Origin: Thermomicrobiales bacterium
GTDB taxonomy: Bacteria; Chloroflexota; Chloroflexia; Thermomicrobiales; UBA6265
Direction: 5' to 3'
NCBI GenBank assembly: GCA_042408955.1
Contig: JBHOQQ010000046.1
Span: 725-64,724 of the forward strand
DNA length: 64,000 nucleotides
Part shown: piece after piece, positions 1 to 64,000 of the stretch
How the letters are laid out: each line of letters opens with the position of its first letter
Position numbering within the stretch: the first letter of the stretch is position 1
Position numbers and translations under genes: made by a program
Notes under the pieces: model-generated
Database searches by the model: none
The model's input: only the letters and a program-made list of their open reading frames with translations
What the model was told of the DNA's origin: nothing

Positions 1-324
1 GATGGGCCGCGGGCCAGGATCTGTCATATCAGGATTGTCCCGCAGGCGGCGCAACACGCGCACTGTCAGGTCACTACGAAGCTGGATTTGGCAGGAAAGG
101 CGGAGGTTCGGCGGGCGATTCTCCAGCCGGGCCAGACGAGCTTCTTCGGCAGGCGTCATCGGTCCGGGATCGCCTGCCAGGATCTCAACCCGGCAGGTTG
201 TGCAACGCGCGTTACCCCCACACCGGTGAAGGATATCGACCCCCGCATCCTCGATGCAGAGGACCAAGCGTCGCCCTTCGCTGCAAACGGTCTCACCCAC
301 GCCTTCGATCGTGACCTTCGGCAT
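1..324 (-). CDS. 2Fe-2S ferredoxin (3' end runs off the window edge)
   Basis: Absent from the ORF track because it is open at the edge. My minus-strand translation from ATG 324..322 reads MPKVTIEGVGETVCSEGRRLVLCIEDAGVDILHRCGGNARCTTCRVEILAGDPG...NLRLSCQIQL with no stop down to base 1. It carries the C-x5-C-x2-C...C cluster motif. A GGGGAAGGAG RBS sits about 10 nt upstream (336-345). Confidence 0.7.
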   Translation of the reverse strand, partial: MPKVTIEGVGETVCSEGRRLVLCIEDAGVDILHRCGGNARCTTCRVEILAGDPGPMTPAEEARLARLENRPPNLRLSCQIQLRSDLTVRVLRRLRDNPDMTDPGPRPI

Positions 325-553
325 TGACGAATTGGCTCCTTCCCCTCACGCAAACTACAAGCCACCTACGCCAGGTGGTCATCCTGAACCGCACTCGCTG
401 GTGGCACCGCGGGTTGTCGCGGCCACACGCCACCGGTGCCGCGGCGCCGTGACAGGAACGCCACGTCGCACATCGCTCGGCTCATCAGCAATGTGACACA
501 CAAGCCCCGGTTTCGCTCCCAATCACTGCGTGCGAGCGCCCCGAAAGGAGCTG

Positions 554-1001
554 CTACGCTTGGAAGCCCGTTCCGCCGGTAGTGCGCAGGTGATGGCGCT
601 CAGCAAAGGCGGTCGCATTCGGGCCAGCGAGCAGCACTGAGCCGACGTGCCCATGCCGAGATGAACCGGTGACGAACGGATATCGAATGCCCTTGGTCTC
701 GACACGGCGCTCAGTGTAAAAGAAGTCTTCGCTAATGCGGCCGAAAACATCATACGCAAGCTGATCGGCTCGCATCAGATCCGGAATCGGCTCGTCTAAC
801 CAAAAAGGTAATCGTGATGCGGCCATCCTCCAGCTCCGGCTCGCCGATCAGGTGCAAGCCGTCGATGTGGCGCAAAACCTGCTCCGCATCAACGGTAAAC
901 CGGAGGTTGGCTTCTTCGTCTCGCGCCCAATCTTCGCCAAATTCCAGGCGTAACAACTCAAGAACTTTCTCGACCAGCACGTTCCGTTCCGTTGCTCCCA
1001 A
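554..1001 (-). pseudogene. Hypothetical protein split into two overlapping ORFs (750..1001 and 554..826) by a frame change at an A5/T5 run
   Basis: ORF 750..1001 (..EDGRITITF) and ORF 554..826 (..PFWLDEPIPDLMRADQLAYDVFG..) overlap at the homopolymer caaaaagg at 801-808. A 1-nt change there would fuse them into about 165 aa. No family recognised. Confidence 0.35.
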
Positions 1002-1130
1002 TCGTCAAACGTCAAGGGACTATCAATCGACCTGCACCTCCCTCCAAGCGCCGTATACTAACGCGCTGAAGGCGGATTTGCAGCGCCAGGATTGTCGGCC
1101 AAGACGGCGAAGGGAAGAGCAGGGAACGCA

Positions 1131-1403
1131 ATGGTGCAACGGGTGTTGGATGTCCTCTTACGGCGCGATCGGGTCGAGCCAGAAATCCCGCTGTGTCCCG
1201 ATCACAAGACGCCGATGCGGCTTCGCGGCAAGCTCGGCCGCCCGGCGCGGTTTTCCTACCAAACGGAAGAGGAATATACCCTGCTCTACTTCTGTCCAGT
1301 CGAAGGCTGCAACAACACCGCCCTGGTCGAGCGGGCCAAGACGCAAATCCCGGTGCCGGGTGAGCCCCCGGAGCGGCCGCCATTTGCCCGCCGCACAAGC
1401 TGA
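1131..1403 (+). CDS. Small hypothetical protein with Cys/His zinc-ribbon-like motifs
   Basis: ATG at 1131 is preceded by GGGAAGAGCAGGGAA. The translation contains CPDH...CPVEGC. The TTG at 1092 used by the track lacks an RBS. Confidence 0.5.
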   Translation: MVQRVLDVLLRRDRVEPEIPLCPDHKTPMRLRGKLGRPARFSYQTEEEYTLLYFCPVEGCNNTALVERAKTQIPVPGEPPERPPFARRTS

Positions 1404-1448
1404 TGCGCCTTGAAAGTCGCGTCAAGCCCCGGCGTCGTCCCGCTTAAA

Positions 1449-1997
1449 TCACGTGCGACGCGAAAGATTTTCCTGCTGATATCGCCCAGCATAGCCTTCC
1501 GCCACCGGCGTTGCCAGAGTGATAAACACAAGTTGCATCAGACGCGCGCCACGCGCAATCTGAAAGCCATACGGATTGACCACAACCAACAGCGAGGTGG
1601 AACGGCCATGATACCCGGCGTCCCAGACAGCGGTATGTATTGTGACGCCACTGCGGTTCAGCGTTGAGCGGGGACGCCCAAGCGCCATCAGGTCAGGCGG
1701 CAAATGCACGACCTCGTTGTACAGAATGTGATACGCGCCGGGCGCCAGCTGATACATGCCGCGCTCGTCCGGTTCGATCAATTCCAGCGGTGGCAGGACG
1801 CGGCCAGCACTGTCCAGAGGCAGGATGCCCTGGCCGGCGAAGCGGTGGATCTCGGCAAGTGTTAGATCAAACCCGTTTGGTTGAAGCTGAGATTCCAGAT
1901 CCAGCCACTCCGCGATCAGCGGTGGATCGGCGTGGATGTGGTCGCGCAATTGCTCCCGGCTCAAGACGCCGGACGCGTGCAGTGGCAGATCGCTCAT
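1449..1997 (-). CDS. dcd: dCTP deaminase / dUTPase-superfamily protein
   Basis: Translation MSDLPLHASGVLSREQLRDHI...GFDLTLAEI...LGRPRSTLNRSGV...WDAGYHGRSTSLLVV.NP...ARLMQLVF is typical of the Dcd family. Internal ATG 1997 follows AGGATGAGGA. The upstream part of the track ORF is Arg/Ser-rich junk. Confidence 0.85.
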   Translation of the reverse strand: MSDLPLHASGVLSREQLRDHIHADPPLIAEWLDLESQLQPNGFDLTLAEIHRFAGQGILPLDSAGRVLPPLELIEPDERGMYQLAPGAYHILYNEVVHLPPDLMALGRPRSTLNRSGVTIHTAVWDAGYHGRSTSLLVVVNPYGFQIARGARLMQLVFITLATPVAEGYAGRYQQENLSRRT

Positions 1998-2092
1998 TCG
2001 TTCCTCATCCTTTCCCAGGCGGTCGTGCCCGCACCCTTGCTCTGGGCAGTGCGGTCGATCATGGTTCGCGCGGGTAGACGAGCGTACCACGG

Positions 2093-3349
2093 ATGACGAG
2101 CGGAAATCTCCCCAAGAGTGCCACGACGACCGCCGGGAGCGCCTCTCGCCACGCCTATGCCGTGCTGCGCCACCGGGATTTCCGCCTGCTCTGGCAAGCT
2201 GAGCTTGCATCGAGCTTTGGCACTCAAATGCAGCGGGTTGCCATCGCCTGGCAAGTGTATGACCTCACCGGCGATGCCCTGCGGTTGGGCGTACTGGGAT
2301 TGGTGCGCTTCGCCGCGGTGGTCATCGTCGGCATGCTCGGTGGCGTCCTCGCTGACCGGCGCGACCGCCGCAAGCTGCTTTTCGGCTCGCAGATCGCCCT
2401 AGCCTGCACTTCCGGGACGCTGGCGCTGCTCGCTGCAACCGGCAACAGCAGTCTTGGCGCCATCTATGTGCTGACGCTGCTTGCCAGCGCCCTCGCCTCC
2501 ATCGGCGGCCCGGCGCGGCAAGCCTTCATCCCATCGCTCGTGCCACGGGCCGAAATCGCCGCCGCGATGAGCTTGCAGATCCTCGCGATGCAGGTAGCCA
2601 CGGTCACCGGCCCCGTCGCCGCTGGCTGGCTAATCGCTCGGGTTGATATCGCGCCCATCTACGCGTTCGATGCCTTGTCATTCGCCGGCGTTGCCATTGC
2701 CGCATTGGCAATCCGCACCCGGCCCGCACCCACACGGGCAGAAGGAAGCTCGTGGCAAGCCGCGCTTGATGGCATTCGATTTCTTCGCCGCTCTTCGGTA
2801 TTGCTCGGTGTCATGGCGGCAGACTTCGCGGCCACGTTCTTCGGCGCTGCCACCGTGCTTATGCCCATCTTCGCCACGGAAATACTCGACGTCGGTCCGC
2901 GTGGCCTCGGCTTCCTGTACTCGGCCTCGGCAATCGGCGCGGTGCTAGGAAGCGTCGCGATGAGCCTCGCCCGCACTCCGGTGTTCCCCGGCCGCGGTGT
3001 GCTGCTGGCCATCATCGTCTATGGTCTGACCGTTGTCGGATTCGGCCTCAGCGAGACATTTTGGCTTTCCCTGGGGTTGCTGGCCATCGGCGGAGCGGCC
3101 GACGCCGTGAGCATGGCCCTTCGGCACACGATTCGCAACCTGGCTACTCCAGATCACTTGCGCGGGCGGGTGGCCGCGACCCACTCGATGTTCGCGATGG
3201 GCGGACCTCAGCTTGGAGAATTTGAAGCTGGCGCGGCCGCCGCGCTCCTTGGCGCCGGCCCCTCGGTCGCTCTCGGAGGCTTGGGCACCATTGCGGCCGC
3301 GGCAGTGGTCGCGGTTCTGGTGCCAGAAATCCGCAAATATCGCGCCTGA
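2093..3349 (+). CDS. MFS transporter (MFS_3 / EntS-like family)
   Basis: 418 aa with about 12 hydrophobic segments. The N-terminus LRHRDFRLLWQAELASSFGTQMQRVAIAWQVYDLTG...LADRRDRRKLL is characteristic of this MFS subfamily. Confidence 0.85.
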   Translation: MTSGNLPKSATTTAGSASRHAYAVLRHRDFRLLWQAELASSFGTQMQRVAIAWQVYDLTGDALRLGVLGLVRFAAVVIVGMLGGVLADRRDRRKLLFGSQIALACTSGTLALLAATGNSSLGAIYVLTLLASALASIGGPARQAFIPSLVPRAEIAAAMSLQILAMQVATVTGPVAAGWLIARVDIAPIYAFDALSFAGVAIAALAIRTRPAPTRAEGSSWQAALDGIRFLRRSSVLLGVMAADFAATFFGAATVLMPIFATEILDVGPRGLGFLYSASAIGAVLGSVAMSLARTPVFPGRGVLLAIIVYGLTVVGFGLSETFWLSLGLLAIGGAADAVSMALRHTIRNLATPDHLRGRVAATHSMFAMGGPQLGEFEAGAAAALLGAGPSVALGGLGTIAAAAVVAVLVPEIRKYRA

Positions 3350-3375
3350 TCACGCGCGGTTACCCAGGATGACGT

Positions 3376-3404
3376 TTGACCCGCGCCGCTGTGCGTGCTA
3401 TGGT
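3376..3404 (+). promoter_or_regulatory. Candidate sigma70-type promoter for moaA
   Basis: TTGACC (3376-3381), 17-nt spacer, TATGGT (3399-3404), preceded by TGC (extended -10-like). Pattern match only. Confidence 0.3.
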
Positions 3405-3478
3405 GTCCTCAATGCTCAATGGTTGGCTATTCGAAGGCTGGTGTTCCGGTCAAGCGCCAAATGAGTGGAGCACGAGAG

Positions 3479-4528
3479 ATGGTCAGCACGCTCAGCCGCC
3501 CTGTGACGCTTGCACCCGTTCACCAAGAGACGACTGCGCATCCAAGGGCCGCTTTCGATTCCTTCGGCCGGCAGATGACCTATCTGCGCATCTCCCTCAC
3601 CGACCGCTGCAATTTTCGCTGTGTTTACTGCATGCCAGCCATCGGCATGAAATTCCAGCCCCGAGACGAGCTCCTAACCGATGACGAGCTGCTGCGCATC
3701 GTCGGCGTCTGCGCCAAGCTCGGCTTCAGAAAGCTTCGCCTGACTGGCGGCGAGCCAACGGTCCGGCCGCACCTCGTCGAGCTAGTCCGCGCGATGAAAG
3801 CATTTCCGGGGATCGAAGAGATCTCAATGACCACGAATGGCCTGCTCCTTTCCCGCATCGCCGCGGATCTGAAAGCAGCAGGGCTCGACCGCGTGAATGT
3901 GAGCCTGGACACGCTCGACCCCGAGAAATTCAAGCTCATGACGCGGGGTGGGCGGCTCGATCTGGTCTGGGCAGGACTCGAGGCTGCCGACCAAGCCGGT
4001 CTCCATCCCATCAAGATCAATGCCGTCGTTGTTCGCGGTCAAAATGACCACGAAGTTGGCAGGCTCGCAGCGCTTACCCTCGATCACCCATGGCAGGTGC
4101 GCTTCCTTGAGATCATGCCCATGGAAGGCGTCGGCGTCGTCTACGACGAGGGTCTGGTAACGTCTGCTGAAACGCGGGCGAGGCTGGAGGAGCAGTTCGG
4201 CCCGCTCATCCCCATTGAGACAGATCCGTCAGACCCAGCGCGCTTGTGGCAAATTCCCGGAGCAAAGGGGCTGATCGGTTTCATCTCTCCCGTCTCCGCG
4301 CCGTTCTGCGCCCATTGCAACCGCGTGCGCCTGACGGCGGATGGAAAACTCCGGTTGTGTCTACTCCGCGCGGACGAGCTCGACCTTCGCGATTTGTTGC
4401 GAAGCGGCGCGGATGATGCCACGCTGGAGGCCCAGCTCCTCGCGGGCATTTGGCGCAAACCGTGGGGACACGGCCTGGCGGAAGGTGACCGGAACATCGG
4501 GCGGGGAATGTCCCAAATCGGTGGCTAG
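3479..4528 (+). CDS. moaA: GTP 3',8-cyclase MoaA (radical SAM, molybdenum cofactor biosynthesis)
   Basis: Contains LRISLTDRCNFRCVYCMP (CxxxCxxC radical SAM motif) plus a C-terminal FCAHCNRVRLTADGKLRLCL cluster motif. Start chosen at ATG 3479 (GGAG 10 nt upstream). The track start 3395 lies inside the putative promoter; 3461 is an alternative. Confidence 0.9.
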   Translation: MVSTLSRPVTLAPVHQETTAHPRAAFDSFGRQMTYLRISLTDRCNFRCVYCMPAIGMKFQPRDELLTDDELLRIVGVCAKLGFRKLRLTGGEPTVRPHLVELVRAMKAFPGIEEISMTTNGLLLSRIAADLKAAGLDRVNVSLDTLDPEKFKLMTRGGRLDLVWAGLEAADQAGLHPIKINAVVVRGQNDHEVGRLAALTLDHPWQVRFLEIMPMEGVGVVYDEGLVTSAETRARLEEQFGPLIPIETDPSDPARLWQIPGAKGLIGFISPVSAPFCAHCNRVRLTADGKLRLCLLRADELDLRDLLRSGADDATLEAQLLAGIWRKPWGHGLAEGDRNIGRGMSQIGG

Positions 4529-4539
4529 GATCGCGCACC

Positions 4540-5526
4540 ATGGTCTCTGCCGCGGATGGATCGCGAGCACTTCATCGGCTGCTGATCGGCGTGTCCCTTC
4601 CCGACGCGCACGTACAGCGACTACGAGAGCAGTTTCCCGATCTTGAGATCATCGTAGCAGGCGGAGAGGAGTTCGATCGCCAGCTTCCCGAGGCTGACGC
4701 CGTCGTCCACTGGCAACTTTCGGAGGAGCAGATCGCACGCGCTCCCCGCTTGCGCTGGTTTCAAACGGTCGGTGCCGGGGTTGATGGCCTGCTTCACCCG
4801 GCGCTGATCGAGCACGGCATATTGATTACGAACAACAGCGGCGTTCACGCCACGAATATCGCCGAGCATGTGCTCGCGATGATGTTAGCTTTTGCCCGGC
4901 GGCTGCCATATCTCATCCGCGGGCAAGTGGCGCACGAATGGCGCGACGACGCGGCACGGAAGGGTGTCTTCGAGCTCGACGGCCAGACACTTCTGGTCGT
5001 CGGCGCTGGCGACATCGGTCAGGCCCTTGCCCGGCGTGCCACCGCGCTCGGGATGTCCGTCCTCGGTGTCCGGCGCCGGCCCGGGACCGAGCTTCCTCCT
5101 GGCTTTGCGGAAATCGGCAGCATCGAGCGCCTGATAGATTTCCTGCCTCGCTCTGATCACACCGCTATCTGCCTCCCGCTCACCCACGCAACGCGCGGGC
5201 TCTTCAACCGCGAGATTATTTTCCAGATGCGTCCAAAGAGTTACCTTTACAACATCGGCCGCGGCCCAATTGTTGACGCGATAGCGCTGATCGATGCTCT
5301 GCGGTCTGGCCATCTCGCCGGAGCAGGGCTTGATGTGACCGATCCCGAGCCACTCCCCGCGGATTCGCCGCTGTGGGATATGGAAAATGTCATCATCACG
5401 GCTCATACCTCGGGCGCCACGCCACGGTATTGGGATCGCGCCATTGAGATCTTAGCGGCCAACATCGCGCGCTATCGCTCGGGTCAGCCGCTGCTGAATG
5501 TGGTTGATCCCACCGCCGGATATTGA
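4540..5526 (+). CDS. D-isomer-specific 2-hydroxyacid dehydrogenase family, NAD-binding
   Basis: Contains LLVVGAGDIGQALARRATALGMSVLGVRR (GxGxxG), a conserved Arg/Glu/His region (NIGRG..VD, ITAHTSG) and a PLLNVVD tail. Confidence 0.85.
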   Translation: MVSAADGSRALHRLLIGVSLPDAHVQRLREQFPDLEIIVAGGEEFDRQLPEADAVVHWQLSEEQIARAPRLRWFQTVGAGVDGLLHPALIEHGILITNNSGVHATNIAEHVLAMMLAFARRLPYLIRGQVAHEWRDDAARKGVFELDGQTLLVVGAGDIGQALARRATALGMSVLGVRRRPGTELPPGFAEIGSIERLIDFLPRSDHTAICLPLTHATRGLFNREIIFQMRPKSYLYNIGRGPIVDAIALIDALRSGHLAGAGLDVTDPEPLPADSPLWDMENVIITAHTSGATPRYWDRAIEILAANIARYRSGQPLLNVVDPTAGY

Positions 5527-5640
5527 TCTGCCTCCCGGATCTGTTTCGGTGTGGATCGCCAACGGCGCTCAACGCACCGGCACACGGCATCTGTCTCCAA
5601 CCGGTACTATTGTGCCGGACTACCTTCCTACGCTGGAGAC

Positions 5641-5669
5641 TTGACAGAACGCGCGAGTACGAATAATGT
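5641..5669 (+). promoter_or_regulatory. Near-consensus sigma70-type promoter
   Basis: TTGACA (5641-5646), exactly 17 nt, TAATGT (5664-5669), about 110 nt upstream of the 5780 ATG. Confidence 0.35.
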
Positions 5670-5779
5670 ACGTACACATCAAGGACGGCGAATGGGCGTC
5701 GTCTGAATCGGCGCAATCTCACAACCACGACGGCAAGGCGCACTCGTCCCCATGCGTGCCGTCAGGGGAGGGTTGGAGG

Positions 5780-6106
5780 ATGCGGGAGCCACACTTAGCC
5801 ACCATTTCCCACCATGCTGGCCGGCGCCTCGCTCAGCGAAATCTTTCCCTCGATGATGTTTGGTACGTGCTTTCCCATGGCCGGGTGCACCACACGGGCA
5901 AGGCTCTGTTCGTCCATCTTGGCCGGCGCGACATTCCACCTGCCGACCGCCGATTCGACCATATCCGCCGCCTGGAAGGCACCATCCTAGTCCTCGATCC
6001 AGCGACGGGGCAGCACCTCACGACAGCCTATCGCAACCGCCGCCGGGGCAGCCGGGATATCAAGCGGAAGCCGAAATGGTCGCTGCCAATGCAGGCTGTC
6101 GCCTGA
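5780..6106 (+). CDS. DUF4258-like small protein (toxin-like fold family)
   Basis: Translation MREPHLATISHHAGRRLAQRNLSLDDVWYVLSHGRVHHTGKALFVHLGRRD... resembles DUF4258 proteins (H-A-x-x-R-x-x-x-R-x-I..DV). GGGGAGG lies 8 nt upstream of ATG 5780. Confidence 0.5.
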   Translation: MREPHLATISHHAGRRLAQRNLSLDDVWYVLSHGRVHHTGKALFVHLGRRDIPPADRRFDHIRRLEGTILVLDPATGQHLTTAYRNRRRGSRDIKRKPKWSLPMQAVA

Positions 6107-6154
6107 CCAGCACACGAGCATGTGGATGACTCGGCAGGTCGCTCTGCCAGCGAT

Positions 6155-7375
6155 TCAGCCCAGGGCTTCCAATGTAGCGCCGGTATCAAAGCCGAACACG
6201 TGGACGAGGTGTGGACGGCCAGCTAGGCCATGACGGGTGTAATACCGGTCGTAGAGCTGGCGGATCAGCGCCTCAACTCGGGAACGCGGCAGCAAAATCA
6301 GCACGGAGCCTCCTTCGCCCCCACCCATCATCCGCGCTCCCAACACCCCATCGAGCGTGAGTGCCTCGGTCACCAGCTCCTCGACGCGGGGATGACTGAT
6401 CTCGTAATCCCCTGCCGACGAGCGACCCGACGCCGTCATCAATGCCCCGAATGTCACCCAGTCGCCCGCGCGCATGGCGGCGATTCCGTGTTCGACTCGC
6501 GCGACTTCAGTAACAACATGGCGCACGCGGCGCAGCAGCACCTCCGGCACTACGCCAGAACCAACCGCTTGAAGCCGGTCAAAGCCGTCGAGACCGAGCG
6601 CTGCCAAGTTGGCAAGGGACGGATCGACGAGGTGTCGCACCAGCTCAAGCGCCTGCCGCGACTCCTCAACTCGGACGGGATACGACGAAGCGCCGAGCGC
6701 TCGCGCAACGCCCGAATCTGCCACGGCGAAAACGTTGTCTCCCAAATCGGGATCAAGGCGCTCGGTCGTCAATGCGGCGCCGTCAAAACGGACGACGCCA
6801 CCAGCAAGAGATATCGACTGATCGAGCGTGCCGCAAGGTGTTCCAGCCCGATGCTCCGCTTCCTGCGCCATGAGCACCAGGTCACGGAATCCGGGCTGCC
6901 GTGTGTTGAGCGCTAGGCAGAGCGCGACGCACAGCGCGGCCGATGAGCTAAGCCCAAAGCCGATTGGGACATCGCCAGCCACGGCGATGCGCGACGGCAC
7001 GCGGAGCTCACCGCCTCGCGCAAGCGTCGCCGCGATGGCGCCCCGCGCATAATCCAGCGGTTCGGGAGGAGGCTCCGGGTTTCGCCAATCTTCAAGGTCG
7101 TCCGCGCTGACGCGGAGTCTGGGCTGTCCATTAGGATCAGCCATCAAGATCTCGACCCGGCGCAATGGCGACGTGGACTCCTCAACGACCGCGACCACAT
7201 GCCGGTCAATAGCCGCCGCCAAGACCGGTCCACCGTTGTAATCAACATGATTGCCGAGCAGCTCAAGCCGGCCTGGTGCTCGCGCAGCAAGCGTTGGACG
7301 CCACCCCAGCCCGAACGCCTCTGCACCTGCCTGGAGCGCACGCTCAAAAGCTGGAACGTGATGCTCGGCTTTCAC
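6155..7375 (-). CDS. Galactokinase-like GHMP sugar kinase
   Basis: Contains the galactokinase signature GRLELLGNHVDYNGGPVL and the GHMP motif PIGFGLSSSAALCVAL. GTG start 7375 has GAGGAG 5 nt upstream, and that RBS overlaps the end of the preceding gene. Confidence 0.8.
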   Translation of the reverse strand: MKAEHHVPAFERALQAGAEAFGLGWRPTLAARAPGRLELLGNHVDYNGGPVLAAAIDRHVVAVVEESTSPLRRVEILMADPNGQPRLRVSADDLEDWRNPEPPPEPLDYARGAIAATLARGGELRVPSRIAVAGDVPIGFGLSSSAALCVALCLALNTRQPGFRDLVLMAQEAEHRAGTPCGTLDQSISLAGGVVRFDGAALTTERLDPDLGDNVFAVADSGVARALGASSYPVRVEESRQALELVRHLVDPSLANLAALGLDGFDRLQAVGSGVVPEVLLRRVRHVVTEVARVEHGIAAMRAGDWVTFGALMTASGRSSAGDYEISHPRVEELVTEALTLDGVLGARMMGGGEGGSVLILLPRSRVEALIRQLYDRYYTRHGLAGRPHLVHVFGFDTGATLEALG

Positions 7376-7384
7376 GCGTTCTCC

Positions 7385-8092
7385 TCACCGTCGCATTTGC
7401 ACGACTTTGAACGCTTCGCCATATTCGAATGCATGCCCTTTAGCAAGCTCGCGGGCACGGTCACGCACACGCGGAAAGACCTCCTCGCCATCACCGATCT
7501 GCGAGACGTGCGCGCGCAGTGCATCGAGCTTCGCTTCGATCGTTTCCGTTATATCCACGATCAGATCCGGGTGCTCGGCGTTGAAGAACCAGATTTCCGC
7601 CGTCTTATGCGGATTCAGCCCAGAGCGCAGGTGCTCTGGGAAGTAATGCGGGTCCCTGGCAGTCGGGTACACCGCATCGATGCTCGCAAAACCAACGGCG
7701 CGATGGTCCGGATGCAGCGCATACGGCCGGTACGGATCGTGTGTGATTAGCACATCGGGTCGGTAGGTGCGGATCATGCGCACAATTTTCTCGCGCAAAG
7801 CCAGATCCGGCATAAGCTCTCCATCGGTGCAACGAAGGAACACCACGTCACCGACTCCGAGGCGACGGGCTGCTTCTCGCTCCTCGGTTTCGCGCATCTC
7901 AGCCAAACGCTCCGGGTTGATGGTCGGGTCCGTCGTCCCCTTGTCACCAGATGTCACTTGGATGATGATGACGCGCTTACCTTGAGACGTCAGCCGGGCG
8001 ATCGTCCCACCAGACGAAAACTCCGCGTCATCAGGATGAGCAACCACCAGCATGTAGACGTCCCAACCATCCCATGGTGTTTGATCGGTCAT
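7385..8092 (-). CDS. PIG-L / LmbE family N-acetylglucosaminyl deacetylase
   Basis: Contains MLVVAHPDDAEFSSGGTIARL (AHPDDE motif) and the later HPDH motif. ATG 8092 was chosen because it gives the usual short N-terminus; the track starts at TTG 8164. Confidence 0.85.
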   Translation of the reverse strand: MTDQTPWDGWDVYMLVVAHPDDAEFSSGGTIARLTSQGKRVIIIQVTSGDKGTTDPTINPERLAEMRETEEREAARRLGVGDVVFLRCTDGELMPDLALREKIVRMIRTYRPDVLITHDPYRPYALHPDHRAVGFASIDAVYPTARDPHYFPEHLRSGLNPHKTAEIWFFNAEHPDLIVDITETIEAKLDALRAHVSQIGDGEEVFPRVRDRARELAKGHAFEYGEAFKVVQMRR

Positions 8093-8177
8093 AGCCCGCT
8101 CGTTTCTCCCCTCCGCGCGAAAAATGCCAACCGTACGTGGAGCGCTCGATAACGGCCCGGTCAAATGACCGTCGCCA

Positions 8178-9743
8178 TTAGCCAGCGCTTACCACTCCAG
8201 GCTCCCCTATCTGCTGCAGGTGTGCCACGATTTCGTCCACTTGCTCATGCGCCATGATCGCGACGACATCTCCGGGCCTTGCCATGTCGAGCGCGCGCAT
8301 CAGCGCGGGTAGCTCCATCGGCTCGACCGCGTACGGCTCCGCGCCAGCCGAACGCACTCCCTGAAGGTAAAGCTCGATCAATTCCTGAGGTTGGCGCCCA
8401 CGCAAATACTTTTTCGTGCCTTTCACGATCACCACGTCACTGCGCTCGGCGGCAATGCGTCCGATCGCCCTGAGCGATGCATCAGTCCGGTCGCCAGCGG
8501 TGCCGATGATAGTGATGAGGCGGCCGTTCGGGCGGACAATCGTCCGCGCAAAGTCAATGAGGGAGGAAAGGCCAGCCTCGTTATGTGCAAAGTCAACGAT
8601 GACGGTCACATCACCGGCGCGAAACACGTTGAGACGGCCGAGATTCTGATCGGTCGAATTGCGAAACGAACTGAGACCGCGCCGGACCGTGGCGCTGTCT
8701 AAGCCAATGGCGATGCAGGCTGCCGCGCCGCACAGGGCATTCTCCACCATCGGGCGAGCGCGTCCGCCAAACGTGATCGGGATATCCGTGACCGGCATCA
8801 AAATGGTGCGTGTGTCGCCATGGAGCAGCACAAGGTCGCCACCGGACACCACCAGCGCGTGCCCCCCGCCCGCAACATGAGCCGCAATGGCCGGATTCCC
8901 GGCATCCTGTGAGACGAGAAAGGGCCGTGCCCGGATCACATCCCGTTGCGCAAGCACAAGCGGATCGTCGGCGTTCAGCACCGCGAACCCCTCGGGGCGC
9001 GTGACGCGCACGACCACCGATTTTACCCGCGCCAACCCTTCGACCGTATGCACACCGAGATGACCAAGGTGATCGCCGCTGACGTTCGTAAACACGCTCA
9101 CGTCGTTACTCTCGTAGGCAAGGCCGCGCAACAAGATTCCTCCGCGGGCCGTTTCGAGAACTGCAAGGTCGAGACCAGGCTCCGTGAGGACGCGCCGGGC
9201 TCCGGACGGACCGGAATAGTCACCCTGGAGCACTTCGGCCCCGTCAATATAGACGCCGGTGGACGAGCACCAACCCACTCGCCAGCCCCCGATCCGGGCA
9301 ATGTGCGCAATGAGGCGCGTGGTGGTCGTTTTGCCATTGGTGCCTGTGACGGCAATGGCGCGAGTCTGCCGCTCGGCGTCCCGGACCAGGAGCGGAGCGT
9401 CGTCAGGCTCATACCTGGCACAGAGGTCCCGCAGCCGTGCAGCAACATTGTCGAGATTCAGACTCTCACCCGTCACGATGCGCGCGGCCGCCTCTGCAAT
9501 GCTCAGGGCCAGCCGGCGGCGCTGCCAGCTAAACGCCAGCACCGCATGCTCTGGCGTCTCAATGGGAACGGTGATCACGTCCGGAATCGCCGTGCCTGCT
9601 TGCCGATGCAGATCGCAAATGATTGGCTCGATCGCCTTGACGGTCTCAATAGTCGCGCCGTCCAACGCAAGCTCAATCTTGATCGCGGGCTTGAGGAGAA
9701 ACACATTCGGTCCGTCTAGATCCCGGATCTCCACCAGCCGCAT
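8178..9743 (-). CDS. Mur-ligase-type amide ligase resembling the N and M domains of cyanophycin synthetase (no ATP-grasp domain)
   Basis: The N-terminus MRLVEIRDLDGPNVF resembles the CphA N-domain. It is followed by AVTGTNGKTTTTRLIAHI (Mur ligase P-loop), LETARGGILLRGL, NVSGDHLG, AVLNADDP and DFAHNEAG, which by my reading are collinear with the CphA M domain. AGGAG lies 7 nt upstream of ATG 9743. Confidence 0.8.
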   Translation of the reverse strand: MRLVEIRDLDGPNVFLLKPAIKIELALDGATIETVKAIEPIICDLHRQAGTAIPDVITVPIETPEHAVLAFSWQRRRLALSIAEAAARIVTGESLNLDNVAARLRDLCARYEPDDAPLLVRDAERQTRAIAVTGTNGKTTTTRLIAHIARIGGWRVGWCSSTGVYIDGAEVLQGDYSGPSGARRVLTEPGLDLAVLETARGGILLRGLAYESNDVSVFTNVSGDHLGHLGVHTVEGLARVKSVVVRVTRPEGFAVLNADDPLVLAQRDVIRARPFLVSQDAGNPAIAAHVAGGGHALVVSGGDLVLLHGDTRTILMPVTDIPITFGGRARPMVENALCGAAACIAIGLDSATVRRGLSSFRNSTDQNLGRLNVFRAGDVTVIVDFAHNEAGLSSLIDFARTIVRPNGRLITIIGTAGDRTDASLRAIGRIAAERSDVVIVKGTKKYLRGRQPQELIELYLQGVRSAGAEPYAVEPMELPALMRALDMARPGDVVAIMAHEQVDEIVAHLQQIGEPGVVSAG

Positions 9744-9854
9744 CGGCTCACTCCTGCTCGCCGGCCCGCAGTTGCTCCGGTGCGTGAGGCGTGCGTTGCA
9801 CGGTTCGCACCGGCGTATCGTCTCACGGCTGCAAAGGTACCACCATCCACGTGG

Positions 9855-10814
9855 TTATGACCCGATGAGCACCGAAATCGTGTTGAAGACCGCGTGCGTG
9901 ATGATGGCTGCCGTCGTGCCATAACGTTTGCGCTCTAAGCCAAGAGCCAGACCAACCAGGAACACGCCAAGCAACACGAACGACACTCCGTACTGGTTAT
10001 GAAGGAGCGCAAACAGCAATGCACTTATGAACAGCCCGAATTTTGGCTGAATGGCTCCTCGCACCAGTAGCTCCTCGCTGGCTCCGGCTCCGAGTCCGAA
10101 GAGGATCGCGCCAATCGGGCTTTTCACATTCGTGGTGATCTCTTCAGTCGCCTTTGCAATCTCTCGTGAGACATTCGGCTGAAAGATATCGGTCAGAATG
10201 CCAGCGATCATCAAAATGAGCAAAACAACGATCACCATGCCGATGCCAACGCCGATGACTCGAGGCGTCGGCAAGGTAAGCCCCAGGCGTACCGCGGCCT
10301 CACGCAGATTGCGCTTGATGCCGGTGCCGACGGCGATAAAAGCGAGGACAATTCCCGCGATAAACTGCACAGCAAGATCGGAAACTGAGACGGCTTCGCT
10401 GATGTCCGCCGGATTCGGATTGATGATGTACGAGGTAATGAGAAAGCCCAGGACGGCAAACAGGACACACATGCCCGTCATATCAACAGCAGCGGTGGGC
10501 TCAATCGGCATCACACTCGCCAGGAGGCGACGCACCGAAGGGATGAGGGGCAAGATCATGCCGAGTCCGACCGAGAGCCACACCCAGCCAGTCTCGCGGG
10601 CATTGACGGCTTGGGCGAGACCGTAAATTGCCACGAAGGTGCCCGGAAGGCCAAACAGGATGTAAAGCCCCACCCTGGCCGAGCGGTCGTGCTCCGCGCG
10701 GTTGGCCCAGTAGACTAAGCCGTAGGCCGCGGCAATGATGATCGCCAGGCTCAGTAGCGCCCAAATCGCCTCCAATGCCCTCTGCCCGTCCTCTCCATCA
10801 TCTGGGGACCCCAA
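9855..10814 (-). CDS. CPBP family intramembrane glutamic endopeptidase (CAAX protease-like)
   Basis: C-terminal motifs GASEELLVRG, FALLHNQY and ITHAVFN, with multiple TM helices. The stop is firm; the start is uncertain (TTG candidates at 10814 and 10775). The track start 11219 is antisense to parB and looks non-coding. Confidence 0.7.
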   Translation of the reverse strand: MGSPDDGEDGQRALEAIWALLSLAIIIAAAYGLVYWANRAEHDRSARVGLYILFGLPGTFVAIYGLAQAVNARETGWVWLSVGLGMILPLIPSVRRLLASVMPIEPTAAVDMTGMCVLFAVLGFLITSYIINPNPADISEAVSVSDLAVQFIAGIVLAFIAVGTGIKRNLREAAVRLGLTLPTPRVIGVGIGMVIVVLLILMIAGILTDIFQPNVSREIAKATEEITTNVKSPIGAILFGLGAGASEELLVRGAIQPKFGLFISALLFALLHNQYGVSFVLLGVFLVGLALGLERKRYGTTAAIITHAVFNTISVLIGS

Positions 10815-10989
10815 GCGATCTTTGATCGTCTGGGCGCCCGATCCCGGTGCCTTGCGATTCGTGACGGCAGCCGGGCCACACGAAATGGCCGCCCGGAACC
10901 AGGCGGCTGTGGGAAGTATACGCTCCTCTCCTCCCCCTCGGGGGCTTACCGAACGGAAGGCACGCTCGATTGCGGCAAGGTGGTAGACT

Positions 10990-11985
10990 GTGGTAACCGC
11001 GAACAGTTGCGGCACGCTGGGAAGGGAACCAGGAGTGGCTCTGCACGAACCACACGCGATCGCTCCCGATCTACGAACGGATCCCTTCGACGCGCCGGAG
11101 CAGGCGAGCCGAGCCCGGACGCGCAAAGGTGGTTTGGGCCGCGGGCTTGGAGCACTGATTCCCGCGGCGCCAACTGATGAGCCTGGCCCCGCTTCCCTCG
11201 AAGTCGATATTAATGCCATTTCCCCGAATCCCTATCAGCCGCGAACAGGACTCGATCAGGCGAAGCTCCAGCAGCTCGCGGAGTCCATCCGGCTGCATGG
11301 CGTCATTCAGCCCCTCGTCGTGCGACGGGCCGCGGAGCGAGATCGCTACGAGCTGATTGCCGGGGAGCGGCGCTGGCGCGCGGCGCGTTTGGCGGGCCTC
11401 ACCACGGTCCCCGTCGTAGTCAAGGAAGCAGCGCCACAGGCGATGCTAGAAATGGCGCTTGTTGAGAACGTGGTTCGCGCCGATCTTACTCCGCTCGAAG
11501 AGGCGCTGGCTTACCGGCAGCTCATCGAAGAGTTTGGGCTGACGCAAGCGAGCGTGGCTGAGCGGGTCGGGCGCTCGCGTGTCAGTGTGACCAATACGCT
11601 GCGCCTGCTGACCGCACCAGAGCCGGTCCAAGCTGCTCTCCAAGCAGGGCAAATCACTGAGGGGCACGCGCGTGCCCTCCTTGGCTTGCCAACCGGCGCC
11701 GATCAGGTCGCAATGCTGGAACTGATCCTCGAAAAGGGGTGGAACGTCCGGCAGACGGAGGAAGCGGTTCGCCGGTGGGTTGCAAACGCCCAGACACGCT
11801 CTACCGAGCGCCCACCAGATCCCCAGGTCCTTGCCCTGGAGGAGCGATTCCAGAGAGCACTTGGCACGCGGGTGGCCTTGCGGCGCGGACCCCGCGGCGC
11901 CGGTGGAACGCTCACGATCCATTTCTCGTCCGAGGAAGAGCTCAACGCCCTCTACGAGCGCATCGTTGGGGAAGACCTTTTCTAA
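10990..11985 (+). CDS. parB: ParB/Spo0J family partition protein
   Basis: Contains GLGRGLGALIP, ISPNPYQPR, GVIQPLVVRR, YELIAGERRWRAARLAGL and an HTH region. GTG 10990 has AAGGTGG 6 nt upstream. Confidence 0.85.
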   Translation: MVTANSCGTLGREPGVALHEPHAIAPDLRTDPFDAPEQASRARTRKGGLGRGLGALIPAAPTDEPGPASLEVDINAISPNPYQPRTGLDQAKLQQLAESIRLHGVIQPLVVRRAAERDRYELIAGERRWRAARLAGLTTVPVVVKEAAPQAMLEMALVENVVRADLTPLEEALAYRQLIEEFGLTQASVAERVGRSRVSVTNTLRLLTAPEPVQAALQAGQITEGHARALLGLPTGADQVAMLELILEKGWNVRQTEEAVRRWVANAQTRSTERPPDPQVLALEERFQRALGTRVALRRGPRGAGGTLTIHFSSEEELNALYERIVGEDLF

Positions 11986-12094
11986 GGTTTCACTATTGAT
12001 GCACTGGCGGGCAAGGCGGCACTGTTCGCACGGACCTAGCGTCCGCTCGCTCTGGCCGCCAGGCCGGCTGACACCCTCTGCTCTGCCCCGCGGA

Positions 12095-12814
12095 TCAGCA
12101 CGAAGTGCTGCCAAGCTCGGTGCGGGTGATTTCGCCGCTCCGCGCATCTACCTCGACGCGCAGTCCCGCTCGGCCTGGCGTGCGATCGTCGTCGTAGGTG
12201 ACGACCCACCGAGGCGCGGCCGCGGTCGCATCGGCCGCGAGACTCAGGCGCATGAGGTGCCGGAACTGTGGACACGCGAGGCGGTAATCAGCGCCACCGG
12301 TCAACTCCGCTGCATAGAGTGCCACCACCGAGGAGACCGGATAGCTGGGCAGATCGAGCCGGCGCTCAGGCGGCTTGGTCCACGGCGTGATGTCGGTCGC
12401 CAGCACGACGCCGCTGGCCCGGTCAACCATCAGGCTTAGCACAGCCCCGCGATCACCAAAATCTTCCCGCGGAGCGGCAAAGAGGTAGATCATCCAGCCG
12501 CCGGCCGGCAGGTCCGGTGTCTTCGCCTGGTCAGGATCGGCCGGCCAGTCAATCTGCGCCTGCACATTGAACAGCCAAGCCCCAGGGTTCCATTGATGAG
12601 CGCGGGCCAGTGCCGCTGGAAAGCCTTCCTCCACCGTGAGCGGTGTGCCGGGCGCGCGATCGGGGCCGAGCCGAACCAAGGTCGGCCCTGCATCACCGTC
12701 GCGATCGCGTTGCCAGAGCCAGGCACCACTCAGCAGCAGTGCGACCTGAATCAGCACAATGAGCGCGAGCTTCGCTCGGATACGTGGATCGGCGGCACCC
12801 ACAGGCAGAATCAT
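12095..12814 (-). CDS. Membrane-anchored hypothetical protein (one N-terminal TM; extracytoplasmic repeats loosely PepSY-like)
   Basis: Internal ATG 12814 overlaps the stop of the upstream gene (ATGA). The TM helix is LALIVLIQVALLLSGAWLW. The upstream 140 aa of the track ORF overlaps the better ORF 12811..13140 in another frame. Confidence 0.6.
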   Translation of the reverse strand: MILPVGAADPRIRAKLALIVLIQVALLLSGAWLWQRDRDGDAGPTLVRLGPDRAPGTPLTVEEGFPAALARAHQWNPGAWLFNVQAQIDWPADPDQAKTPDLPAGGWMIYLFAAPREDFGDRGAVLSLMVDRASGVVLATDITPWTKPPERRLDLPSYPVSSVVALYAAELTGGADYRLACPQFRHLMRLSLAADATAAAPRWVVTYDDDRTPGRAGLRVEVDARSGEITRTELGSTSC

Positions 12815-13140
12815 GAGGTGGCATGACTCGGTGTCAGATTCCGCACCGCGTAAGCAGGCGAGCGCGCGGGAGTCCCCGGTTCCCAAGTCGGCCAGACATC
12901 CACACCAATCGTTTCCCAGCCCTCCTCGGCAAGCTCCACCCCGATGGTCTCCTGGGCATACTGGTCCGCGTGCCAGATAAGATCTTCGGGACTGACCACC
13001 GGCCGCAGTATTGGCACAATTTCTTGCCGTACAGTTCGCACTCCCTCGCGCGTTTCGAGCGTCACGGTCAGGCGCAGACGCACCGGTTCCGTCGAATCCT
13101 CCGCTGGCACCACGAACGCTTCGACGCGGCCGAATCTCAT
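12811..13140 (-). CDS. Hypothetical soluble protein, 109 aa
   Basis: Balanced, acidic composition (MRFGRVEAFVVPAEDSTEPVRLRLTVTLETREG...). ATGA overlaps at both ends (13137-13140 and 12811-12814) indicate translational coupling. Confidence 0.6.
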   Translation of the reverse strand: MRFGRVEAFVVPAEDSTEPVRLRLTVTLETREGVRTVRQEIVPILRPVVSPEDLIWHADQYAQETIGVELAEEGWETIGVDVWPTWEPGTPARSPAYAVRNLTPSHATS

Positions 13141-14393
13141 TGCTCAATCTCCATCGCCGGCACCGCTGGCCCGGCCTGGGTCGCTGGCTGCTCTGCGCTG
13201 TCGCTTGGGCGGTGGTGCACATCGCCCCGGCCAAACGCTCGGCGCGGGATTGTCAGCGCCAGGAGCGCGGCGCTGACGCTGAGGACGCCGAGGCACATGA
13301 GCGCCTGGCCGATGCCAACTCGGTCAGCGAGAGCGCCGGTCATCGGCACTCCCAGCCCGCCCGTGACGAAACCCAACCCGAGAATAATGCCTGACGCTAT
13401 ACCGGGTCTGCCTGGCAGGAGCCGCTGCGCCGCAACGAGCGTTACCGAGAGGCTAGCATCTGAGAAAAAGCCGAACACCGCCCCGGTCAGTAACGCGATG
13501 GTCCCAGGGAAGCCCGCGAACAGAAGGAGGGCGGGAGCACACGCCGCAAGGGTTGACGCGATGACCGCCTTTCCCCCGATGCGATCGGCCAGTGCCCCAC
13601 CGGTTAGCGTTCCCGCGACACCCGCGAGGATGATGATCGTCGACAGCGCACCGTAAAACGCCCGGTCGTAGCCAAGCTCGTCGTACCAAACGGGCACGAA
13701 CTGGAGCATGGAGAGAAAGACCCATGAGCGAAGCATGACTACGACGATTACGCGCGCCAGGTCAGTCCAGTGCGTGGCTGACAGATTGCTTTCTTCGTGC
13801 TGCCGGTGCCGCTGGCGTTGCCGGTCCACCTGAAGCATCGAGCGGTACAGCAGCCAGGCGATCAACACGCCCGGTACGAGAAACACTGGGGTGCCGCGCA
13901 TGCCAAGTGCCGCCAGCACCCCAACAGTTATCAATGGTCCGAGCGCGTAGCCGGTCGTTCCTCCGACGGTGAACAGCGAGGCAGCGGTGTTGCGCTGCCG
14001 CTCACTCGCAAGCGCCACCGCGCCGGTCACAGCGACCGGGTGAAACGCGGCAGAGCCGAGACCCGCCAGGGCCGCAACGGCGAGGAACGCCGCGTAGCTG
14101 GGCGCATATCCCCACAGCGCGACAAAGCTAGCCATCCACACGAGCGCGGCAGGGGCAAACCAGCGCCGCGCCGTGCGGTCGATGATTCCGCCGAAAACCG
14201 GTTGTGCGAGCGATCCCGCGGCGGTGAAGACGAGCGTGACGAGCCCAACCTGTGCGTTGTCGAGATGAAAGCGCTGCTTCAAAAGCGGATAAAAGATCGG
14301 CAATGAGCCCGCCATCATGTCATTGGTGAAATGACCAGCCATCAACGCCAGGAGTGCACGATTTCTCAAGAGCGACGGCAAACGCGCCCTCAC
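13137..14393 (-). CDS. MFS transporter (Fsr/fosmidomycin-resistance-like subfamily)
   Basis: 418 aa with about 12 TM segments. The N-terminus LALMAGHFTNDMMAGSLPIFYPLLKQRFHL..VGLV..AGSLAQPVFGGIIDR is typical of Fsr-like MFS proteins. Confidence 0.85.
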   Translation of the reverse strand: MRARLPSLLRNRALLALMAGHFTNDMMAGSLPIFYPLLKQRFHLDNAQVGLVTLVFTAAGSLAQPVFGGIIDRTARRWFAPAALVWMASFVALWGYAPSYAAFLAVAALAGLGSAAFHPVAVTGAVALASERQRNTAASLFTVGGTTGYALGPLITVGVLAALGMRGTPVFLVPGVLIAWLLYRSMLQVDRQRQRHRQHEESNLSATHWTDLARVIVVVMLRSWVFLSMLQFVPVWYDELGYDRAFYGALSTIIILAGVAGTLTGGALADRIGGKAVIASTLAACAPALLLFAGFPGTIALLTGAVFGFFSDASLSVTLVAAQRLLPGRPGIASGIILGLGFVTGGLGVPMTGALADRVGIGQALMCLGVLSVSAALLALTIPRRAFGRGDVHHRPSDSAEQPATQAGPAVPAMEIEQ

Positions 14394-14642
14394 CGATGAT
14401 CCTCTCCGTCAGACGCCGGAAACACGTCCGTGTTAGCGCGGCCGCAGCCACGCACCATCCTCATGAACCTCCATTCGCCGCCGGAAGGCGCGCGGCGACA
14501 TCCCCGACACCGCGCGGCGTATACTTTGCGTGTGGGCCATGTATCGCTCAGCATCTGGCATCGCCAGCATCCCGGGCGATTATGTCCCCAGAGCAGTATT
14601 GTCGTGCATTCGCAAAGATTGAGGATGAGGAGTTTATCAGCA

Positions 14643-15759
14643 ATGCAGGAAGACGTCGCTAAGCAGTTGCGCAGCCTCCGGGACCGCCTCGAGCAAATCG
14701 GGGTGCGTCTTTGACTTCGCTAGCGATCTCCGCGAAATCGAGGAACTCGAGCGGCAGAGCGGTGAACCTGGGTTCTGGGAGGACATGGACCGGGCCCAGA
14801 GTGTTATGCGCCGCCTTGGAGAGCTGAAAAGCCGCGTCGAAGCATGGCAGTCGCTGAAAACGGCCACGGACGACCTCCTCGCGCTCACTGAGCTTACGGA
14901 CGAGGATGACGCGCTTTTCGACGATATCACCCAGGAAACGGGCAAGCTCTCCCGCCAGGTCGATGACCTAGAGCTTCAGTTGGCGCTGAACGGCCCCTAC
15001 GACGACCGGAACGCGATCCTCGTTGTCCACTCCAGCGAGGGTGGGGTTGATGCTCAGGATTTCGCGGCGATGCTGGCGCGGATGTATCTGCGATGGGCGG
15101 AGCGCCGCGGCTTTAAGGCCGAGCTGATGGATCAGACAGAAGGCGAGGAAGCCGGAATTAAGAACGCGACGATCGAGATTCGCGGTCCTTATGCCTACGG
15201 CTATGTCAAATCAGAGGCAGGATCGCATCGTCTCGTGCGGCTTTCGCCGTTTGATGCCAACCATCGGCGGCACACGTCGTTCGCGCTCGTCGAGGTCTTG
15301 CCCGAGATCGAGACGGACACGGAAATTGACCTCGATCCCGACGATGTCCGGGTGGATACGTACCGGTCGTCCGGTGCCGGGGGCCAGCACGTCAACAAGA
15401 CGAGCTCAGCAGTCCGCCTGACGCACATCCCGACGGGCATCGTCGTCACCTGCCAAAACGAGCGGAGCCAGATTCAGAACCGGGAGACGGCTTGGAAAAT
15501 CTTGCGCGCCCGCTTGCTGGAGCGCAAGCTCAAGGAAGAGGCCGAGAACCTTGCCCGGCTCAAAGGTGAGCACACCGGCGCGGGATTCGGTGGCAACCGC
15601 ATCCGGTCGTATGTGCTTCATCCGTACACGCTTGTGACGGATCACCGTACGGATACCAGCGTCGGGGACGCCCAAGCGGTGCTCGCGGGCGACATCGACC
15701 CGTTCATCAATGCCTACCTGTATCAGCAGCTCGGCGCCAGGAGCGGGGCGGCGGTATGA
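14643..15759 (+). CDS. prfB: Peptide chain release factor 2, join(14643..14711,14713..15759) via programmed +1 frameshift
   Basis: Frame 0 reads MQEDVAKQLRSLRDRLEQIGVRL and ends at CTT TGA C (14709-14715). The +1 frame continues DFASDLREIEELERQSGEPGFWEDMDRAQ... with the SPF motif (RLSPFD) and the GGQ motif (SGAGGQHVNKT). GAGGAG RBS lies upstream of 14643. Confidence 0.92.
14700..14715 (+). promoter_or_regulatory. RF2 autoregulatory +1 frameshift site
   Basis: GGGGTG (SD-like), CGT spacer, then CTT TGA C. This has the same architecture as the classical prfB site AGGGGG-TAT-CTT-TGA-C. Confidence 0.9.
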
Positions 15760-17111
15760 GCGGCACACTGCGCCATACCGCCCGCCGTTTCATCATCAGC
15801 CTAACGACGCTTTGCCTAGCACTCCTGGTGATCGGGACCGCCCCCTCCCGAGTCCAGGCGGCTGACCCGATCACCATCCAGCTCAACGATGCGACGGCAT
15901 CTTTTCCGGAGGGGATAACCTTCACCTTGGAGGCAAGCAGTCAACGTAGCATCACCAAGGTTGAGTTGCTCTACAGCGTTGCCGACGACCCGACGCTGAA
16001 TCTGCTCGTTCCCAGCTTCACTCCGGCAAAGCGCATCGAAATCCACCACCTGCTTGATTTGCAGGTGTATTACCTTCCGCCGGGTCTCGACCTGACCTAC
16101 CAGTGGCGCCTCGTCGATGACCGTGGCCGCGAGGTGGCGACGGAGTTCCGGACGCTCCTGTGGGAGGACACGCGCTTCGATTGGCAACCCCTTGCGTCCG
16201 CTGATGTCACCGTCTATGCATACACGGGGAACGAGGCGTTCAACCGCCTCATCCTCGACGCCGCCCAATCTGCGGTTGACCAGCTCAAGACCGAGTATGG
16301 GCTGAGCAACGTCACACCGATTCGCATCTGGGTCTACAACTCTCGCGACGATTTCAATGCCACCAAGCAGGCGAACGAGAAGCACTGGGCGGTCGGAACG
16401 GCATATTCGGATTACCACCTCATCTTGGCCACTATACCTGAAGGCAGTAAGAACGAGATTGGCCGGGTTATCCCGCATGAGATCAGTCACCAGCTCCTAA
16501 GCCAAGCCACCAAGAACCCGTTCAACGCGCCACCTCTCTGGCTCGATGAGGGGCTTGCCGTTCGGGCCCAGACTGTTGGGAATGAGGACGACTTCAACCA
16601 GGTGAAAGACGCGGCCGCGAAGGGCCAACTATACTCCGTGCGAGCACTGATCTCCGAATTCCCGACCACCGGTCCCTATCACCTCGCCTATGCGGAGAGC
16701 CACAGCATCGTGAACTTTGTCATCGAGCACTTCGGCTTGGAGAAGTTGCAAGCGCTGATCGCGGTCTATCGCGAAGGGGTATCACACGATGAGGCGCTTA
16801 TGCGCACCCTCAGTGTCGACACCGCGGGGCTGGATCAGCTCTGGAAGGCGAGCTTGAACTATCAGGGCGATCATCCAGACGGGGTTGGCGCCACCGCCGG
16901 CCACCAGTCACCCGCCTCAGAGCTCGGCGCGGCCGTGCTTGTTGCCGCGCTAGTCTGCGCGCTGATCGCCGCGGTGCTCCGCCGGCCGCGTGCGCGCCCG
17001 CACAGCCGCTTCATTGCGATGCCGCCTACGTGGCACCGGCGTGCCGCAGCGCCGTCTGGTCGCAATCGTGCTAGACTGGCCCGCGTGCGGACCAGCCGAG
17101 CTGGTTCCTGA
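15756..17111 (+). CDS. Secreted/membrane-anchored zinc metallopeptidase, peptidase MA-like (HExxH)
   Basis: N-terminal signal/TM LTTLCLALLVIGTAPSRVQA, motif VIPHEISHQL...LWLDEGLAV, and a C-terminal TM AAVLVAALVCALIAAVL. The ATG overlaps the prfB stop (ATGA at 15756-15759). Confidence 0.7.
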   Translation: MSGTLRHTARRFIISLTTLCLALLVIGTAPSRVQAADPITIQLNDATASFPEGITFTLEASSQRSITKVELLYSVADDPTLNLLVPSFTPAKRIEIHHLLDLQVYYLPPGLDLTYQWRLVDDRGREVATEFRTLLWEDTRFDWQPLASADVTVYAYTGNEAFNRLILDAAQSAVDQLKTEYGLSNVTPIRIWVYNSRDDFNATKQANEKHWAVGTAYSDYHLILATIPEGSKNEIGRVIPHEISHQLLSQATKNPFNAPPLWLDEGLAVRAQTVGNEDDFNQVKDAAAKGQLYSVRALISEFPTTGPYHLAYAESHSIVNFVIEHFGLEKLQALIAVYREGVSHDEALMRTLSVDTAGLDQLWKASLNYQGDHPDGVGATAGHQSPASELGAAVLVAALVCALIAAVLRRPRARPHSRFIAMPPTWHRRAAAPSGRNRARLARVRTSRAGS

Positions 17112-17140
17112 CCGATGCTTGGCAACGTATAGGGAGCCTT

Positions 17141-17461
17141 ATGGAAACAGCATTCCGCCGGGCACGCATTCTCGATCCGGCGGCTATCGAGCGTAAGCTC
17201 GCGCTGAACACGTATAACGTTGACCGGGGCCGGGCACATATTCGCATCATTGACCGCGATGTCTGTCTCCGATGCGCCCGGCAGCAGTGCATCAATTGCT
17301 GTCCGGCCAATTGCTACACGCCACAGGATGACGGGCGCGTCCTCTTCTCGTATGAGGGATGCGTCGAGTGCGGCACCTGCCGTATCGTCTGCTACGAATT
17401 CCAGAACATTGAGTGGACGTATCCGCGCGGCGGCTACGGCATCCAGTACCGGCACGGCTAA
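17141..17461 (+). CDS. fixX: FixX-like ferredoxin-like protein
   Basis: 106 aa: ...HIRIIDRDVCLRCARQQCINCCPANCY...YEGCVECGTCRIVC...WTYPRGGYGIQYRHG. Size and Cys pattern match FixX-type proteins associated with ETF-QO. Confidence 0.7.
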   Translation: METAFRRARILDPAAIERKLALNTYNVDRGRAHIRIIDRDVCLRCARQQCINCCPANCYTPQDDGRVLFSYEGCVECGTCRIVCYEFQNIEWTYPRGGYGIQYRHG

Positions 17462-17548
17462 CTCAGCGCCGGGCTGCTGGGCATGTTGTCGGATGCCCAC
17501 ACGCCCCAGCTGCCTCGCGGCATGCGCGACATGTGAGGCGGAATCACG

Positions 17549-18061
17549 ATGTATTGGACCAAGAAGCACGTGCTCGTCTGCACCGCGTCTCACTGCTCCC
17601 AAAAAGGAGCGAACGACGTGGTTGGGAAACTTCGCCTGGAGATCGTCCGGCGCAAGCTTGATGCTGAGATTTTGGTCAATACCTGCGGCACCATCGACTT
17701 GTGCGACATCGGCCCGAATGTCATCGTCTACCCCGACGGCATTATCTATCGGGGTGTTACGGTGAAGGACCTACCGGAAATCATCGAGCACCTGAAGGGC
17801 GGGCCGGTGGTTGAGCGATTGGTTCTGGGACCGCACACTCCCGACGAGGAAGCGCGCCGCGCGTTCTATCGGGCCGCGGTTACTCCAGAACCTGCCCGCC
17901 CGGCCTCAGCGTTCCGCGCGCTAGCAGCCGAGCATGGCTTTGATGAGCCCTGGATCGCCGAGCAATTGCGACGCGGCTTCATCGCGCGCAAGCCCAGCCC
18001 CGACGGCGGTGAAGAGCTGATCGTGGTCACAAGCAAAGCCCGAACGCGCTACGGCGTGTGA
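17549..18061 (+). CDS. Thioredoxin-like [2Fe-2S] ferredoxin domain protein with C-terminal extension
   Basis: Translation KKHVLVCTASHCSQKGANDV...LVNTCGTIDLCDIGPNVIVYPDGIIYRGV shows the C-x4-C...C-x5-C pattern of thioredoxin-like ferredoxins. Confidence 0.7.
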   Translation: MYWTKKHVLVCTASHCSQKGANDVVGKLRLEIVRRKLDAEILVNTCGTIDLCDIGPNVIVYPDGIIYRGVTVKDLPEIIEHLKGGPVVERLVLGPHTPDEEARRAFYRAAVTPEPARPASAFRALAAEHGFDEPWIAEQLRRGFIARKPSPDGGEELIVVTSKARTRYGV

Positions 18062-18086
18062 CGGCAGAGCACACGACAGGAAAGAG

Positions 18087-19145
18087 ATGGCCGGTTCACT
18101 CGATCGGTACCGCGACGGTCGCGCCGTCGCCGAAAACCAGGATGGCTCGCCGGCTCGCGTCGCCAAACGCGAGCTCGACCTTCGCGTGATTCGGCTCGGT
18201 CCGTCGTTCGCGATTCGCTTCGCCATTGCCACTGCGTTGGTGGTCGGCTCAGTGCTGGTCGACCGGCCCGCCTTCGCCTGGGGCGTTTTAGTCCTCTTCG
18301 CGATCCTGGCCGTGCCCCTTGGGCGAGCGCGCTCCTTTATCTTCTCGTTTGTCCCCTACGCGACCGTCTGGTTTACGTTCACAGCGCTGCGCGCGCTCGC
18401 GGACGAGACCATCCTGGCCCAAACCCTCAGCACGCGCGTCTCCGAGTTTGAGCGCTGGCTATTTGGTGGCCAGTTACCCACCATCCGCCTGCAGGACCGC
18501 TTCTTCGGCCAGTACAGCCCACCGTACCACCTGCACTGGTACGACTATTTCTTCACGGGCATTCATTGGTCGTATTTTATCGTCCCGCACATTGCCGCCG
18601 TTCTCATCTGGCACCGGGATCCGCGGCTGTTTCGCCACTTTCTCGGCGCCATGACGATCCTGCTCGCCGTTGGCTTGGCCATCTATTTTGTGATCCCCAG
18701 CCGCCCGCCCTGGAATGCCCCGGAGCAGCTCGACAGCCCTTCAGCGCCGAACGCCTACCGCATCATGACGCTGGTTGGTGAGGAGCTCGGCGGCGGAGTA
18801 TACCGCGCCAGCTACCGGGTGATTGGGGAATCAAACCCGTGGGCGGCAATGCCGTCCATTCACATGGCCTTCACCTTTCTGCTCGTCTTTCCTGCCTTTT
18901 ACTTTGGCAAGCGGTGGGGATACCTCGCCCTCGCCTACTCCGCATTGATGGGCTATGCACTCGTCTATCTTGGCGAGCATTATGTCATCGACGTCATTGT
19001 TGGCATGATGATCGCGACCTACGGCTGGCTCGCCGCGCGCACCTGGCTTCACCGCATTTCCCCGGTCGTGCTGCCACACTTGCCGGGTCTGGCCGGACGG
19101 CACACTGTGGCCGGTGCCGACGGCGGCGCGGCTGTGCCCCGCTGA
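18087..19145 (+). CDS. PAP2-superfamily membrane protein (inositol-phosphotransferase/Aur1-like PAP2_3)
   Basis: Multi-TM protein with motifs MPSIHMAF and GEHYVIDVIVG. Confidence 0.7.
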   Translation: MAGSLDRYRDGRAVAENQDGSPARVAKRELDLRVIRLGPSFAIRFAIATALVVGSVLVDRPAFAWGVLVLFAILAVPLGRARSFIFSFVPYATVWFTFTALRALADETILAQTLSTRVSEFERWLFGGQLPTIRLQDRFFGQYSPPYHLHWYDYFFTGIHWSYFIVPHIAAVLIWHRDPRLFRHFLGAMTILLAVGLAIYFVIPSRPPWNAPEQLDSPSAPNAYRIMTLVGEELGGGVYRASYRVIGESNPWAAMPSIHMAFTFLLVFPAFYFGKRWGYLALAYSALMGYALVYLGEHYVIDVIVGMMIATYGWLAARTWLHRISPVVLPHLPGLAGRHTVAGADGGAAVPR

Positions 19146-19177
19146 GCGGCAAAGCGCCAATCTCGACAACCTGAGCG

Positions 19178-20302
19178 CTAGTCGCCAGCCCGCCCAGCGC
19201 CCGCGTGCGACCATTCGGTCTCCACGATGCGGCGGGTAGGTATCTCCGCTGTCCCAAGCTGCAAGGGAAAGCCGTGTGCTCGCCATGCCTCCGTTCCGCC
19301 GGCCACCGTTGCCACCCGCTCGAACCCAACCTGGCGCAAAAACTGGCTCGCCCGCAACGAGCGGTAACCAGCATGGCAAATGACGAAGACCGGTTGATCC
19401 TGCGGCAAATCTTCCAAGCGGGCTGCAAGATCTGCCTGCGGGATGTTGATCGCACCCGGCACGTGTCCTGCGACGAACTCCTCCGGCTCACGGACGTCCA
19501 CGAGGGTGACACCGGGCAACAGATTGCGCAGGTCATCAACGGTCACTTCGTGGACCTCGCCGAGCGTCGTCAGCATTGCCCATTCACCATTATCTAGACC
19601 GCGATTGGTCGCCTCGATGGTCGTCATATTGAGCGGACGCGCTGGGACGCTATCCGTCAGCGCGGCGAGAAAGACATCGCGCTGGAGACGAACGAGCGGA
19701 TTGAAGAGCCGCTCGAAGCCAATCGTGGTGCTCGGCCGGCCGCACATACCCTTGCCGCACGGACCTTCGAAATGCCCTGGGAATACGGCTACCCAATCCG
19801 GCAATCGCAGCAATCGGCCGACACTCTCGTATTGCGCCTCGGCGTCACCGCCACCAAAGTCCGGACGCCCAACATCTCCAACAAGCAGCGAATCGCCCGT
19901 GAGAACCATCGAGGGCTCAGGGCTTCGTTCCGGATTGATAATCAGGATCGAGATTAGCTCAGGGCGGTGGCCCGGCGTATGCAAGATTCGGAGGCGAAGC
20001 TGGCCGAGCGCAAGCTCCTCGTTGTCCTTCAGCGGACGGAACGGGTAGGCTACGCTGGCTGCCTCATGGAGGCACACCGCGGCCGCGTGCTTAGCGGCCA
20101 GGTTCCTGGCCCCGGAAACGTGATCGGCGTGGACGTGCGTATCAATGACATAGCGCAACACGAACTGCCGCTCGGCGAGCAGTTGCTCATACGGCTCAAT
20201 GAGCAGAGCAGGGTCCACCACGGCCGCTTCGTGCGTCTTGCGTGAGGCGATCAGGTACGAGGCACAGCCGCAGCGTTCATCGAGGAATTGCTTGAAGTAC
20301 AT
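19178..20302 (-). CDS. MBL-fold hydrolase (persulfide dioxygenase-like) fused to a rhodanese domain
   Basis: Contains MYFKQFLDERCGCASYLI, the metal motif DTHVHADHVSG and a C-terminal rhodanese active-site loop VICHAGYRS. Confidence 0.85.
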   Translation of the reverse strand: MYFKQFLDERCGCASYLIASRKTHEAAVVDPALLIEPYEQLLAERQFVLRYVIDTHVHADHVSGARNLAAKHAAAVCLHEAASVAYPFRPLKDNEELALGQLRLRILHTPGHRPELISILIINPERSPEPSMVLTGDSLLVGDVGRPDFGGGDAEAQYESVGRLLRLPDWVAVFPGHFEGPCGKGMCGRPSTTIGFERLFNPLVRLQRDVFLAALTDSVPARPLNMTTIEATNRGLDNGEWAMLTTLGEVHEVTVDDLRNLLPGVTLVDVREPEEFVAGHVPGAINIPQADLAARLEDLPQDQPVFVICHAGYRSLRASQFLRQVGFERVATVAGGTEAWRAHGFPLQLGTAEIPTRRIVETEWSHAGAGRAGD

Positions 20303-20465
20303 CGCTTGGCTCCTCTCTCACGCGATAGTGAGCGCGGCCGATGCGTCAATATCACGAACATGCCATACCGGTGTTATGCATCATAGCTGATCGGGGGAGG
20401 ATTCCCAAGGAACCTCGGTAGCGTGGTTACCCGTCACCACAGGAATGGTCAGAAAGGTAGGAACC

Positions 20466-21161
20466 ATGTGTGGGCGATACGTGCTTCGAACACCCGAAGA
20501 ACTCTCCGAGCGATTCCGTCTCCGCCAGATGAGCTTGCCGGTCCATCCGGTCTACAACGCGGCACCCTCGACGCTGCTCCCGGTCATCGTCGAGAACGCC
20601 GGTGGCGAGCGTGAAGCGCGCCTGATGCGCTGGGGACTCATCCCTCGCTGGGCCAAGCCGGGTGAGCGCTCGGTAACCCCTATCAACGCCCGGGCAGAGA
20701 CGTTGCTGGAGCGTCCCATGTTCCGGAATCTGATTACGCGGCGCCGCTGCTTGGTCCCCGCCAGTGGCTTCTACGAGTGGCAGCAACGCAACGGCCGGAA
20801 GCAGCCATTCTACGTAACGCTCAAAGACGAGCCGCTCTTCGCGATGGCCGGGCTGTATGACGAATTTGTCGATCCGTCCGGGGAGCCGGTTGCCTCGTAC
20901 ACGATCATCACCACGGCGCCGAACCGCTTGGTAGCCACCCTCCATGACCGGATGCCCGCGATTCTCTTGCCCACCGATGAAGAAGAGTGGCTAAGTCCAA
21001 CAGTCACTGACAGCCACCAGGTTGAGCGTCTTTTGCAACCGTTCCCAGCCGAACTCATGGTCATGTGGCCGGTTAGCCCGGCGGTGAACAACACCCGGCA
21101 CGACGACCCGTCGCTCATTGAGCCGGTCAACGGCCCGATTGAGGTGTCAAGCCTGAACTAA
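20466..21161 (+). CDS. SOS response-associated peptidase (SRAP/YedK family, abasic-site crosslinking)
   Basis: Starts MCGRYVL, which supplies the obligatory Cys2 nucleophile. Also has RWGLIP.W, NARAET, PASGFYEW and HDRMP motifs. AAAGGTAGGA RBS is present. Confidence 0.85.
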   Translation: MCGRYVLRTPEELSERFRLRQMSLPVHPVYNAAPSTLLPVIVENAGGEREARLMRWGLIPRWAKPGERSVTPINARAETLLERPMFRNLITRRRCLVPASGFYEWQQRNGRKQPFYVTLKDEPLFAMAGLYDEFVDPSGEPVASYTIITTAPNRLVATLHDRMPAILLPTDEEEWLSPTVTDSHQVERLLQPFPAELMVMWPVSPAVNNTRHDDPSLIEPVNGPIEVSSLN

Positions 21162-21226
21162 CCGGGGTGTGGACAGCCTTGGAGCGACTGTTTCCTTGAA
21201 CGGGGGAAAGCGATCTGCCGTCCGTA

Positions 21227-21253
21227 GGCGCGCGATGAATCGCGCCCTTTCTT
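21227..21253 (+). terminator. Candidate intrinsic terminator after the SRAP gene
   Basis: GGCGCG-cgatgaat-CGCGCC stem-loop followed by CTTTCTT. Confidence 0.35.
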
Positions 21254-21407
21254 GATGCGTCGGGCCACCCAGATGCCTGACGGCTGTGGGCGGAGGGTTC
21301 CCACGCGACGAGACATCGCGTGGGGTCTCATCACCCCGCGCTCACGCCCCCGCGCAGTTGGAGGCTCCATTGCTTTCCGCTGTCAACCACCAACAATCAT
21401 CCAGGCT

Positions 21408-24400
21408 CTAGGTGACGAGCGCTCGCTTCGCATCTGCTTCGTTCCTCCAATCCAGCATGGAGATGGAGAGATCCTTGCTGAGGAGCGAGCGCAATTCCTC
21501 CTCCGGCATCGGCCGGGCAAACCAGTAGCCCTGCCCCCGGTCGACATTGCATACCTTCAGCCAGTCGAGTTGCGCGTCCGACTCGATGCCTTTCGCCGTG
21601 ATGTGCATGCCCAGCTCGTGCGCTAACCAGGAAATGGACCGCACGACTGCCATATTGACGTGCTTGTTTTCGGCGGCTGCGATGAGGTGCCGGTCAAGCT
21701 TGACACCGTCGAAGGGCATCGCTCGTAAGCAGTCGAAGCTGCTGTGACCGGTGCCGAAGTCGTCAATCACGAGGCGGACGCCGATTCCGCGCAACCGCAT
21801 CAAATTCTGTTGCACTACTTCACGATTGAGCACATCGAGATCACCGGTCAATTCTAGCTCCAGTAGCTCGGGGCGCAGCCCGGTCTCGTCTAAAATGGCG
21901 CTCACGCTGCCAGCAAGATCGTGATGCTCAAGGTGCCGCGCCGAGACGTTTACGGCCACCGCGATCTCCGCTCGTGCCCCGTCCGCCAGCCACTGCTTGC
22001 CAGCGCGGCATGCCTCGCGCAACACCCACTCACCTAACGGCGCTGCCGAGCCTGACGCTTCGGCAATGTGGATGAACTGAGAAGCGGGCAGCATGCCCAA
22101 CTTCGGATGTTGCCACCGCACCAGTGCCTCAAGCGCGACGATGGTGGTTCCTTCGAGATCGAAAATCGGCTGGTAGTGCAAGCAGAGCTGATTGCGTTCG
22201 ATCGCCAGCCGGATGTCGGTCTCCTGCTTGAGGCGTGTCCGGACCTTGGCAGCCATGCGTGGTTCGTAGATCGCAAACGTGCGCCGGCCCGAGCCCTTCG
22301 CCTCGTACAACGCGATATCGGCGTTCCGCAAGAGATCACGTGGGTGCATCCGGCCATTCCACCCCTGAGCAACCCCGATGCTGACGCCGATGCGAACCTC
22401 CTGGCCATCGAGGCGATACGGCTCCTGGACGACATCTATCAGGCGGCGCGCGATTGCCGCGACGGCATCCAGCGATTCACTGGAATGCAGCAGCACCGCG
22501 AACTCGTCGCCTCCGAGCCGCGCCACGATGTCTTCGCCACGGATCACTTTCTGCAACCGCTTCGCGACCTCGACAAGCAACCGGTCACCCGTGTCATGGC
22601 CGAGCGTATCATTGACGAGCTTGAAGCCATCAAGGTCGAGGAAGAGCACAGCAACGCCGCTTGACAGCCGGGCACTCGCCGCAACCGCTTCCTCCAAGCG
22701 CTCCATGAAATATGCGCGGTTGGCCAGGCCAGTCAGCGGGTCATGAAGCGCCAGATGTCGGTAACGCTCTTGGCTCTCGCGCAGTGCTTCCTCCGCGCGG
22801 TACCGGTCGGTGACATCGGCAAGCGTGCCAATCATCCCAGTCACGCTCCCATTGCCGTCAAGCAACGCCCGGGCTCGAACTTCGCAGACGCGAACCACCC
22901 CGGTTGCCGTCACGATCCGCCGTTCCCGGCGGCACTCCGCACGATTGTCTGCCAAGAGATGACAGAAGCTCTGGAAGCTGTCGGCACGGTCATCCGGGTG
23001 GAAAAACTCGAGAAAGTTCTTGCCCAAGCAGGCTTCAACGGCAAAGCCAGTCAGCTCTGTCCACGCTGGATTGAGAAACGTCCAACGACCTTCGCAGTCA
23101 GTTTGAAAAATGACCTCGTGCACGCTCTCGACGACGGTGCGATAGCGCCGCTCGCTCTCGCGGGCTTCCTTATAGAGTCGCGCGCGCTGAATGGCCGAGC
23201 TAACATGCTCGGCAAGGGCCAGCATCAACCGGAGATCACCTTCGGTCAGCGAACCGGGCTCGGTGCTTTCCAGGTTGAGAATGCCGGCTACCCGCCCTTC
23301 GTCATGAAGGGGAACACAGACCTCAGACACAACGCCATCGAACGCCGCCAGGAAGTCCGGGTCCGCCGGACCGTACGGCAAGTAGACTGGCTGGCCAGTG
23401 CGAGCGACGCGGCCAGTGATCCCCCGGTCGAGGGGAATTCGCTCGATCACTTGCGGGTAACCGATCTGATGCTGCAGCACTAGCTCACCGTGCTCGAGCA
23501 AATAGACGCTGACCAATCGGTAACCAAATGCATGCGCCACCGCTTCGACCACGGCCCGGATGACCGTGGGCACGTCCATCTCCCGCGCGATAGCGGTCCG
23601 CACCTCGTGCAGCAAATGGAGTTCGCGCGCCTGGCGTTCGGCCGCCTCCCGCAGCTTTCGTTGCTGGCGCTCACTCTCTCGCAACGCTTCCGCCATGGCG
23701 CGTTGCTCAGTGATGTCGAAGATGACACCTTGCCAGTAAAGGGGCCGTCCTTGGGCGTCTCGCACCAGCACCGCTTCATCCCGCACCCAGAAATACGACC
23801 CATCTGACCGGCGCTGGCGATACTCACGCCGGTATGGCGCTTGCTCCCGAGCGATCCGCTCTTCCTCCGCGGCGATGCGCTCCACATCGTCCGGGTGCAT
23901 GATCTCCCACCGAAAGTTGGGATTCTCAAGCGACCGGCTCGGTGGGTACCCGAACATGGCCTCCATCTGCGGACTGATATAGAGGATGCGCTGCTCTCCT
24001 TCGGCTTGCATCAGATACGTAACCGCTGGAATCTGCTCGATAAGCGTGCGGAACCGGAGATCAGTCTCCTCAAGCTGCGCTTCTACGCGCAGACGATCCG
24101 TGATATCGCGGGCATTGAGGATGATCCCTTCAACGGCAGGATCATCGAGCAGGTTGGTTGCGATCACCTCGAAGGTACGCACCGAGCCGTTCGCCGCTCG
24201 CGTCGCGATCTCGGCGCGCACAGGCTGTCCGGGATGAGCCAGCGCGTCGGCATACAGCAGATTCAGCCGCTCCTGATTTTCCCGGTCCCGGATCGGATCG
24301 TTGAGCACATTGACGTTGATCATCGCCTCGGGAGGATAGCCGAGCACACGCTCAACCGACGGGCTAATCCAGGTCCTGACGCCCTCGCGGTTGACCACCG

Positions 24401-24860
24401 AAATCACATCGCCAGAGTGCTGCACAAGTGAGCGAAACCAGGCCTCATTGCGGCACAGCGCCTCGGTCGCTTTGGCTCGCTCGGCAAGCATGACCGCCTG
24501 CCGCTCCGCCAACGCAATCCGAGCTTCGAGCCACTCAAGGCGAAATGGCTTCGTCAGGTAATCGTTCGCGCCGGCCGCCACGACCGCGTCCACGTCCTCC
24601 CGGTCACTATGGCCAGTCAACACCAGAATGACGCTTTCCTCTCCTCCTGGCCGTGCGCGGAGCCGCCGGCATAGCTCCAGCCCATCCATGCCAGGCAACC
24701 CCCAATCGAGCACCACGATCGGAATCGCCTCATCGTCCGTGACGGCCAGCGCCTCTTCTGCGCTACTACAGGCGATGACGTCATGACCACGCTGCCGCAG
24801 CAGTGCCTCCACGACCTCTCGGATACCGGCGTTGTCCTCAACAACGAGCACCCTTGCCAT
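21408..24860 (-). CDS. Response-regulator receiver / multi-PAS / GAF / GGDEF / EAL c-di-GMP signalling protein
   Basis: N-terminal REC domain (MARVLVVEDN...VVLDWGLPGMDG...TKPF), several PAS-like blocks and a GAF block (VPLHDEGRVAGILNLES). Diguanylate cyclase motif RLGGDEFAVLL and EAL motif VALEALVRWQHP are both present, with DDFGTGHSS. ATG 24860 preferred; GTG 24899 is possible. Confidence 0.9.
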   Translation of the reverse strand: MARVLVVEDNAGIREVVEALLRQRGHDVIACSSAEEALAVTDDEAIPIVVLDWGLPGMDGLELCRRLRARPGGEESVILVLTGHSDREDVDAVVAAGANDYLTKPFRLEWLEARIALAERQAVMLAERAKATEALCRNEAWFRSLVQHSGDVISVVNREGVRTWISPSVERVLGYPPEAMINVNVLNDPIRDRENQERLNLLYADALAHPGQPVRAEIATRAANGSVRTFEVIATNLLDDPAVEGIILNARDITDRLRVEAQLEETDLRFRTLIEQIPAVTYLMQAEGEQRILYISPQMEAMFGYPPSRSLENPNFRWEIMHPDDVERIAAEEERIAREQAPYRREYRQRRSDGSYFWVRDEAVLVRDAQGRPLYWQGVIFDITEQRAMAEALRESERQQRKLREAAERQARELHLLHEVRTAIAREMDVPTVIRAVVEAVAHAFGYRLVSVYLLEHGELVLQHQIGYPQVIERIPLDRGITGRVARTGQPVYLPYGPADPDFLAAFDGVVSEVCVPLHDEGRVAGILNLESTEPGSLTEGDLRLMLALAEHVSSAIQRARLYKEARESERRYRTVVESVHEVIFQTDCEGRWTFLNPAWTELTGFAVEACLGKNFLEFFHPDDRADSFQSFCHLLADNRAECRRERRIVTATGVVRVCEVRARALLDGNGSVTGMIGTLADVTDRYRAEEALRESQERYRHLALHDPLTGLANRAYFMERLEEAVAASARLSSGVAVLFLDLDGFKLVNDTLGHDTGDRLLVEVAKRLQKVIRGEDIVARLGGDEFAVLLHSSESLDAVAAIARRLIDVVQEPYRLDGQEVRIGVSIGVAQGWNGRMHPRDLLRNADIALYEAKGSGRRTFAIYEPRMAAKVRTRLKQETDIRLAIERNQLCLHYQPIFDLEGTTIVALEALVRWQHPKLGMLPASQFIHIAEASGSAAPLGEWVLREACRAGKQWLADGARAEIAVAVNVSARHLEHHDLAGSVSAILDETGLRPELLELELTGDLDVLNREVVQQNLMRLRGIGVRLVIDDFGTGHSSFDCLRAMPFDGVKLDRHLIAAAENKHVNMAVVRSISWLAHELGMHITAKGIESDAQLDWLKVCNVDRGQGYWFARPMPEEELRSLLSKDLSISMLDWRNEADAKRALVT

Positions 24861-25118
24861 TTGCCCTACCATTCGCACCCACGCCAAGCACGCCGCCACG
24901 ATGCCGGTCGCTCGCGCTGTTTTACCTCGCTCCTGGTACCACCTGTTACCTCGCTGAGCATCTCCCTGCAGGAAACATGTGGCTGACTGCTGTTGCTGTG
25001 CGATAACCCCTCATCGCAGGTAGTATGCAAGGGGCAGAGGCGCGCGTAAGTCACTCGTTAGTCCCAAACTCCGCAAGTGCCTCTTTACCCACACAAAACG
25101 GCACGAAGGAGGACTTGT

Positions 25119-25391
25119 ATGTTTCACGACCGCGAGAACCTGATCGGGCTCCTGCTGCTAGGACTGTGCGCGGTCGTCGCCGGCGTCTTGATCTGGCAAA
25201 TTGGCACGGGCAACCGCTTGCGCTACAACGGCCCGGACTGGCTCATCTGGTTGCTTGCGATCATTATGATCGGCGGCAGCCTGTACGGGCTGGCGCGAGG
25301 CGGCGGCAGGCGCTGGCCTAACCCCCAAGCCGGCCAGCGCCCATGGTGGCGCAAGCTGTTCGCCCGGAAGCACAATGGCCCGAAGCCGTAA
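25119..25391 (+). CDS. Small 2-TM membrane protein
   Basis: ATG 25119 is preceded by AAGGAGGA at ideal spacing. Translation MFHDRENLIGLLLLGLCAVVAGVLIW...WLIWLLAIIMIGGSLYGL. Confidence 0.55.
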   Translation: MFHDRENLIGLLLLGLCAVVAGVLIWQIGTGNRLRYNGPDWLIWLLAIIMIGGSLYGLARGGGRRWPNPQAGQRPWWRKLFARKHNGPKP

Positions 25392-25528
25392 CCCAAAATA
25401 CGCACCGTGTGGCCCTGACGCCATGCGCGAGCATGTGCTCGAGCCGTTTGATACTTGGCACGGCTCTCGGTTCCGAACGCCCGTCAGCCCTTTGGCAAGC
25501 ACCTAGACGAAGGTAAAGGGAAGCAAGC

Positions 25529-26350
25529 ATGACGTCACAACCAGGAAGGCAGACACGCGAGTGGTTCGCGGCACTCCAGGCGAGAATCACGCGGCGCACC
25601 GCCCTCGCGGGCCTCGGTGCGGCAGGAACCCTATCCTTGCTCCGAGAAGCGAGACCTGCCGCTCAGGAGGCAGCCGAGGTCGCGAGCATCCTGGCGCCGC
25701 TTGCCACGCTCGAAGCGTTCCTGACGACGTTTCTCGGAGCCGCACGGGAGCGCGCCGAACGCTTGAAGCTGAGCGACGAGCAAGCCCGGCTGCTGCGGGC
25801 CGCCCAATGCGAAGATGAAGCGCATTACCACAACCTGATCGCCCTCGGCATCCAGGCAACGACCAAGCGGTTCACCCTGAGCGGCAGCCATTACCGTGAC
25901 CGAGAGGCGTTTTTCGAGAGCTTTAAGCACGTCAAGCAACTCGCCGTCGGAGCCTACATGGCCGCTTCTCGGGAACTCGCCGCCGCGGGCGCGCTTGGCC
26001 TCGTCGAGATCGTCTACCAGATCGGCGCTGTCGAAGCCCAGCACCTCGCGCTCGGCAGATTCTTCAGCGGCGAGCGCCTGCCGGCGGACCGCGCTTTTGC
26101 CCGCTGGCAGTTCCACACAACAGCAGAAGCGCTCACCGCGCTAGAGGATGCCGCCTTCATCAATGGCCGGGGCGGCAAATTCGACTTTCCTGGGCCTGTC
26201 AGCAGGAATTGTCGTGGCATCTTTGGGCTGGTGGCCGAGACGACTGAGGATCAACCACCCGCGACACCTCGAGCCGTCGAGGCGAGCCCCGCGACGCCCT
26301 CGAGTGGGACGCCCGAAGCCAGCACACCCATTCCTTCCGACGAGGCGTAG
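25529..26350 (+). CDS. Tat-exported ferritin-like domain protein
   Basis: Twin-arginine motif ITRRTALAGLGAAG. Ferritin-like helices with E..H pairs (CEDEAHYHNL, GAVEAQHLAL). Pro/Thr/Ser-rich tail. Confidence 0.6.
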   Translation: MTSQPGRQTREWFAALQARITRRTALAGLGAAGTLSLLREARPAAQEAAEVASILAPLATLEAFLTTFLGAARERAERLKLSDEQARLLRAAQCEDEAHYHNLIALGIQATTKRFTLSGSHYRDREAFFESFKHVKQLAVGAYMAASRELAAAGALGLVEIVYQIGAVEAQHLALGRFFSGERLPADRAFARWQFHTTAEALTALEDAAFINGRGGKFDFPGPVSRNCRGIFGLVAETTEDQPPATPRAVEASPATPSSGTPEASTPIPSDEA

Positions 26351-26630
26351 ACGCGCCCCTGACGTGGCAAGAATCTTGGCTCGCCTTGCGACAGCACGCG
26401 CACGACAGTGGCTGGCGCGAAACCACCAGCACCATTTATGACCGCTGGGCCGTTGTGCCGAAATGCGGCCGCCTCTACACTCTGCATGGCAACCAGCAGG
26501 CGGGTTCCCCGGCCACGCATGTCCCGCGGCAGCCGATCCCGGCGCCATCTATGCCATGGACGCTGGCGGGCGGCACCTGGGTGACAGCCAGAAGCGGCGT
26601 TTCCGAGACCTGACCGCCTTGGGAGTGACG

Positions 26631-27347
26631 ATGCAGGGCGCAAGCGACGACGATCTCCAAAATGACGCACAACAGTCGGCCAGCGCTTTCGACGACGAGC
26701 GGGAGTACCCGGTCGATCGGGTGCGGCGGAGACTGGCGGGCTCCTTTGGTGGCCGCCCGCTCATGGTGTATCTGGTGTTGTTCGCTGGGACTGCGGTGCT
26801 GCTCATTCTGCTGGTGATCGTCTGGCTCTCGGCAACGGGAGGAGACGGCGAGCAACGCCCGACCTGCTTCAATATCGCCGTCAACGAAGCGGAAGCGGCG
26901 ATCCTGGCGGGCAACGTGACACGTGCGGAGGTCACGCTGGACCAGCAACAGCCGCTCCAGGGGCTCACCAAAATTGTGCTGTACTACCGGGATGGCCAAT
27001 GCCGGGAGCTTCCCGAGGGTGCTGATTACCGCGGTGATCTCTACCGCATTCTCGGCGTGATCTCTATTTACAACCAAGCTTCGGAGCACCCGGTTCGGGT
27101 GCGTTACATCCGGCAAGCTGTGCCGCGAGAGCTCCTCGCAACATCGACACCCACGCCCACGGTGACCCCAACGCCGTCGCCAACGCCCACGCCATCGCCA
27201 ACACCGACTGAGACTCCCGCCGAGATGGTCGCGAGCCCGGCCGCGGCGGATACGCCAACCGCGACGCCGGCGCCAACGCCGACGCCGGTCCCAACCCGGA
27301 CTCTTACGCCCACTCCACTGCCGCCCGCCTCACCCGCGGCGATGTAG
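26631..27347 (+). CDS. Single-pass membrane protein with a Pro/Thr-rich C-terminal tail
   Basis: ATG 26631 follows GGGAG. TM helix LMVYLVLFAGTAVLLILLVIVWL. The last ~70 aa are TPTPTVTPTPSPTPTPSPTPTETP... Confidence 0.6.
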   Translation: MQGASDDDLQNDAQQSASAFDDEREYPVDRVRRRLAGSFGGRPLMVYLVLFAGTAVLLILLVIVWLSATGGDGEQRPTCFNIAVNEAEAAILAGNVTRAEVTLDQQQPLQGLTKIVLYYRDGQCRELPEGADYRGDLYRILGVISIYNQASEHPVRVRYIRQAVPRELLATSTPTPTVTPTPSPTPTPSPTPTETPAEMVASPAAADTPTATPAPTPTPVPTRTLTPTPLPPASPAAM

Positions 27348-27615
27348 GCAACGTGCCGCGCGTTTCAGTCCTCACATTTCTTACAATCCCCACCCTGCCT
27401 TTCAGCAGAGTGCAACGCGCAAATGCTCGTCAAACCTGGGCAATATCCCCCGCTCCTCCCCCGGCAACGGCCAAAATCCTTCGCAAACCTTGGCATGTTC
27501 CGCCTCACCCCTGCGCGAACCCCCCGGTATGTTCGCCCCCACACCAGGTTCGCGCCACCATTTACGAAGCCAATTGATACCAAGCGAACGCGCCACACCT
27601 TTCAGCGTCCGTGCC

Positions 27616-28683
27616 TCACGCGCTGCGCGCGTCCCATCGGAAGAAGCGGATCGAAATGACGAACCCCACTGCGAGCGTCAACAGCAATACCAACAGGTCG
27701 CCCCAGATCGCGCCAAGTCCCCGGCCACGCGTCATCGGCTCCCGCAGCGCATCCACAAGATAGCTGAGCGGCAACGCCCGCGCCACGGGTCGCAGCCAGG
27801 CCGGAGCGCTATCGAGGCTGAAGAACACACCTGATAAGAACAACATCGGGAAGGTGATCAGATTCGCGTAGCTGGCCGCGGCTTCGACGTTGCGTGCTAT
27901 CGCCGCTACCGCGAAACCAATCGCCAGGAACGCCAGCGACCCTATTACGATCGCAAGGAAGATGACGAGCGGGTTGCCACGCAATTTCAATCCGAAGAGC
28001 GCAACACCGAGCACAATGAGGATCAGCGCCTGCGCCACCGCAACGATAAGCTGGGACACGATCCTGGCAGCGATAAAACTCGACAAGGGAAACGGCGTCA
28101 CTTTGATGCGCCGCAAGATTCCACGCTCCCGGAAGCTCACAAACGCTGTCGAGAGGCCGATCACCCCCGCGTTCATCAGGGCCATGGCCAGAATGCCCGG
28201 CACAAAGAAGTCAATAAATGAGATGTCCGCGCCAGTCACCGGTTCCTCGGTGATGGGCAACGGCTGCTCCGCCTGCGCGACGCTTAGCAGAATCTGCCGA
28301 ACAACGCTTAACCCTACCTGCGCGTTCGGGCCATCGGTCTCGTCGTAGTAGAGCTGAACCGGCGGTCTCCCTTGGTTGTCGGCCTGTCCAAACACGACGA
28401 CGATGTCGCGATCCCCGTCCTTGAGCGCGGTAAGCTCCTGCTCAACCGTGCCAATCTTGACGGTCATCGCATCGGTTTGGCGCAATGCGGCCGTCACTTG
28501 GTCGCTGAATGCCGACGGCTCCCCGGAAATGCCCACATCGAAGTGAGCCCCCTCGTTCCCGCCGAACACCGCACCAAAGATGACGATGAACAGCGCAGGG
28601 AAGACCAGATTCCAAAAGAGAGCCGACCGGTTCCGCACGGTCATCTTGATGTTCGCTCGAATCATCGCGAGTAGCGCGCGCAT
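27616..28683 (-). CDS. ABC-2 type exporter permease
   Basis: MRALLAMIRANIKMTVRNRSALFWNLVFPALFIV, a large first external loop, then 5 further TM segments, typical of ABC-2 permeases. ATG 28683 has GTGAGG 6 nt upstream. Confidence 0.8.
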   Translation of the reverse strand: MRALLAMIRANIKMTVRNRSALFWNLVFPALFIVIFGAVFGGNEGAHFDVGISGEPSAFSDQVTAALRQTDAMTVKIGTVEQELTALKDGDRDIVVVFGQADNQGRPPVQLYYDETDGPNAQVGLSVVRQILLSVAQAEQPLPITEEPVTGADISFIDFFVPGILAMALMNAGVIGLSTAFVSFRERGILRRIKVTPFPLSSFIAARIVSQLIVAVAQALILIVLGVALFGLKLRGNPLVIFLAIVIGSLAFLAIGFAVAAIARNVEAAASYANLITFPMLFLSGVFFSLDSAPAWLRPVARALPLSYLVDALREPMTRGRGLGAIWGDLLVLLLTLAVGFVISIRFFRWDARSA

Positions 28684-28821
28684 TATGAACCTCACGCACT
28701 CAGCATTCAGCTATCAGTCGTCAGATGCCATCCATCAGGATGTCGAGGGCACGATGAACTGCGCGCCGTCGGACGGCTGGAAGCTCTCGGCTCGTAGCTC
28801 GAAGCTCTAAACTCGGAGCTT

Positions 28822-28922
28822 CCCTGACCCCCGACTCCCGACCCCTTTCCTCGCCCCTCTCTCGCCCCTAGCCCCCACCGACCCCCGACCCCTGACTCCT
28901 GCCCCCCTGCTCAGCCCCCACC
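28822..28922 (-). repeat. Dense G-tract / heptamer-repeat spacer between ABC ATPase and permease genes
   Basis: On the transcribed (minus) strand there are 11 runs of G3-G6 within about 100 nt. On the plus strand they are built from GACYCCY heptamers (gacccccgactcccgacccc; gacccccgacccctgactcc) and a duplicated CTCGCCCCT. Confidence 0.8.
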
Positions 28923-29987
28923 TTCCGCCTCGCCCTCATACGCGCGGCCGGTCAGTGCAAGGAACACATCCTCCAAGCTTGGCTGCGTGCTGCGGAGATC
29001 GGCCAGGACAACCCCGCTTCGCGTCGCTACCTCCAGCAACCCAACCAGTGTGGCCTGCGGGTCGGCCGTGCGCAGTTCCAACGTGCCATCTGTTCCGGCG
29101 TAGTGCAGCACCCCTGGCAGCGCAGCCAGCGTCGCAAGTGGCAACGAGCCATTGACAAACGATGCCCGGATCGTCGCCGCCGCGCCCAGGCGCCGGATCA
29201 GCACCTGCGGCGTATCACAGGCAATGATGTGGCCGCGGTCCATAATCGCCACGCGGTCGCAAAGCTGCTCCGCTTCCTCCATGTAATGCGTGGTGAGCAC
29301 CACCGTTGCGCCATCTGCCCGAATCGACCGTATCGTCTGCCACAGATCGCGGCGCGCGGCCGGGTCCAAACCCGTCGTCGGCTCGTCCAAAAAGACGATT
29401 TGCGGCCGGTTGACCAATGCTAGCGCAATCGAGAGACGCTGCCGCTGTCCGCCAGAAAGCTCGGACACGCGCGCCGACCGCTTGTCGTGAAGGTTGACCA
29501 TGCCGAGCAGCTCATTGACGCGTGCAGGCGAGCTATCCACGTTGTACAGGCAGGCGAACAGCTCGATAAGTTCAGCCGCGGTTAGGTAGTCAAATAGCGC
29601 GGTTGTTTGGAGTTGCACTCCGATAATCTGGCGAACACGTGTGGGTTGCGCCACCGCGTCGAAGCCAGCCACTCGGATCGTTCCCTCGTCTGGCTGGCGC
29701 AGACCTTCGATCATCTCCAGCGTTGTGGTCTTGCCCGCGCCATTCGGTCCAAGGATGCCGAAGATCTCTCCGGAGCAGACCGTCAGGTCGATGCCCTCCA
29801 CGGCCACTAGCGCACCGTACCGCTTGATCAATCCGCGAATCTCAATCACCGGCGCCTGTGACGCGGCGCCACCGCCCGTTTCGCTCACGCTCCCATTGTC
29901 CCGTTCGCAACCGATCCAACCCGCGGCTCCAGCAGGCTGGCCATCAACCACTATACGACGCGCTCCAGCGGGTGACCACGTCACCAA
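28911..29987 (-). CDS. ABC transporter ATP-binding protein (DrrA/ABC-2 type)
   Basis: Walker A GPNGAGKTT, signature LSGGQRQRL, Walker B IVFLDEPTTGLD. The start is uncertain: TTG 29987 in the track, and GTG 29888 would give a more typical N-terminus. Confidence 0.88.
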   Translation of the reverse strand: MVTWSPAGARRIVVDGQPAGAAGWIGCERDNGSVSETGGGAASQAPVIEIRGLIKRYGALVAVEGIDLTVCSGEIFGILGPNGAGKTTTLEMIEGLRQPDEGTIRVAGFDAVAQPTRVRQIIGVQLQTTALFDYLTAAELIELFACLYNVDSSPARVNELLGMVNLHDKRSARVSELSGGQRQRLSIALALVNRPQIVFLDEPTTGLDPAARRDLWQTIRSIRADGATVVLTTHYMEEAEQLCDRVAIMDRGHIIACDTPQVLIRRLGAAATIRASFVNGSLPLATLAALPGVLHYAGTDGTLELRTADPQATLVGLLEVATRSGVVLADLRSTQPSLEDVFLALTGRAYEGEAEGGG

Positions 29988-30116
29988 TTGGGAAGCCTAG
30001 CTCCGAGCGCGAAGCCAATGAGTCGCCTGCGCTTCAAGCATCAAGCATCCAGCCCTGAGCGATCCGATCTCGGCGGTGACGAGAGCCTGGACATCTCGTC
30101 GAACGATCCTCGTCCC

Positions 30117-30164
30117 GTAGAAAGAGCGAGAGCGGGGCTGCAACGCACGGCTGTGACCCCGCTC
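30117..30164 (-). terminator. Intrinsic terminator at the end of the nos cluster
   Basis: Minus-strand GAGCGGGG-(19 nt loop)-CCCCGCTC followed by TCGCTCTTTCT, about 50 nt after the cytochrome c stop. Confidence 0.5.
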
Positions 30165-30210
30165 TGCCGATTCGACCGTGTCGAGGCGTGAAGCGCTCTG
30201 CTCTGCGCCG

Positions 30211-30801
30211 TTACTCTGAGAGGGACTTGATGTAGGCGATCAGATCGGCAATCTGCTGGTCGGTCAAGTAGTTGAACGGCGGCATCGCTGGCGGATACCC
30301 TTTGACGATCTTCGCCATGGGGTTCACGATCGATTCCCGAATATATGCATCGTCCGCCACGACCGTCTCACCGCTCTCCAGCTCGACCTGGCTGCCGTAG
30401 AGTCCTTTCCAGGTCGGCCCAACCAGCGTCGAACCGTCCGTCGAGTGGCAGGCAAGGCATTGCGCGGCCAGTTGCCGCCCGCGCTCGACATCACCAACGA
30501 TACCCGCGGCTTCCGTCGCGGGTGGCGATGCGACTGGCGAGGCAACCGGCGAAGCAGCTGGCGACGCGGCTGGCGAGGCTGCCGGGGAAATCGGGGTTGC
30601 CACGACGCTCGTTGCCTCCGGTGAGGCCGCCTCCGCGGCCGTCGGCGTCGTGCCGGGCGCGCCCTCGACCGGTATCCGCGTCACGGTCGGCTTCGCCTCT
30701 TCTTCCGGCTTGCCGCACGCGCCGAGGATGGCAACCGCTACAATCGCAACGAGCAGAACTCCCCGCTTGACCACTGAGCCCCTCCCTCCTCGCCCGGTCA
30801 T
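30211..30801 (-). CDS. Lipoprotein mono-haem c-type cytochrome (last gene of the nos cluster)
   Basis: Lipobox VAILGAC, a long SPAASPAASPAASPVASPVASP linker, haem motif CLACHS, and downstream Met in a class I cytochrome c fold. ATG 30801 follows GGTGAGGGG. Confidence 0.8.
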   Translation of the reverse strand: MTGRGGRGSVVKRGVLLVAIVAVAILGACGKPEEEAKPTVTRIPVEGAPGTTPTAAEAASPEATSVVATPISPAASPAASPAASPVASPVASPPATEAAGIVGDVERGRQLAAQCLACHSTDGSTLVGPTWKGLYGSQVELESGETVVADDAYIRESIVNPMAKIVKGYPPAMPPFNYLTDQQIADLIAYIKSLSE

Positions 30802-30820
30802 CCCCTCACCAACCAGGCTG

Positions 30821-31282
30821 CTACGACATTCTCGCTCCAATCTTCCAATTCTGCACGATTTCCTGCCAGGTCATCACCTGGCCCCCTTTCTCTGCCGCCA
30901 GGCGCTCCGCCTCCTCGCGCGTTTTCAGGGCCACGACACCGGTGCCCATCGGCGTCATCAATTCGTCATCGACCACAAAATACGCTTGAGTTCCGTCGAT
31001 CCACTCCTTCGTCGTGTAATCGTGCACCCAGACGCGGCGGTCGTTCAATCCCTCCTCCTGGACCTGCGCGACCAGCTCTCCGGGATCATCGAACAGCAAA
31101 GCGTCTCCGTCGGACTCGACCAGCCCTGCTGCAAAACGCTCGTCCGAGATGATCATGCGGCAACGGGCACACAGGTCCTTGCCGTACGAGATCTTCGGTG
31201 GTTCCGTGGCACTTGTCTTGTTACCACACGCGGTGAGGAGGAATGCCGCGCTTCCGAGCACGAACATGCGGCGATGCATCAT
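30821..31282 (-). CDS. nosL: NosL copper-chaperone lipoprotein
   Basis: MMHRRMFVLGSAAFLLTACG lipobox, and CARCRMIISDERFAAG typical of NosL. The start overlaps the nosY stop. Confidence 0.85.
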   Translation of the reverse strand: MMHRRMFVLGSAAFLLTACGNKTSATEPPKISYGKDLCARCRMIISDERFAAGLVESDGDALLFDDPGELVAQVQEEGLNDRRVWVHDYTTKEWIDGTQAYFVVDDELMTPMGTGVVALKTREEAERLAAEKGGQVMTWQEIVQNWKIGARMS

Positions 31283-32112
31283 CGGATATCCGTCCTTTTG
31301 AAGAGGAAGTACCCAGCCGGCAACGGCAGCACCACCCACAAGGCCAGCAAGCCAAGCAACACCGGCGCGAGGAGCCGTCCAAGCTGCTCGGTGGCGTAGG
31401 CTCCAGCCGGGCCGAGCACATCCAGCGACGCCTGAAGTTGATCGACAGTCAGCAGCTTATAGACATCGAGAGGATTGACCAGCGTCAGAGTCAGCAGCGT
31501 TTCGGGGCTCAGGTCCATAACGAGGGCGCTGCCCATCAGCCCCAGGTCGCCAACGATCACGAACGCCAGCCAGAGGGTGACAGCGATTCCCAGCGCTGCC
31601 GATGTCTGACTGGTGAAGCTGGAGACGAGATAGCCGATGCTGAGGGTGCCCAATCCAAGCAACAAGGTCAGAACGACCAGCAACGCGAAATCACCGATGC
31701 CAGCCGCGCCGCCTCGCACGGCGAGCACCAACCCTGCGCTGCCGAAACCTAGCAGGAGCGTCGAGGCAAGGCAAAGAGCGACCCCAAGATATTTGCCGAG
31801 GAAAACCTCCGCCGGTGAGACCGGTTGTGCGAGAAGGTAGTCGAGACCGCGGCCTTCCCGCTCTCCAACGAGCGATTGAGCGCCGGCAGTCAGGCCGATG
31901 AGCGGCACCATCAGCAGCATCAAATTGAGCAGTCCCGCCGAGGTCCGACCAAAACCCGGCTCTCCGGTCAACGCCGAGCCACCCATCGCGACCACCGCAA
32001 ACCCGATGCTCAGCACCGCAAAGACGACGGCATACAGCGCAAACCACTTGCTGCGTAATCCCGCTCGCGTTTCTCGCGCCGCGATAGCCGCGATCATCGC
32101 TCTATCCATCAC
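31279..32112 (-). CDS. nosY: NosY ABC-2 permease
   Basis: 277 aa with 6 TM segments, ABC-2 type, between nosF and nosL. GTGA overlap with the nosF stop. Confidence 0.8.
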   Translation of the reverse strand: MMDRAMIAAIAARETRAGLRSKWFALYAVVFAVLSIGFAVVAMGGSALTGEPGFGRTSAGLLNLMLLMVPLIGLTAGAQSLVGEREGRGLDYLLAQPVSPAEVFLGKYLGVALCLASTLLLGFGSAGLVLAVRGGAAGIGDFALLVVLTLLLGLGTLSIGYLVSSFTSQTSAALGIAVTLWLAFVIVGDLGLMGSALVMDLSPETLLTLTLVNPLDVYKLLTVDQLQASLDVLGPAGAYATEQLGRLLAPVLLGLLALWVVLPLPAGYFLFKRTDIR

Positions 32113-33005
32113 AACCGCTCCATGTCGAAATCGTCGATCTCAATGCCCTGCTTCGCCAGATGCGCCAGCACGCGTGCTTTGTCTCGTGTGGGGACCGGAA
32201 CGCTGACCACGTGACCGCTGCCCGTCGGCGAAAGGCCGAGGCGCACAAGGGCATCGAGCGTCTCGTGCACATGGCCATTCTTCAAGACGAGCACGAGCTT
32301 GGTGGCCGAGCCAATCTCCTCCCGGAACGTTGCCGGAGTGGCAGAGCGGCGCAACACCCCGCGCTCGATCATGAGAATGCGATCGGCAAGCATCAGCACG
32401 TCGTCCGGCCGGTGCGAGGAGAACACCACGGTTAGTCCTTGGCGATGATACGTGCGCAAGAGGTCAAGGAGTTCGGCGCGTCCGCGGGCATCAAGATTGG
32501 CGGTCGGCTCGTCCAATAGCAGGATCTTCGGTGACCCGATCAGCGCGAGCGCCAAGGCGAGCCGCTGCTTCATTCCCCCGGATAGTGCGCTGATGGGTTT
32601 GTCTATGTGCTCGGCGATGCCGAGCGTTGTGAGCTGCTCCATGGCGGCAGTGAAGGACGACCGCTTGATCGTGGCGACAAAGGCGACCATCTCGCCCACT
32701 GTCTCCGGGGAGATTGGCAAATCTTGCGGCACGTAGCCGATTAGCTGGCGAACCGCCCGGCCGTCACGCTGAGGGTCCTTCCCATCCACGCGAATCTGCC
32801 CATCATAGTGAGCAAGCCCGAGGAGACAGCGGAGCACGGTGGTTTTGCCGGCGCCGTTCGGCCCCCACAGGGCCACCGCCTCGCCTGGAAAGACCTCGAA
32901 GCTGATCCCATCGAGCGCGGCCACCTGCCCGTAGCGCTTGGTCACGTCCTGAACAGCGATTGCTGGCGAAGTTGCGTCGATGGAGCTCTGGTGCAAGCTA
33001 TGCAT
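32109..33005 (-). CDS. nosF: NosF ABC ATPase
   Basis: Walker A GPNGAGKTT, LSGGMKQRL, LLLDEPTANLD. Position in the nos cluster supports the call. Confidence 0.85.
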   Translation of the reverse strand: MHSLHQSSIDATSPAIAVQDVTKRYGQVAALDGISFEVFPGEAVALWGPNGAGKTTVLRCLLGLAHYDGQIRVDGKDPQRDGRAVRQLIGYVPQDLPISPETVGEMVAFVATIKRSSFTAAMEQLTTLGIAEHIDKPISALSGGMKQRLALALALIGSPKILLLDEPTANLDARGRAELLDLLRTYHRQGLTVVFSSHRPDDVLMLADRILMIERGVLRRSATPATFREEIGSATKLVLVLKNGHVHETLDALVRLGLSPTGSGHVVSVPVPTRDKARVLAHLAKQGIEIDDFDMERL

Positions 33006-33008
33006 GGA

Positions 33009-34484
33009 TCAGACTCCTCTCGCTCTCATCGGGGCGAGTCTACGCCGCGCTGTCACGGTCGCGGGCCGCAGGCGAAGGATGAAGAACGCGACGCCGATGA
33101 GGGCAAGCGTGCTCACAATGCCCAGCGTCACCCGCGATCCCTCTGAGGCAGCATCAACCGGCGGCAGGTAGGGTGAGACGGGCGCGGCCATCAGCGGAGC
33201 AGGATCCTCGAACTTTACTTCCGGCCGCACCTCGGGAAACGCCTTGGCTGCAAAATCGACGGCCATCGCCGCTGGGCTAAACAGGAACAGGCGTAACTCC
33301 GGATGCTGATCGGTCAGCCGCTCGAAGAGGCGCTGGGACCGGTACGGCCGGTCGCCAACGCCATCGCCATTGGCGTCATAGCCGGCGTAATCGCTCCAAT
33401 AGTTGCCCCGGCCATCCACCGCCCACGTCATGTCTTTTAGTTGGCCCCGGCCGATAATTGCTACATGCTCAGTATTATCCAGAAAGGCATTCCCGGTCAG
33501 GGTGTTGTGAGACACCGACGGCATGAAGCCGATCCCTATTTCATTGAACGCGAACACATTGTCCCGCCAGTAATTCTCGATGCCGCGCTCGCGCGGAGAG
33601 GTGTCTACCTGCGCCCCAATATTGTTGTGGACAAAGCGGTTCCCCTCCACCACGGCGCGATCGACATCTTTGAATCCGAGCCCGCCGCCGCTTGGCCCAC
33701 GGTTGTCCGAAAGATTGTTGCCGATGATGACCGGGTCCCGGCCATACATGATGTAAAGTCCGATCGAGTTGGCGCGCAGCGAGTTGCCTTCGATCCGGGC
33801 ACGATCGCTAAACATCAGGTGCAAGCCGTACCGGCTCCGATTGAATGCGTTGTTGCGCACGAGCGCGCGGTTCGAATACCACAGGATAATATCGCGGCCA
33901 TCACTGGCCTGATTCCCTTCGATGACGACGTCATCACAATACCAGATTTTGATGCTATCACCGCGCATCGCGATATCAACCGGTTTCGCGAGCACAATGT
34001 TATCCTTGATGACACTACCCGGCGCCTGCTTGAGGTAAATGCCGAAGAGAGCATCTTCGATCCGGTTATTGATCACCGTTGCACGGCCACCATCGAACAC
34101 GATCGCTGCATCTTCCTGATCGTGATTCATCCCGGTGCCACGGATGGTAAAGCCCTGAATCGTTACGTCTGCCCCGACGACACGGACCACTGTGCCCCGT
34201 CCGCCGCCGTCAATGACGGGATGGTCAACGCCCCGCAAGACCAGCGGCTTGTCAATGACAAGGCCACCTGGGTAGACGCCCCCCCGCACTTCGATAGTCG
34301 CACCGGCCGGAGCCGCCGCAACCGCCTCCGCGAGCGACGTCTGGGCGCAGGTGGGACAGACGAGCATCGCTTCGTCTGTCGCCCCGGCTGCGAGGTGCAG
34401 CGCCCCCCCGGTCACGATCGCCGTGAGGAGCGCAAGCACCAAGGCGGGCCGCCGCGGCCAGCGCTTCCCGCTACCGAGCAGCAT
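33009..34484 (-). CDS. nosD: NosD periplasmic parallel-beta-helix maturation protein, with an extra C-terminal TM anchor
   Basis: Signal peptide, repeated beta-helix units (GNxxxxNxxGIxL-type: IEGNSLRANSIGLYIMY, GNNLSDNRG, EGNRFVHNNIGAQV, TGNAFLDNTEHVAI). C-terminal TLGIVSTLALIGVAFFIL. ATG 34484 has a GGAGAG RBS and overlaps the upstream gene by 14 nt. Confidence 0.85.
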   Translation of the reverse strand: MLLGSGKRWPRRPALVLALLTAIVTGGALHLAAGATDEAMLVCPTCAQTSLAEAVAAAPAGATIEVRGGVYPGGLVIDKPLVLRGVDHPVIDGGGRGTVVRVVGADVTIQGFTIRGTGMNHDQEDAAIVFDGGRATVINNRIEDALFGIYLKQAPGSVIKDNIVLAKPVDIAMRGDSIKIWYCDDVVIEGNQASDGRDIILWYSNRALVRNNAFNRSRYGLHLMFSDRARIEGNSLRANSIGLYIMYGRDPVIIGNNLSDNRGPSGGGLGFKDVDRAVVEGNRFVHNNIGAQVDTSPRERGIENYWRDNVFAFNEIGIGFMPSVSHNTLTGNAFLDNTEHVAIIGRGQLKDMTWAVDGRGNYWSDYAGYDANGDGVGDRPYRSQRLFERLTDQHPELRLFLFSPAAMAVDFAAKAFPEVRPEVKFEDPAPLMAAPVSPYLPPVDAASEGSRVTLGIVSTLALIGVAFFILRLRPATVTARRRLAPMRARGV

Positions 34485-35136
34485 TGCTGGCTCTCCGCCC
34501 AATGATCGTGGCCACGAGCACGACAACGGCCGCGGCAACTGCCATCCAGAATCCGAGCTCAAAGTGTGCCTGCGTGCTGAACTGCCCGATCGTCCCTTTC
34601 CCGATGAGTCTTGGAGTGAACTCGTGGATCGAGCTGCTCAGCGGCGCATGCGGATCGAGCGAATGGCCAGCGTAGTACAGCCAGGCCAAGAGATCGGCGA
34701 CGAACACAATGGGATAGATCATGAGTGGCACGCGAGCGAGCCAGTGCCGCGCCCCACGCAGCCAGAACGATACCACCGCCAGCGCCGCCAGAATCGGGAT
34801 GCCTATGCGTGAGATGCTGCGTTCAATAGTCGCCGCATCTGTCAGCCGGATCATGCCAATGTAATGGTTCAGCCCGTCCACCTCGCGGACATTCTTGGGT
34901 GGCTCCATCTTGTACACGTAAATATCGACACCCAGTCCACGCGGGTATTGCGGCGCATGAAGGGTGATGTGCCAGTAGGGGTAGAAGATCGAAAGGATAA
35001 CAAGCGCGCCACCGATCACCAGCAGCGGGAGCTCAAGGCGTCGCACGAGCGCCCGGCTCAGCGAGACCGCACGTCTCTCGGTCTTCGGCACGGCCTTAGC
35101 TGGAGCCGCGACGTTCATCGGCTGACTGATTGCCAT
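34471..35136 (-). CDS. 4-TM membrane protein between nosZ and nosD (NosB-like by position)
   Basis: ATG 35136 is preceded by GAGGAGG. Four predicted TM helices with a ~60-aa external loop (HITLHAPQYPRGLGVDIYVYKM...). The NosB assignment rests on synteny, not on recognised motifs. Confidence 0.6.
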   Translation of the reverse strand: MAISQPMNVAAPAKAVPKTERRAVSLSRALVRRLELPLLVIGGALVILSIFYPYWHITLHAPQYPRGLGVDIYVYKMEPPKNVREVDGLNHYIGMIRLTDAATIERSISRIGIPILAALAVVSFWLRGARHWLARVPLMIYPIVFVADLLAWLYYAGHSLDPHAPLSSSIHEFTPRLIGKGTIGQFSTQAHFELGFWMAVAAAVVVLVATIIGRRASNAAR

Positions 35137-35293
35137 AGGAACCTCCTCGTTTCCTCGAAATCCTGCCTTGATCCGCGCCCGTGCGCTGGGATCGTCCTCT
35201 GCTTGGTACGGTAGCCCCGGATGTATCGCAGGCACGTCATTTTCCAACCGTTCACTGTTACAGATGCATAAACTCGCTTCGGCTCTGGCGCTG

Positions 35294-35326
35294 GTCAAAA
35301 CGTGGGGAGGGCTCGTGTCCCTCCCC
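35294..35326 (-). terminator. Intrinsic terminator 2 downstream of nosZ
   Basis: Minus-strand GGGGAGGG-acacgag-CCCTCCCC (perfect 8-bp stem) followed by ACGTTTTGA. Confidence 0.6.
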
Positions 35327-35335
35327 AGCAAGGCC

Positions 35336-35356
35336 CAAAAACCCGGTGGAGCCGGG
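35336..35356 (-). terminator. Intrinsic terminator 1 downstream of nosZ
   Basis: Minus-strand CCCGG-ctcca-CCGGG followed by TTTTTGG, 50 nt after the nosZ stop. Confidence 0.5.
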
Positions 35357-35406
35357 CGCTAGCAGCTAATGGCTGGCGCTGGCGCCCGTCGCTCCTCTCC
35401 GCTCCC

Positions 35407-37410
35407 CTACGGTGTGACGAGAAGATATCCCATCATCTCCAGGTGCAGCGCCGAGCAGAACTCGGTGCAGTAGAACGGGTAAACACCTGGGCGGTCGGCG
35501 ATGAACGTAATCGTCGTCGCTTCACCGGGCTCGATGCTCAGGTTGATGTTCTGGCCCGGCAACGCGAACCCATGCGTTGCATCGTCCGCCTGCTCGATAT
35601 TGGTGATGTGCCACGTCACCCGGTTGCCGAGCTTGACTTCGATCACGTCCGGAGTGAGGTGGCTGCGCACGACCGTCATATTGACGGTAACCTCGTTGCC
35701 ATTCACCACCACGCCCTCTTTGCCCGGCTCGACCTTGTTGGGCGACGGCGACTGCGTCATTGGATCCCAGCCGACTTCTGGGTAAACCGGGTAAGGTTTG
35801 ATCTTTTCCGCGCGAATCGTCTGCACGTAATGCGGCTCTCCGATACCGATCGGCATGTCGTAGAGGAGCTGCATCGTATCGCCGCTGATATCCACAAGCT
35901 GGAAGTTCTGCGGGCGCAGCGGGCCAACTGGCGCGAACCTGTCGATGGACCACTTGTTGAGGCCGATCAGGAACTTGCCCTGCGGCGTTGTGGTGTCGCC
36001 CTCGATGACGGACAGGTGGCCGATGTTATAGGCCATTGGCAGCTTGTCCACGAGGGTCCAGCCACCCTCGACCCCTTCACCGCCCAGCTTCCAGCGCGCA
36101 ACCGCGCTGTCGAGGAACAGGCTCGTGTAGGCATAGCCTTTATCATCGAACTGGGTGTGCAGCGGCCCAAGACCAAGCTCCACTTGCGCTTCCACGCACG
36201 CCTCATACGGCAGCACCGGAACGCCGAACTCGTCTGGCTGGAAGTTCCCGGCAGCGATGGCATCCATGATCTTCTGGAAGCTGTAAACGGTGACGTGCGG
36301 GTCGAGTTTGCCGGCGACGACGATGTACTTGCCGTCAGGAGTGACGTCCACGCCGTGCGGGCTCTTGGGCTCCGGCACCTGATAGAGGATCCCTTCGGCC
36401 ACCGCGGTGCCCATCCGGATCAGCTTCATGCCATTGACGTCTTCGGCTTTCCCCGCGGCGACGACCTCGGCCGCCTTCTGCCAGTTGATGACGGTGAGGT
36501 AATCCATGTCACGCACGGAGGCACCGGCTTCAACTGGCGGCTGCCCCTGCAGGATGCCACCAGTGGACATCTCAGTATTGAGCGTGTTGGAGAAGGACCA
36601 GCCGAAGCTTGGCCCCTTGCCCGCATCTGCTAGGTCATTCCAGTACGGAGGAAGCTCAACCGTGAAGGACTCCTCCGGCACGATGCGGCCCGTGTCCCGG
36701 TTGAACTTCCAGTAGGTCATCGCGCCGCGGTATTTCTCCTTGTACTCGGAGAGCGGAGCGTACTCCCACCCGATTGGCGTCGCGTACTGCGCCCCGTCGA
36801 TGATGTACTCGGTGTTCGGCGTGACGAACGCTCCACCGTGGTTACTAATCACATGCGGATTCTTCACGATTTGCTTCGTCTCGAAGTCTCGCAGGTCAAT
36901 CACGGCGATCCGGCCATGCGCCTTGTCGTTGATAAACAGCCACTGGCCATCGTACTCACCATTCGTCTCGGACAGGGCAGGATGGTGCGTATCGGCCCAC
37001 GTGACTGGCTTACCATTGACATTCCCTTGGGCCAGCACGGCCTTCGTCTCATCAGAGAAGCCGTAACCCTGCCACGGCTCCGGCGTGAAGACACCGATAA
37101 CTTTCAGCAGGCGCATCGAAGGAACACCAATCACGAGCACCTGACCAGAGTGTCCGCCTGACGCAAAGATGTAGTACTCATCAAGACGGCCGCTCGGCAT
37201 GTACGTTTTGAGGGCGGCGCTCACATCCTCCGGAGTGAGCCCGCGCTGATTGGCGATCTGCGCTGCCACGTCCTCAATCGGTCCCGCGGCAGCCTTCTCG
37301 TGGCGCCCCAGAAGCGGCACAGCCGCCGCTGCGCCCGCAGCGCCCGCTGCGGAGCCTTTCAGCACCGCCCGCCGGTTTACCCGGCGCCGAATCACGTCCT
37401 GGCTACCCAT
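35407..37410 (-). CDS. nosZ: Nitrous-oxide reductase NosZ
   Basis: Beta-propeller CuZ region (WADTHHPALSETNGEYDGQWLFINDKAHGRIAVIDL) and C-terminal CuA motif FYCTEFCSALHLEMMGYLLV. The N-terminus has RRRVNRRAVLKGSAAGAAGAAAAVP (twin-arginine-like). ATG 37410 lies 8 nt after AAGGAGG. Confidence 0.92.
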   Translation of the reverse strand: MGSQDVIRRRVNRRAVLKGSAAGAAGAAAAVPLLGRHEKAAAGPIEDVAAQIANQRGLTPEDVSAALKTYMPSGRLDEYYIFASGGHSGQVLVIGVPSMRLLKVIGVFTPEPWQGYGFSDETKAVLAQGNVNGKPVTWADTHHPALSETNGEYDGQWLFINDKAHGRIAVIDLRDFETKQIVKNPHVISNHGGAFVTPNTEYIIDGAQYATPIGWEYAPLSEYKEKYRGAMTYWKFNRDTGRIVPEESFTVELPPYWNDLADAGKGPSFGWSFSNTLNTEMSTGGILQGQPPVEAGASVRDMDYLTVINWQKAAEVVAAGKAEDVNGMKLIRMGTAVAEGILYQVPEPKSPHGVDVTPDGKYIVVAGKLDPHVTVYSFQKIMDAIAAGNFQPDEFGVPVLPYEACVEAQVELGLGPLHTQFDDKGYAYTSLFLDSAVARWKLGGEGVEGGWTLVDKLPMAYNIGHLSVIEGDTTTPQGKFLIGLNKWSIDRFAPVGPLRPQNFQLVDISGDTMQLLYDMPIGIGEPHYVQTIRAEKIKPYPVYPEVGWDPMTQSPSPNKVEPGKEGVVVNGNEVTVNMTVVRSHLTPDVIEVKLGNRVTWHITNIEQADDATHGFALPGQNINLSIEPGEATTITFIADRPGVYPFYCTEFCSALHLEMMGYLLVTP

Positions 37411-37647
37411 GTCATGGCCTCCTTGCTGATATTCCCACCCGCGGGCAATCAAAGACCGTCCCGTCAGGTAAATCGCCAAATCCTTGGTAGCAGCCCCGGA
37501 CACCGGCACGCCGCCAGCCAACCGCGATTACCTGGCAGAAGACTAGGAGGCCAGCAATTCCAACCGCGTATATCGGATGGGGAGCGACGTTGCAAAATCG
37601 TATCAACCCAACGCTCGCAATCGCGCAGCATTCAGGCTCCACGCCCT

Positions 37648-37686
37648 GACAAAACGCAAAGCGGCCCAGGCCGGAGCCTGAGCCGC
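37648..37686 (-). terminator. Strong intrinsic terminator upstream of the nosZ promoter region
   Basis: Minus-strand GCGGCTCAGGC-tccg-GCCTGGGCCGC (11-bp stem with one G-U) followed by TTTGCGTTTTGTC, 30 nt after the SBP pseudogene stop. Confidence 0.65.
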
Positions 37687-37715
37687 TCGCTGGTTGTGCT
37701 TGTGCTGCACAACTG

Positions 37716-39577
37716 CTATTGCTGCACGCGCACCCAGTTCGCAATGTTCCAATACAACGCTTCGAAGAGGCTGCCCGCGATATTGTCCTCGACGAAGCCG
37801 TTCGCGATCGCGAATTTCTCCGCCGCGCGGTTGACTAGCGGGATGACGACGACATCGTTGATGATAATGTCGTTCATCTTGATGAACGTCTCCGCCGCCC
37901 GCTCGGCATCCGTCTCCTTCAACAACGATTCATACAGGGCATCGTACTCCGGGTTCTGGTACCGCGACTCGTTCACTCCCGACCAGCCATTGGACTTCTG
38001 GGCAATGTTCGAGCCATTTGGCCCGGCGTACCAGCTCTGCATGTACGTCAGAGGAAACGTGGAGGTTGGTGAATTGGTATACATCTCCAGATCGCGGAAG
38101 AAGTGGCTCGCGTTCTGATCGTTGCCAGCGGCGCTATCGAAGAACACCGCGGCATCCACCTACCAAGTGTCACTTTGAAGCCCACGGCCTCCCAGTTCTG
38201 CTTGTTGACCGCCTGCGTCTGCTGGCGAACCGGGTTGATCGAGGTGAAGTAGGTCACCTTCAGCTCGATGTCACCCTTCTTGCGGACATCGCCGTCCATG
38301 ACCCATCCAGCCTCGTCAAGGACTTGCTTTGCCTTGTCAAGGTTGAATTCCCATGAGGTGTTCGGGGATTCCAACGCCGCGATGCCGGTCAGGATATTGA
38401 CCGCCGGCGGCTCCTGATCACCGCCAAGATAGAACTGGTTGGCAATCGTCGCACGGTCGCTCGCCAGCGACAGTGCCTGCCGGACCGCCTTGTCGGTCAG
38501 GAACGGATGCGGCACATCCTTGTGGGAACGTTCTCCTTTGGACTCGTCGTTCGGATCGGAGAAATTGATGAGCACGCGCTCAACGGCACCAAGACCTTGG
38601 GCAATCACCTTGCCTTTGCCGCCCTGCTGCTCCATCTCACGGAGGATGTTTGGCGCCACCTGCAGGTTCCAGGCGAAGTGCCAGTCACCAGTCTGGAGGA
38701 CTGCCTGTGCCGCCGAGGCTGCGTCGCCACCACCCTTGATGATGACGCGGGAGAAGAACGGCTTGTTCGGCTCACGATAGTTCTCGTTGATGACGTAGGT
38801 GACTTGGTCGTTCTCGGTGAAGCTCTCCACCTTGTAGGGTCCGGTGCCGATCGCGTTGCGCCGGAACTCGTCATTTGCCGCTTGCGGATCCTTACCATCC
38901 CAGAAATGCTTGGGATACACCGCTCCAACATAGGTGCCAGTGAAGGGGAAGTACCAGGCCAAGCTCCCCTCTTTAAAGATGAGCTTGACCGTCAAATCGT
39001 CGATCTTCTCGATGTTTTCGATGGCTTGGTAGGTCGTGAGGCTAACGGATTGGTTGGCCGGGTCGAGAATCCACTGCCAGGTGAAGATGACGTCGTCGGC
39101 AGTAAACGGCTCGCCATCGCTCCACTTGACGTCAGGTCGCAACTTATAGGTCACCGTCTTGAGATCAGGAGATAGCAAGCCGTTCTCCACGGAGGGGACC
39201 TCAGTCACCAGATTCGGAATCAGGGTGCCATCCGGGAGATAGTTCATCAGCGGCTCGGTGATGAGTGATGCCGCCAGGGAATCCTTGGTGCCGGTCGAGT
39301 TGTGCAGGCTCAGGTGCGTCGCCGCTTGCCACTGCAGAATCTTCAGCTCGCCACCCGCGCCACGTTGAATGTTTTCGGTTCCTACGGCGGGCCGCCCAGC
39401 CGGCGCTGATTGCGCCGCTGCTCCCTGCACTTTCACCGCGTTCAACACGAAGAGCACGATCGGCAGGCCAACGCCGAGCGACGTCGCTCTGGCGATGAAC
39501 TCCCGCCGGGTTATTCTCCCGGCTTTCAGGTCTTGATACACGCGCCAAAACGGGCCTTCTTCATACCGCTCGACCAT
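37716..39577 (-). pseudogene. Family-5 (peptide/nickel/Opp-type) ABC substrate-binding protein, disrupted by a 1-nt frameshift
   Basis: ORF 38048..39577 (Tat-like RITRREFIARATSLGVG; typical SBP_bac_5 sequence) loses frame after ..NWEAVGFKVTLG near 38160. The conserved continuation VDAAVFFDSAAGNDQNASHFF...YQNPEYDALY.. is in ORF 37716..38159. There are no partner permease or ATPase genes nearby. Confidence 0.7.
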
Positions 39578-39958
39578 GGCTTTCGTTCCTCCTGCGCCTC
39601 CTCGCGCATCTACTAAGCCGACCCCCGATCACCGCGTCGGGGCACACAATGGTGAACCGGCTACGCTGCCGGTGCGGTGACCTCAAACTGGGTGTTTCAA
39701 TCCCCACTCTGCATTACAACAGAGTGCAGAGGCTAACATATTGGCGAAAATTCGGTAACCCCCTTCCTTTCCCCTCACCAGGATTCGGCGATTTCCCGGC
39801 AATGGCTACACCCATCAGCATCGCTCGTTCACGCTTCACTGATCCTCTTAGCTCCCGTGACTGCCGAAAGAGTGTACACTGTTCACGTCTCCGGTCAAGG
39901 GGGAAGCGCGCGCCTCACCGGGATCCACCACTCCGGCCATGGTTCCGCCTGCTGGGTA

Positions 39959-40948
39959 TCAGCGCTCGACGGTAAAGCGCGTCTTCATGCCTAGCGCAAG
40001 GTGGGGCACTCCGTCCGGGTCAGGTAATAAGCAGACAAGCGCGTAGGATCCAGGACGCAAACCGACGAGAACGAGTTCCCCGCTCTGCCCCGCGGGAATG
40101 GTGACCTGGCCGACAAACGTTACGCCTTTCGGAAATCCAGGTCCAGGCTCGGTCAGCAAAACATCCGTGGATACACCGGCTGCGAGCCGGAGCACCAGCA
40201 ACTCGTGATCCTCTTTGCCCCGGTTCTCACCGGACAGCACCACATCCGGGCCCGGCACTCGCCGGGAAGAGAGGGAAAAGGAATAATCCTCGATTCGCAC
40301 GCGGATCTGGCTGGCATCGGCCGGGGGAACTGGCGCTCGGCTCGCGATATGATCAACGCGCCACCGCGCGGTCGATGTCCCGCGTTTTAGTGTCCAGGTT
40401 CCACGCTGGAGTTGATTGCCAAACACGCTCTCTACTTCGGCGGTGGCAGTCTTCGCGTCATCGAGGCTCGTTCCGGTTATCGCGAGAATAGTGAGCGGAA
40501 TTGCCGGGAGCATCTGGGAGAGTGCAAGATACTCCTCCCGGCTTAGCCGGTCGCCCCCACCATACATCTGGCCAAGAAAGCGCTCAGTAACCAGATCAGC
40601 CACAACGTCGGGCCTCCCTGCGGTGAGGCACGCTGCAAGCGCACGAATCACGGCCTCCACCTGCGCGACGCTCGCGGGATCGGCGGTAGCAGGCAACGCT
40701 TCCGGGCTTGCCGCCGGTGTCGCCAGCGCCGATGCGATGGGAGTCGCTCCGGCCGGCGTGGCCACCGTATCGCTCGGCACGGCGCACACCGAGCTAGCAG
40801 GATCTGTTCCGTCCTGGAAGATCGGACTTGCCACCGATTCAGCGGCAAACCAGCTACTCGCCAGCAGCCAGAAAGCAAAGCATGCTGTTCCCCAGCGCCA
40901 CCAGACACGCCCCAGCAGGGACGTCCCTCGCCCCGCTCGATTGCGCAT
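39959..40948 (-). CDS. Secreted two-domain protein: NTF2/SnoaL-like region plus C-terminal cupredoxin (type-1 copper-like) domain
   Basis: Signal/TM VWWRWGTACFAFWLLASSWFAAES. The C-terminus KEDHELLVLRL...PGSYALVCLLPDPDGVPHLALGMKTRFTV matches the His...Cys-x(n)-His-x4-Met ligand pattern of blue copper proteins. ATG 40948 has a GGGGAGAAGGG RBS. Confidence 0.6.
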   Translation of the reverse strand: MRNRAGRGTSLLGRVWWRWGTACFAFWLLASSWFAAESVASPIFQDGTDPASSVCAVPSDTVATPAGATPIASALATPAASPEALPATADPASVAQVEAVIRALAACLTAGRPDVVADLVTERFLGQMYGGGDRLSREEYLALSQMLPAIPLTILAITGTSLDDAKTATAEVESVFGNQLQRGTWTLKRGTSTARWRVDHIASRAPVPPADASQIRVRIEDYSFSLSSRRVPGPDVVLSGENRGKEDHELLVLRLAAGVSTDVLLTEPGPGFPKGVTFVGQVTIPAGQSGELVLVGLRPGSYALVCLLPDPDGVPHLALGMKTRFTVER

Positions 40949-41099
40949 CCGCACCCTTCTCCCCTGTCTGCTCACGCCGACTCCTTCTTGCCTGTGCCAT
41001 CCGCGTCGCTCTTCACTACTCTGCCCAGGATTGTAGACCAAGTTGAGCCGTATACTCGCCGAAATTCGTTCGTGTCGTGATGCGCAGCGGAGATGACAC

Positions 41100-41420
41100 G
41101 TGGCAGATTGGCAGATATCAAGCGACAGCGGCCCAAATGGCCGGGACCGTCACAGCTCCAGCGACGAATGGTTCGAGATGCTTATGCGCACCGTGGCCCA
41201 CCTCGCCGCCCAATTAGCGATGACCCAGATGCGACTCCGAGCCTTGGCCACGGCGCTTGAGGAGAACGGAGCGGTAGATGCTTCGGCGGTCCGCGCTCAC
41301 CTCCGCGCCATTGCCGCTCAGGACACCGGTACTTACCTCCGCGAGAATCTCGGAGAAACCCTTTGCGAGATGATCGATGTCGAAAGCCTTGAAGCCGAGA
41401 TCCGGGAGTTTCTGTCGTAA
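41100..41420 (+). CDS. Hypothetical helical protein, 106 aa
   Basis: GTG 41100 has GGAG 8 nt upstream. Coding-like composition (..HLAAQLAMTQMRLRALATALEENGAVDASAVRAHL..). No family recognised. Confidence 0.45.
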   Translation: MADWQISSDSGPNGRDRHSSSDEWFEMLMRTVAHLAAQLAMTQMRLRALATALEENGAVDASAVRAHLRAIAAQDTGTYLRENLGETLCEMIDVESLEAEIREFLS

Positions 41421-41562
41421 GTGCGGATTGCATCACCAATCGCAACGAGCATCGTGCGCGAGGTCGCTTTGCTGGTCACCTTTCCCGTGATAGGATGACG
41501 ACATCACTGGAAATGGCACATACGTGCAAAGTCGCTGGGCGACCAGGATGAGGAGCGGTGCC

Positions 41563-41646
41563 ATGTGGCGGACCACGGGAATCGGAATCGTCGTTGCGCT
41601 CGTTGCAGTTTCCCTCTTCGGGCTGCTGAGCGGCGTCTTCACATAG
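41563..41646 (+). CDS. Candidate 27-aa hydrophobic mini-protein
   Basis: ATG 41563 lies 7 nt after GAGGAG. Translation MWRTTGIGIVVALVAVSLFGLLSGVFT* forms one TM-length helix. Too short for the ORF track; no other support. Confidence 0.25.
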   Translation: MWRTTGIGIVVALVAVSLFGLLSGVFT

Positions 41647-41970
41647 CGGCACGGCCATCGAAGCCGCCCGGCGCAGATGCACTCTGCCGAGCCACACTGA
41701 ATTCGCCGTGCTCGTCCCCACAGAATCGTCACCTGCATCCGCTGAGCCCGTGCTGGTGCGGTCTGGTGATTACGATCTAATGCCTGGCGTGCGGTGATCG
41801 AATCGTGTACGAACGGCTCTGCGGTCGTACGTTCCGTTCGCACAGCGCACGAGTGCGCAGCGCGGAATCGCTTCGCGCGCTCAGACCGCAGCGATCCGCC
41901 ATTTGGGATGCGTGGATGCGGCGGCGCACCGACTCCTGACGGCCGACTGCTCCTCGCGAGAGATTTCTCT

Positions 41971-42069
41971 CTGCGCTCGAAATGACGCAGGGTGGCTGCG
42001 CTCGGAATGACGGAGAATGCAGGGGATTCCTCGTTGCAAACTCCCGCGCTAACGCGAACGGTATGACGG
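41971..42069 (+). repeat. Short tandem/degenerate repeat CTGCGCTCGRAATGACG
   Basis: Copies at 41971-41987 and 41996-42012 (16/17 identical, 25-nt period). A third degenerate unit (cgcgaacggtatgacgg) lies near 42053-42069. Confidence 0.6.
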
Positions 42070-42348
42070 GGTACCGGGCGGGGCGGGCGGCACGGCCTCG
42101 CCTGGGGGTTCCGCGACCCAGAAACCGGTGGTGAGAGGAGGGTGCGCGTCAGCGCGGATGCCGCGTCGTGCGCGAGCGTGACAGCACGCGACCTTCACGC
42201 ATCCATAAGGACAGACACGCCGGGATTCAGGTACCAAATCTCCCGATCAGCCGGTGCCGGGCACCCTGCATCGGCCCGCGAACCGCTTGCTCTGGTATAA
42301 CCTGCTGAGATTCGACGGCCGGGCAGTCGCAGGAGGTTCGCGCGCACT

Positions 42349-42780
42349 GTGCAGCAACAAACTGAAAGCATAGAACGACCGTATCAGGGCCGGTACGTGC
42401 TTGTTGCCTACCAGGTGACCAGCGTCGCGCTCATCGCGGTGGTTTTGCTGCAAGCGATTCTCGCGGGCAGAGGTTGGTTCCTCGATGGTGACATCATCAA
42501 GGTTCACGGGTATGTCGGGAACGCGACTTTTCTTCTGTCGGTGGCGCTCGCCTTGCTCGGGAGGGCAGCAACACGAAGCATTCGCGCGGTGGCTCCGCTA
42601 GTGCTTCTTGTCATCCTGATCACGATACAGACTGGACTCGGCTACGCCGGCCGTGATAACGCGACGGCAGCAGCGTGGCACGTTCCCAATGGCGTGCTCA
42701 TCTTCGGGCTATCCGTGTTGGCCGGGGTGTCCGCCCTTCGGACGGTGCCGAACTCACGGCCAGGCACGGCGCGGGAGTGA
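42349..42780 (+). CDS. 4-TM membrane protein of unknown function
   Basis: GTG 42349 lies 13 nt after AGGAGG. There are four hydrophobic helices (VALIAVVLLQAIL, ATFLLSVALALLG, LVLLVILITIQTGLG, VLIFGLSVLAGVSAL). Confidence 0.6.
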   Translation: MQQQTESIERPYQGRYVLVAYQVTSVALIAVVLLQAILAGRGWFLDGDIIKVHGYVGNATFLLSVALALLGRAATRSIRAVAPLVLLVILITIQTGLGYAGRDNATAAAWHVPNGVLIFGLSVLAGVSALRTVPNSRPGTARE

Positions 42781-42784
42781 GAGA

Positions 42785-43342
42785 TCACTGCTCGCTTGGC
42801 GGTGGGTTGCTGTCAAGCAGCAGCTCCATCACCACGACATCTACCCATCGCCCATCGAGGACACCCTGCTCGCGATAGATTCCCACCTCTCGAAATCCAA
42901 ACCGGCGGTAAAGGTGGATTCCGGCAGCATTGAATGGAAACCCTGCCAGAACAAGCTTGTGGTAACCAAGCCGCCGTGCCTCGTCGATGATCGCGGCGAG
43001 CAGGTGCGAGCCGGCGCCCTTCCCACGCGCATCACGCGCCACATAGATCGAGAAATCCGCCACGTACCGATACGCGGCGCGAGGATTGAACGGATTGATA
43101 GACGCCCAGCCAACGACCTCGGTGCCATGCTCCGCCACGAATACCGGATGGCGCTCTCCACGGCCACGGAGCCAGCTTCGGCGCTCATCCTCGGAGCGCA
43201 GCTCGGTTTCTAGCGTGGCGATCCGGTCACTGATCCCCTCGTTATAGATCCGCGTGATGGCAGGAATGTCCGCCTCTGTGGCATGCCGAATAGTCAGCGC
43301 CAGCGACCGCGGGTTCGCACCAGCATGATCTTTCTCGATCAT
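42785..43342 (-). CDS. GNAT N-acetyltransferase, phosphinothricin/methionine-sulfoximine acetyltransferase-like
   Basis: LTIRHATEADIPAITRIYNEGI...ATLETE...VVGWASINPFNPRAAYRYVADFSIYV..RGKGAGSHLL...FGFREVG is typical of the PAT/MddA family. Confidence 0.8.
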   Translation of the reverse strand: MIEKDHAGANPRSLALTIRHATEADIPAITRIYNEGISDRIATLETELRSEDERRSWLRGRGERHPVFVAEHGTEVVGWASINPFNPRAAYRYVADFSIYVARDARGKGAGSHLLAAIIDEARRLGYHKLVLAGFPFNAAGIHLYRRFGFREVGIYREQGVLDGRWVDVVVMELLLDSNPPPSEQ

Positions 43343-43586
43343 CGTCAGGAACTGCCTCCATTGTTCGAGAGCCTGAGGGATGGTAGCATCGCACGCCTGC
43401 GAGCGCCGCGGCAGAGTTGCCACCAGGACACCATTCGGCCCATGCTTAGCATACGCTCTGCGCTGGACGCTCCCGATCGAGCAATGCGTCACATGCATCG
43501 CGATAGGAGCAGTAATCAACGAAGGCGCGGTCGAGGACGGTGCAATGCCGGAGGGTTCCGGTTTGCCTCATGATGATAGGAATTGA

Positions 43587-45518
43587 TTGATGACCGACCC
43601 GAATGAGACACTTCCAGATTCGCCGGTTGCCGTCGAAGAGGAGATTAGCCAGGCTGAATTAGTGAGCGAGCAACATGAGCCCGTCGCCATGGTGACGCCG
43701 CCAGTTGACTTTGGGCCGGTTCCTGAGCCACCCGAGCCGGGTCCTGCCAATCCCTCGCCAGACGGGCAACGCATGGCGTTCCTCCAGCATGACGCGAATT
43801 ACCGCATCCGCTTGTGGCTGGCAGCGCTCGATGGCACACCCCCCACGCCCGTCGAACTTACCTTCGAGCCAGTTCTGGACGACGATGGCCCCCAGTGGTC
43901 ACCAGATGGCCAGTGGCTTGCGCTGACCGGTCTACACCCGGCCGGTGACCGCACCGCCATTTGGCTATTGCATGTCGAGCAGCATTTGTGCCGCCTGCTC
44001 GTCGATCATCCAGCCGCCGATCGCTCGCCGCGGTGGTCCCCAGACGGGTCCTGGGTTGCGTTTGTCTCTCATCGGGACGGCCGTGATGCGATCTGCGTCG
44101 CCGCTCCGGATGGGACCAGTGCGGCAAGACAGGTCACCTTCGCCCCACCAGGGCAGGATGACCGTGATCCGTGCTGGTCGCCCGACAGTAGCCGTATCGC
44201 GTTTTGCCGCCGGATTTGGGAAGGTGAGCAAACCGGCGATCATATCTGGACTGTGGACATTCGCACCGGAGAGACCAAGCAGGTCACCAAGAAGCTGGCG
44301 CGGCGCCACGGCTTGCAGTGGGCGCCGAACCGGGCACAAGTAGCCTATGTCTCCGATGAGGGAGAGTGGGACAACATCGCGGTCGTGAATCCGGACAATG
44401 CGGCTGGTTGGAACCTCGCCAGCGAGAACGGCGATAAGGCGTGCCCCCGTTACTCGCCGGACGGGAACCGCATCCTATACACCCGCCTGCAACACGGAGT
44501 AACGCGTCTCATGGATCGCGGCGTCAACGCCTCTAGCGCGGAGCCCTACGACCCCGGGAACGGCGTGGCCAGTGCTGGGCGCTGGGTTCCCGGCAGCGAC
44601 GTCAAGCGCGTCCTGTATCGCTTCGCGCCAGCGACCGGCGCTCCGCGGTTCATCATCCAGGAAGCGAAAAAGGATACCGAGCGTGTGGACGTGCCGCTCG
44701 CGGTGCCGTGGGACGCCGGACGTCCGCTGGTCGAGCCCGTGCATATCGAGTTCGAGACCTGGAGCGGGTTGAAGCTCGGTGGGCTGTATTACCGGCAGGC
44801 GCAGTGGGTCGGTCGCCTTCCTGCCATTGTCTACTTGACCGACACGCCCCATCTCCCGCGCGATGCCCGATTCCGCGCCCCAGAGCAGGCGCTCGCCGCG
44901 GCCGGATTCGCGGTCTTCGCCCCGAGCCTCCACGGCACACCCGGCTATGGCCGCAAGGTCATCAACCTCTTGCGCGACCAGGCCGATACCGAAGTCGAGG
45001 CCAGCGACCTCGTTGATGTCATCAGGGCGCTCCAGCAGCGGGAGGATATTGAAGGAGACCGTATTGCGCTCGTCGGCTGGGGTCATGGAGGAACGCTGGC
45101 CCTGGTGTTCGCGGGAGGGCGGCCGGATCACGTTCAGGCGGTAGTGGCAATCGATCCCATCACCGATTGGGACAGCGAGCTAGATCACGGATCCAGCGCC
45201 TACCGCGCCTGGCACTTCCGGCAGTTGGGGTTGCCTGCCGTCCAGCCCGTGCGGCATCTCTTGCGCACGCCCGCGACCTTTATTGGCGCGGTGACTGTCC
45301 CACTCCTGCTCCTTGGGACCGATGCGGACGCGAGCCGCACCCGGCAGCTCGATTCATTGACTGCTCTACTGCGCGAGCTCAACGTGCCGTTCGAGCAGGA
45401 GGTATCGGTCGGAGAGTCACCATGGACCACGGCAGCGCGTGCGGCCGCGTTCGTCCGGACGGTCGTCGGTCCCAACCCTGCGCCACCCGCGGAGGCGATG
45501 CGAACCGAAACTATCTGA
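43587..45518 (+). CDS. S9 (prolyl oligopeptidase/acylaminoacyl peptidase) family homologue, apparently lacking catalytic Ser and His
   Basis: N-terminal TolB-like propeller repeats (SPDGQ..AF, WSPDGSWVAFVS, WSPDSSRIAF, YSPDGNRILY) plus a C-terminal alpha/beta-hydrolase domain. The nucleophile elbow reads GWGHGG (45075-45092) instead of GxSxGG. The C-terminal His position reads GESPW. Confidence 0.75.
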   Translation: MMTDPNETLPDSPVAVEEEISQAELVSEQHEPVAMVTPPVDFGPVPEPPEPGPANPSPDGQRMAFLQHDANYRIRLWLAALDGTPPTPVELTFEPVLDDDGPQWSPDGQWLALTGLHPAGDRTAIWLLHVEQHLCRLLVDHPAADRSPRWSPDGSWVAFVSHRDGRDAICVAAPDGTSAARQVTFAPPGQDDRDPCWSPDSSRIAFCRRIWEGEQTGDHIWTVDIRTGETKQVTKKLARRHGLQWAPNRAQVAYVSDEGEWDNIAVVNPDNAAGWNLASENGDKACPRYSPDGNRILYTRLQHGVTRLMDRGVNASSAEPYDPGNGVASAGRWVPGSDVKRVLYRFAPATGAPRFIIQEAKKDTERVDVPLAVPWDAGRPLVEPVHIEFETWSGLKLGGLYYRQAQWVGRLPAIVYLTDTPHLPRDARFRAPEQALAAAGFAVFAPSLHGTPGYGRKVINLLRDQADTEVEASDLVDVIRALQQREDIEGDRIALVGWGHGGTLALVFAGGRPDHVQAVVAIDPITDWDSELDHGSSAYRAWHFRQLGLPAVQPVRHLLRTPATFIGAVTVPLLLLGTDADASRTRQLDSLTALLRELNVPFEQEVSVGESPWTTAARAAAFVRTVVGPNPAPPAEAMRTETI

Positions 45519-45602
45519 GCGCAATGCGGAGCTGCCGCCCCTGCAGCTGTTTGACCCCGCCCGCGGTGGCGGCCGCGAGCATTGGGAACGGTGGAGGTGC
45601 CC

Positions 45603-46760
45603 ATGATGTTGCTTCGACTTGTGCTAGCGATTGCGCTGGCAGGCACCACCGCCGCTCCCGTCTACGCTCATGCAAGCCAGCCAGAGTTTGCCTTTGCGGT
45701 CCGCCTCATGGCCAGCGGGCTCGACCGGCCGGTCCATTTTGCTGTCCCAGTTGCTGTCCCAGCCGACGGCAGCAACCGCGTTCTCATCGTGGAGCAAACG
45801 GGACGAATCCGTGTCATGCGAAACGGCCGGCTCGCCGAACAGCCGTTTCTTGACTTGCGTGGGGAGGTGAGCTGCTGCGGTGAGCGAGGGCTGCTGAGCA
45901 TGGCTTTCCATCCTCGCTTCGCGGAGAACGGATGGTTCTTCGTGTCGTACACCAACACCGCGGGAGACACGCGCGTCGTGCGGTATCAAGTGACGCCGCC
46001 GAGTGCCGACGTCGCCGACCCAGCCAGCGGGAAAACGATTTTGGCTGTCGACCAACCTGCCGCGAATCACAATGGGGGCCTCGTGGTCTTCGGACCAGAC
46101 GGTTATCTCTACATCGGTCTTGGCGATGGCGGCGGAGGCAATAGCGACAACGGGCAGGATCTCGGAACGCTGCTCGGCAAAATCCTGCGCATCGATGTTG
46201 ATCGCCTCGCGCCCGGTCTCCCGTACAGTATTCCGTCCGATAATCCGTTTGTCGCGACACCCGGCGCCCGTCCCGAAATCTGGGCTCTTGGGTTACGCAA
46301 CCCGTGGCGCTTCAGCTTTGATCGCGCCACCGGTGACCTTTGGATCGGCGATGTCGGATCGGCGCTCTACGAGGAAATCAACTTCCAGCCTCGTGGGAGT
46401 AAAGGCGGGGAGAATTACGGCTGGGACTTGATGGAAGGCACGCACTGCCGCCATGCCAATGGATGTGATGGTCTGGGCCTCGTGCTACCGGTGAGCGGCT
46501 TCGCCCGCAATGAAGGCTGTGTCGTGACTGGCGGGTATGTCTATCGTGGCCACGCCATCCCGCACCTCGCCGGCACCTATCTCTTTGCCGATTATTGCTC
46601 AGGCGATGTGTGGGGCTTGCGGGCCACCAATGCAGGAGGATGGCAGAGGATAGGACCGGTTTCGACCGGCCTTCGCATCGTCTCCTTTGCGGAAGACGCG
46701 AACGGTGAGCTGTATCTGGTGGATCTTGAAGGGGGAATCTACCAAATCGTCGCGTTGTGA
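45603..46760 (+). CDS. PQQ-dependent sugar (glucose/sorbosone) dehydrogenase, soluble beta-propeller type
   Basis: Signal peptide MMLLRLVLAIALAGTTA; motifs ANHNGGLVVFGPDGYLYIGLGDGGGGN, GLRNPWRFSFD and GWDLMEG. ATG 45603 follows GGTGGAGG. Confidence 0.8.
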   Translation: MMLLRLVLAIALAGTTAAPVYAHASQPEFAFAVRLMASGLDRPVHFAVPVAVPADGSNRVLIVEQTGRIRVMRNGRLAEQPFLDLRGEVSCCGERGLLSMAFHPRFAENGWFFVSYTNTAGDTRVVRYQVTPPSADVADPASGKTILAVDQPAANHNGGLVVFGPDGYLYIGLGDGGGGNSDNGQDLGTLLGKILRIDVDRLAPGLPYSIPSDNPFVATPGARPEIWALGLRNPWRFSFDRATGDLWIGDVGSALYEEINFQPRGSKGGENYGWDLMEGTHCRHANGCDGLGLVLPVSGFARNEGCVVTGGYVYRGHAIPHLAGTYLFADYCSGDVWGLRATNAGGWQRIGPVSTGLRIVSFAEDANGELYLVDLEGGIYQIVAL

Positions 46761-48412
46761 TCCGCTATTCGCGGATGGCGCCCTACCCAAGAATCAGCAT
46801 AGACCGTGCAGAGGAACGCGCAGCAATGCCTGCTCATCGTGCCACATCCCAGCCGCCGGTCACCTCGATGACCACCACAGTGGATGAGGCGCATCCTGCG
46901 TCTGAGGCGACCATAGCTTCACCGTCTTCCGTCCGGACGGGACTGCGGCATCACCTCCAGCGACCACTGGTTCGCGCCGGCGTGGTCTTCGCACTCGTGA
47001 TCTATGCCTGGAGCTTCAGGCACACGTTTGTCGATGATGCGTATATCCAGTTCCAATATGCCCGGACGCTGGCAGCGAGTGGCACGTGGGGATTTTACGC
47101 CGGCCACCCCGCTAACACGGCAACATCACCGCTCAATGTGGGGCTCATCACCGCCGGCTCGCTCGTGACAGGTTCGGTGATACGGGCGGCGGTCCTCCTC
47201 ACCGGCATCGAACTCGCAGCACTGTTGTGGCTCCTGCTGCGCCTTTCCCGTCGCCTGGATGGCAACGCGTTCTTTGCCCTGTTCGCCTTCTGCGCAATCG
47301 CCACGAACCTGCTCATCGTCTCGACGTTTGGCCTCGAAAGCCTCCTGTATATCGTGCTGCTCGTCGCCGCCGTGACCATGATGCTGGAGCAACGTCGCAC
47401 GCTCATGATGCTGCTAGCCGCGTTCCTGACGCTTGCCAGGCCGGATGGCGTGCTGTTGGCGATCCTGTTCCTCGTCGCCGTACGGCCGCGCGCGCGTGAC
47501 GCGGTGCGGTTGGCCGCCGTCTACGTTGTCGCGGTCGCTCCGTGGTTTCTGTATTCCTGGATTACCCTCGGTTCGTTCGTTCCCGACACATTGGTCATCA
47601 AGATCCAGCAGCATGCGTGGGGCCACAGCACATTCTTCAACGGCCTCCGGCTCTACTTCGATCGCTTCCCATACGAGACGGTAGCGACGCTGGCGCTCGC
47701 TCCTCTTTGTCTCGTGCCGTTCTGGCGCTGCGGCGATCACACGCGCCGCTTCGTGAGCATCCTGGCGGCCTATGCCTCCATCCATTTTGCCGCCTATTCG
47801 CTTCTCGGAGTTCCTCCATACCACTGGTACTACATTCACCAGGTCGCTCCTCTGCTGCTCATCGCCTCAATTGGCGCAACCTACTGGTCGACCCGCCTGC
47901 GCCAGAAATACCCAGCTACTGCCTGGCTACTGCCAAGTCTCCCAGCTCTCGGTCTGGTAGTGATGCTGGCACGTGAAGGCGTTCCACTGCGCGAAGCCCC
48001 GATCAACACGAACTGGGCAACATCAGCGGACTATCGCGCCGTCGGCCTCTGGCTACGAGACAATCTTGAGCCAGGAGCCCCGGTCGCAGTCTATGGTGAG
48101 GTAGGTACCGTTGCGTACTATGCGGATCAGATGCTCATCAACGAATTCAGCGATATGAGCGTTGCCGACACGCTCATCGAGCAAAGCGAGATGAAACGCA
48201 CAAAAGGGATTAGCTGGCTCTTCGACCTCAATTTCCTTTGGCGCGGACACCACGATCCACTCCCGCCACCAGCATATGAGCTCATGTTTCACCCAGGGCA
48301 GGCACCGAACGGCTGTCCGCCCGACGATGGCGCCTGTGTCATGACCTGGGGCGGCGGCACGGCCTGGGTGCAGCCAACGACGATCATCCTGCGCCGGCGA
48401 GAAGCAGGCTAA
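46757..48412 (+). CDS. Polytopic membrane glycosyltransferase-like protein (GT-C fold, arabinofuranosyl/mannosyl-transferase-like)
   Basis: More than 10 TM segments. The first loop has the FVDDAYIQFQYARTLAASGTWGF motif seen in GT-C-type transferases. GTGA overlap with the preceding gene. Start uncertain. Confidence 0.55.
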   Translation: MIRYSRMAPYPRISIDRAEERAAMPAHRATSQPPVTSMTTTVDEAHPASEATIASPSSVRTGLRHHLQRPLVRAGVVFALVIYAWSFRHTFVDDAYIQFQYARTLAASGTWGFYAGHPANTATSPLNVGLITAGSLVTGSVIRAAVLLTGIELAALLWLLLRLSRRLDGNAFFALFAFCAIATNLLIVSTFGLESLLYIVLLVAAVTMMLEQRRTLMMLLAAFLTLARPDGVLLAILFLVAVRPRARDAVRLAAVYVVAVAPWFLYSWITLGSFVPDTLVIKIQQHAWGHSTFFNGLRLYFDRFPYETVATLALAPLCLVPFWRCGDHTRRFVSILAAYASIHFAAYSLLGVPPYHWYYIHQVAPLLLIASIGATYWSTRLRQKYPATAWLLPSLPALGLVVMLAREGVPLREAPINTNWATSADYRAVGLWLRDNLEPGAPVAVYGEVGTVAYYADQMLINEFSDMSVADTLIEQSEMKRTKGISWLFDLNFLWRGHHDPLPPPAYELMFHPGQAPNGCPPDDGACVMTWGGGTAWVQPTTIILRRREAG

Positions 48413-49224
48413 CTGGAAACTCCCGCCACCTGGCAGGGCTGACCAAGCAACTGCTGCGCGATCCTGCTCACCCAGGACGGATCTCCGCTGGTGAGCATGC
48501 GCAGGCTTCCTTGATGAGCGACCGAGGCGGCCAAGGCGCGCTCCCCGAGTACGTCACGCACGCGCCGGGCAATAGCCGGACCACTGTCAACGATCTGTAC
48601 CGCCGGCCCGGCGATCTGCGCGATCGCGGCGCGCAGGAATGGATAGTGGGTGCAACCGAGCACGATCACATCAGCCCCACGGGCGACCGAAGGTTCAACC
48701 AGAGGACGCAAGGTGGTCAGAACTTCGTCGCCGCTGACCATGCCCGCCTCAACGAGCTCGACCAAGCCAGGTGCGGCAATCCGCTCGACGCAGATCCCGG
48801 CTGCATGCTCCCGGATCAGCCGGTCAAGCCGCTCGCTCGTGATCGTGCGCGGCGTGGCGAGCACCGCGATGCGGCCGGTCCGCGTCATGCGTGCCGCTGG
48901 CTTCACTGCTGGTTCGAGCCCAATGATGGGAACCGCGAAGCGCTCCCGCAGCGCGGGTAGCGCGATCGCGCATGCCGTATTGCAGGCAGCTACCATGAGC
49001 TTCACTCCGAGCGCATGGAGCATCTCCGCGATGAGATGGCAACGCTCGCTAATCTCCTCTGGATCTCGGGTGCCGTATGGACAATATGCGCAATCAGCGA
49101 AGTAGATGAGATCTTCAGTCGGAAGCGCCGACCGAAGCTCACGAACAATGCTGAGACCACCCACTCCCGAGTCGAAGATCCCGATTGGTGCCGTCTCAAT
49201 CCCCACCCGGTCAACCACCCGCAA
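48409..49224 (-). CDS. murI: Glutamate racemase
   Basis: IGIFDSGVGGLSIVRE, the two catalytic Cys motifs VAACNTA and LGCTHYP. Confidence 0.9.
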   Translation of the reverse strand: MRVVDRVGIETAPIGIFDSGVGGLSIVRELRSALPTEDLIYFADCAYCPYGTRDPEEISERCHLIAEMLHALGVKLMVAACNTACAIALPALRERFAVPIIGLEPAVKPAARMTRTGRIAVLATPRTITSERLDRLIREHAAGICVERIAAPGLVELVEAGMVSGDEVLTTLRPLVEPSVARGADVIVLGCTHYPFLRAAIAQIAGPAVQIVDSGPAIARRVRDVLGERALAASVAHQGSLRMLTSGDPSWVSRIAQQLLGQPCQVAGVSS

Positions 49225-49311
49225 AGAAACCTCGGTCTGTTCTCAGCTTCCTCGCTGCCTGCGGCGCGATCACACCACGGCCCACCTGCCGAGAGACACT
49301 AGCCGCAGGGC

Positions 49312-50313
49312 TCAGTTGCTACTCGGCCCAGGAACCGAAAGCAAGTCCGGCTCACCCTCGCGCGCATCGAGACACGCCCGGAACCAATCCAAGGTTCGCA
49401 GCAAGCCATCTTCAAGCGAAACGCGAGGCGTCCAGCCCAGGATGCGTTGCGCTTTGCGAATATCCGGACACCTGCGGGTTGGGTCGTCCTTGGGCAGACC
49501 TTGGTAAAGGATAGGGGAGCGCGACCGAGCAAGCATCGCTATCGTTTCCGCCAACTGTCGAATTGTGATCTCGACCGGGTTGCCAAGATTGACCACCTCT
49601 CCGGCCAAGCCATCTCGTTCGCCAAGCGCCAGCAAGCCAGCGACCAAGTCGTCCACATAGCAGAATGAGCGAGTCTGACTCCCGTCGCCGTAAATGGTCA
49701 TGGGCTCGCCGCGCAGCGCCTGGACGCAAAAATTCGGTACGACGCGGCCATCGTCCGGCCTCGACCGAGGGCCATACGTGTTGAAGACCCGTGCGATGCG
49801 GACATCAAGACCATAGTGGCGATAAAACTCGATCGACAGGCTCTCAGCGAAACGCTTGCTCTCGTCATAGCATGAGCGCGGCCCAATCGGATTGACGTTT
49901 CCCCAGTAATCTTCAGATTGCGGATGCACCAGCGGCTCGCCATAGACTTCAGAGGTCGAGGCCAGCACGAAGCGTGCCCCATCTCTCCGGGCAATCTCCA
50001 GCAAGGCGAACGTCCCCACGGAATTGACCAGGTGCGTCTCGATAGGGAACATCCGATATCCCACCGGACTCGCCGGGCTTGCCAGGTGAAAGATGCAGTC
50101 AAAGCGCCCCAGCAACGATTCTGCGGGCAGTGGCCTCGTGAGGTCATGCTCTATCACCCGCAGGCGGTCGTGTCTAGTCAAGCCAGCCAAATTCTCCCGG
50201 CGGCCCGTGAGGAAATTGTCCAAAACGACGACCGAGTCACCTCGCGCGAGCAGGCGCTCGACAAGATGGCTGCCGATGAAACCGGAGCCTCCGGCTACTA
50301 AACAATGCATCAC
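49312..50313 (-). CDS. UDP-glucuronate decarboxylase (UDP-xylose synthase) / SDR-family NAD-dependent epimerase-dehydratase
   Basis: VAGGSGFIGSHLVERLL..GDSVVVLDNFLTGRRENL, STSEVYG, YDESKR and ARVFNTYGPR are typical of UXS. Confidence 0.85.
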   Translation of the reverse strand: MMHCLVAGGSGFIGSHLVERLLARGDSVVVLDNFLTGRRENLAGLTRHDRLRVIEHDLTRPLPAESLLGRFDCIFHLASPASPVGYRMFPIETHLVNSVGTFALLEIARRDGARFVLASTSEVYGEPLVHPQSEDYWGNVNPIGPRSCYDESKRFAESLSIEFYRHYGLDVRIARVFNTYGPRSRPDDGRVVPNFCVQALRGEPMTIYGDGSQTRSFCYVDDLVAGLLALGERDGLAGEVVNLGNPVEITIRQLAETIAMLARSRSPILYQGLPKDDPTRRCPDIRKAQRILGWTPRVSLEDGLLRTLDWFRACLDAREGEPDLLSVPGPSSN

Positions 50314-50515
50314 CTAATCACCGCCACATTGCACGCGTGATCCATCCCAAAAGGAACGGACCACCCACCCGGTCGAATAGTACCGCACGGCTCGTCCCAT
50401 CCATCGAGCGTCGCACTCACCGGCATTGAGGCGTCCGTTACAATCGGTGCCGCGCCGGCACGAGCGCCGAGCCGCGCGGCGCCTTGACATATGCTAAATA
50501 GCGAGGGCGGATCAA

Positions 50516-51058
50516 ATGAGCTCGACGCGACTGCAAGAGTTTCGCGCGCATAAGGATCATTTTTTTGCTCACAGCGAACACTCGCCATTGCCACCTGAGG
50601 ATCGAGCAAAGTTTGCCGGCTTGGACTATTTCCCGGAGAATCCAGCGCTCTCGTTCGTCCTTCAGCTCGAAACGGATGGTCCGGGCATCGGTGAGCGCGT
50701 TGAGCTTCCCACCACGGACGGACGCAGTAAGCCATTCGTGCGCGCCGGGCGCATCACGTTCACCGCGAACGGCACGCCGGTGACCTTTTCAGTCTTCAAG
50801 GAACCCGTGCGGGGCCGGTACTTCCTGCCATTCCGGGATGGCACCGCGGGCAACGAGACGTATAGCCTCGGCCGGTACCTTGATCCGCAAGAGTTGCCTG
50901 ACGGCAAGCTGCTGGTCGATTTCAACTACGCCTACAACCCCTACTGCGCGTATTCGGATGGCTGGTCGTGCCCAATTCCCCCGGAAGAGAACGTCACACC
51001 CGTTCGCATCGAGGCCGGCGAAAAAGCCTATCGGCGGCCTGGATCGAGCAACGGCTAA
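50516..51058 (+). CDS. DUF1684 domain protein
   Basis: FRAHKDHFFAHSEHSPL...GLDYFPENP...LVDFNYAYNPYCAYSDGWSCPIPPEEN is characteristic of DUF1684. Confidence 0.75.
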   Translation: MSSTRLQEFRAHKDHFFAHSEHSPLPPEDRAKFAGLDYFPENPALSFVLQLETDGPGIGERVELPTTDGRSKPFVRAGRITFTANGTPVTFSVFKEPVRGRYFLPFRDGTAGNETYSLGRYLDPQELPDGKLLVDFNYAYNPYCAYSDGWSCPIPPEENVTPVRIEAGEKAYRRPGSSNG

Positions 51059-51064
51059 CGCCAG

Positions 51065-53524
51065 TTATCGATTCGAAGCATCCCCGGCCACGCTATCGCC
51101 GAATGGCACCGTCCGGTCCGGCGGCACGACCGATGGGCCAACACCAGACGCCGGTTCGCTCGCCTCGCTGAGGTTGTCGGCTTGATGCTCGTCCAGCAGG
51201 ATCGCGTTGGCGATGACCTGATCCATATTCGTCACGAAGATAAATTCCATCTCCTTCCGGACGTTCTCTGGAATCTTCACCAGGTCACGCCGGTTCTCCT
51301 CGGGAGCGATCAAGCGGCGGATGCCATGGCGGTGAGCTGCGAGCGTCTTGTCCTTTAGCCCGCCGATCGCCAGCACGCGCCCCCGCAGCGTGATCTCGCC
51401 GGTCATCGCTGTGTCATTGCGCACCGGCCGGCGCGTGAGAGCAGAAATCAGGGCCGTCGCCATCGTGATTCCAGCCGATGGCCCATCCTTTGGCGTCGCC
51501 CCTTCCGGCAAGTGGATATGGAGATCGAGCTTTTCCTGGAAATCCCGGTCAATCTTGAGCTGGTCAGCCCGGGAGCGTGCATAAGAAAGCGCGGCGCGTG
51601 CCGACTCCTGCATGACATCGCCCGCCCGGCCAGTGATGGTGAGGCTGCCCCGGCCGGGCATGGTGGCCACTTCGACGGGAATCAGCTCGCCGCCGATGTC
51701 TGTCGTACCTAGTCCAATTGCCACGCCAACCTGGCTCTCACCTAGGTCGTGCTGGTAGCCGAACTTCTTCGGACCAAGATACTCTTCAAGCCGCTGCTCG
51801 TTGAGCTTGACCTTGGTTGCCTTGCCCCGCACGATATCTCGGGCAACCCGGCGGCAGATTTGCGCGATCTCCCGGTCGAGCTGGCGCACTCCCGCCTCAC
51901 GCGTGTAATCACGCACGATGCGCTGCCACAGCTTCGGCGGTATTTCCAGAACGCCATCCGGCAAACCGTGCGCCGCGAGCTGCTTCTTCAGCAGATGCCG
52001 CCGGCCAATCTCGACCTTTTCCTCCTCGGTGTAGCCAGAAATCTCAATGATCTCCATCCGGTCGCGGAGCGGCCGCGGAATTTGGTGTCCATAGTTTGCG
52101 GTAGTGATAAAGAGGACCTTCGAGAGATCGTACGGCACATCCAAGAAGTGATCCGTGAAGGCATGGTTCTGCTCAGGGTCGAGAACTTCCAGGAGCGCCG
52201 CCGCGGGATCGCCGCGAAAATCATTGGTCAGCTTGTCGATCTCATCGAGGAGCAAGAGCGGATTGACCGTGCCAGCCTGCTTCATCGCGCCGATGATGCG
52301 ACCCGGCATGGCGCCGATGTACGTCCGCCGGTGGCCGCGAATCTCCGCCTCGTCCCGCACACCGCCCAATGAGACGCGAACGAACCGGCGTCCCATTGAG
52401 GCGGCGATCGAGCGGCCAAGGCTGGTCTTGCCCACCCCTGGCGGTCCAATCAAGCAAAGAATTTGCGCGGTACCTGGATCGGTCACGCCGCTTTCGAGCC
52501 GCAGCTTGCGCACCGCCAGATAATCAAGGATGCGCTCCTTGACTTGCTCCAGTCCGTAATGGTCTTCGTTGAGAATGCGCTCGGCCTCATCGAGATCCAG
52601 CCGGTCTTCGGTCTGCTCGTGCCAGGGCAAGGCCAGCAGCGTGTCAAGGTAGGTGCGGACCACCGTCGCCTCGGCAGACACCGACGGCATTCGCTCAAGC
52701 CGTTGAAGCTCCCGCAGCAGCTTTTCTTCCACGTCTTTGGGCATGCCGCGGGAGAGAATGCGCTGCCGCAGCGCCTCGATCTCATTCCCGCCTTCGCCCG
52801 ACAGCTCATCGTGGATGGCCTTGAGCTGCTCTCGCAGGTAGTACTCCCGCTGGTTCTTCTCGACCTGCTCCCGCACCCGGTCCTTGATCCGCTGCTCTAA
52901 CGCCGCAACGTCAAGATCGCCCGTAATATGGACCGCGATCTGCTCTAAGCGTTGCAACGGATCGAGCATCTCCAGCAACTGTTGACGCCGGGAGGTTTCG
53001 GTGAGCAACTGCGTCGCCAGCAAGTCAGCCAGATGCCCCGGCTCGGTCGCCCGCTGCACCATATCCAGGATTTCCGGCGACAGGCGGTTCCGCGCCTCGT
53101 TGTACTTGACGGCAAGATCTTGCACGTATTGCAGCATGACCCGGCTTTCCACCGCAGGAACCGGGCTCTCTCGCAACTCCTCCGCCGCCACCGTAAAAAA
53201 CTGCCGCGCCGTATCAAACTGGCTCAAGCGGACGCGGCTGATGCCTTCTAGCACCACCTGGATGCTGTTTCCTTGCTGGCGCTCAACGGAAACGATCTCC
53301 GCCAGTGCGCCAACGTGATAGAGGTCTTCAGGCCGGGGGTCCTCAATCTCGCTATCGCGATGCGCGGTGACGACGATCCGCCGGTCACGCGTCAACGATT
53401 CCTCTACCGCTTGGATTGACCGCGGCCGTCCTACCAAGAGCGTCACGATGTTGCGTGGGAAGATGACGACGTTCTTGAGCGGTAGCAACGGATAGCGCGG
53501 CGCGTACAGTTCATAACGACTCAT
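51065..53524 (-). CDS. lon: ATP-dependent Lon protease (endopeptidase La)
   Basis: LON N-domain ([12 protein letters not shown]), Walker [16 protein letters not shown], protease Ser motif [21 protein letters not shown] present. Confidence 0.95.
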
Positions 53525-53956
53525 CGCGCTCGTCCCCCTGCTCGCTGACGGTGGTGCATCGTTTCGTTCCTAACTCGCGTTCGCTGGTCGCTTGCGTGCG
53601 CCACTAGCACGCTTCAACACCGGCTGCGAGGTTGCTGGCGCTCCCCAGTTGGGCGTTGTCATTGCCTGATCAGCCACCGGCCAGTGTGCGCCTGGCCGAG
53701 GTGACGACCATCCCAAGGATACCATACCGTCCACGAAGGAGCGCGTACGTACAATACTTTCTTTCGCTCAACACCCTGAATGGCGCCACGCGGTCCAGCA
53801 CTCCGCGGAACAACGCTCCTCCCTACAATGCCCGGAAACATCAGGGGTCGGGAGGGATAGTTGCAGATCATTCGTCCCCATTTTGGGGAACCCGTAAGGG
53901 CCAGGAACCTCATGACGTTCAACCTAGCCGCTCAGCCATGACACCGCGTGCCCCGC

Positions 53957-54772
53957 TTAGTGATCCCAGGTTGGAACGCCCGGGCCGACCGCTCCGTTTC
54001 GGCAGTTCCGATCGTGCGCCTCGCGCATGACGTTGACGACGACGTCGGGATCATCGGTCACGGTCATGAGCGCTAGGTCTTGCGGATCAATCTTCCCTTC
54101 TCCGACAAGCTTCTCTTCGAGCCACGCCATCAGCCCGCGCCAGTACTCTGTGCCAAAGAGGACGACCGGGAAACCCGTAAGTTTGCCGGTCTGGATTAGG
54201 GTGAGCGCCTCAAAGAGCTCGTCTAGCGTCCCATACCCTCCCGGGAAGATGACGAATCCGACGGCATATTTCACGAACATCGTCTTGCGCACGAAGAAAT
54301 ACCGGAAGTTGAGCGCGAGGGTGACATACGGGTTCATTCCCTGCTCGCGTGGCAACTCGATGTTCGCTCCGATCGACAGCCCACCCGCCTCGTGTGCTCC
54401 GCGATTACATGCCTCCATGATCCCCGGGCCGCCACCCGTGATAATGGCAAAGCCCGTTTCTGCCAGACGCCGCGCGACCGTTCGCGCCGCGGCATACATC
54501 GGATCATCTTCCCCGACGCGCGCCGAACCAAACATGGTCACTGCTGGCCCCACCTCAGCCAGCGCATCGAAGCCCGCGACAAATTCCCCCATGATGCGCA
54601 GCACCCGCCAGGGATCGCTGTGCGTGAACGCAGCGGCGCGCTTGCGGTCCTCCTCAGTCCAGCACAGCAGCAGGGAATCCTCGGTCGGCTTGCCAAGGCG
54701 AGCCGCGCGACTGAGTGTCGGGTTCGGAATCATGGTTGTGCTTGCCGGTGATTCCGGCTCGCGCTGATTCAC
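53957..54772 (-). CDS. LOG family / TIGR00730 Rossmann-fold nucleotide-binding protein (cytokinin riboside 5'-monophosphate phosphoribohydrolase-like)
   Basis: GGGPGIMEA and PGGYGTLDELFE motifs. GTG 54772 lies 7 nt after GAGGAGG. Confidence 0.8.
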   Translation of the reverse strand: MNQREPESPASTTMIPNPTLSRAARLGKPTEDSLLLCWTEEDRKRAAAFTHSDPWRVLRIMGEFVAGFDALAEVGPAVTMFGSARVGEDDPMYAAARTVARRLAETGFAIITGGGPGIMEACNRGAHEAGGLSIGANIELPREQGMNPYVTLALNFRYFFVRKTMFVKYAVGFVIFPGGYGTLDELFEALTLIQTGKLTGFPVVLFGTEYWRGLMAWLEEKLVGEGKIDPQDLALMTVTDDPDVVVNVMREAHDRNCRNGAVGPGVPTWDH

Positions 54773-55022
54773 CAGTTCACCTCCTCTGTCTGCTCCCTCC
54801 CCGGTGCTTCCTCCGCACTCTTGTCGCTGTCAATCCTACGCGATGCCTCGATCCGAGGATTGCAAACGCCCTGCTCTGGACGCCCACGATTGTGGCAGGT
54901 TTTCCGTTGCTGCTCTGTAAGATATCTTCGTTGTGCATCGGGGCGAGTCATCGTGACGACGTAACTCGCGCCAGGGGCGAGCCGGCAAACACGCCGCAAA
55001 AATGTAAAGGCGACAAACGGGT

Positions 55023-55601
55023 ATGCGATTGGTTAGGTGCATGCCAATTCGGTCTCAGGTGGTCGGAAGGAGCCTCACCGCCTATGCCATGGCCATGTCA
55101 ATCCTCGCAGCAGCACTTACTGGATGCATGGCGCAAGGATCTCCCACACCGCGTGTGGCCGTCACAGCCTCGCCGACCATCGCTCAGACGGCACCATCGC
55201 CGAGCCCTGGTGCATCGCCGGCCGAAGTCAAGGTATTCGCCCAGAACCCCACAGTAGGCACGGTGATCTGGGCCGAGCGTATTGATCCCGTGACCTCCGC
55301 GCCGGGTCCGCGCGTCAGGTCTTTTGGCGCAGAAACGCGGACCATCTATGCCGTGTTGCCGGTAGCCAAACTTTCCCCTGGCACGGTTCTGCGGGCGGAC
55401 TGGGCCTACAACAACACCCCTCTCGAAGCTCTGACGCGCGCGGTCATCGTTCAAGAGCCGTACGCAGAAGGCTGGATCGCCTTTTCTCTTACGCGATCCG
55501 GGGAGACCCTGTGGCCGGCAGGCGAATATGCCATCACGGTCTCGGTCAATAATGAGATTGCACAGACAGCAACGATCGCCATTGGCGGGCCGGGCGCGTA
55601 A
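55023..55601 (+). CDS. Hypothetical lipoprotein
   Basis: Lipobox AAALTGC after a hydrophobic stretch, and a Pro/Ala/Ser linker. The start may instead be ATG 55089. Confidence 0.55.
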   Translation: MRLVRCMPIRSQVVGRSLTAYAMAMSILAAALTGCMAQGSPTPRVAVTASPTIAQTAPSPSPGASPAEVKVFAQNPTVGTVIWAERIDPVTSAPGPRVRSFGAETRTIYAVLPVAKLSPGTVLRADWAYNNTPLEALTRAVIVQEPYAEGWIAFSLTRSGETLWPAGEYAITVSVNNEIAQTATIAIGGPGA

Positions 55602-55869
55602 GACACCGCTCACGGCGAGCACCGCGCCTTAACCGCCAGCAGAGGGGCATCGCGCACCCGATCGCACCGGCTCTCACCAGAACCCCGGCCGACGTTGCAG
55701 CGAGCGGGTGAAGAATGCTACGCTATGTCGTGGAGTTGGAAGAAAGTTTCGCGTTGACAACCGAAGACGCCCAGCCGCGCACAGTCCAGGTCTTGAGATT
55801 TCTGCTCACGACCGACGACGCGGGGAAGGGGCGGTGACCCAAACCGCCACGAGCTGGCCGAGGCTGACG

Positions 55870-56319
55870 ATGCATCGATCAACCCAGTCCAAATGCTCTG
55901 GAGATCAATCGAATCCTCCTGGTTGCCAGGGACGAACCGAGCTTGCCGACGGGGAGCCGCCCAGTCCGGCCGAGAACCGCACAGAGGCGCAGGACCCGAC
56001 AGTTCAGCCACGAACACCCTTCGTTTGGCAATTTGGCCAGCGCTTACTGATTCTCGACGAAGAATTCCCCAATTGGGTCATGGCTGAATTCCGCTTCGAC
56101 AGTGAGCGCTGCCGCTATCTCGAAATTCGCAGGGCAACCTATCACTGGGCACGTGAAGCCATTGGCGTCGTCTTGAGCAGGGCATTCGCCTCAGGCGAAG
56201 ACGCGGCCGAGGATGCGGCCCGCAGCCTTAATGCCTGGCTGACGAAACGATTCAGCATTCCCACCCCCGCGGCACCCAGCTCGCCCCAAGAGCCGAAACC
56301 CGCTGATCCCAATCCGTAA
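55870..56319 (+). CDS. Hypothetical protein (start poorly defined)
   Basis: Only the C-terminal two thirds looks coding (..FVWQFGQRLLILDEEFPNWVMAEFRFDSERCRYLEIRRATYHWAREAIG..). No family recognised. Confidence 0.35.
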   Translation: MHRSTQSKCSGDQSNPPGCQGRTELADGEPPSPAENRTEAQDPTVQPRTPFVWQFGQRLLILDEEFPNWVMAEFRFDSERCRYLEIRRATYHWAREAIGVVLSRAFASGEDAAEDAARSLNAWLTKRFSIPTPAAPSSPQEPKPADPNP

Positions 56320-56492
56320 AACTCCTTGCGCCCGGCGCGACGATGCGCTGATGCCCCGGTTCCGAGCGCGATGCGGCGCTCGCCCTGATCTTCATCCAAC
56401 CCAGAGTACGGGTGTGCTCAACAGCGGGGCTCGCGAGTCGCTTGCGCTGGAGCCGCTTCGTCCCGGCGCTGCCATTCCACAGGCGCACAAGC

Positions 56493-58220
56493 TCACGTGC
56501 GGCCGGTGAGGTACGACGTCTCGCCGGAGGCACGAAAGTCCTTGACTTCGACATTCAGCCGCACGTCGCCATTCCAGCGATCGACCGACAGCGAGACGGC
56601 AAGGTCAAGCATCCCGTCACGCTGCAGCTCAGCGGCACGATCGGCAGCACCAAAGAAGATGGCCGGCACGGTCTGCCGCGGGCCGGCGAGCATAAGGCGG
56701 AGGTGCTCCTGATTCTGCCCAACGCACTGCCACTCGCGCACCTGCACGCGTCGCAGGCGCAAGACTGGTGGCTCATTTCCGGCACCAAACGGCTGCAACT
56801 GATCAATGAGCTTGGCCGACTCAAGCGTCAGTCGCTCCAGGGGTAAATCGCTCTCAATCTGGAGGCACGGCTCCAATGGGACCGTGAGCCCCTGATCCGC
56901 CAAATACCTTTCGAGCGCTTCCCCCAAAGCTGGGATCTTGGTAAGAGGCACCGTCAAGCCAGCAGCCTGGCGATGACCACCCCAACCACTTAGCAACGCC
57001 TGGCAACGTTCCAGCGCTTCGACGATGTTTACGCCTGGCACAGACCGTGCCGAGCCCCTCGCTACTTCCCCATCAGTGGTCAGCACCACGACCGGTCGCC
57101 CAAATTCGTCGACCAAGCGGCTGGCAGCAGGTCCCAATACGCCAGCAGGCCAGGCCGGCATGCAGGCAACGAGGACACGCCGCTCTTCCCAACCAGGCTC
57201 AGCCGTAATCAGGCCGATCGCCTCTTCAACGACGGCCTGGGAACGCAGACGTCGCTCGCTGTTGAACTCCTCGATCTCGCGCACGATCTGATTTGCGGTG
57301 GCCGGATCGTCAGCCAACAACAGGTCAAGTGCCCGGTGAGGATCGGCCACCCTCCCGGCGGCATTGAGGCGCGGCACAAGCCGGAATGCTACCTGCGTCG
57401 AAGTAAGATGCGCTGGGTCGACGTTGGCGGCCCGGCACAGCGCAGCTAGTCCCGGACGTGCTCCCGACCGGATGCGCTGTAAACCGTGTCGCACGAGCAA
57501 CCGGTTGACACCGGTGAGCGGCGCAATATCCGCAATGGTGCCGAGCACCACGAGATCGAGCAGCCCCGTTTCCGGCTCGCCGTTCCGGCCACCGACCGGA
57601 TGGCCTTCCTGCGCGAGCGCGCTGACCAGGAGATACGCGACTCCCACCGCCGATAGTTCACGGTAGCGCCCGTCTGGCACGAGGTAGGCTGAGACGATGA
57701 TGGCGCCGTCAGGCGCACGGTCGCCAATGTGATGATGATCGAGTACGACGACATCCAGCCCTTGGGAGCGAGCGATCTCGATGTTTGGCGCATCCGTGCT
57801 TCCACAATCCACGGCGATCAACAGGGTAACACCCGCAGCGACAAACTCCTCAATGGCGCGAGCGTTGAGGCCGTATCCATCTGACCGCGCTGGCAAGCGG
57901 AGCACGAGGTGATCGGGTGACGGGAGCACCGCCCTGAGCGCTCGTGCGAGCAACGCAGTGGCCGTGATGCCATCAGTGTCATAGTCACCGAAGATGGCAA
58001 TCCGCTCTTTGCCGGCTATTGCGCTCTGGATCCGGCGAACTGCCTGTTCGAGGTTCGGCAGCAGCCAGGGATTCGGAGCCGGTCGCGGCGCCGCGTCGAG
58101 AAACTCCCTCGCCTCCTGACGATTGCGAATGTTTCGCCGGTACAGAAGCTCATTGAGCAGGGGATCATCGTGCAGCGTTGGCAAGGTAGCTGGAAGCGGC
58201 TCAGGCTCGATCCAGCGCAT
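56493..58220 (-). CDS. recJ: Single-stranded-DNA-specific exonuclease RecJ
   Basis: DHH motifs IAIFGDYDTDGITATALL, DCG and VVVLDHHH, plus DHHA1 GGHRQAAG. ATG 58220 lies 6 nt after GGGTGAGG. The longer track ORF overlaps the divergent gene's upstream region. Confidence 0.88.
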   Translation of the reverse strand: MRWIEPEPLPATLPTLHDDPLLNELLYRRNIRNRQEAREFLDAAPRPAPNPWLLPNLEQAVRRIQSAIAGKERIAIFGDYDTDGITATALLARALRAVLPSPDHLVLRLPARSDGYGLNARAIEEFVAAGVTLLIAVDCGSTDAPNIEIARSQGLDVVVLDHHHIGDRAPDGAIIVSAYLVPDGRYRELSAVGVAYLLVSALAQEGHPVGGRNGEPETGLLDLVVLGTIADIAPLTGVNRLLVRHGLQRIRSGARPGLAALCRAANVDPAHLTSTQVAFRLVPRLNAAGRVADPHRALDLLLADDPATANQIVREIEEFNSERRLRSQAVVEEAIGLITAEPGWEERRVLVACMPAWPAGVLGPAASRLVDEFGRPVVVLTTDGEVARGSARSVPGVNIVEALERCQALLSGWGGHRQAAGLTVPLTKIPALGEALERYLADQGLTVPLEPCLQIESDLPLERLTLESAKLIDQLQPFGAGNEPPVLRLRRVQVREWQCVGQNQEHLRLMLAGPRQTVPAIFFGAADRAAELQRDGMLDLAVSLSVDRWNGDVRLNVEVKDFRASGETSYLTGRT

Positions 58221-58450
58221 CGGTCGCCTCACCCGCTGGCTTGTGTTTTGCTGAACGTACGCCATGGCCAGATGGTACCAGTGCCGGCCGGTCTGAGCAA
58301 TGCGCGATACCTCCATCAGTCTGGTATAGTGGCTGCGATACCCCGCCGAGTGAAAGTACGGCCCCGCTGATAAGGTCAGGCGTCGTGCTGGGGGAGCGCT
58401 GCGTCGCTTACCAGGGTGAACGACGTGGCGTGAGAGGGGGAATAACGTAC

Positions 58451-59620
58451 ATGGGGCTTTGGGACCGAGGGCGTGGTCCGGCAATCTGGTTGTGCTGGCT
58501 GATGGCCATAGTCATCGTACCGGCCGTTCTGCTCGCCAGCGCGGCGCCGTCCAACGCTGCCCAACCCTGGGCTCCGCCCACGCGAGTTTGGGTCGAGGCT
58601 TCCGGACATATCGTTGATGGCTTTTTCCTCGACAACTGGAGAGCGCACAACGACCTTTTCGGGTTGCCCATCACGGAAGAATTCGAGCAAGAGGTCTCGC
58701 TCGGCGTTGGAAAGCCCGTCAAACGCATCGTCCAGTATTTCGAAAACCTAGCCATCGCCTATGTGCCCGATGACTCCCGGCAGGACTGGCAAGTCCAGGC
58801 GCTATCCCTCGGTCGCGAAGCAATGACTGCGGATGCCGCCAAGTTGCGCCGGCTGAAACTCCCGAAGGTAGGTACCTGCGGCGAGCTTGGGCCGGAGGAA
58901 TGCATCGCCTTCACGCAGACGAAGCACACGCTCCGGCATGGATTCAAAATATTCTGGGAAGCGCACAACGGCGCCCGCCTGATTGGTCTGCCACTCACGG
59001 AAGAATTCATCGATCGCGATGGCTGGACAACGCAGTATTTCGAGCACGCTGTGCTGCGCTGGAAGAAAGAAAAGCCGGTGACCGCCAGCGCGATCGGCCG
59101 CGAAGCAGCCAAACGGTTGAAGCTTCCCACTGCACCGAAACCCCGGCCGGATGGCATTCCCATCTACGACGAAGCGTTGTTTTCTCCGCCGCTAGGGGTA
59201 GGGGGCTATAACCTGGGCCCCGGTCCTGGCCCTCAGCAGGGCGGTTACAAGGAGATCGTGGTCTCGATCTCAGCCCAAGCGATGTGGGCGTACGAAGGGG
59301 GTCGAGTGGTTGCATCGAGCCTGGTTAGCACTGGCGTGGGCGACGTGCCTGAGACGGTCACGCCAACCGGGTATTTCCAGATCTGGCTTAAGTACGACAC
59401 ACAGACCATGGAAGGCACGATCAGCGACGAGTACTACCGGGTCGAGAACGTCCCGTGGGTGATGTATTTTGACTACGCGGGCAACGCCCTGCACGGCACC
59501 TACTGGCATAACAACTTCGGCACGCCGATGAGCCACGGCTGTGTAAACCTGCCGTTGGATGTCGCCGAGTTTCTGTACCAGTGGGCGCCAGAGGGGACAT
59601 TGGTATCAATTATTCCGTAG
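58451..59620 (+). CDS. L,D-transpeptidase (YkuD domain) with N-terminal signal anchor and repeat domains
   Basis: C-terminal YkuD catalytic motif GTPMSHGCVNLP. TM helix IWLCWLMAIVIVPAVLLASAA. ATG 58451 follows GAGAGGGGGA. Confidence 0.8.
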   Translation: MGLWDRGRGPAIWLCWLMAIVIVPAVLLASAAPSNAAQPWAPPTRVWVEASGHIVDGFFLDNWRAHNDLFGLPITEEFEQEVSLGVGKPVKRIVQYFENLAIAYVPDDSRQDWQVQALSLGREAMTADAAKLRRLKLPKVGTCGELGPEECIAFTQTKHTLRHGFKIFWEAHNGARLIGLPLTEEFIDRDGWTTQYFEHAVLRWKKEKPVTASAIGREAAKRLKLPTAPKPRPDGIPIYDEALFSPPLGVGGYNLGPGPGPQQGGYKEIVVSISAQAMWAYEGGRVVASSLVSTGVGDVPETVTPTGYFQIWLKYDTQTMEGTISDEYYRVENVPWVMYFDYAGNALHGTYWHNNFGTPMSHGCVNLPLDVAEFLYQWAPEGTLVSIIP

Positions 59621-59677
59621 GTAATCGCGATAACCGTCCTTTGCAATCGCCGTCCAGCATCGCCTTAGAGGTGCACG

Positions 59678-60166
59678 ATGGCCACGCACGACGTTTTTAC
59701 TCCCGCCGAATGGACACTGCTGGCTGAGCTTCCGATCAGGGTGATCGCGGCTGCCGTCGCGGCGGAACCGGCTGGCGAATTCGGCACGATCAAGGAACTC
59801 GTCGCCGGCCTGACAAGCTTGTCTTCTGGAGCCATGGTCAGCCGGGAGAATGCTTTGATTCAGGTGGTTTTCGATATCTATAAGCATGAGGGGAAAGGTG
59901 AGCAACGCACGCTTGAATTGAGCGATCAGGCAGGCGATCAGATCATTCCCGATACCCTCGAACGATGCCGGCAGGCATCCGAAATCCTCGCTCGCGCCGC
60001 AGACCCAGACGATGCAGAAGACTTCAAGCGGTGGCTCTACCGGATCGCCGAAGAGGTGGTCGCCGCCTCCAGCAGTGGCGGGTTTCTCGGCCTCGGCGGG
60101 CAGCGCATCACCGACGCCGAGCACGCATTCCTCGATCGGCTCGCCGAAGCGCTAGGTCTGCGATAA
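59678..60166 (+). CDS. Hypothetical helical protein (possibly TerB-like)
   Basis: 162 aa with coding-like composition, ATG start, and no competing better ORF until the next gene's real start at 60259. Confidence 0.5.
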   Translation: MATHDVFTPAEWTLLAELPIRVIAAAVAAEPAGEFGTIKELVAGLTSLSSGAMVSRENALIQVVFDIYKHEGKGEQRTLELSDQAGDQIIPDTLERCRQASEILARAADPDDAEDFKRWLYRIAEEVVAASSSGGFLGLGGQRITDAEHAFLDRLAEALGLR

Positions 60167-60258
60167 TACTCCCTCGCCAACCGATGCATCATCCATCGCA
60201 CGGTCTAGAACAAGCAGCGAAGGGGCTTGATGGCCTTTGGGGAGTCGAGTTGCGCGCA

Positions 60259-61866
60259 ATGAATACCGAATCACCGATCAGCGAGCAGAAGCCCTCGGAG
60301 CAGAAGTATGACGCCATCGTCATTGGCTCGGGCCACAACGGCCTGATCGCCGCCGGCTATCTCGCAAAGCACGGCAAGCGCGTGCTGGTGCTCGAACGGC
60401 GCGACGTCATCGGCGGCGCCACGGTGACCGAGGAATTCTGGCCCGGATATCACTTATCAACGTGCTCCTATGTCTGCAGCCTGTTGTTGCCAGAAGTAGT
60501 GCATGATCTTGAGCTCAAGCGCCACGGCTACCACGTCCGGCCGTTCGAGCCGACCTATTTCTGCCCCTTCCCCGACGGCCGCTATTTGATGACCTTCCTC
60601 GACGGCGAGCGGACGCGCGCGGAGATCGCCAAGTTCTCGAAAAACGACGCCCGCGCTTACGGTGCCTACTGGGAGATGTGGGACCGCATCGTTGCTCGCA
60701 TGCGCCCGCTGATGCTCCGCCCCGCTCCCTCCTGGGACGACATTGCACGCGCGTTCTCCGGGCCACAAGGGCTGGACGACTGGCGCACGCTGACGATGGC
60801 GAGCATCGCCGAGGTGCTCGACCGCTTCTTTGAGTCAGAAGAAATCAAGGCGCCGCTCTGCACCGGTGGCGTGATCGGCGTCAACGCCGGCCCCCGCACG
60901 CCGGGCACCGCTTATGTCAAATTCCATCACCTAATCGGGAACCTCAATGGGCACCAGGGAGCCTGGGGCTTTGTCAAAGGTGGCATGGGTTCGATTGCTA
61001 AGGCGCTCGCCTCATTCGGACGCGAGCATGGCGTCGAAATCATCACCAGCGCCGAGGTTGCCGAGATTGACATCCACCATGGCAAGGCACGTGGCGTCCG
61101 GCTGCTGGACGGCCGCCGCTTCGAGGCTGGTGTCATCTTGTCCAATGCCGATCCACACCGGACCTTCCTCGGCATGGTCGGGGAGCGCCATCTCCCGTCG
61201 GACTTCGTCGAGGGCATCAAGCGGCTGAAGGTCAAAGGTTCAGTGGTCAAGGTTCTGCTCGCGCTTGGCGAATTGCCGAACTTCACGTGCTATCCGGGCA
61301 CTGAGGTAGGACCGCAGCACACCGGCGGCATCACTATCAACCCGTCGGTGGATTACCTGGAGCGTGCCTGGGATGACTGCAAACGCGGTCACCCCTCTCG
61401 CCGTCCCTTCATGGACTGCTACATCCAAACGGCGACGGAGGACGGTCTGGCCCCGGCCGGCAAGCACACGCTGAGCATGTTCGTCCAATATGCGCCGTAC
61501 GATCTCGCCGAGGGGACGTGGAAAGAGCGGCGCGACGAGATCGGGAAGACCATCATCGAGACCTTCGCTCAATACGCGCCGAACCTGCCCAGCGCGATCG
61601 AGCACATGGAGGTGCTCGGACCACCAGACATCGAACGGATCATCGGCATCACTGGTGGCAACATCTTCCACGGCGAGATCATGCCGGATCAAATGTTCGG
61701 CTTCCGTCCCGTCCCCGGTTACGCCGACTACCGCACCCCGGTCGAAGGCTTGTACCTCTGCGGGAGTGGCGCCTGGCCTGGTGGCGCCGTCTTTGGCGCT
61801 CCCGGCCGTAATTGTGCGCTTGAAGTGCTCCGCGACCTGGGCGGCGACGTTCCCAATCTCGCATAA
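60259..61866 (+). CDS. FAD/NAD(P)-dependent oxidoreductase of the phytoene desaturase (CrtI/COG1233) family
   Basis: KYDAIVIGSGHNGLIAAGYLAKHGKRVLVLERRDVIGGA dinucleotide-binding motif, and the C-terminal GLYLCGSGAWPGGAVFGAPG motif. Confidence 0.8.
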   Translation: MNTESPISEQKPSEQKYDAIVIGSGHNGLIAAGYLAKHGKRVLVLERRDVIGGATVTEEFWPGYHLSTCSYVCSLLLPEVVHDLELKRHGYHVRPFEPTYFCPFPDGRYLMTFLDGERTRAEIAKFSKNDARAYGAYWEMWDRIVARMRPLMLRPAPSWDDIARAFSGPQGLDDWRTLTMASIAEVLDRFFESEEIKAPLCTGGVIGVNAGPRTPGTAYVKFHHLIGNLNGHQGAWGFVKGGMGSIAKALASFGREHGVEIITSAEVAEIDIHHGKARGVRLLDGRRFEAGVILSNADPHRTFLGMVGERHLPSDFVEGIKRLKVKGSVVKVLLALGELPNFTCYPGTEVGPQHTGGITINPSVDYLERAWDDCKRGHPSRRPFMDCYIQTATEDGLAPAGKHTLSMFVQYAPYDLAEGTWKERRDEIGKTIIETFAQYAPNLPSAIEHMEVLGPPDIERIIGITGGNIFHGEIMPDQMFGFRPVPGYADYRTPVEGLYLCGSGAWPGGAVFGAPGRNCALEVLRDLGGDVPNLA

Positions 61867-62239
61867 CCCGGAGGATTGCTGGATGACGAGACCGCCTCAG
61901 CGGGTCGTCGCCCTCGTACGGGAAGCGCTCTGAGTGATCGGCTCCATGATCTCGCGGAAATTGTCGGGAACCACCTAAGCCGGACCAGCCGAAGCCAGCT
62001 TACCTCCCAGGTGACCTCTCGGATCCTATCGTTGGGTCGTTGATGGCGCGGGCCTTAGGCCCTGCTCTCTCCTATCGGGACAAGGCTCACGCAGCGAAGT
62101 CCCCCCAAAGGGCCTGAGACGATACGACACCCGACACTACCGAGTCGGCTTCGGCTGGGTTGCTGGCTCAGCACGGGGACTGCCCAGCGCGAGACGCGGC
62201 AACGCCCAGGACCGTGACGATCGAGGCTGGCTGTGTCGT

Positions 62240-64000
62240 TCAGGACGGACTGGTGGGCGCGGCCTGCGCCGCGGCGATCGCGTCGCTCGGGATCGCCTTC
62301 GATGGCCGCGACGTGATCGCCCGCACCGCCGCCGGATCGAACTTCGGCACCCGCTCGGCGGTGAGCAGGCCATTGCGTTCCTGCTCGGTGTCTGTCAGTT
62401 GCGTGTAGCAAAATCCCGCAATCGTCGGGCAGTCGAGCACCGCGCCAACAAGATCAGCGTAGCGCGCGAGAAACGCATCCTTCCCGCGAACGGTGCCGTA
62501 TCCGAACGCGCCCTCTCCCGCCTCATCGGCGTCGAGGATTCCACCAAACTCGGTCAGCATGACCGGCTGTCCCCGGTGTCGAAAGCCTGGGAGAACGATG
62601 GGATGGGGTCCAGGCTGCACGTCCTGCAGGGTCCGCTCCACGGCTTCAGCAGAGCCGTAGCGCTCCCGCAGCACGTTTCCCTCGGCGGCGTAGTCGTGGA
62701 TGCCAAGGATGTCGGTGACAAGGTGCTCCCAGCCGTCGTTGGCAACGACGGGCCGCGTCGGGTCGAGCGTTTTTGTCAGCCAGTAGAGACTTTGGACGAA
62801 CGCCTGCTGCGCTGGGTCGCGCGCAACATTGGGCACGCCCCAGCTTTCGTTGATCGGAACCCAGGCGACGATGCATGGATGACTGAAGTCGCGGCGCAGC
62901 ACGGCGATCCACTCGTTGATCAGCCGTTCAGCCGCGGCCGGCGTGAAGACGTAGGCGTTGGCCATCTCGCCCCAGACGAGCAGTCCCAGCCGGTCGCACC
63001 AAGCGAGAAAGCGCGGATCTTCAACCTTCTGATGGATGCGAACGCCGTTGAAGCCGAGCTCCTTTGCCAGCTCTACTTCGCGCCGGAGCGCCTGCTCAGA
63101 GGGCGCGGCCAGGTGTGATTCCGGCCAGTAGCCCTGCTCCAGGGCAAACCGCAGATAATACGGCCGGCCATTCAGGAGAAAGCGGCCGTCCGCCACGCCG
63201 ACGCTGCGCAGCCCAGCGTAACTGCGAACCGCGTCGATTACCCGATCCTCATCGAGCAGCATAAGCTCCGCCTCGACGAGGTTCGGGTGCCGTGGCGACC
63301 AGAGCCAGCGGTCGCGGTCCATCAGCAGAGCGGCTGCATCGAGCCCAATTGCCACGCTGGTTTCGATACCCCCCACGCGACTCGCCACTTCGGCGATTGG
63401 CGCTCCGTGCAGCGACAACCGGGTCTGTAGACGCAGCGGCTTTGGTGGCGGAGCATCGAGGCGCACGTCGAGACGAAGCTGTGCGCGGTCAAGGTCGGGC
63501 GTCCAATGAAGCTCAGCGATGAACGTCGCAGGGAGAGGTTCGAGCCAGACCGGCTGCCAGATGCCAGTCGTGCGGTGGTACCAGATGCGATGTGGTACCG
63601 GCTGCCAGTCCTGCTTGCCGCGTGGCTGCGCCAGATCATCCGGCCAGTCTTCTACCCGCACGACGACCACGTGCTCATCACCGCCATGCGCTAGAGCGCT
63701 GGTGATGTCGGCCGAGAAGGGCGTGTGGCCGCCTTCATGCGCAGTGACGAGACGTCCATTCACCCACACCTGAGCACGGTAATCGACCGCGCCAAAATGC
63801 AGCCAGAGCCGCTCCTCGCGATCCTGACGGACCTCAGGGAAAGCACGCTGGTACCAGACGACGTGATGGGGCGAGGGATCGCCGATCCCGCTGGCCCGCG
63901 ACTCCGGGGGAAACGGCACGCGGATCGCGCGGTCAAACACATCGGTGCGTTCGTGCCAGCGTTGGCTCAGGCCGATGTTGGCGTCATCGAAGGCAAACTG
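62240..64000 (-). CDS. Glycoside hydrolase family 2 protein (5' end beyond the window)
   Basis: GH2 sugar-binding, Ig-like and TIM-barrel regions (FNGVRIHQK, NHPCIVAWVPINESWG, LTEFGG). The reading frame stays open upstream of the track's GTG 63940 to base 64000 (..QFAFDDANIGLSQRWHERTDVFDRAI..). Confidence 0.8.
   Translation of the reverse strand, partial: QFAFDDANIGLSQRWHERTDVFDRAIRVPFPPESRASGIGDPSPHHVVWYQRAFPEVRQDREERLWLHFGAVDYRAQVWVNGRLVTAHEGGHTPFSADITSALAHGGDEHVVVVRVEDWPDDLAQPRGKQDWQPVPHRIWYHRTTGIWQPVWLEPLPATFIAELHWTPDLDRAQLRLDVRLDAPPPKPLRLQTRLSLHGAPIAEVASRVGGIETSVAIGLDAAALLMDRDRWLWSPRHPNLVEAELMLLDEDRVIDAVRSYAGLRSVGVADGRFLLNGRPYYLRFALEQGYWPESHLAAPSEQALRREVELAKELGFNGVRIHQKVEDPRFLAWCDRLGLLVWGEMANAYVFTPAAAERLINEWIAVLRRDFSHPCIVAWVPINESWGVPNVARDPAQQAFVQSLYWLTKTLDPTRPVVANDGWEHLVTDILGIHDYAAEGNVLRERYGSAEAVERTLQDVQPGPHPIVLPGFRHRGQPVMLTEFGGILDADEAGEGAFGYGTVRGKDAFLARYADLVGAVLDCPTIAGFCYTQLTDTEQERNGLLTAERVPKFDPAAVRAITSRPSKAIPSDAIAAAQAAPTSPS

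Follow-up and report, generated by a model that had tools for sequence, protein, structure and literature searches.

A compact clade II nos operon with a predicted twin-arginine NosZ signal, from a Thermomicrobiales-like member of Chloroflexota

How is a nitrous-oxide reductase exported, matured and supplied with electrons when its gene cluster seems to combine features of two clades of the enzyme? This question is raised by a nos cluster located within a 64-kb stretch of DNA (the whole of which was analysed and is called the window here), which originates from an uncultured, probably thermophilic, Thermomicrobiales-like member of Chloroflexota. The DNA of the window recurs in hot-spring metagenomes, the matching runs being of DNA only. 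A preliminary description had presented the locus as an unusual mixed-clade hybrid with ‘no recognisable electron-input module’.

Gene content and layout of the cluster

The cluster is an intact, tightly packed operon of seven co-directional genes, whose order and identities, as first described, were supported by HMM and Pfam searches. With the best-supported gene starts retained, its features and those of its upstream neighbourhood are:

30211-37410, minus strand: whole operon, nosZ-nosB-nosD-nosF-nosY-nosL-cytochrome c
35407-37410, minus strand: nosZ, nitrous-oxide reductase assigned to clade II, 667 aa, with a predicted twin-arginine signal peptide
37357..37377, minus strand: codons of N-R-R-A-V-L-K (NosZ residues 12-18), twin-arginine motif fitting the Tat consensus
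36976..36993, minus strand: codons of D140-T-H-H-P-A145, the clade II form of the first CuZ ligand region, lacking the third His
34471-35136, minus strand: nosB, four-TM membrane protein, 221 aa
33009-34484, minus strand: nosD, periplasmic beta-helix maturation protein, 491 aa, carrying a signal/anchor at the N-terminus and a TM anchor at the C-terminus
32109-33005, minus strand: nosF, ATPase of the NosDFY ABC system (PF00005, ABC_tran, 114 bits), syntenic with NosF of relatives
31279-32112, minus strand: nosY, six-TM ABC-2 permease of the NosDFY system (PF12679, ABC2_membrane_2, 113 bits; six hydrophobic segments)
30821-31282, minus strand: nosL, copper-chaperone lipoprotein (PF05573, 61 bits, cutoff 24)
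30211-30801, minus strand: cytochrome c gene, lipoprotein monohaem class I cytochrome c (PF00034)
37659..37688, minus strand: terminator-like hairpin (13 bp, 9 G-C) between an upstream solute-binding protein (SBP) gene remnant and nosZ
39959-41041, same strand as the nos genes: gene for a cupredoxin-like protein, 2.5 kb 5' of nosZ

The accessory genes do overlap or nearly abut: the start of nosD lies 14 nt inside nosB, nosD and nosF are 3 nt apart, the nosF/nosY and nosY/nosL junctions are both 4 nt overlaps, and approximately 20 nt separate nosL from the cytochrome c gene. The sole larger gap (approx. 270 nt) falls between nosZ and nosB. A Shine-Dalgarno sequence, AAGGAGG (37424-37418), is located 8 nt 5' of the nosZ ATG. 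The hairpin, which comes from a consensus scan only, in a region where terminator-like sites do not exceed chance in total, would mark nosZ as the putative opening gene of a separate transcription unit.

Clade assignment and export signal of NosZ

The NosZ core belongs to clade II. NosZ reaches 897 bits against the clade II model TIGR04246 (cutoff 625), and it has the D-T-H-H-P-A stretch previously read as a clade II pattern. In this stretch, H142 and H143 pair with the ligands H129 and H130 of P. stutzeri NosZ, and A145 occupies the place of His132, a non-ligand. All seven CuZ histidines (3SBP H129, H130, H178, H326, H382, H433 and H494) and all CuA ligands (3SBP H583, C618, C622, H626 and M629) are kept, so that the two ligand sets expected of a functional NosZ are present in the sequence. 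The downstream nosB and the lack of nosR and nosX in the cluster are likewise clade II features. A clade I (typical) NosZ was rejected, as the Tat/clade I model TIGR04244 gave only 430 bits (cutoff 625), the third His of DxHHxH is absent and no nosR or apbE was detected in the window.

The usual Sec-type signal of clade II is the one feature that NosZ does not share. Its N-terminus, MGSQDVIRRRVNRRAVLKGSAAGAAGAAAAVPLLG, combines the twin-arginine (RR) motif with a weakly hydrophobic, Ala/Gly-rich h-region (12-residue Kyte-Doolittle maximum 1.68), as the preliminary description had noted and as expected from the Tat consensus (S/T-R-R-x-F-L-K-like motif plus weakly hydrophobic h-region). The signal is thus predicted to be of the Tat type. 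Since the 64-kb window contains no tat genes, we infer the export route from this signal and its conservation.

A Sec-exported NosZ like other clade II enzymes, or one anchored in the membrane through an uncleaved signal, with an RR motif that does not work as a Tat signal, would agree with the lack of tat genes in the window, with the fit of the mature enzyme to a model named ‘Sec-dependent’ and with a score slightly under the cutoff of the NCBIfam TAT_signal model TIGR01409 (16.5 versus 16.7 bits). We nevertheless regard this as distinctly unlikely. The motif is kept as [NSTD]-R-R-x-[VM]-[VIF]-[KR] in the six closest orthologues (6/6), hence in 7/7 clade members with the window NosZ, despite signals that are otherwise only loosely alike. 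Moreover, the h-regions of this Tat clade range uniformly from 1.6 to 2.2 (Kyte-Doolittle maximum), cleanly separated from the 2.4-3.6 of Sec-type orthologues. Strong RR-type signals are also found on other exported proteins of the window, namely the SBP (T-R-R-E-F-I), NosL and a peptidase, and Tat-type signals appear to be in wide use in this lineage. Finally, PRED-TAT gave a Tat call for analogous Chloroflexota NosZ (PMC11409646). The same study, citing Jones 2013 and Hein 2017, already described clade II clusters of Chloroflexota in which a Tat signal and nosB form a subgroup; a Tat signal is a known exception for Chloroflexota in the literature rather than a defining failure of clade II membership (PMC11409646).

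Maturation proteins and electron input

The 4-TM protein, whose gene had been placed in the NosB position by the preliminary description, is NosB by homology to the Campylobacterota references (Text S1 of PMC11409646): it matches Sulfurimonas denitrificans NosB-C2 (E 5e-24, with 31% identity across 161 aa) and Sulfurospirillum multivorans NosB (E 2e-18). Four TM helices are seen both by hydropathy and in an AlphaFold model (pLDDT 83), which also displays a small extracytoplasmic beta-sheet/helix domain; NosB proteins have either 4 or 6 TM helices (PMC11388526). The invariant motifs LNHYIGM (residues 89-95), APQYP and QF-T-A are present, as is YAGHS (residues 155-159), the Y-G-H-N-like stretch. 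Among 55 related loci, nosB lies immediately 3' of nosZ in 54, that is, in all those with downstream sequence to show it. NosB was reported as essential for N2O respiration in W. succinogenes, the sole such case (Hein 2017, as relayed by PMC11388526 and PMC13274427).

NosB is followed by a complete set of maturation genes, the models TIGR04247, PF00005, PF12679 and PF05573 together denoting a NosDFY-NosL system. In NosD (411 bits against TIGR04247, cutoff 300), two TM segments span residues 14-32 and 452-470; the second is the extra C-terminal anchor reported earlier, which is routine, as at least 36 of 48 relatives possess it. In 10 of 49 relatives, one ORF encodes both NosD and NosF. The NosL signal, MMHRRMFVLGSAAFLLTAC, contains the lipobox LTAC and an RR motif. 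Natural fusions of NosB to NosD, to NosD-NosF and to NosD-NosF-NosY exist and tie NosB to the maturation machine, and NosB-NosL fusions were reported together with the LNHYIGM motif (PMC9697520).

Pfam scans of selected window ORFs (greedy longest-ORF selection, at least 100 aa, leaving a few short or overlapping ORFs outside the set) detected no NosR, ApbE, NosG/H, Rieske protein or cytochrome b across the 64 kb. The NosGH/NosC1C2 module, in which NrfC/NrfD-like Fe-S and membrane subunits are joined by a pair of c-type cytochromes, is likewise absent from the scanned ORFs, for which the lack of nosR, nosX/apbE, nosG/nosH and nosC1/C2 stated in the preliminary description holds. An electron input is nevertheless recognisable in the terminal cytochrome c, the likely immediate donor. 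This protein consists of a lipid anchor (lipobox LGAC), a Pro/Ala/Ser linker of approximately 70 residues and a haem domain (CLACH) resembling the cytochrome c domain found in subunit II of the R. marinus caa3 oxidase (1W2L, E 4e-23) and the tethered cytochrome c_y (6XKW, E 1e-7); it bears no real resemblance to NosC2. In caa3 oxidase the haem domain of subunit II feeds CuA, and this likeness therefore makes the cytochrome c the likely electron input. We propose that it is likely to be the immediate donor to NosZ CuA. An orthologous gene is last in the clusters of three close relatives (L002, L004 and L052), and an analogous co-directional c-type cytochrome gene is last in most of the others.

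Two other routes of electron input were weighed. NosB itself could be a quinol-oxidising or electron-conducting module, feeding NosZ or the cytochrome c in place of NosGH or NosR. Indeed, Campylobacterota NosB is joined to the cytochrome c domain NosC2, a fusion that points to electron transfer rather than maturation, and electron transport is among the roles put forward for NosB (PMC9697520). However, the window NosB has neither Cys nor CxxCH nor a conserved intramembrane His pair for haem b, its APQYP, LNHYIGM and QF-T-A motifs lie on the extracytoplasmic face, and no redox membrane protein came up as a structural relative in Foldseek, which gave only a claudin/TARP-like architecture (E >= 2e-3). 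Fusions to NosD, NosF and NosY, and also NosL (PMC9697520), are moreover far more widespread. An electron-carrying NosB seems unlikely. Even less credit is given to the cupredoxin-like protein as the physiological donor instead of the cytochrome c, a reading we consider very improbable. Cupredoxin donors have parallels in the pseudoazurin of some clade I systems and in the auracyanin of Chloroflexus respiration. The C-terminal domain of the cupredoxin-like protein has the spacing H...C-x8-H-x4-M that type 1 copper sites typically show; the protein weakly matches auracyanin B across this region (E 0.06), and its gene is on the nos-gene strand. Yet the protein has no Pfam match, its gene is beside nos in 0 of 55 related loci, and an SBP gene and the terminator-like hairpin stand between it and nosZ, whereas the conserved last place in the operon belongs to the cytochrome c gene.

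Related clusters and proposed working

Far from being an unusual hybrid, the cluster is ordinary. The identical gene order is seen in approximately 50 of 55 related loci, drawn from six phyla. The window NosZ falls inside a monophyletic Thermomicrobiales/Sphaerobacteraceae clade (L001-L004, L008 and L052) with RR signals and, wherever the downstream contig is sufficient, the gene order of the window. This is the outcome that the preliminary description had itself named as refuting its hybrid reading, which is therefore not retained. NosZ identity to the window is 74-83% in five of these MAG clusters (L001-L004 and L008) and 70% in L052. The seven-gene order with lipoprotein cytochrome c, the RR motif and the NosD anchor all recur in L002, L004 and L052, the clusters of L001, L003 and L008 being partial. 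Differences are limited to ordinary sequence divergence and to the sole insertion case, L008, in which approximately 6 kb with a LuxR/STAND regulator separate nosZ from nosB. Soil studies have taken the ‘atypical’ nosZ of Thermomicrobium roseum as a reference (PMC5469825).

More distant systems share parts of this arrangement. MAGs of the Chloroflexota class OLB14 from Danish wastewater plants (PMC11409646), likened here by their published description, have the clade II core, Tat-type signal, downstream nosB and lack of nosR, but come from activated sludge rather than hot springs and from outside the Thermomicrobiales/Sphaerobacteraceae branch. The Bacillota clusters nosC-nosZ-nosB-nosDYF(L) of Schinkia/Bacillus azotoformans and thermophilic spore-formers (PMC11388526, PMC13274427, PMC3475470) also have a single c-type cytochrome, no NosGH or NosR, and membrane-tethered extracytoplasmic parts in a cell without outer membrane; they differ in a cytochrome gene placed before nosZ rather than last and in Sec-type rather than Tat-type NosZ signals. 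For such compact clusters, feeding by a bc-type complex is the accepted Bacillota model (PMC11388526; PMC13274427), with electrons passing from the general QcrABC complex to NosZ (PMC13274427). Wolinella succinogenes and other Campylobacterota (Hein et al. 2017) share the clade II NosZ, a homologous downstream NosB and NosDFYL, but have a NosG/H menaquinol dehydrogenase module and NosC1/C2, cytochrome c domains on NosZ and NosB (NosB-C2) and Sec export, in place of which the window has a Tat-type signal and none of these modules or domains. The clade I nosRZDFYL(X) clusters of Pseudomonas stutzeri and Paracoccus denitrificans resemble the window in Tat-type NosZ, metal ligands and NosDFY-NosL machine; the window NosZ differs in its clade I model score and missing third His, and its cluster has NosB instead of nosR and nosX/apbE.

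From these comparisons, the working of the operon may be outlined. NosZ would be exported by the Tat pathway, its signal replacing the usual Sec signal of clade II in this lineage. On the model of the homologous P. stutzeri system, the ABC-type NosDFY machine and the chaperone NosL would build the copper centres outside the cytoplasmic membrane. NosB, to judge from its fusions, would serve this machine as a docking platform or as a partner in the membrane. The lipid-anchored cytochrome c, through its long flexible linker, would deliver electrons to CuA, as its caa3 subunit II and cytochrome c_y likeness suggests. As no quinol:cytochrome c oxidoreductase genes lie in the 64-kb window, we infer the upstream path, in which the cytochrome would be reduced by a general enzyme of this type encoded elsewhere, either a bc-type complex or alternative complex III. 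NosB, NosD, NosY, NosL and the cytochrome c are all membrane-tethered; NosZ is the exception, its signal peptide being the only obvious tether. Such an arrangement fits an envelope without a conventional outer membrane, outer-membrane genes being absent in T. roseum (PMC2615216).

Taken as a whole, we are fairly confident that this is an intact and self-contained nos operon of clade II, working as outlined. It is a good but ordinary example, whose ‘mixed’ features are usual in its lineage and previously published, and it would encode the reduction of N2O, a greenhouse gas, to N2.

Layout, kinship and export signal of the nos operon

The preliminary description saw in this locus a mixed-clade hybrid without an electron-input module. 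Its descriptive observations are accurate in every detail. Indeed, the operon spans exactly 30211–37410 and consists of seven co-directional minus-strand ORFs, and with the best-supported starts its accessory genes do overlap or nearly abut (nosB/nosD, 14-nt overlap; nosD/nosF, 3 nt between; nosF/nosY and nosY/nosL, 4-nt overlap each). Six of the seven proteins are named by Pfam and NCBIfam.

Family assignments of the operon proteins and flanking features of the window
NosZ: TIGR04246 ‘Sec-dependent nitrous-oxide reductase’, 897 bits (cutoff 625); Tat/clade I model TIGR04244, 430 bits, under the cutoff of 625
NosD: TIGR04247, 411 bits
NosF: ABC ATPase
NosY: ABC-2 permease
NosL: PF05573, 61 bits
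Operon cytochrome: class I cytochrome c
37716–39577, minus strand: family 5 solute-binding protein gene, immediately upstream of nosZ, in two overlapping ORFs (38048–39577 and 37716–38159)
38048–39577, minus strand: solute-binding protein ORF with an RR-type signal, T-R-R-E-F-I, a strong Tat motif
39959–41041, minus strand: secreted cupredoxin-like protein without Pfam match; C-terminal H...C-x8-H-x4-M like a type 1 copper site
21408–24899, minus strand: signalling protein of 1163 aa (receiver, three PAS, GAF, GGDEF, EAL), approximately 5 kb downstream of the nos operon

The nosZ gene has a ribosome-binding site (AAGGAGG) 8 nt ahead of its ATG at 37410, and a strong terminator-like hairpin (37688–37659) lies between it and the upstream gene, in a promoter and terminator scan of the operon that overall was not above chance. 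The apparent split of that upstream gene suggests a frameshift, which would reflect a pseudogene or else an error of assembly. No FNR/CRP box was found upstream of nosZ in 37411–37715. Over the whole window, the FNR/CRP palindrome TTGAT-N4-ATCAA, with up to two mismatches, gave 28 loose matches versus 14 ± 4 expected from shuffles. The operon DNA recurs in hot-spring metagenomes, and none of the public runs matching it is an RNA run.

Alignment to the solved clade I enzymes, every one a distant relative of the window NosZ (approx. 290–354 bits), shows that all seven CuZ histidines (H129, H130, H178, H326, H382, H433 and H494, P. stutzeri numbering) and the CuA ligands (H583, C618, C622, H626 and M629) are kept. 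The D-T-H-H-P-A stretch reported earlier is present, and only the non-ligand third histidine of DxHHxH is replaced in it. NosZ therefore looks functional, and by its sequence it is of clade II.

A scan of a genome collection with the window NosZ provided 55 related loci, against which the seven window proteins were compared by tblastn. In Chloroflexota, Planctomycetota, Gemmatimonadota, Acidimicrobiia, Armatimonadota and Myxococcota alike, contigs of sufficient length keep the order nosZ, nosB, nosD, nosF, nosY, then nosL, then a cytochrome. All seven genes, including an orthologous cytochrome c, occur in the Thermomicrobiales loci L002, L004 and L052; in most other loci a gene of the same orientation, encoding one or two CxxCH motifs, lies just past the maturation genes, and in some just before nosZ. 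The genes that flank the operon in the window (those for the cupredoxin-like ORF, the solute-binding protein, an ABC-2 transporter, the GGDEF/EAL protein and others) were in no case found beside nos in relatives, nor was any link of the signalling protein to nos seen there; the seven genes are therefore the module. The cupredoxin-like protein, likewise not syntenic with nos in relatives, weakly matches auracyanin B (E 0.06). In one close Thermomicrobiales relative, L008, approximately 6 kb (12000–18000 of that locus) are inserted between nosZ and nosB, encoding a LuxR-family STAND-type regulator (AAA/NB-ARC, TPR and GerE) and ORFs of unknown function.

As previously claimed, the NosZ N-terminus (MGSQDVIRRRVNRRAVLKGSAAGAAGAAAAVPLLG) carries a good twin-arginine motif; it scores 16.5 with the NCBIfam Tat model, just under the cutoff of 16.7. 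The six nearest of the 55 loci (Thermomicrobiales, Sphaerobacteraceae and Thermomicrobia MAGs; NosZ identity 70–83%) form one clade with the window in a neighbour-joining NosZ tree, and all six orthologues show [NSTD]-R-R-x-[VM]-[VIF]-[KR] and, after it, a stretch rich in Ala and Gly. RR signals were judged by manual reading and by a hydrophobicity measure, the 12-residue hydropathy maximum: this maximum is 1.6–2.2 in every RR-bearing NosZ versus 2.4–3.6 in all others (from Anaerolineae, Caldilineaceae, Gemmatimonadota and Myxococcota), with no overlap. RR signals accompanied by a lipobox also sit on two further branches, one formed by L005/L006 and one by the actinobacterial L041, so that the switch from Sec to Tat seems to have happened more than once; Tat-type signals thus occupy at least three separate NosZ branches among the relatives examined. 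Moreover, the solute-binding protein, a peptidase and NosL of the window (the latter with H-R-R-M-F-V-L and a lipobox) also bear RR-type signals, so that such signals look like a habit of the genome and not a peculiarity of nos.

These results do not bear out the reading of an anomalous hybrid, as the gene order is common across the 55 loci, the Tat-type signal is lineage-wide, and the tree places the window NosZ in a clade sharing both. The locus is intact and typical of compact clade II nos operons, and the Tat-type signal of its NosZ is a lineage trait. The rule of thumb that classifies nosZ by Sec versus Tat fails predictably, by lineage, and annotation pipelines that sort nosZ clades by signal peptide are affected. 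This exception is already in print: PMC11409646 describes, with reference to Jones et al. 2013 and Hein et al. 2017, a Tat signal with nosB in clade II Chloroflexota. The nosZ of Thermomicrobium roseum is a standard ‘atypical’ reference (PMC5469825).

Electron supply to NosZ

Pfam scans of the greedily chosen longest ORFs of at least 100 aa, a set that spans all but a few short or overlapping ones, detected no NosR, ApbE, NosG/H, Rieske protein or cytochrome b in the 64-kb window, and the reported absence of nosR, nosX/apbE and nosG/nosH is right on that scale. The further statement that no electron-input module is recognisable is not borne out: the operon's final gene encodes a recognisable electron carrier. 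Indeed, this cytochrome c combines a lipobox (LGAC), a Pro/Ala/Ser-rich linker of approximately 70 residues and a monohaem domain, a layout like that of membrane-tethered cytochrome c_y (6XKW, 1e-7), and the nearest solved relative of its haem domain is the cytochrome c domain of the Rhodothermus marinus caa3 oxidase subunit II (1W2L, E 4e-23). The NosZ CuA domain, for its part, shares homology with oxidase subunit II. In caa3 oxidases, the cytochrome c domain of subunit II transfers electrons directly to the CuA centre.

The most economical reading is that electrons would pass from quinol to a bc-type complex or alternative complex III whose genes lie elsewhere and from there, presumably, to the tethered cytochrome c, which by homology would reduce CuA of NosZ, with onward transfer to CuZ. 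In L004 and L008, two close relatives, no electron-transfer genes were found beside nos; the only genes recognised there encode a LuxR/STAND regulator and a PAS histidine kinase. Compact nosC-nosZ-nosB-nosDYF(L) clusters without NosGH are described in Bacillota (PMC11388526), and a proteomics-backed model for Schinkia leads electrons from QcrABC to NosZ (PMC13274427). The membrane tethering of NosB, NosD, NosY, NosL and the cytochrome fits the lack of outer-membrane biogenesis genes in T. roseum (PMC2615216).

The possibility that the cytochrome is a split-off NosC2, the cytochrome c domain carried by Campylobacterota NosB, was rejected, as only the haem motif aligns. Its linker contains a short tandem peptide repeat (30500–30650, minus strand; SPAASPAASPAASPVASPVASP), and this low-complexity tether may vary in length between strains.

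NosB, NosD and the maturation machinery

The 221-aa protein between nosZ and nosD (34471–35136, minus strand) has no family match in Pfam or NCBIfam, neither of which holds a NosB model. Comparison with the NosB references in Text S1 of PMC11409646 shows it to be NosB by homology, in the NosB position pointed out in the preliminary description: BLASTP aligned it with Sulfurimonas denitrificans NosB-C2 (31% identity over 161 residues, E 5e-24) and with the Sulfurospirillum multivorans protein (E 2e-18), both of which carry a C-terminal cytochrome c (NosC2) extension that the window protein lacks. A homology search returned more than 2300 relatives, inconsistently annotated in public sources as ‘cytochrome C’, ‘copper chaperone NosL’ or ‘hypothetical’, names that probably stem from NosB-NosC2 and NosB-NosL fusion proteins.

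Across 56 aligned orthologues, P-x-W, APQYP-x-GL, E85, LNHYIGM (89–95), W152, G157, F-x-P and QF-x-T-x-A are invariant or nearly so; LNHYIGM and a Y-G-H-N-like stretch were noted earlier by van Spanning (2011), as quoted in a passage of PMC9697520. A confident AlphaFold model (pLDDT 83, pTM 0.77) predicts four transmembrane helices and a small outer-face domain of two beta-hairpins and a short helix. Foldseek found no significant relative of this model in the PDB (best E 2e-3, TM-score 0.4–0.5), and kinship with claudin/TARP-type four-helix bundles with an extracellular sheet was rejected, the likeness being one of architecture only (E ≥ 2e-3). NosB is reported to have four or six transmembrane helices, to adjoin NosZ and to be essential in W. 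succinogenes (PMC11388526).

Searching 1.84 billion cluster representatives with a profile recovered 1019 NosB relatives. Among the 150 best, 29 are 600–1290 aa long with NosB at the N-terminus, and by Pfam the long ones are single ORFs reading NosB-NosD, NosB-NosD-NosF and, in one case, NosB-NosD-NosF-NosY (representatives P0121, P0127, P0133, P0137, P0139, P0143 and P0157; loci L056–L077 and L053). The continuous NosB-NosD fusion occurs in more than 20 Phycisphaerales MAGs, a closed chromosome included, as well as in L053, and is lineage-wide in Phycisphaerales. NosB-NosL fusions are published (PMC9697520); we found no literature mention of fusions to NosD, NosF or NosY, which Hein et al. 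2017 or later reviews may note.

These fusions, the nosB/nosD overlap and the outer-face His/Met motif lead us to favour a role for NosB beside the NosDFY-NosL assembly machine over one as quinol dehydrogenase. An electron-transfer function is kept alive by the NosB-NosC2 fusions of Campylobacterota, but NosB lacks cysteines, haem motifs and any conserved pair of intramembrane histidines; it may also be a docking platform for both maturation and electron transfer. More specifically, we tentatively propose, with rather less than even confidence, that NosB is not an electron carrier but belongs to the NosDFY-NosL machine for copper-centre assembly as its integral fifth component, LNHYIGM aiding Cu(I) handover or apo-NosZ docking.

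The C-terminal transmembrane anchor described as an extra of NosD is present, but routine: at least 36 of 48 relatives have such a segment with a basic tail. NosD and NosF form a single ORF in 10 of 49 related loci (L005, L006, L009, L022, L028, L038, L041, L043, L049 and L051); the anchor is thus probably a topological link by which the polypeptide re-crosses the membrane towards the cytoplasmic ATPase.

No biological sink for N2O other than N2O reductase is known. Clade II enzymes dominate many environments. The locus, from an uncultured organism, is a well-preserved and probably thermophilic addition to the compact clade II operons. Its wider value is NosB, whose natural fusions to NosD, NosF and NosY are a testable lead to membership of the maturation machine. 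If NosB is indeed a fifth component, the seven-gene Thermomicrobiales operon would be a minimal complete clade II system without a dedicated quinol dehydrogenase and, its NosZ being probably Tat-exported, a natural test case for the effect of export route on CuZ assembly.
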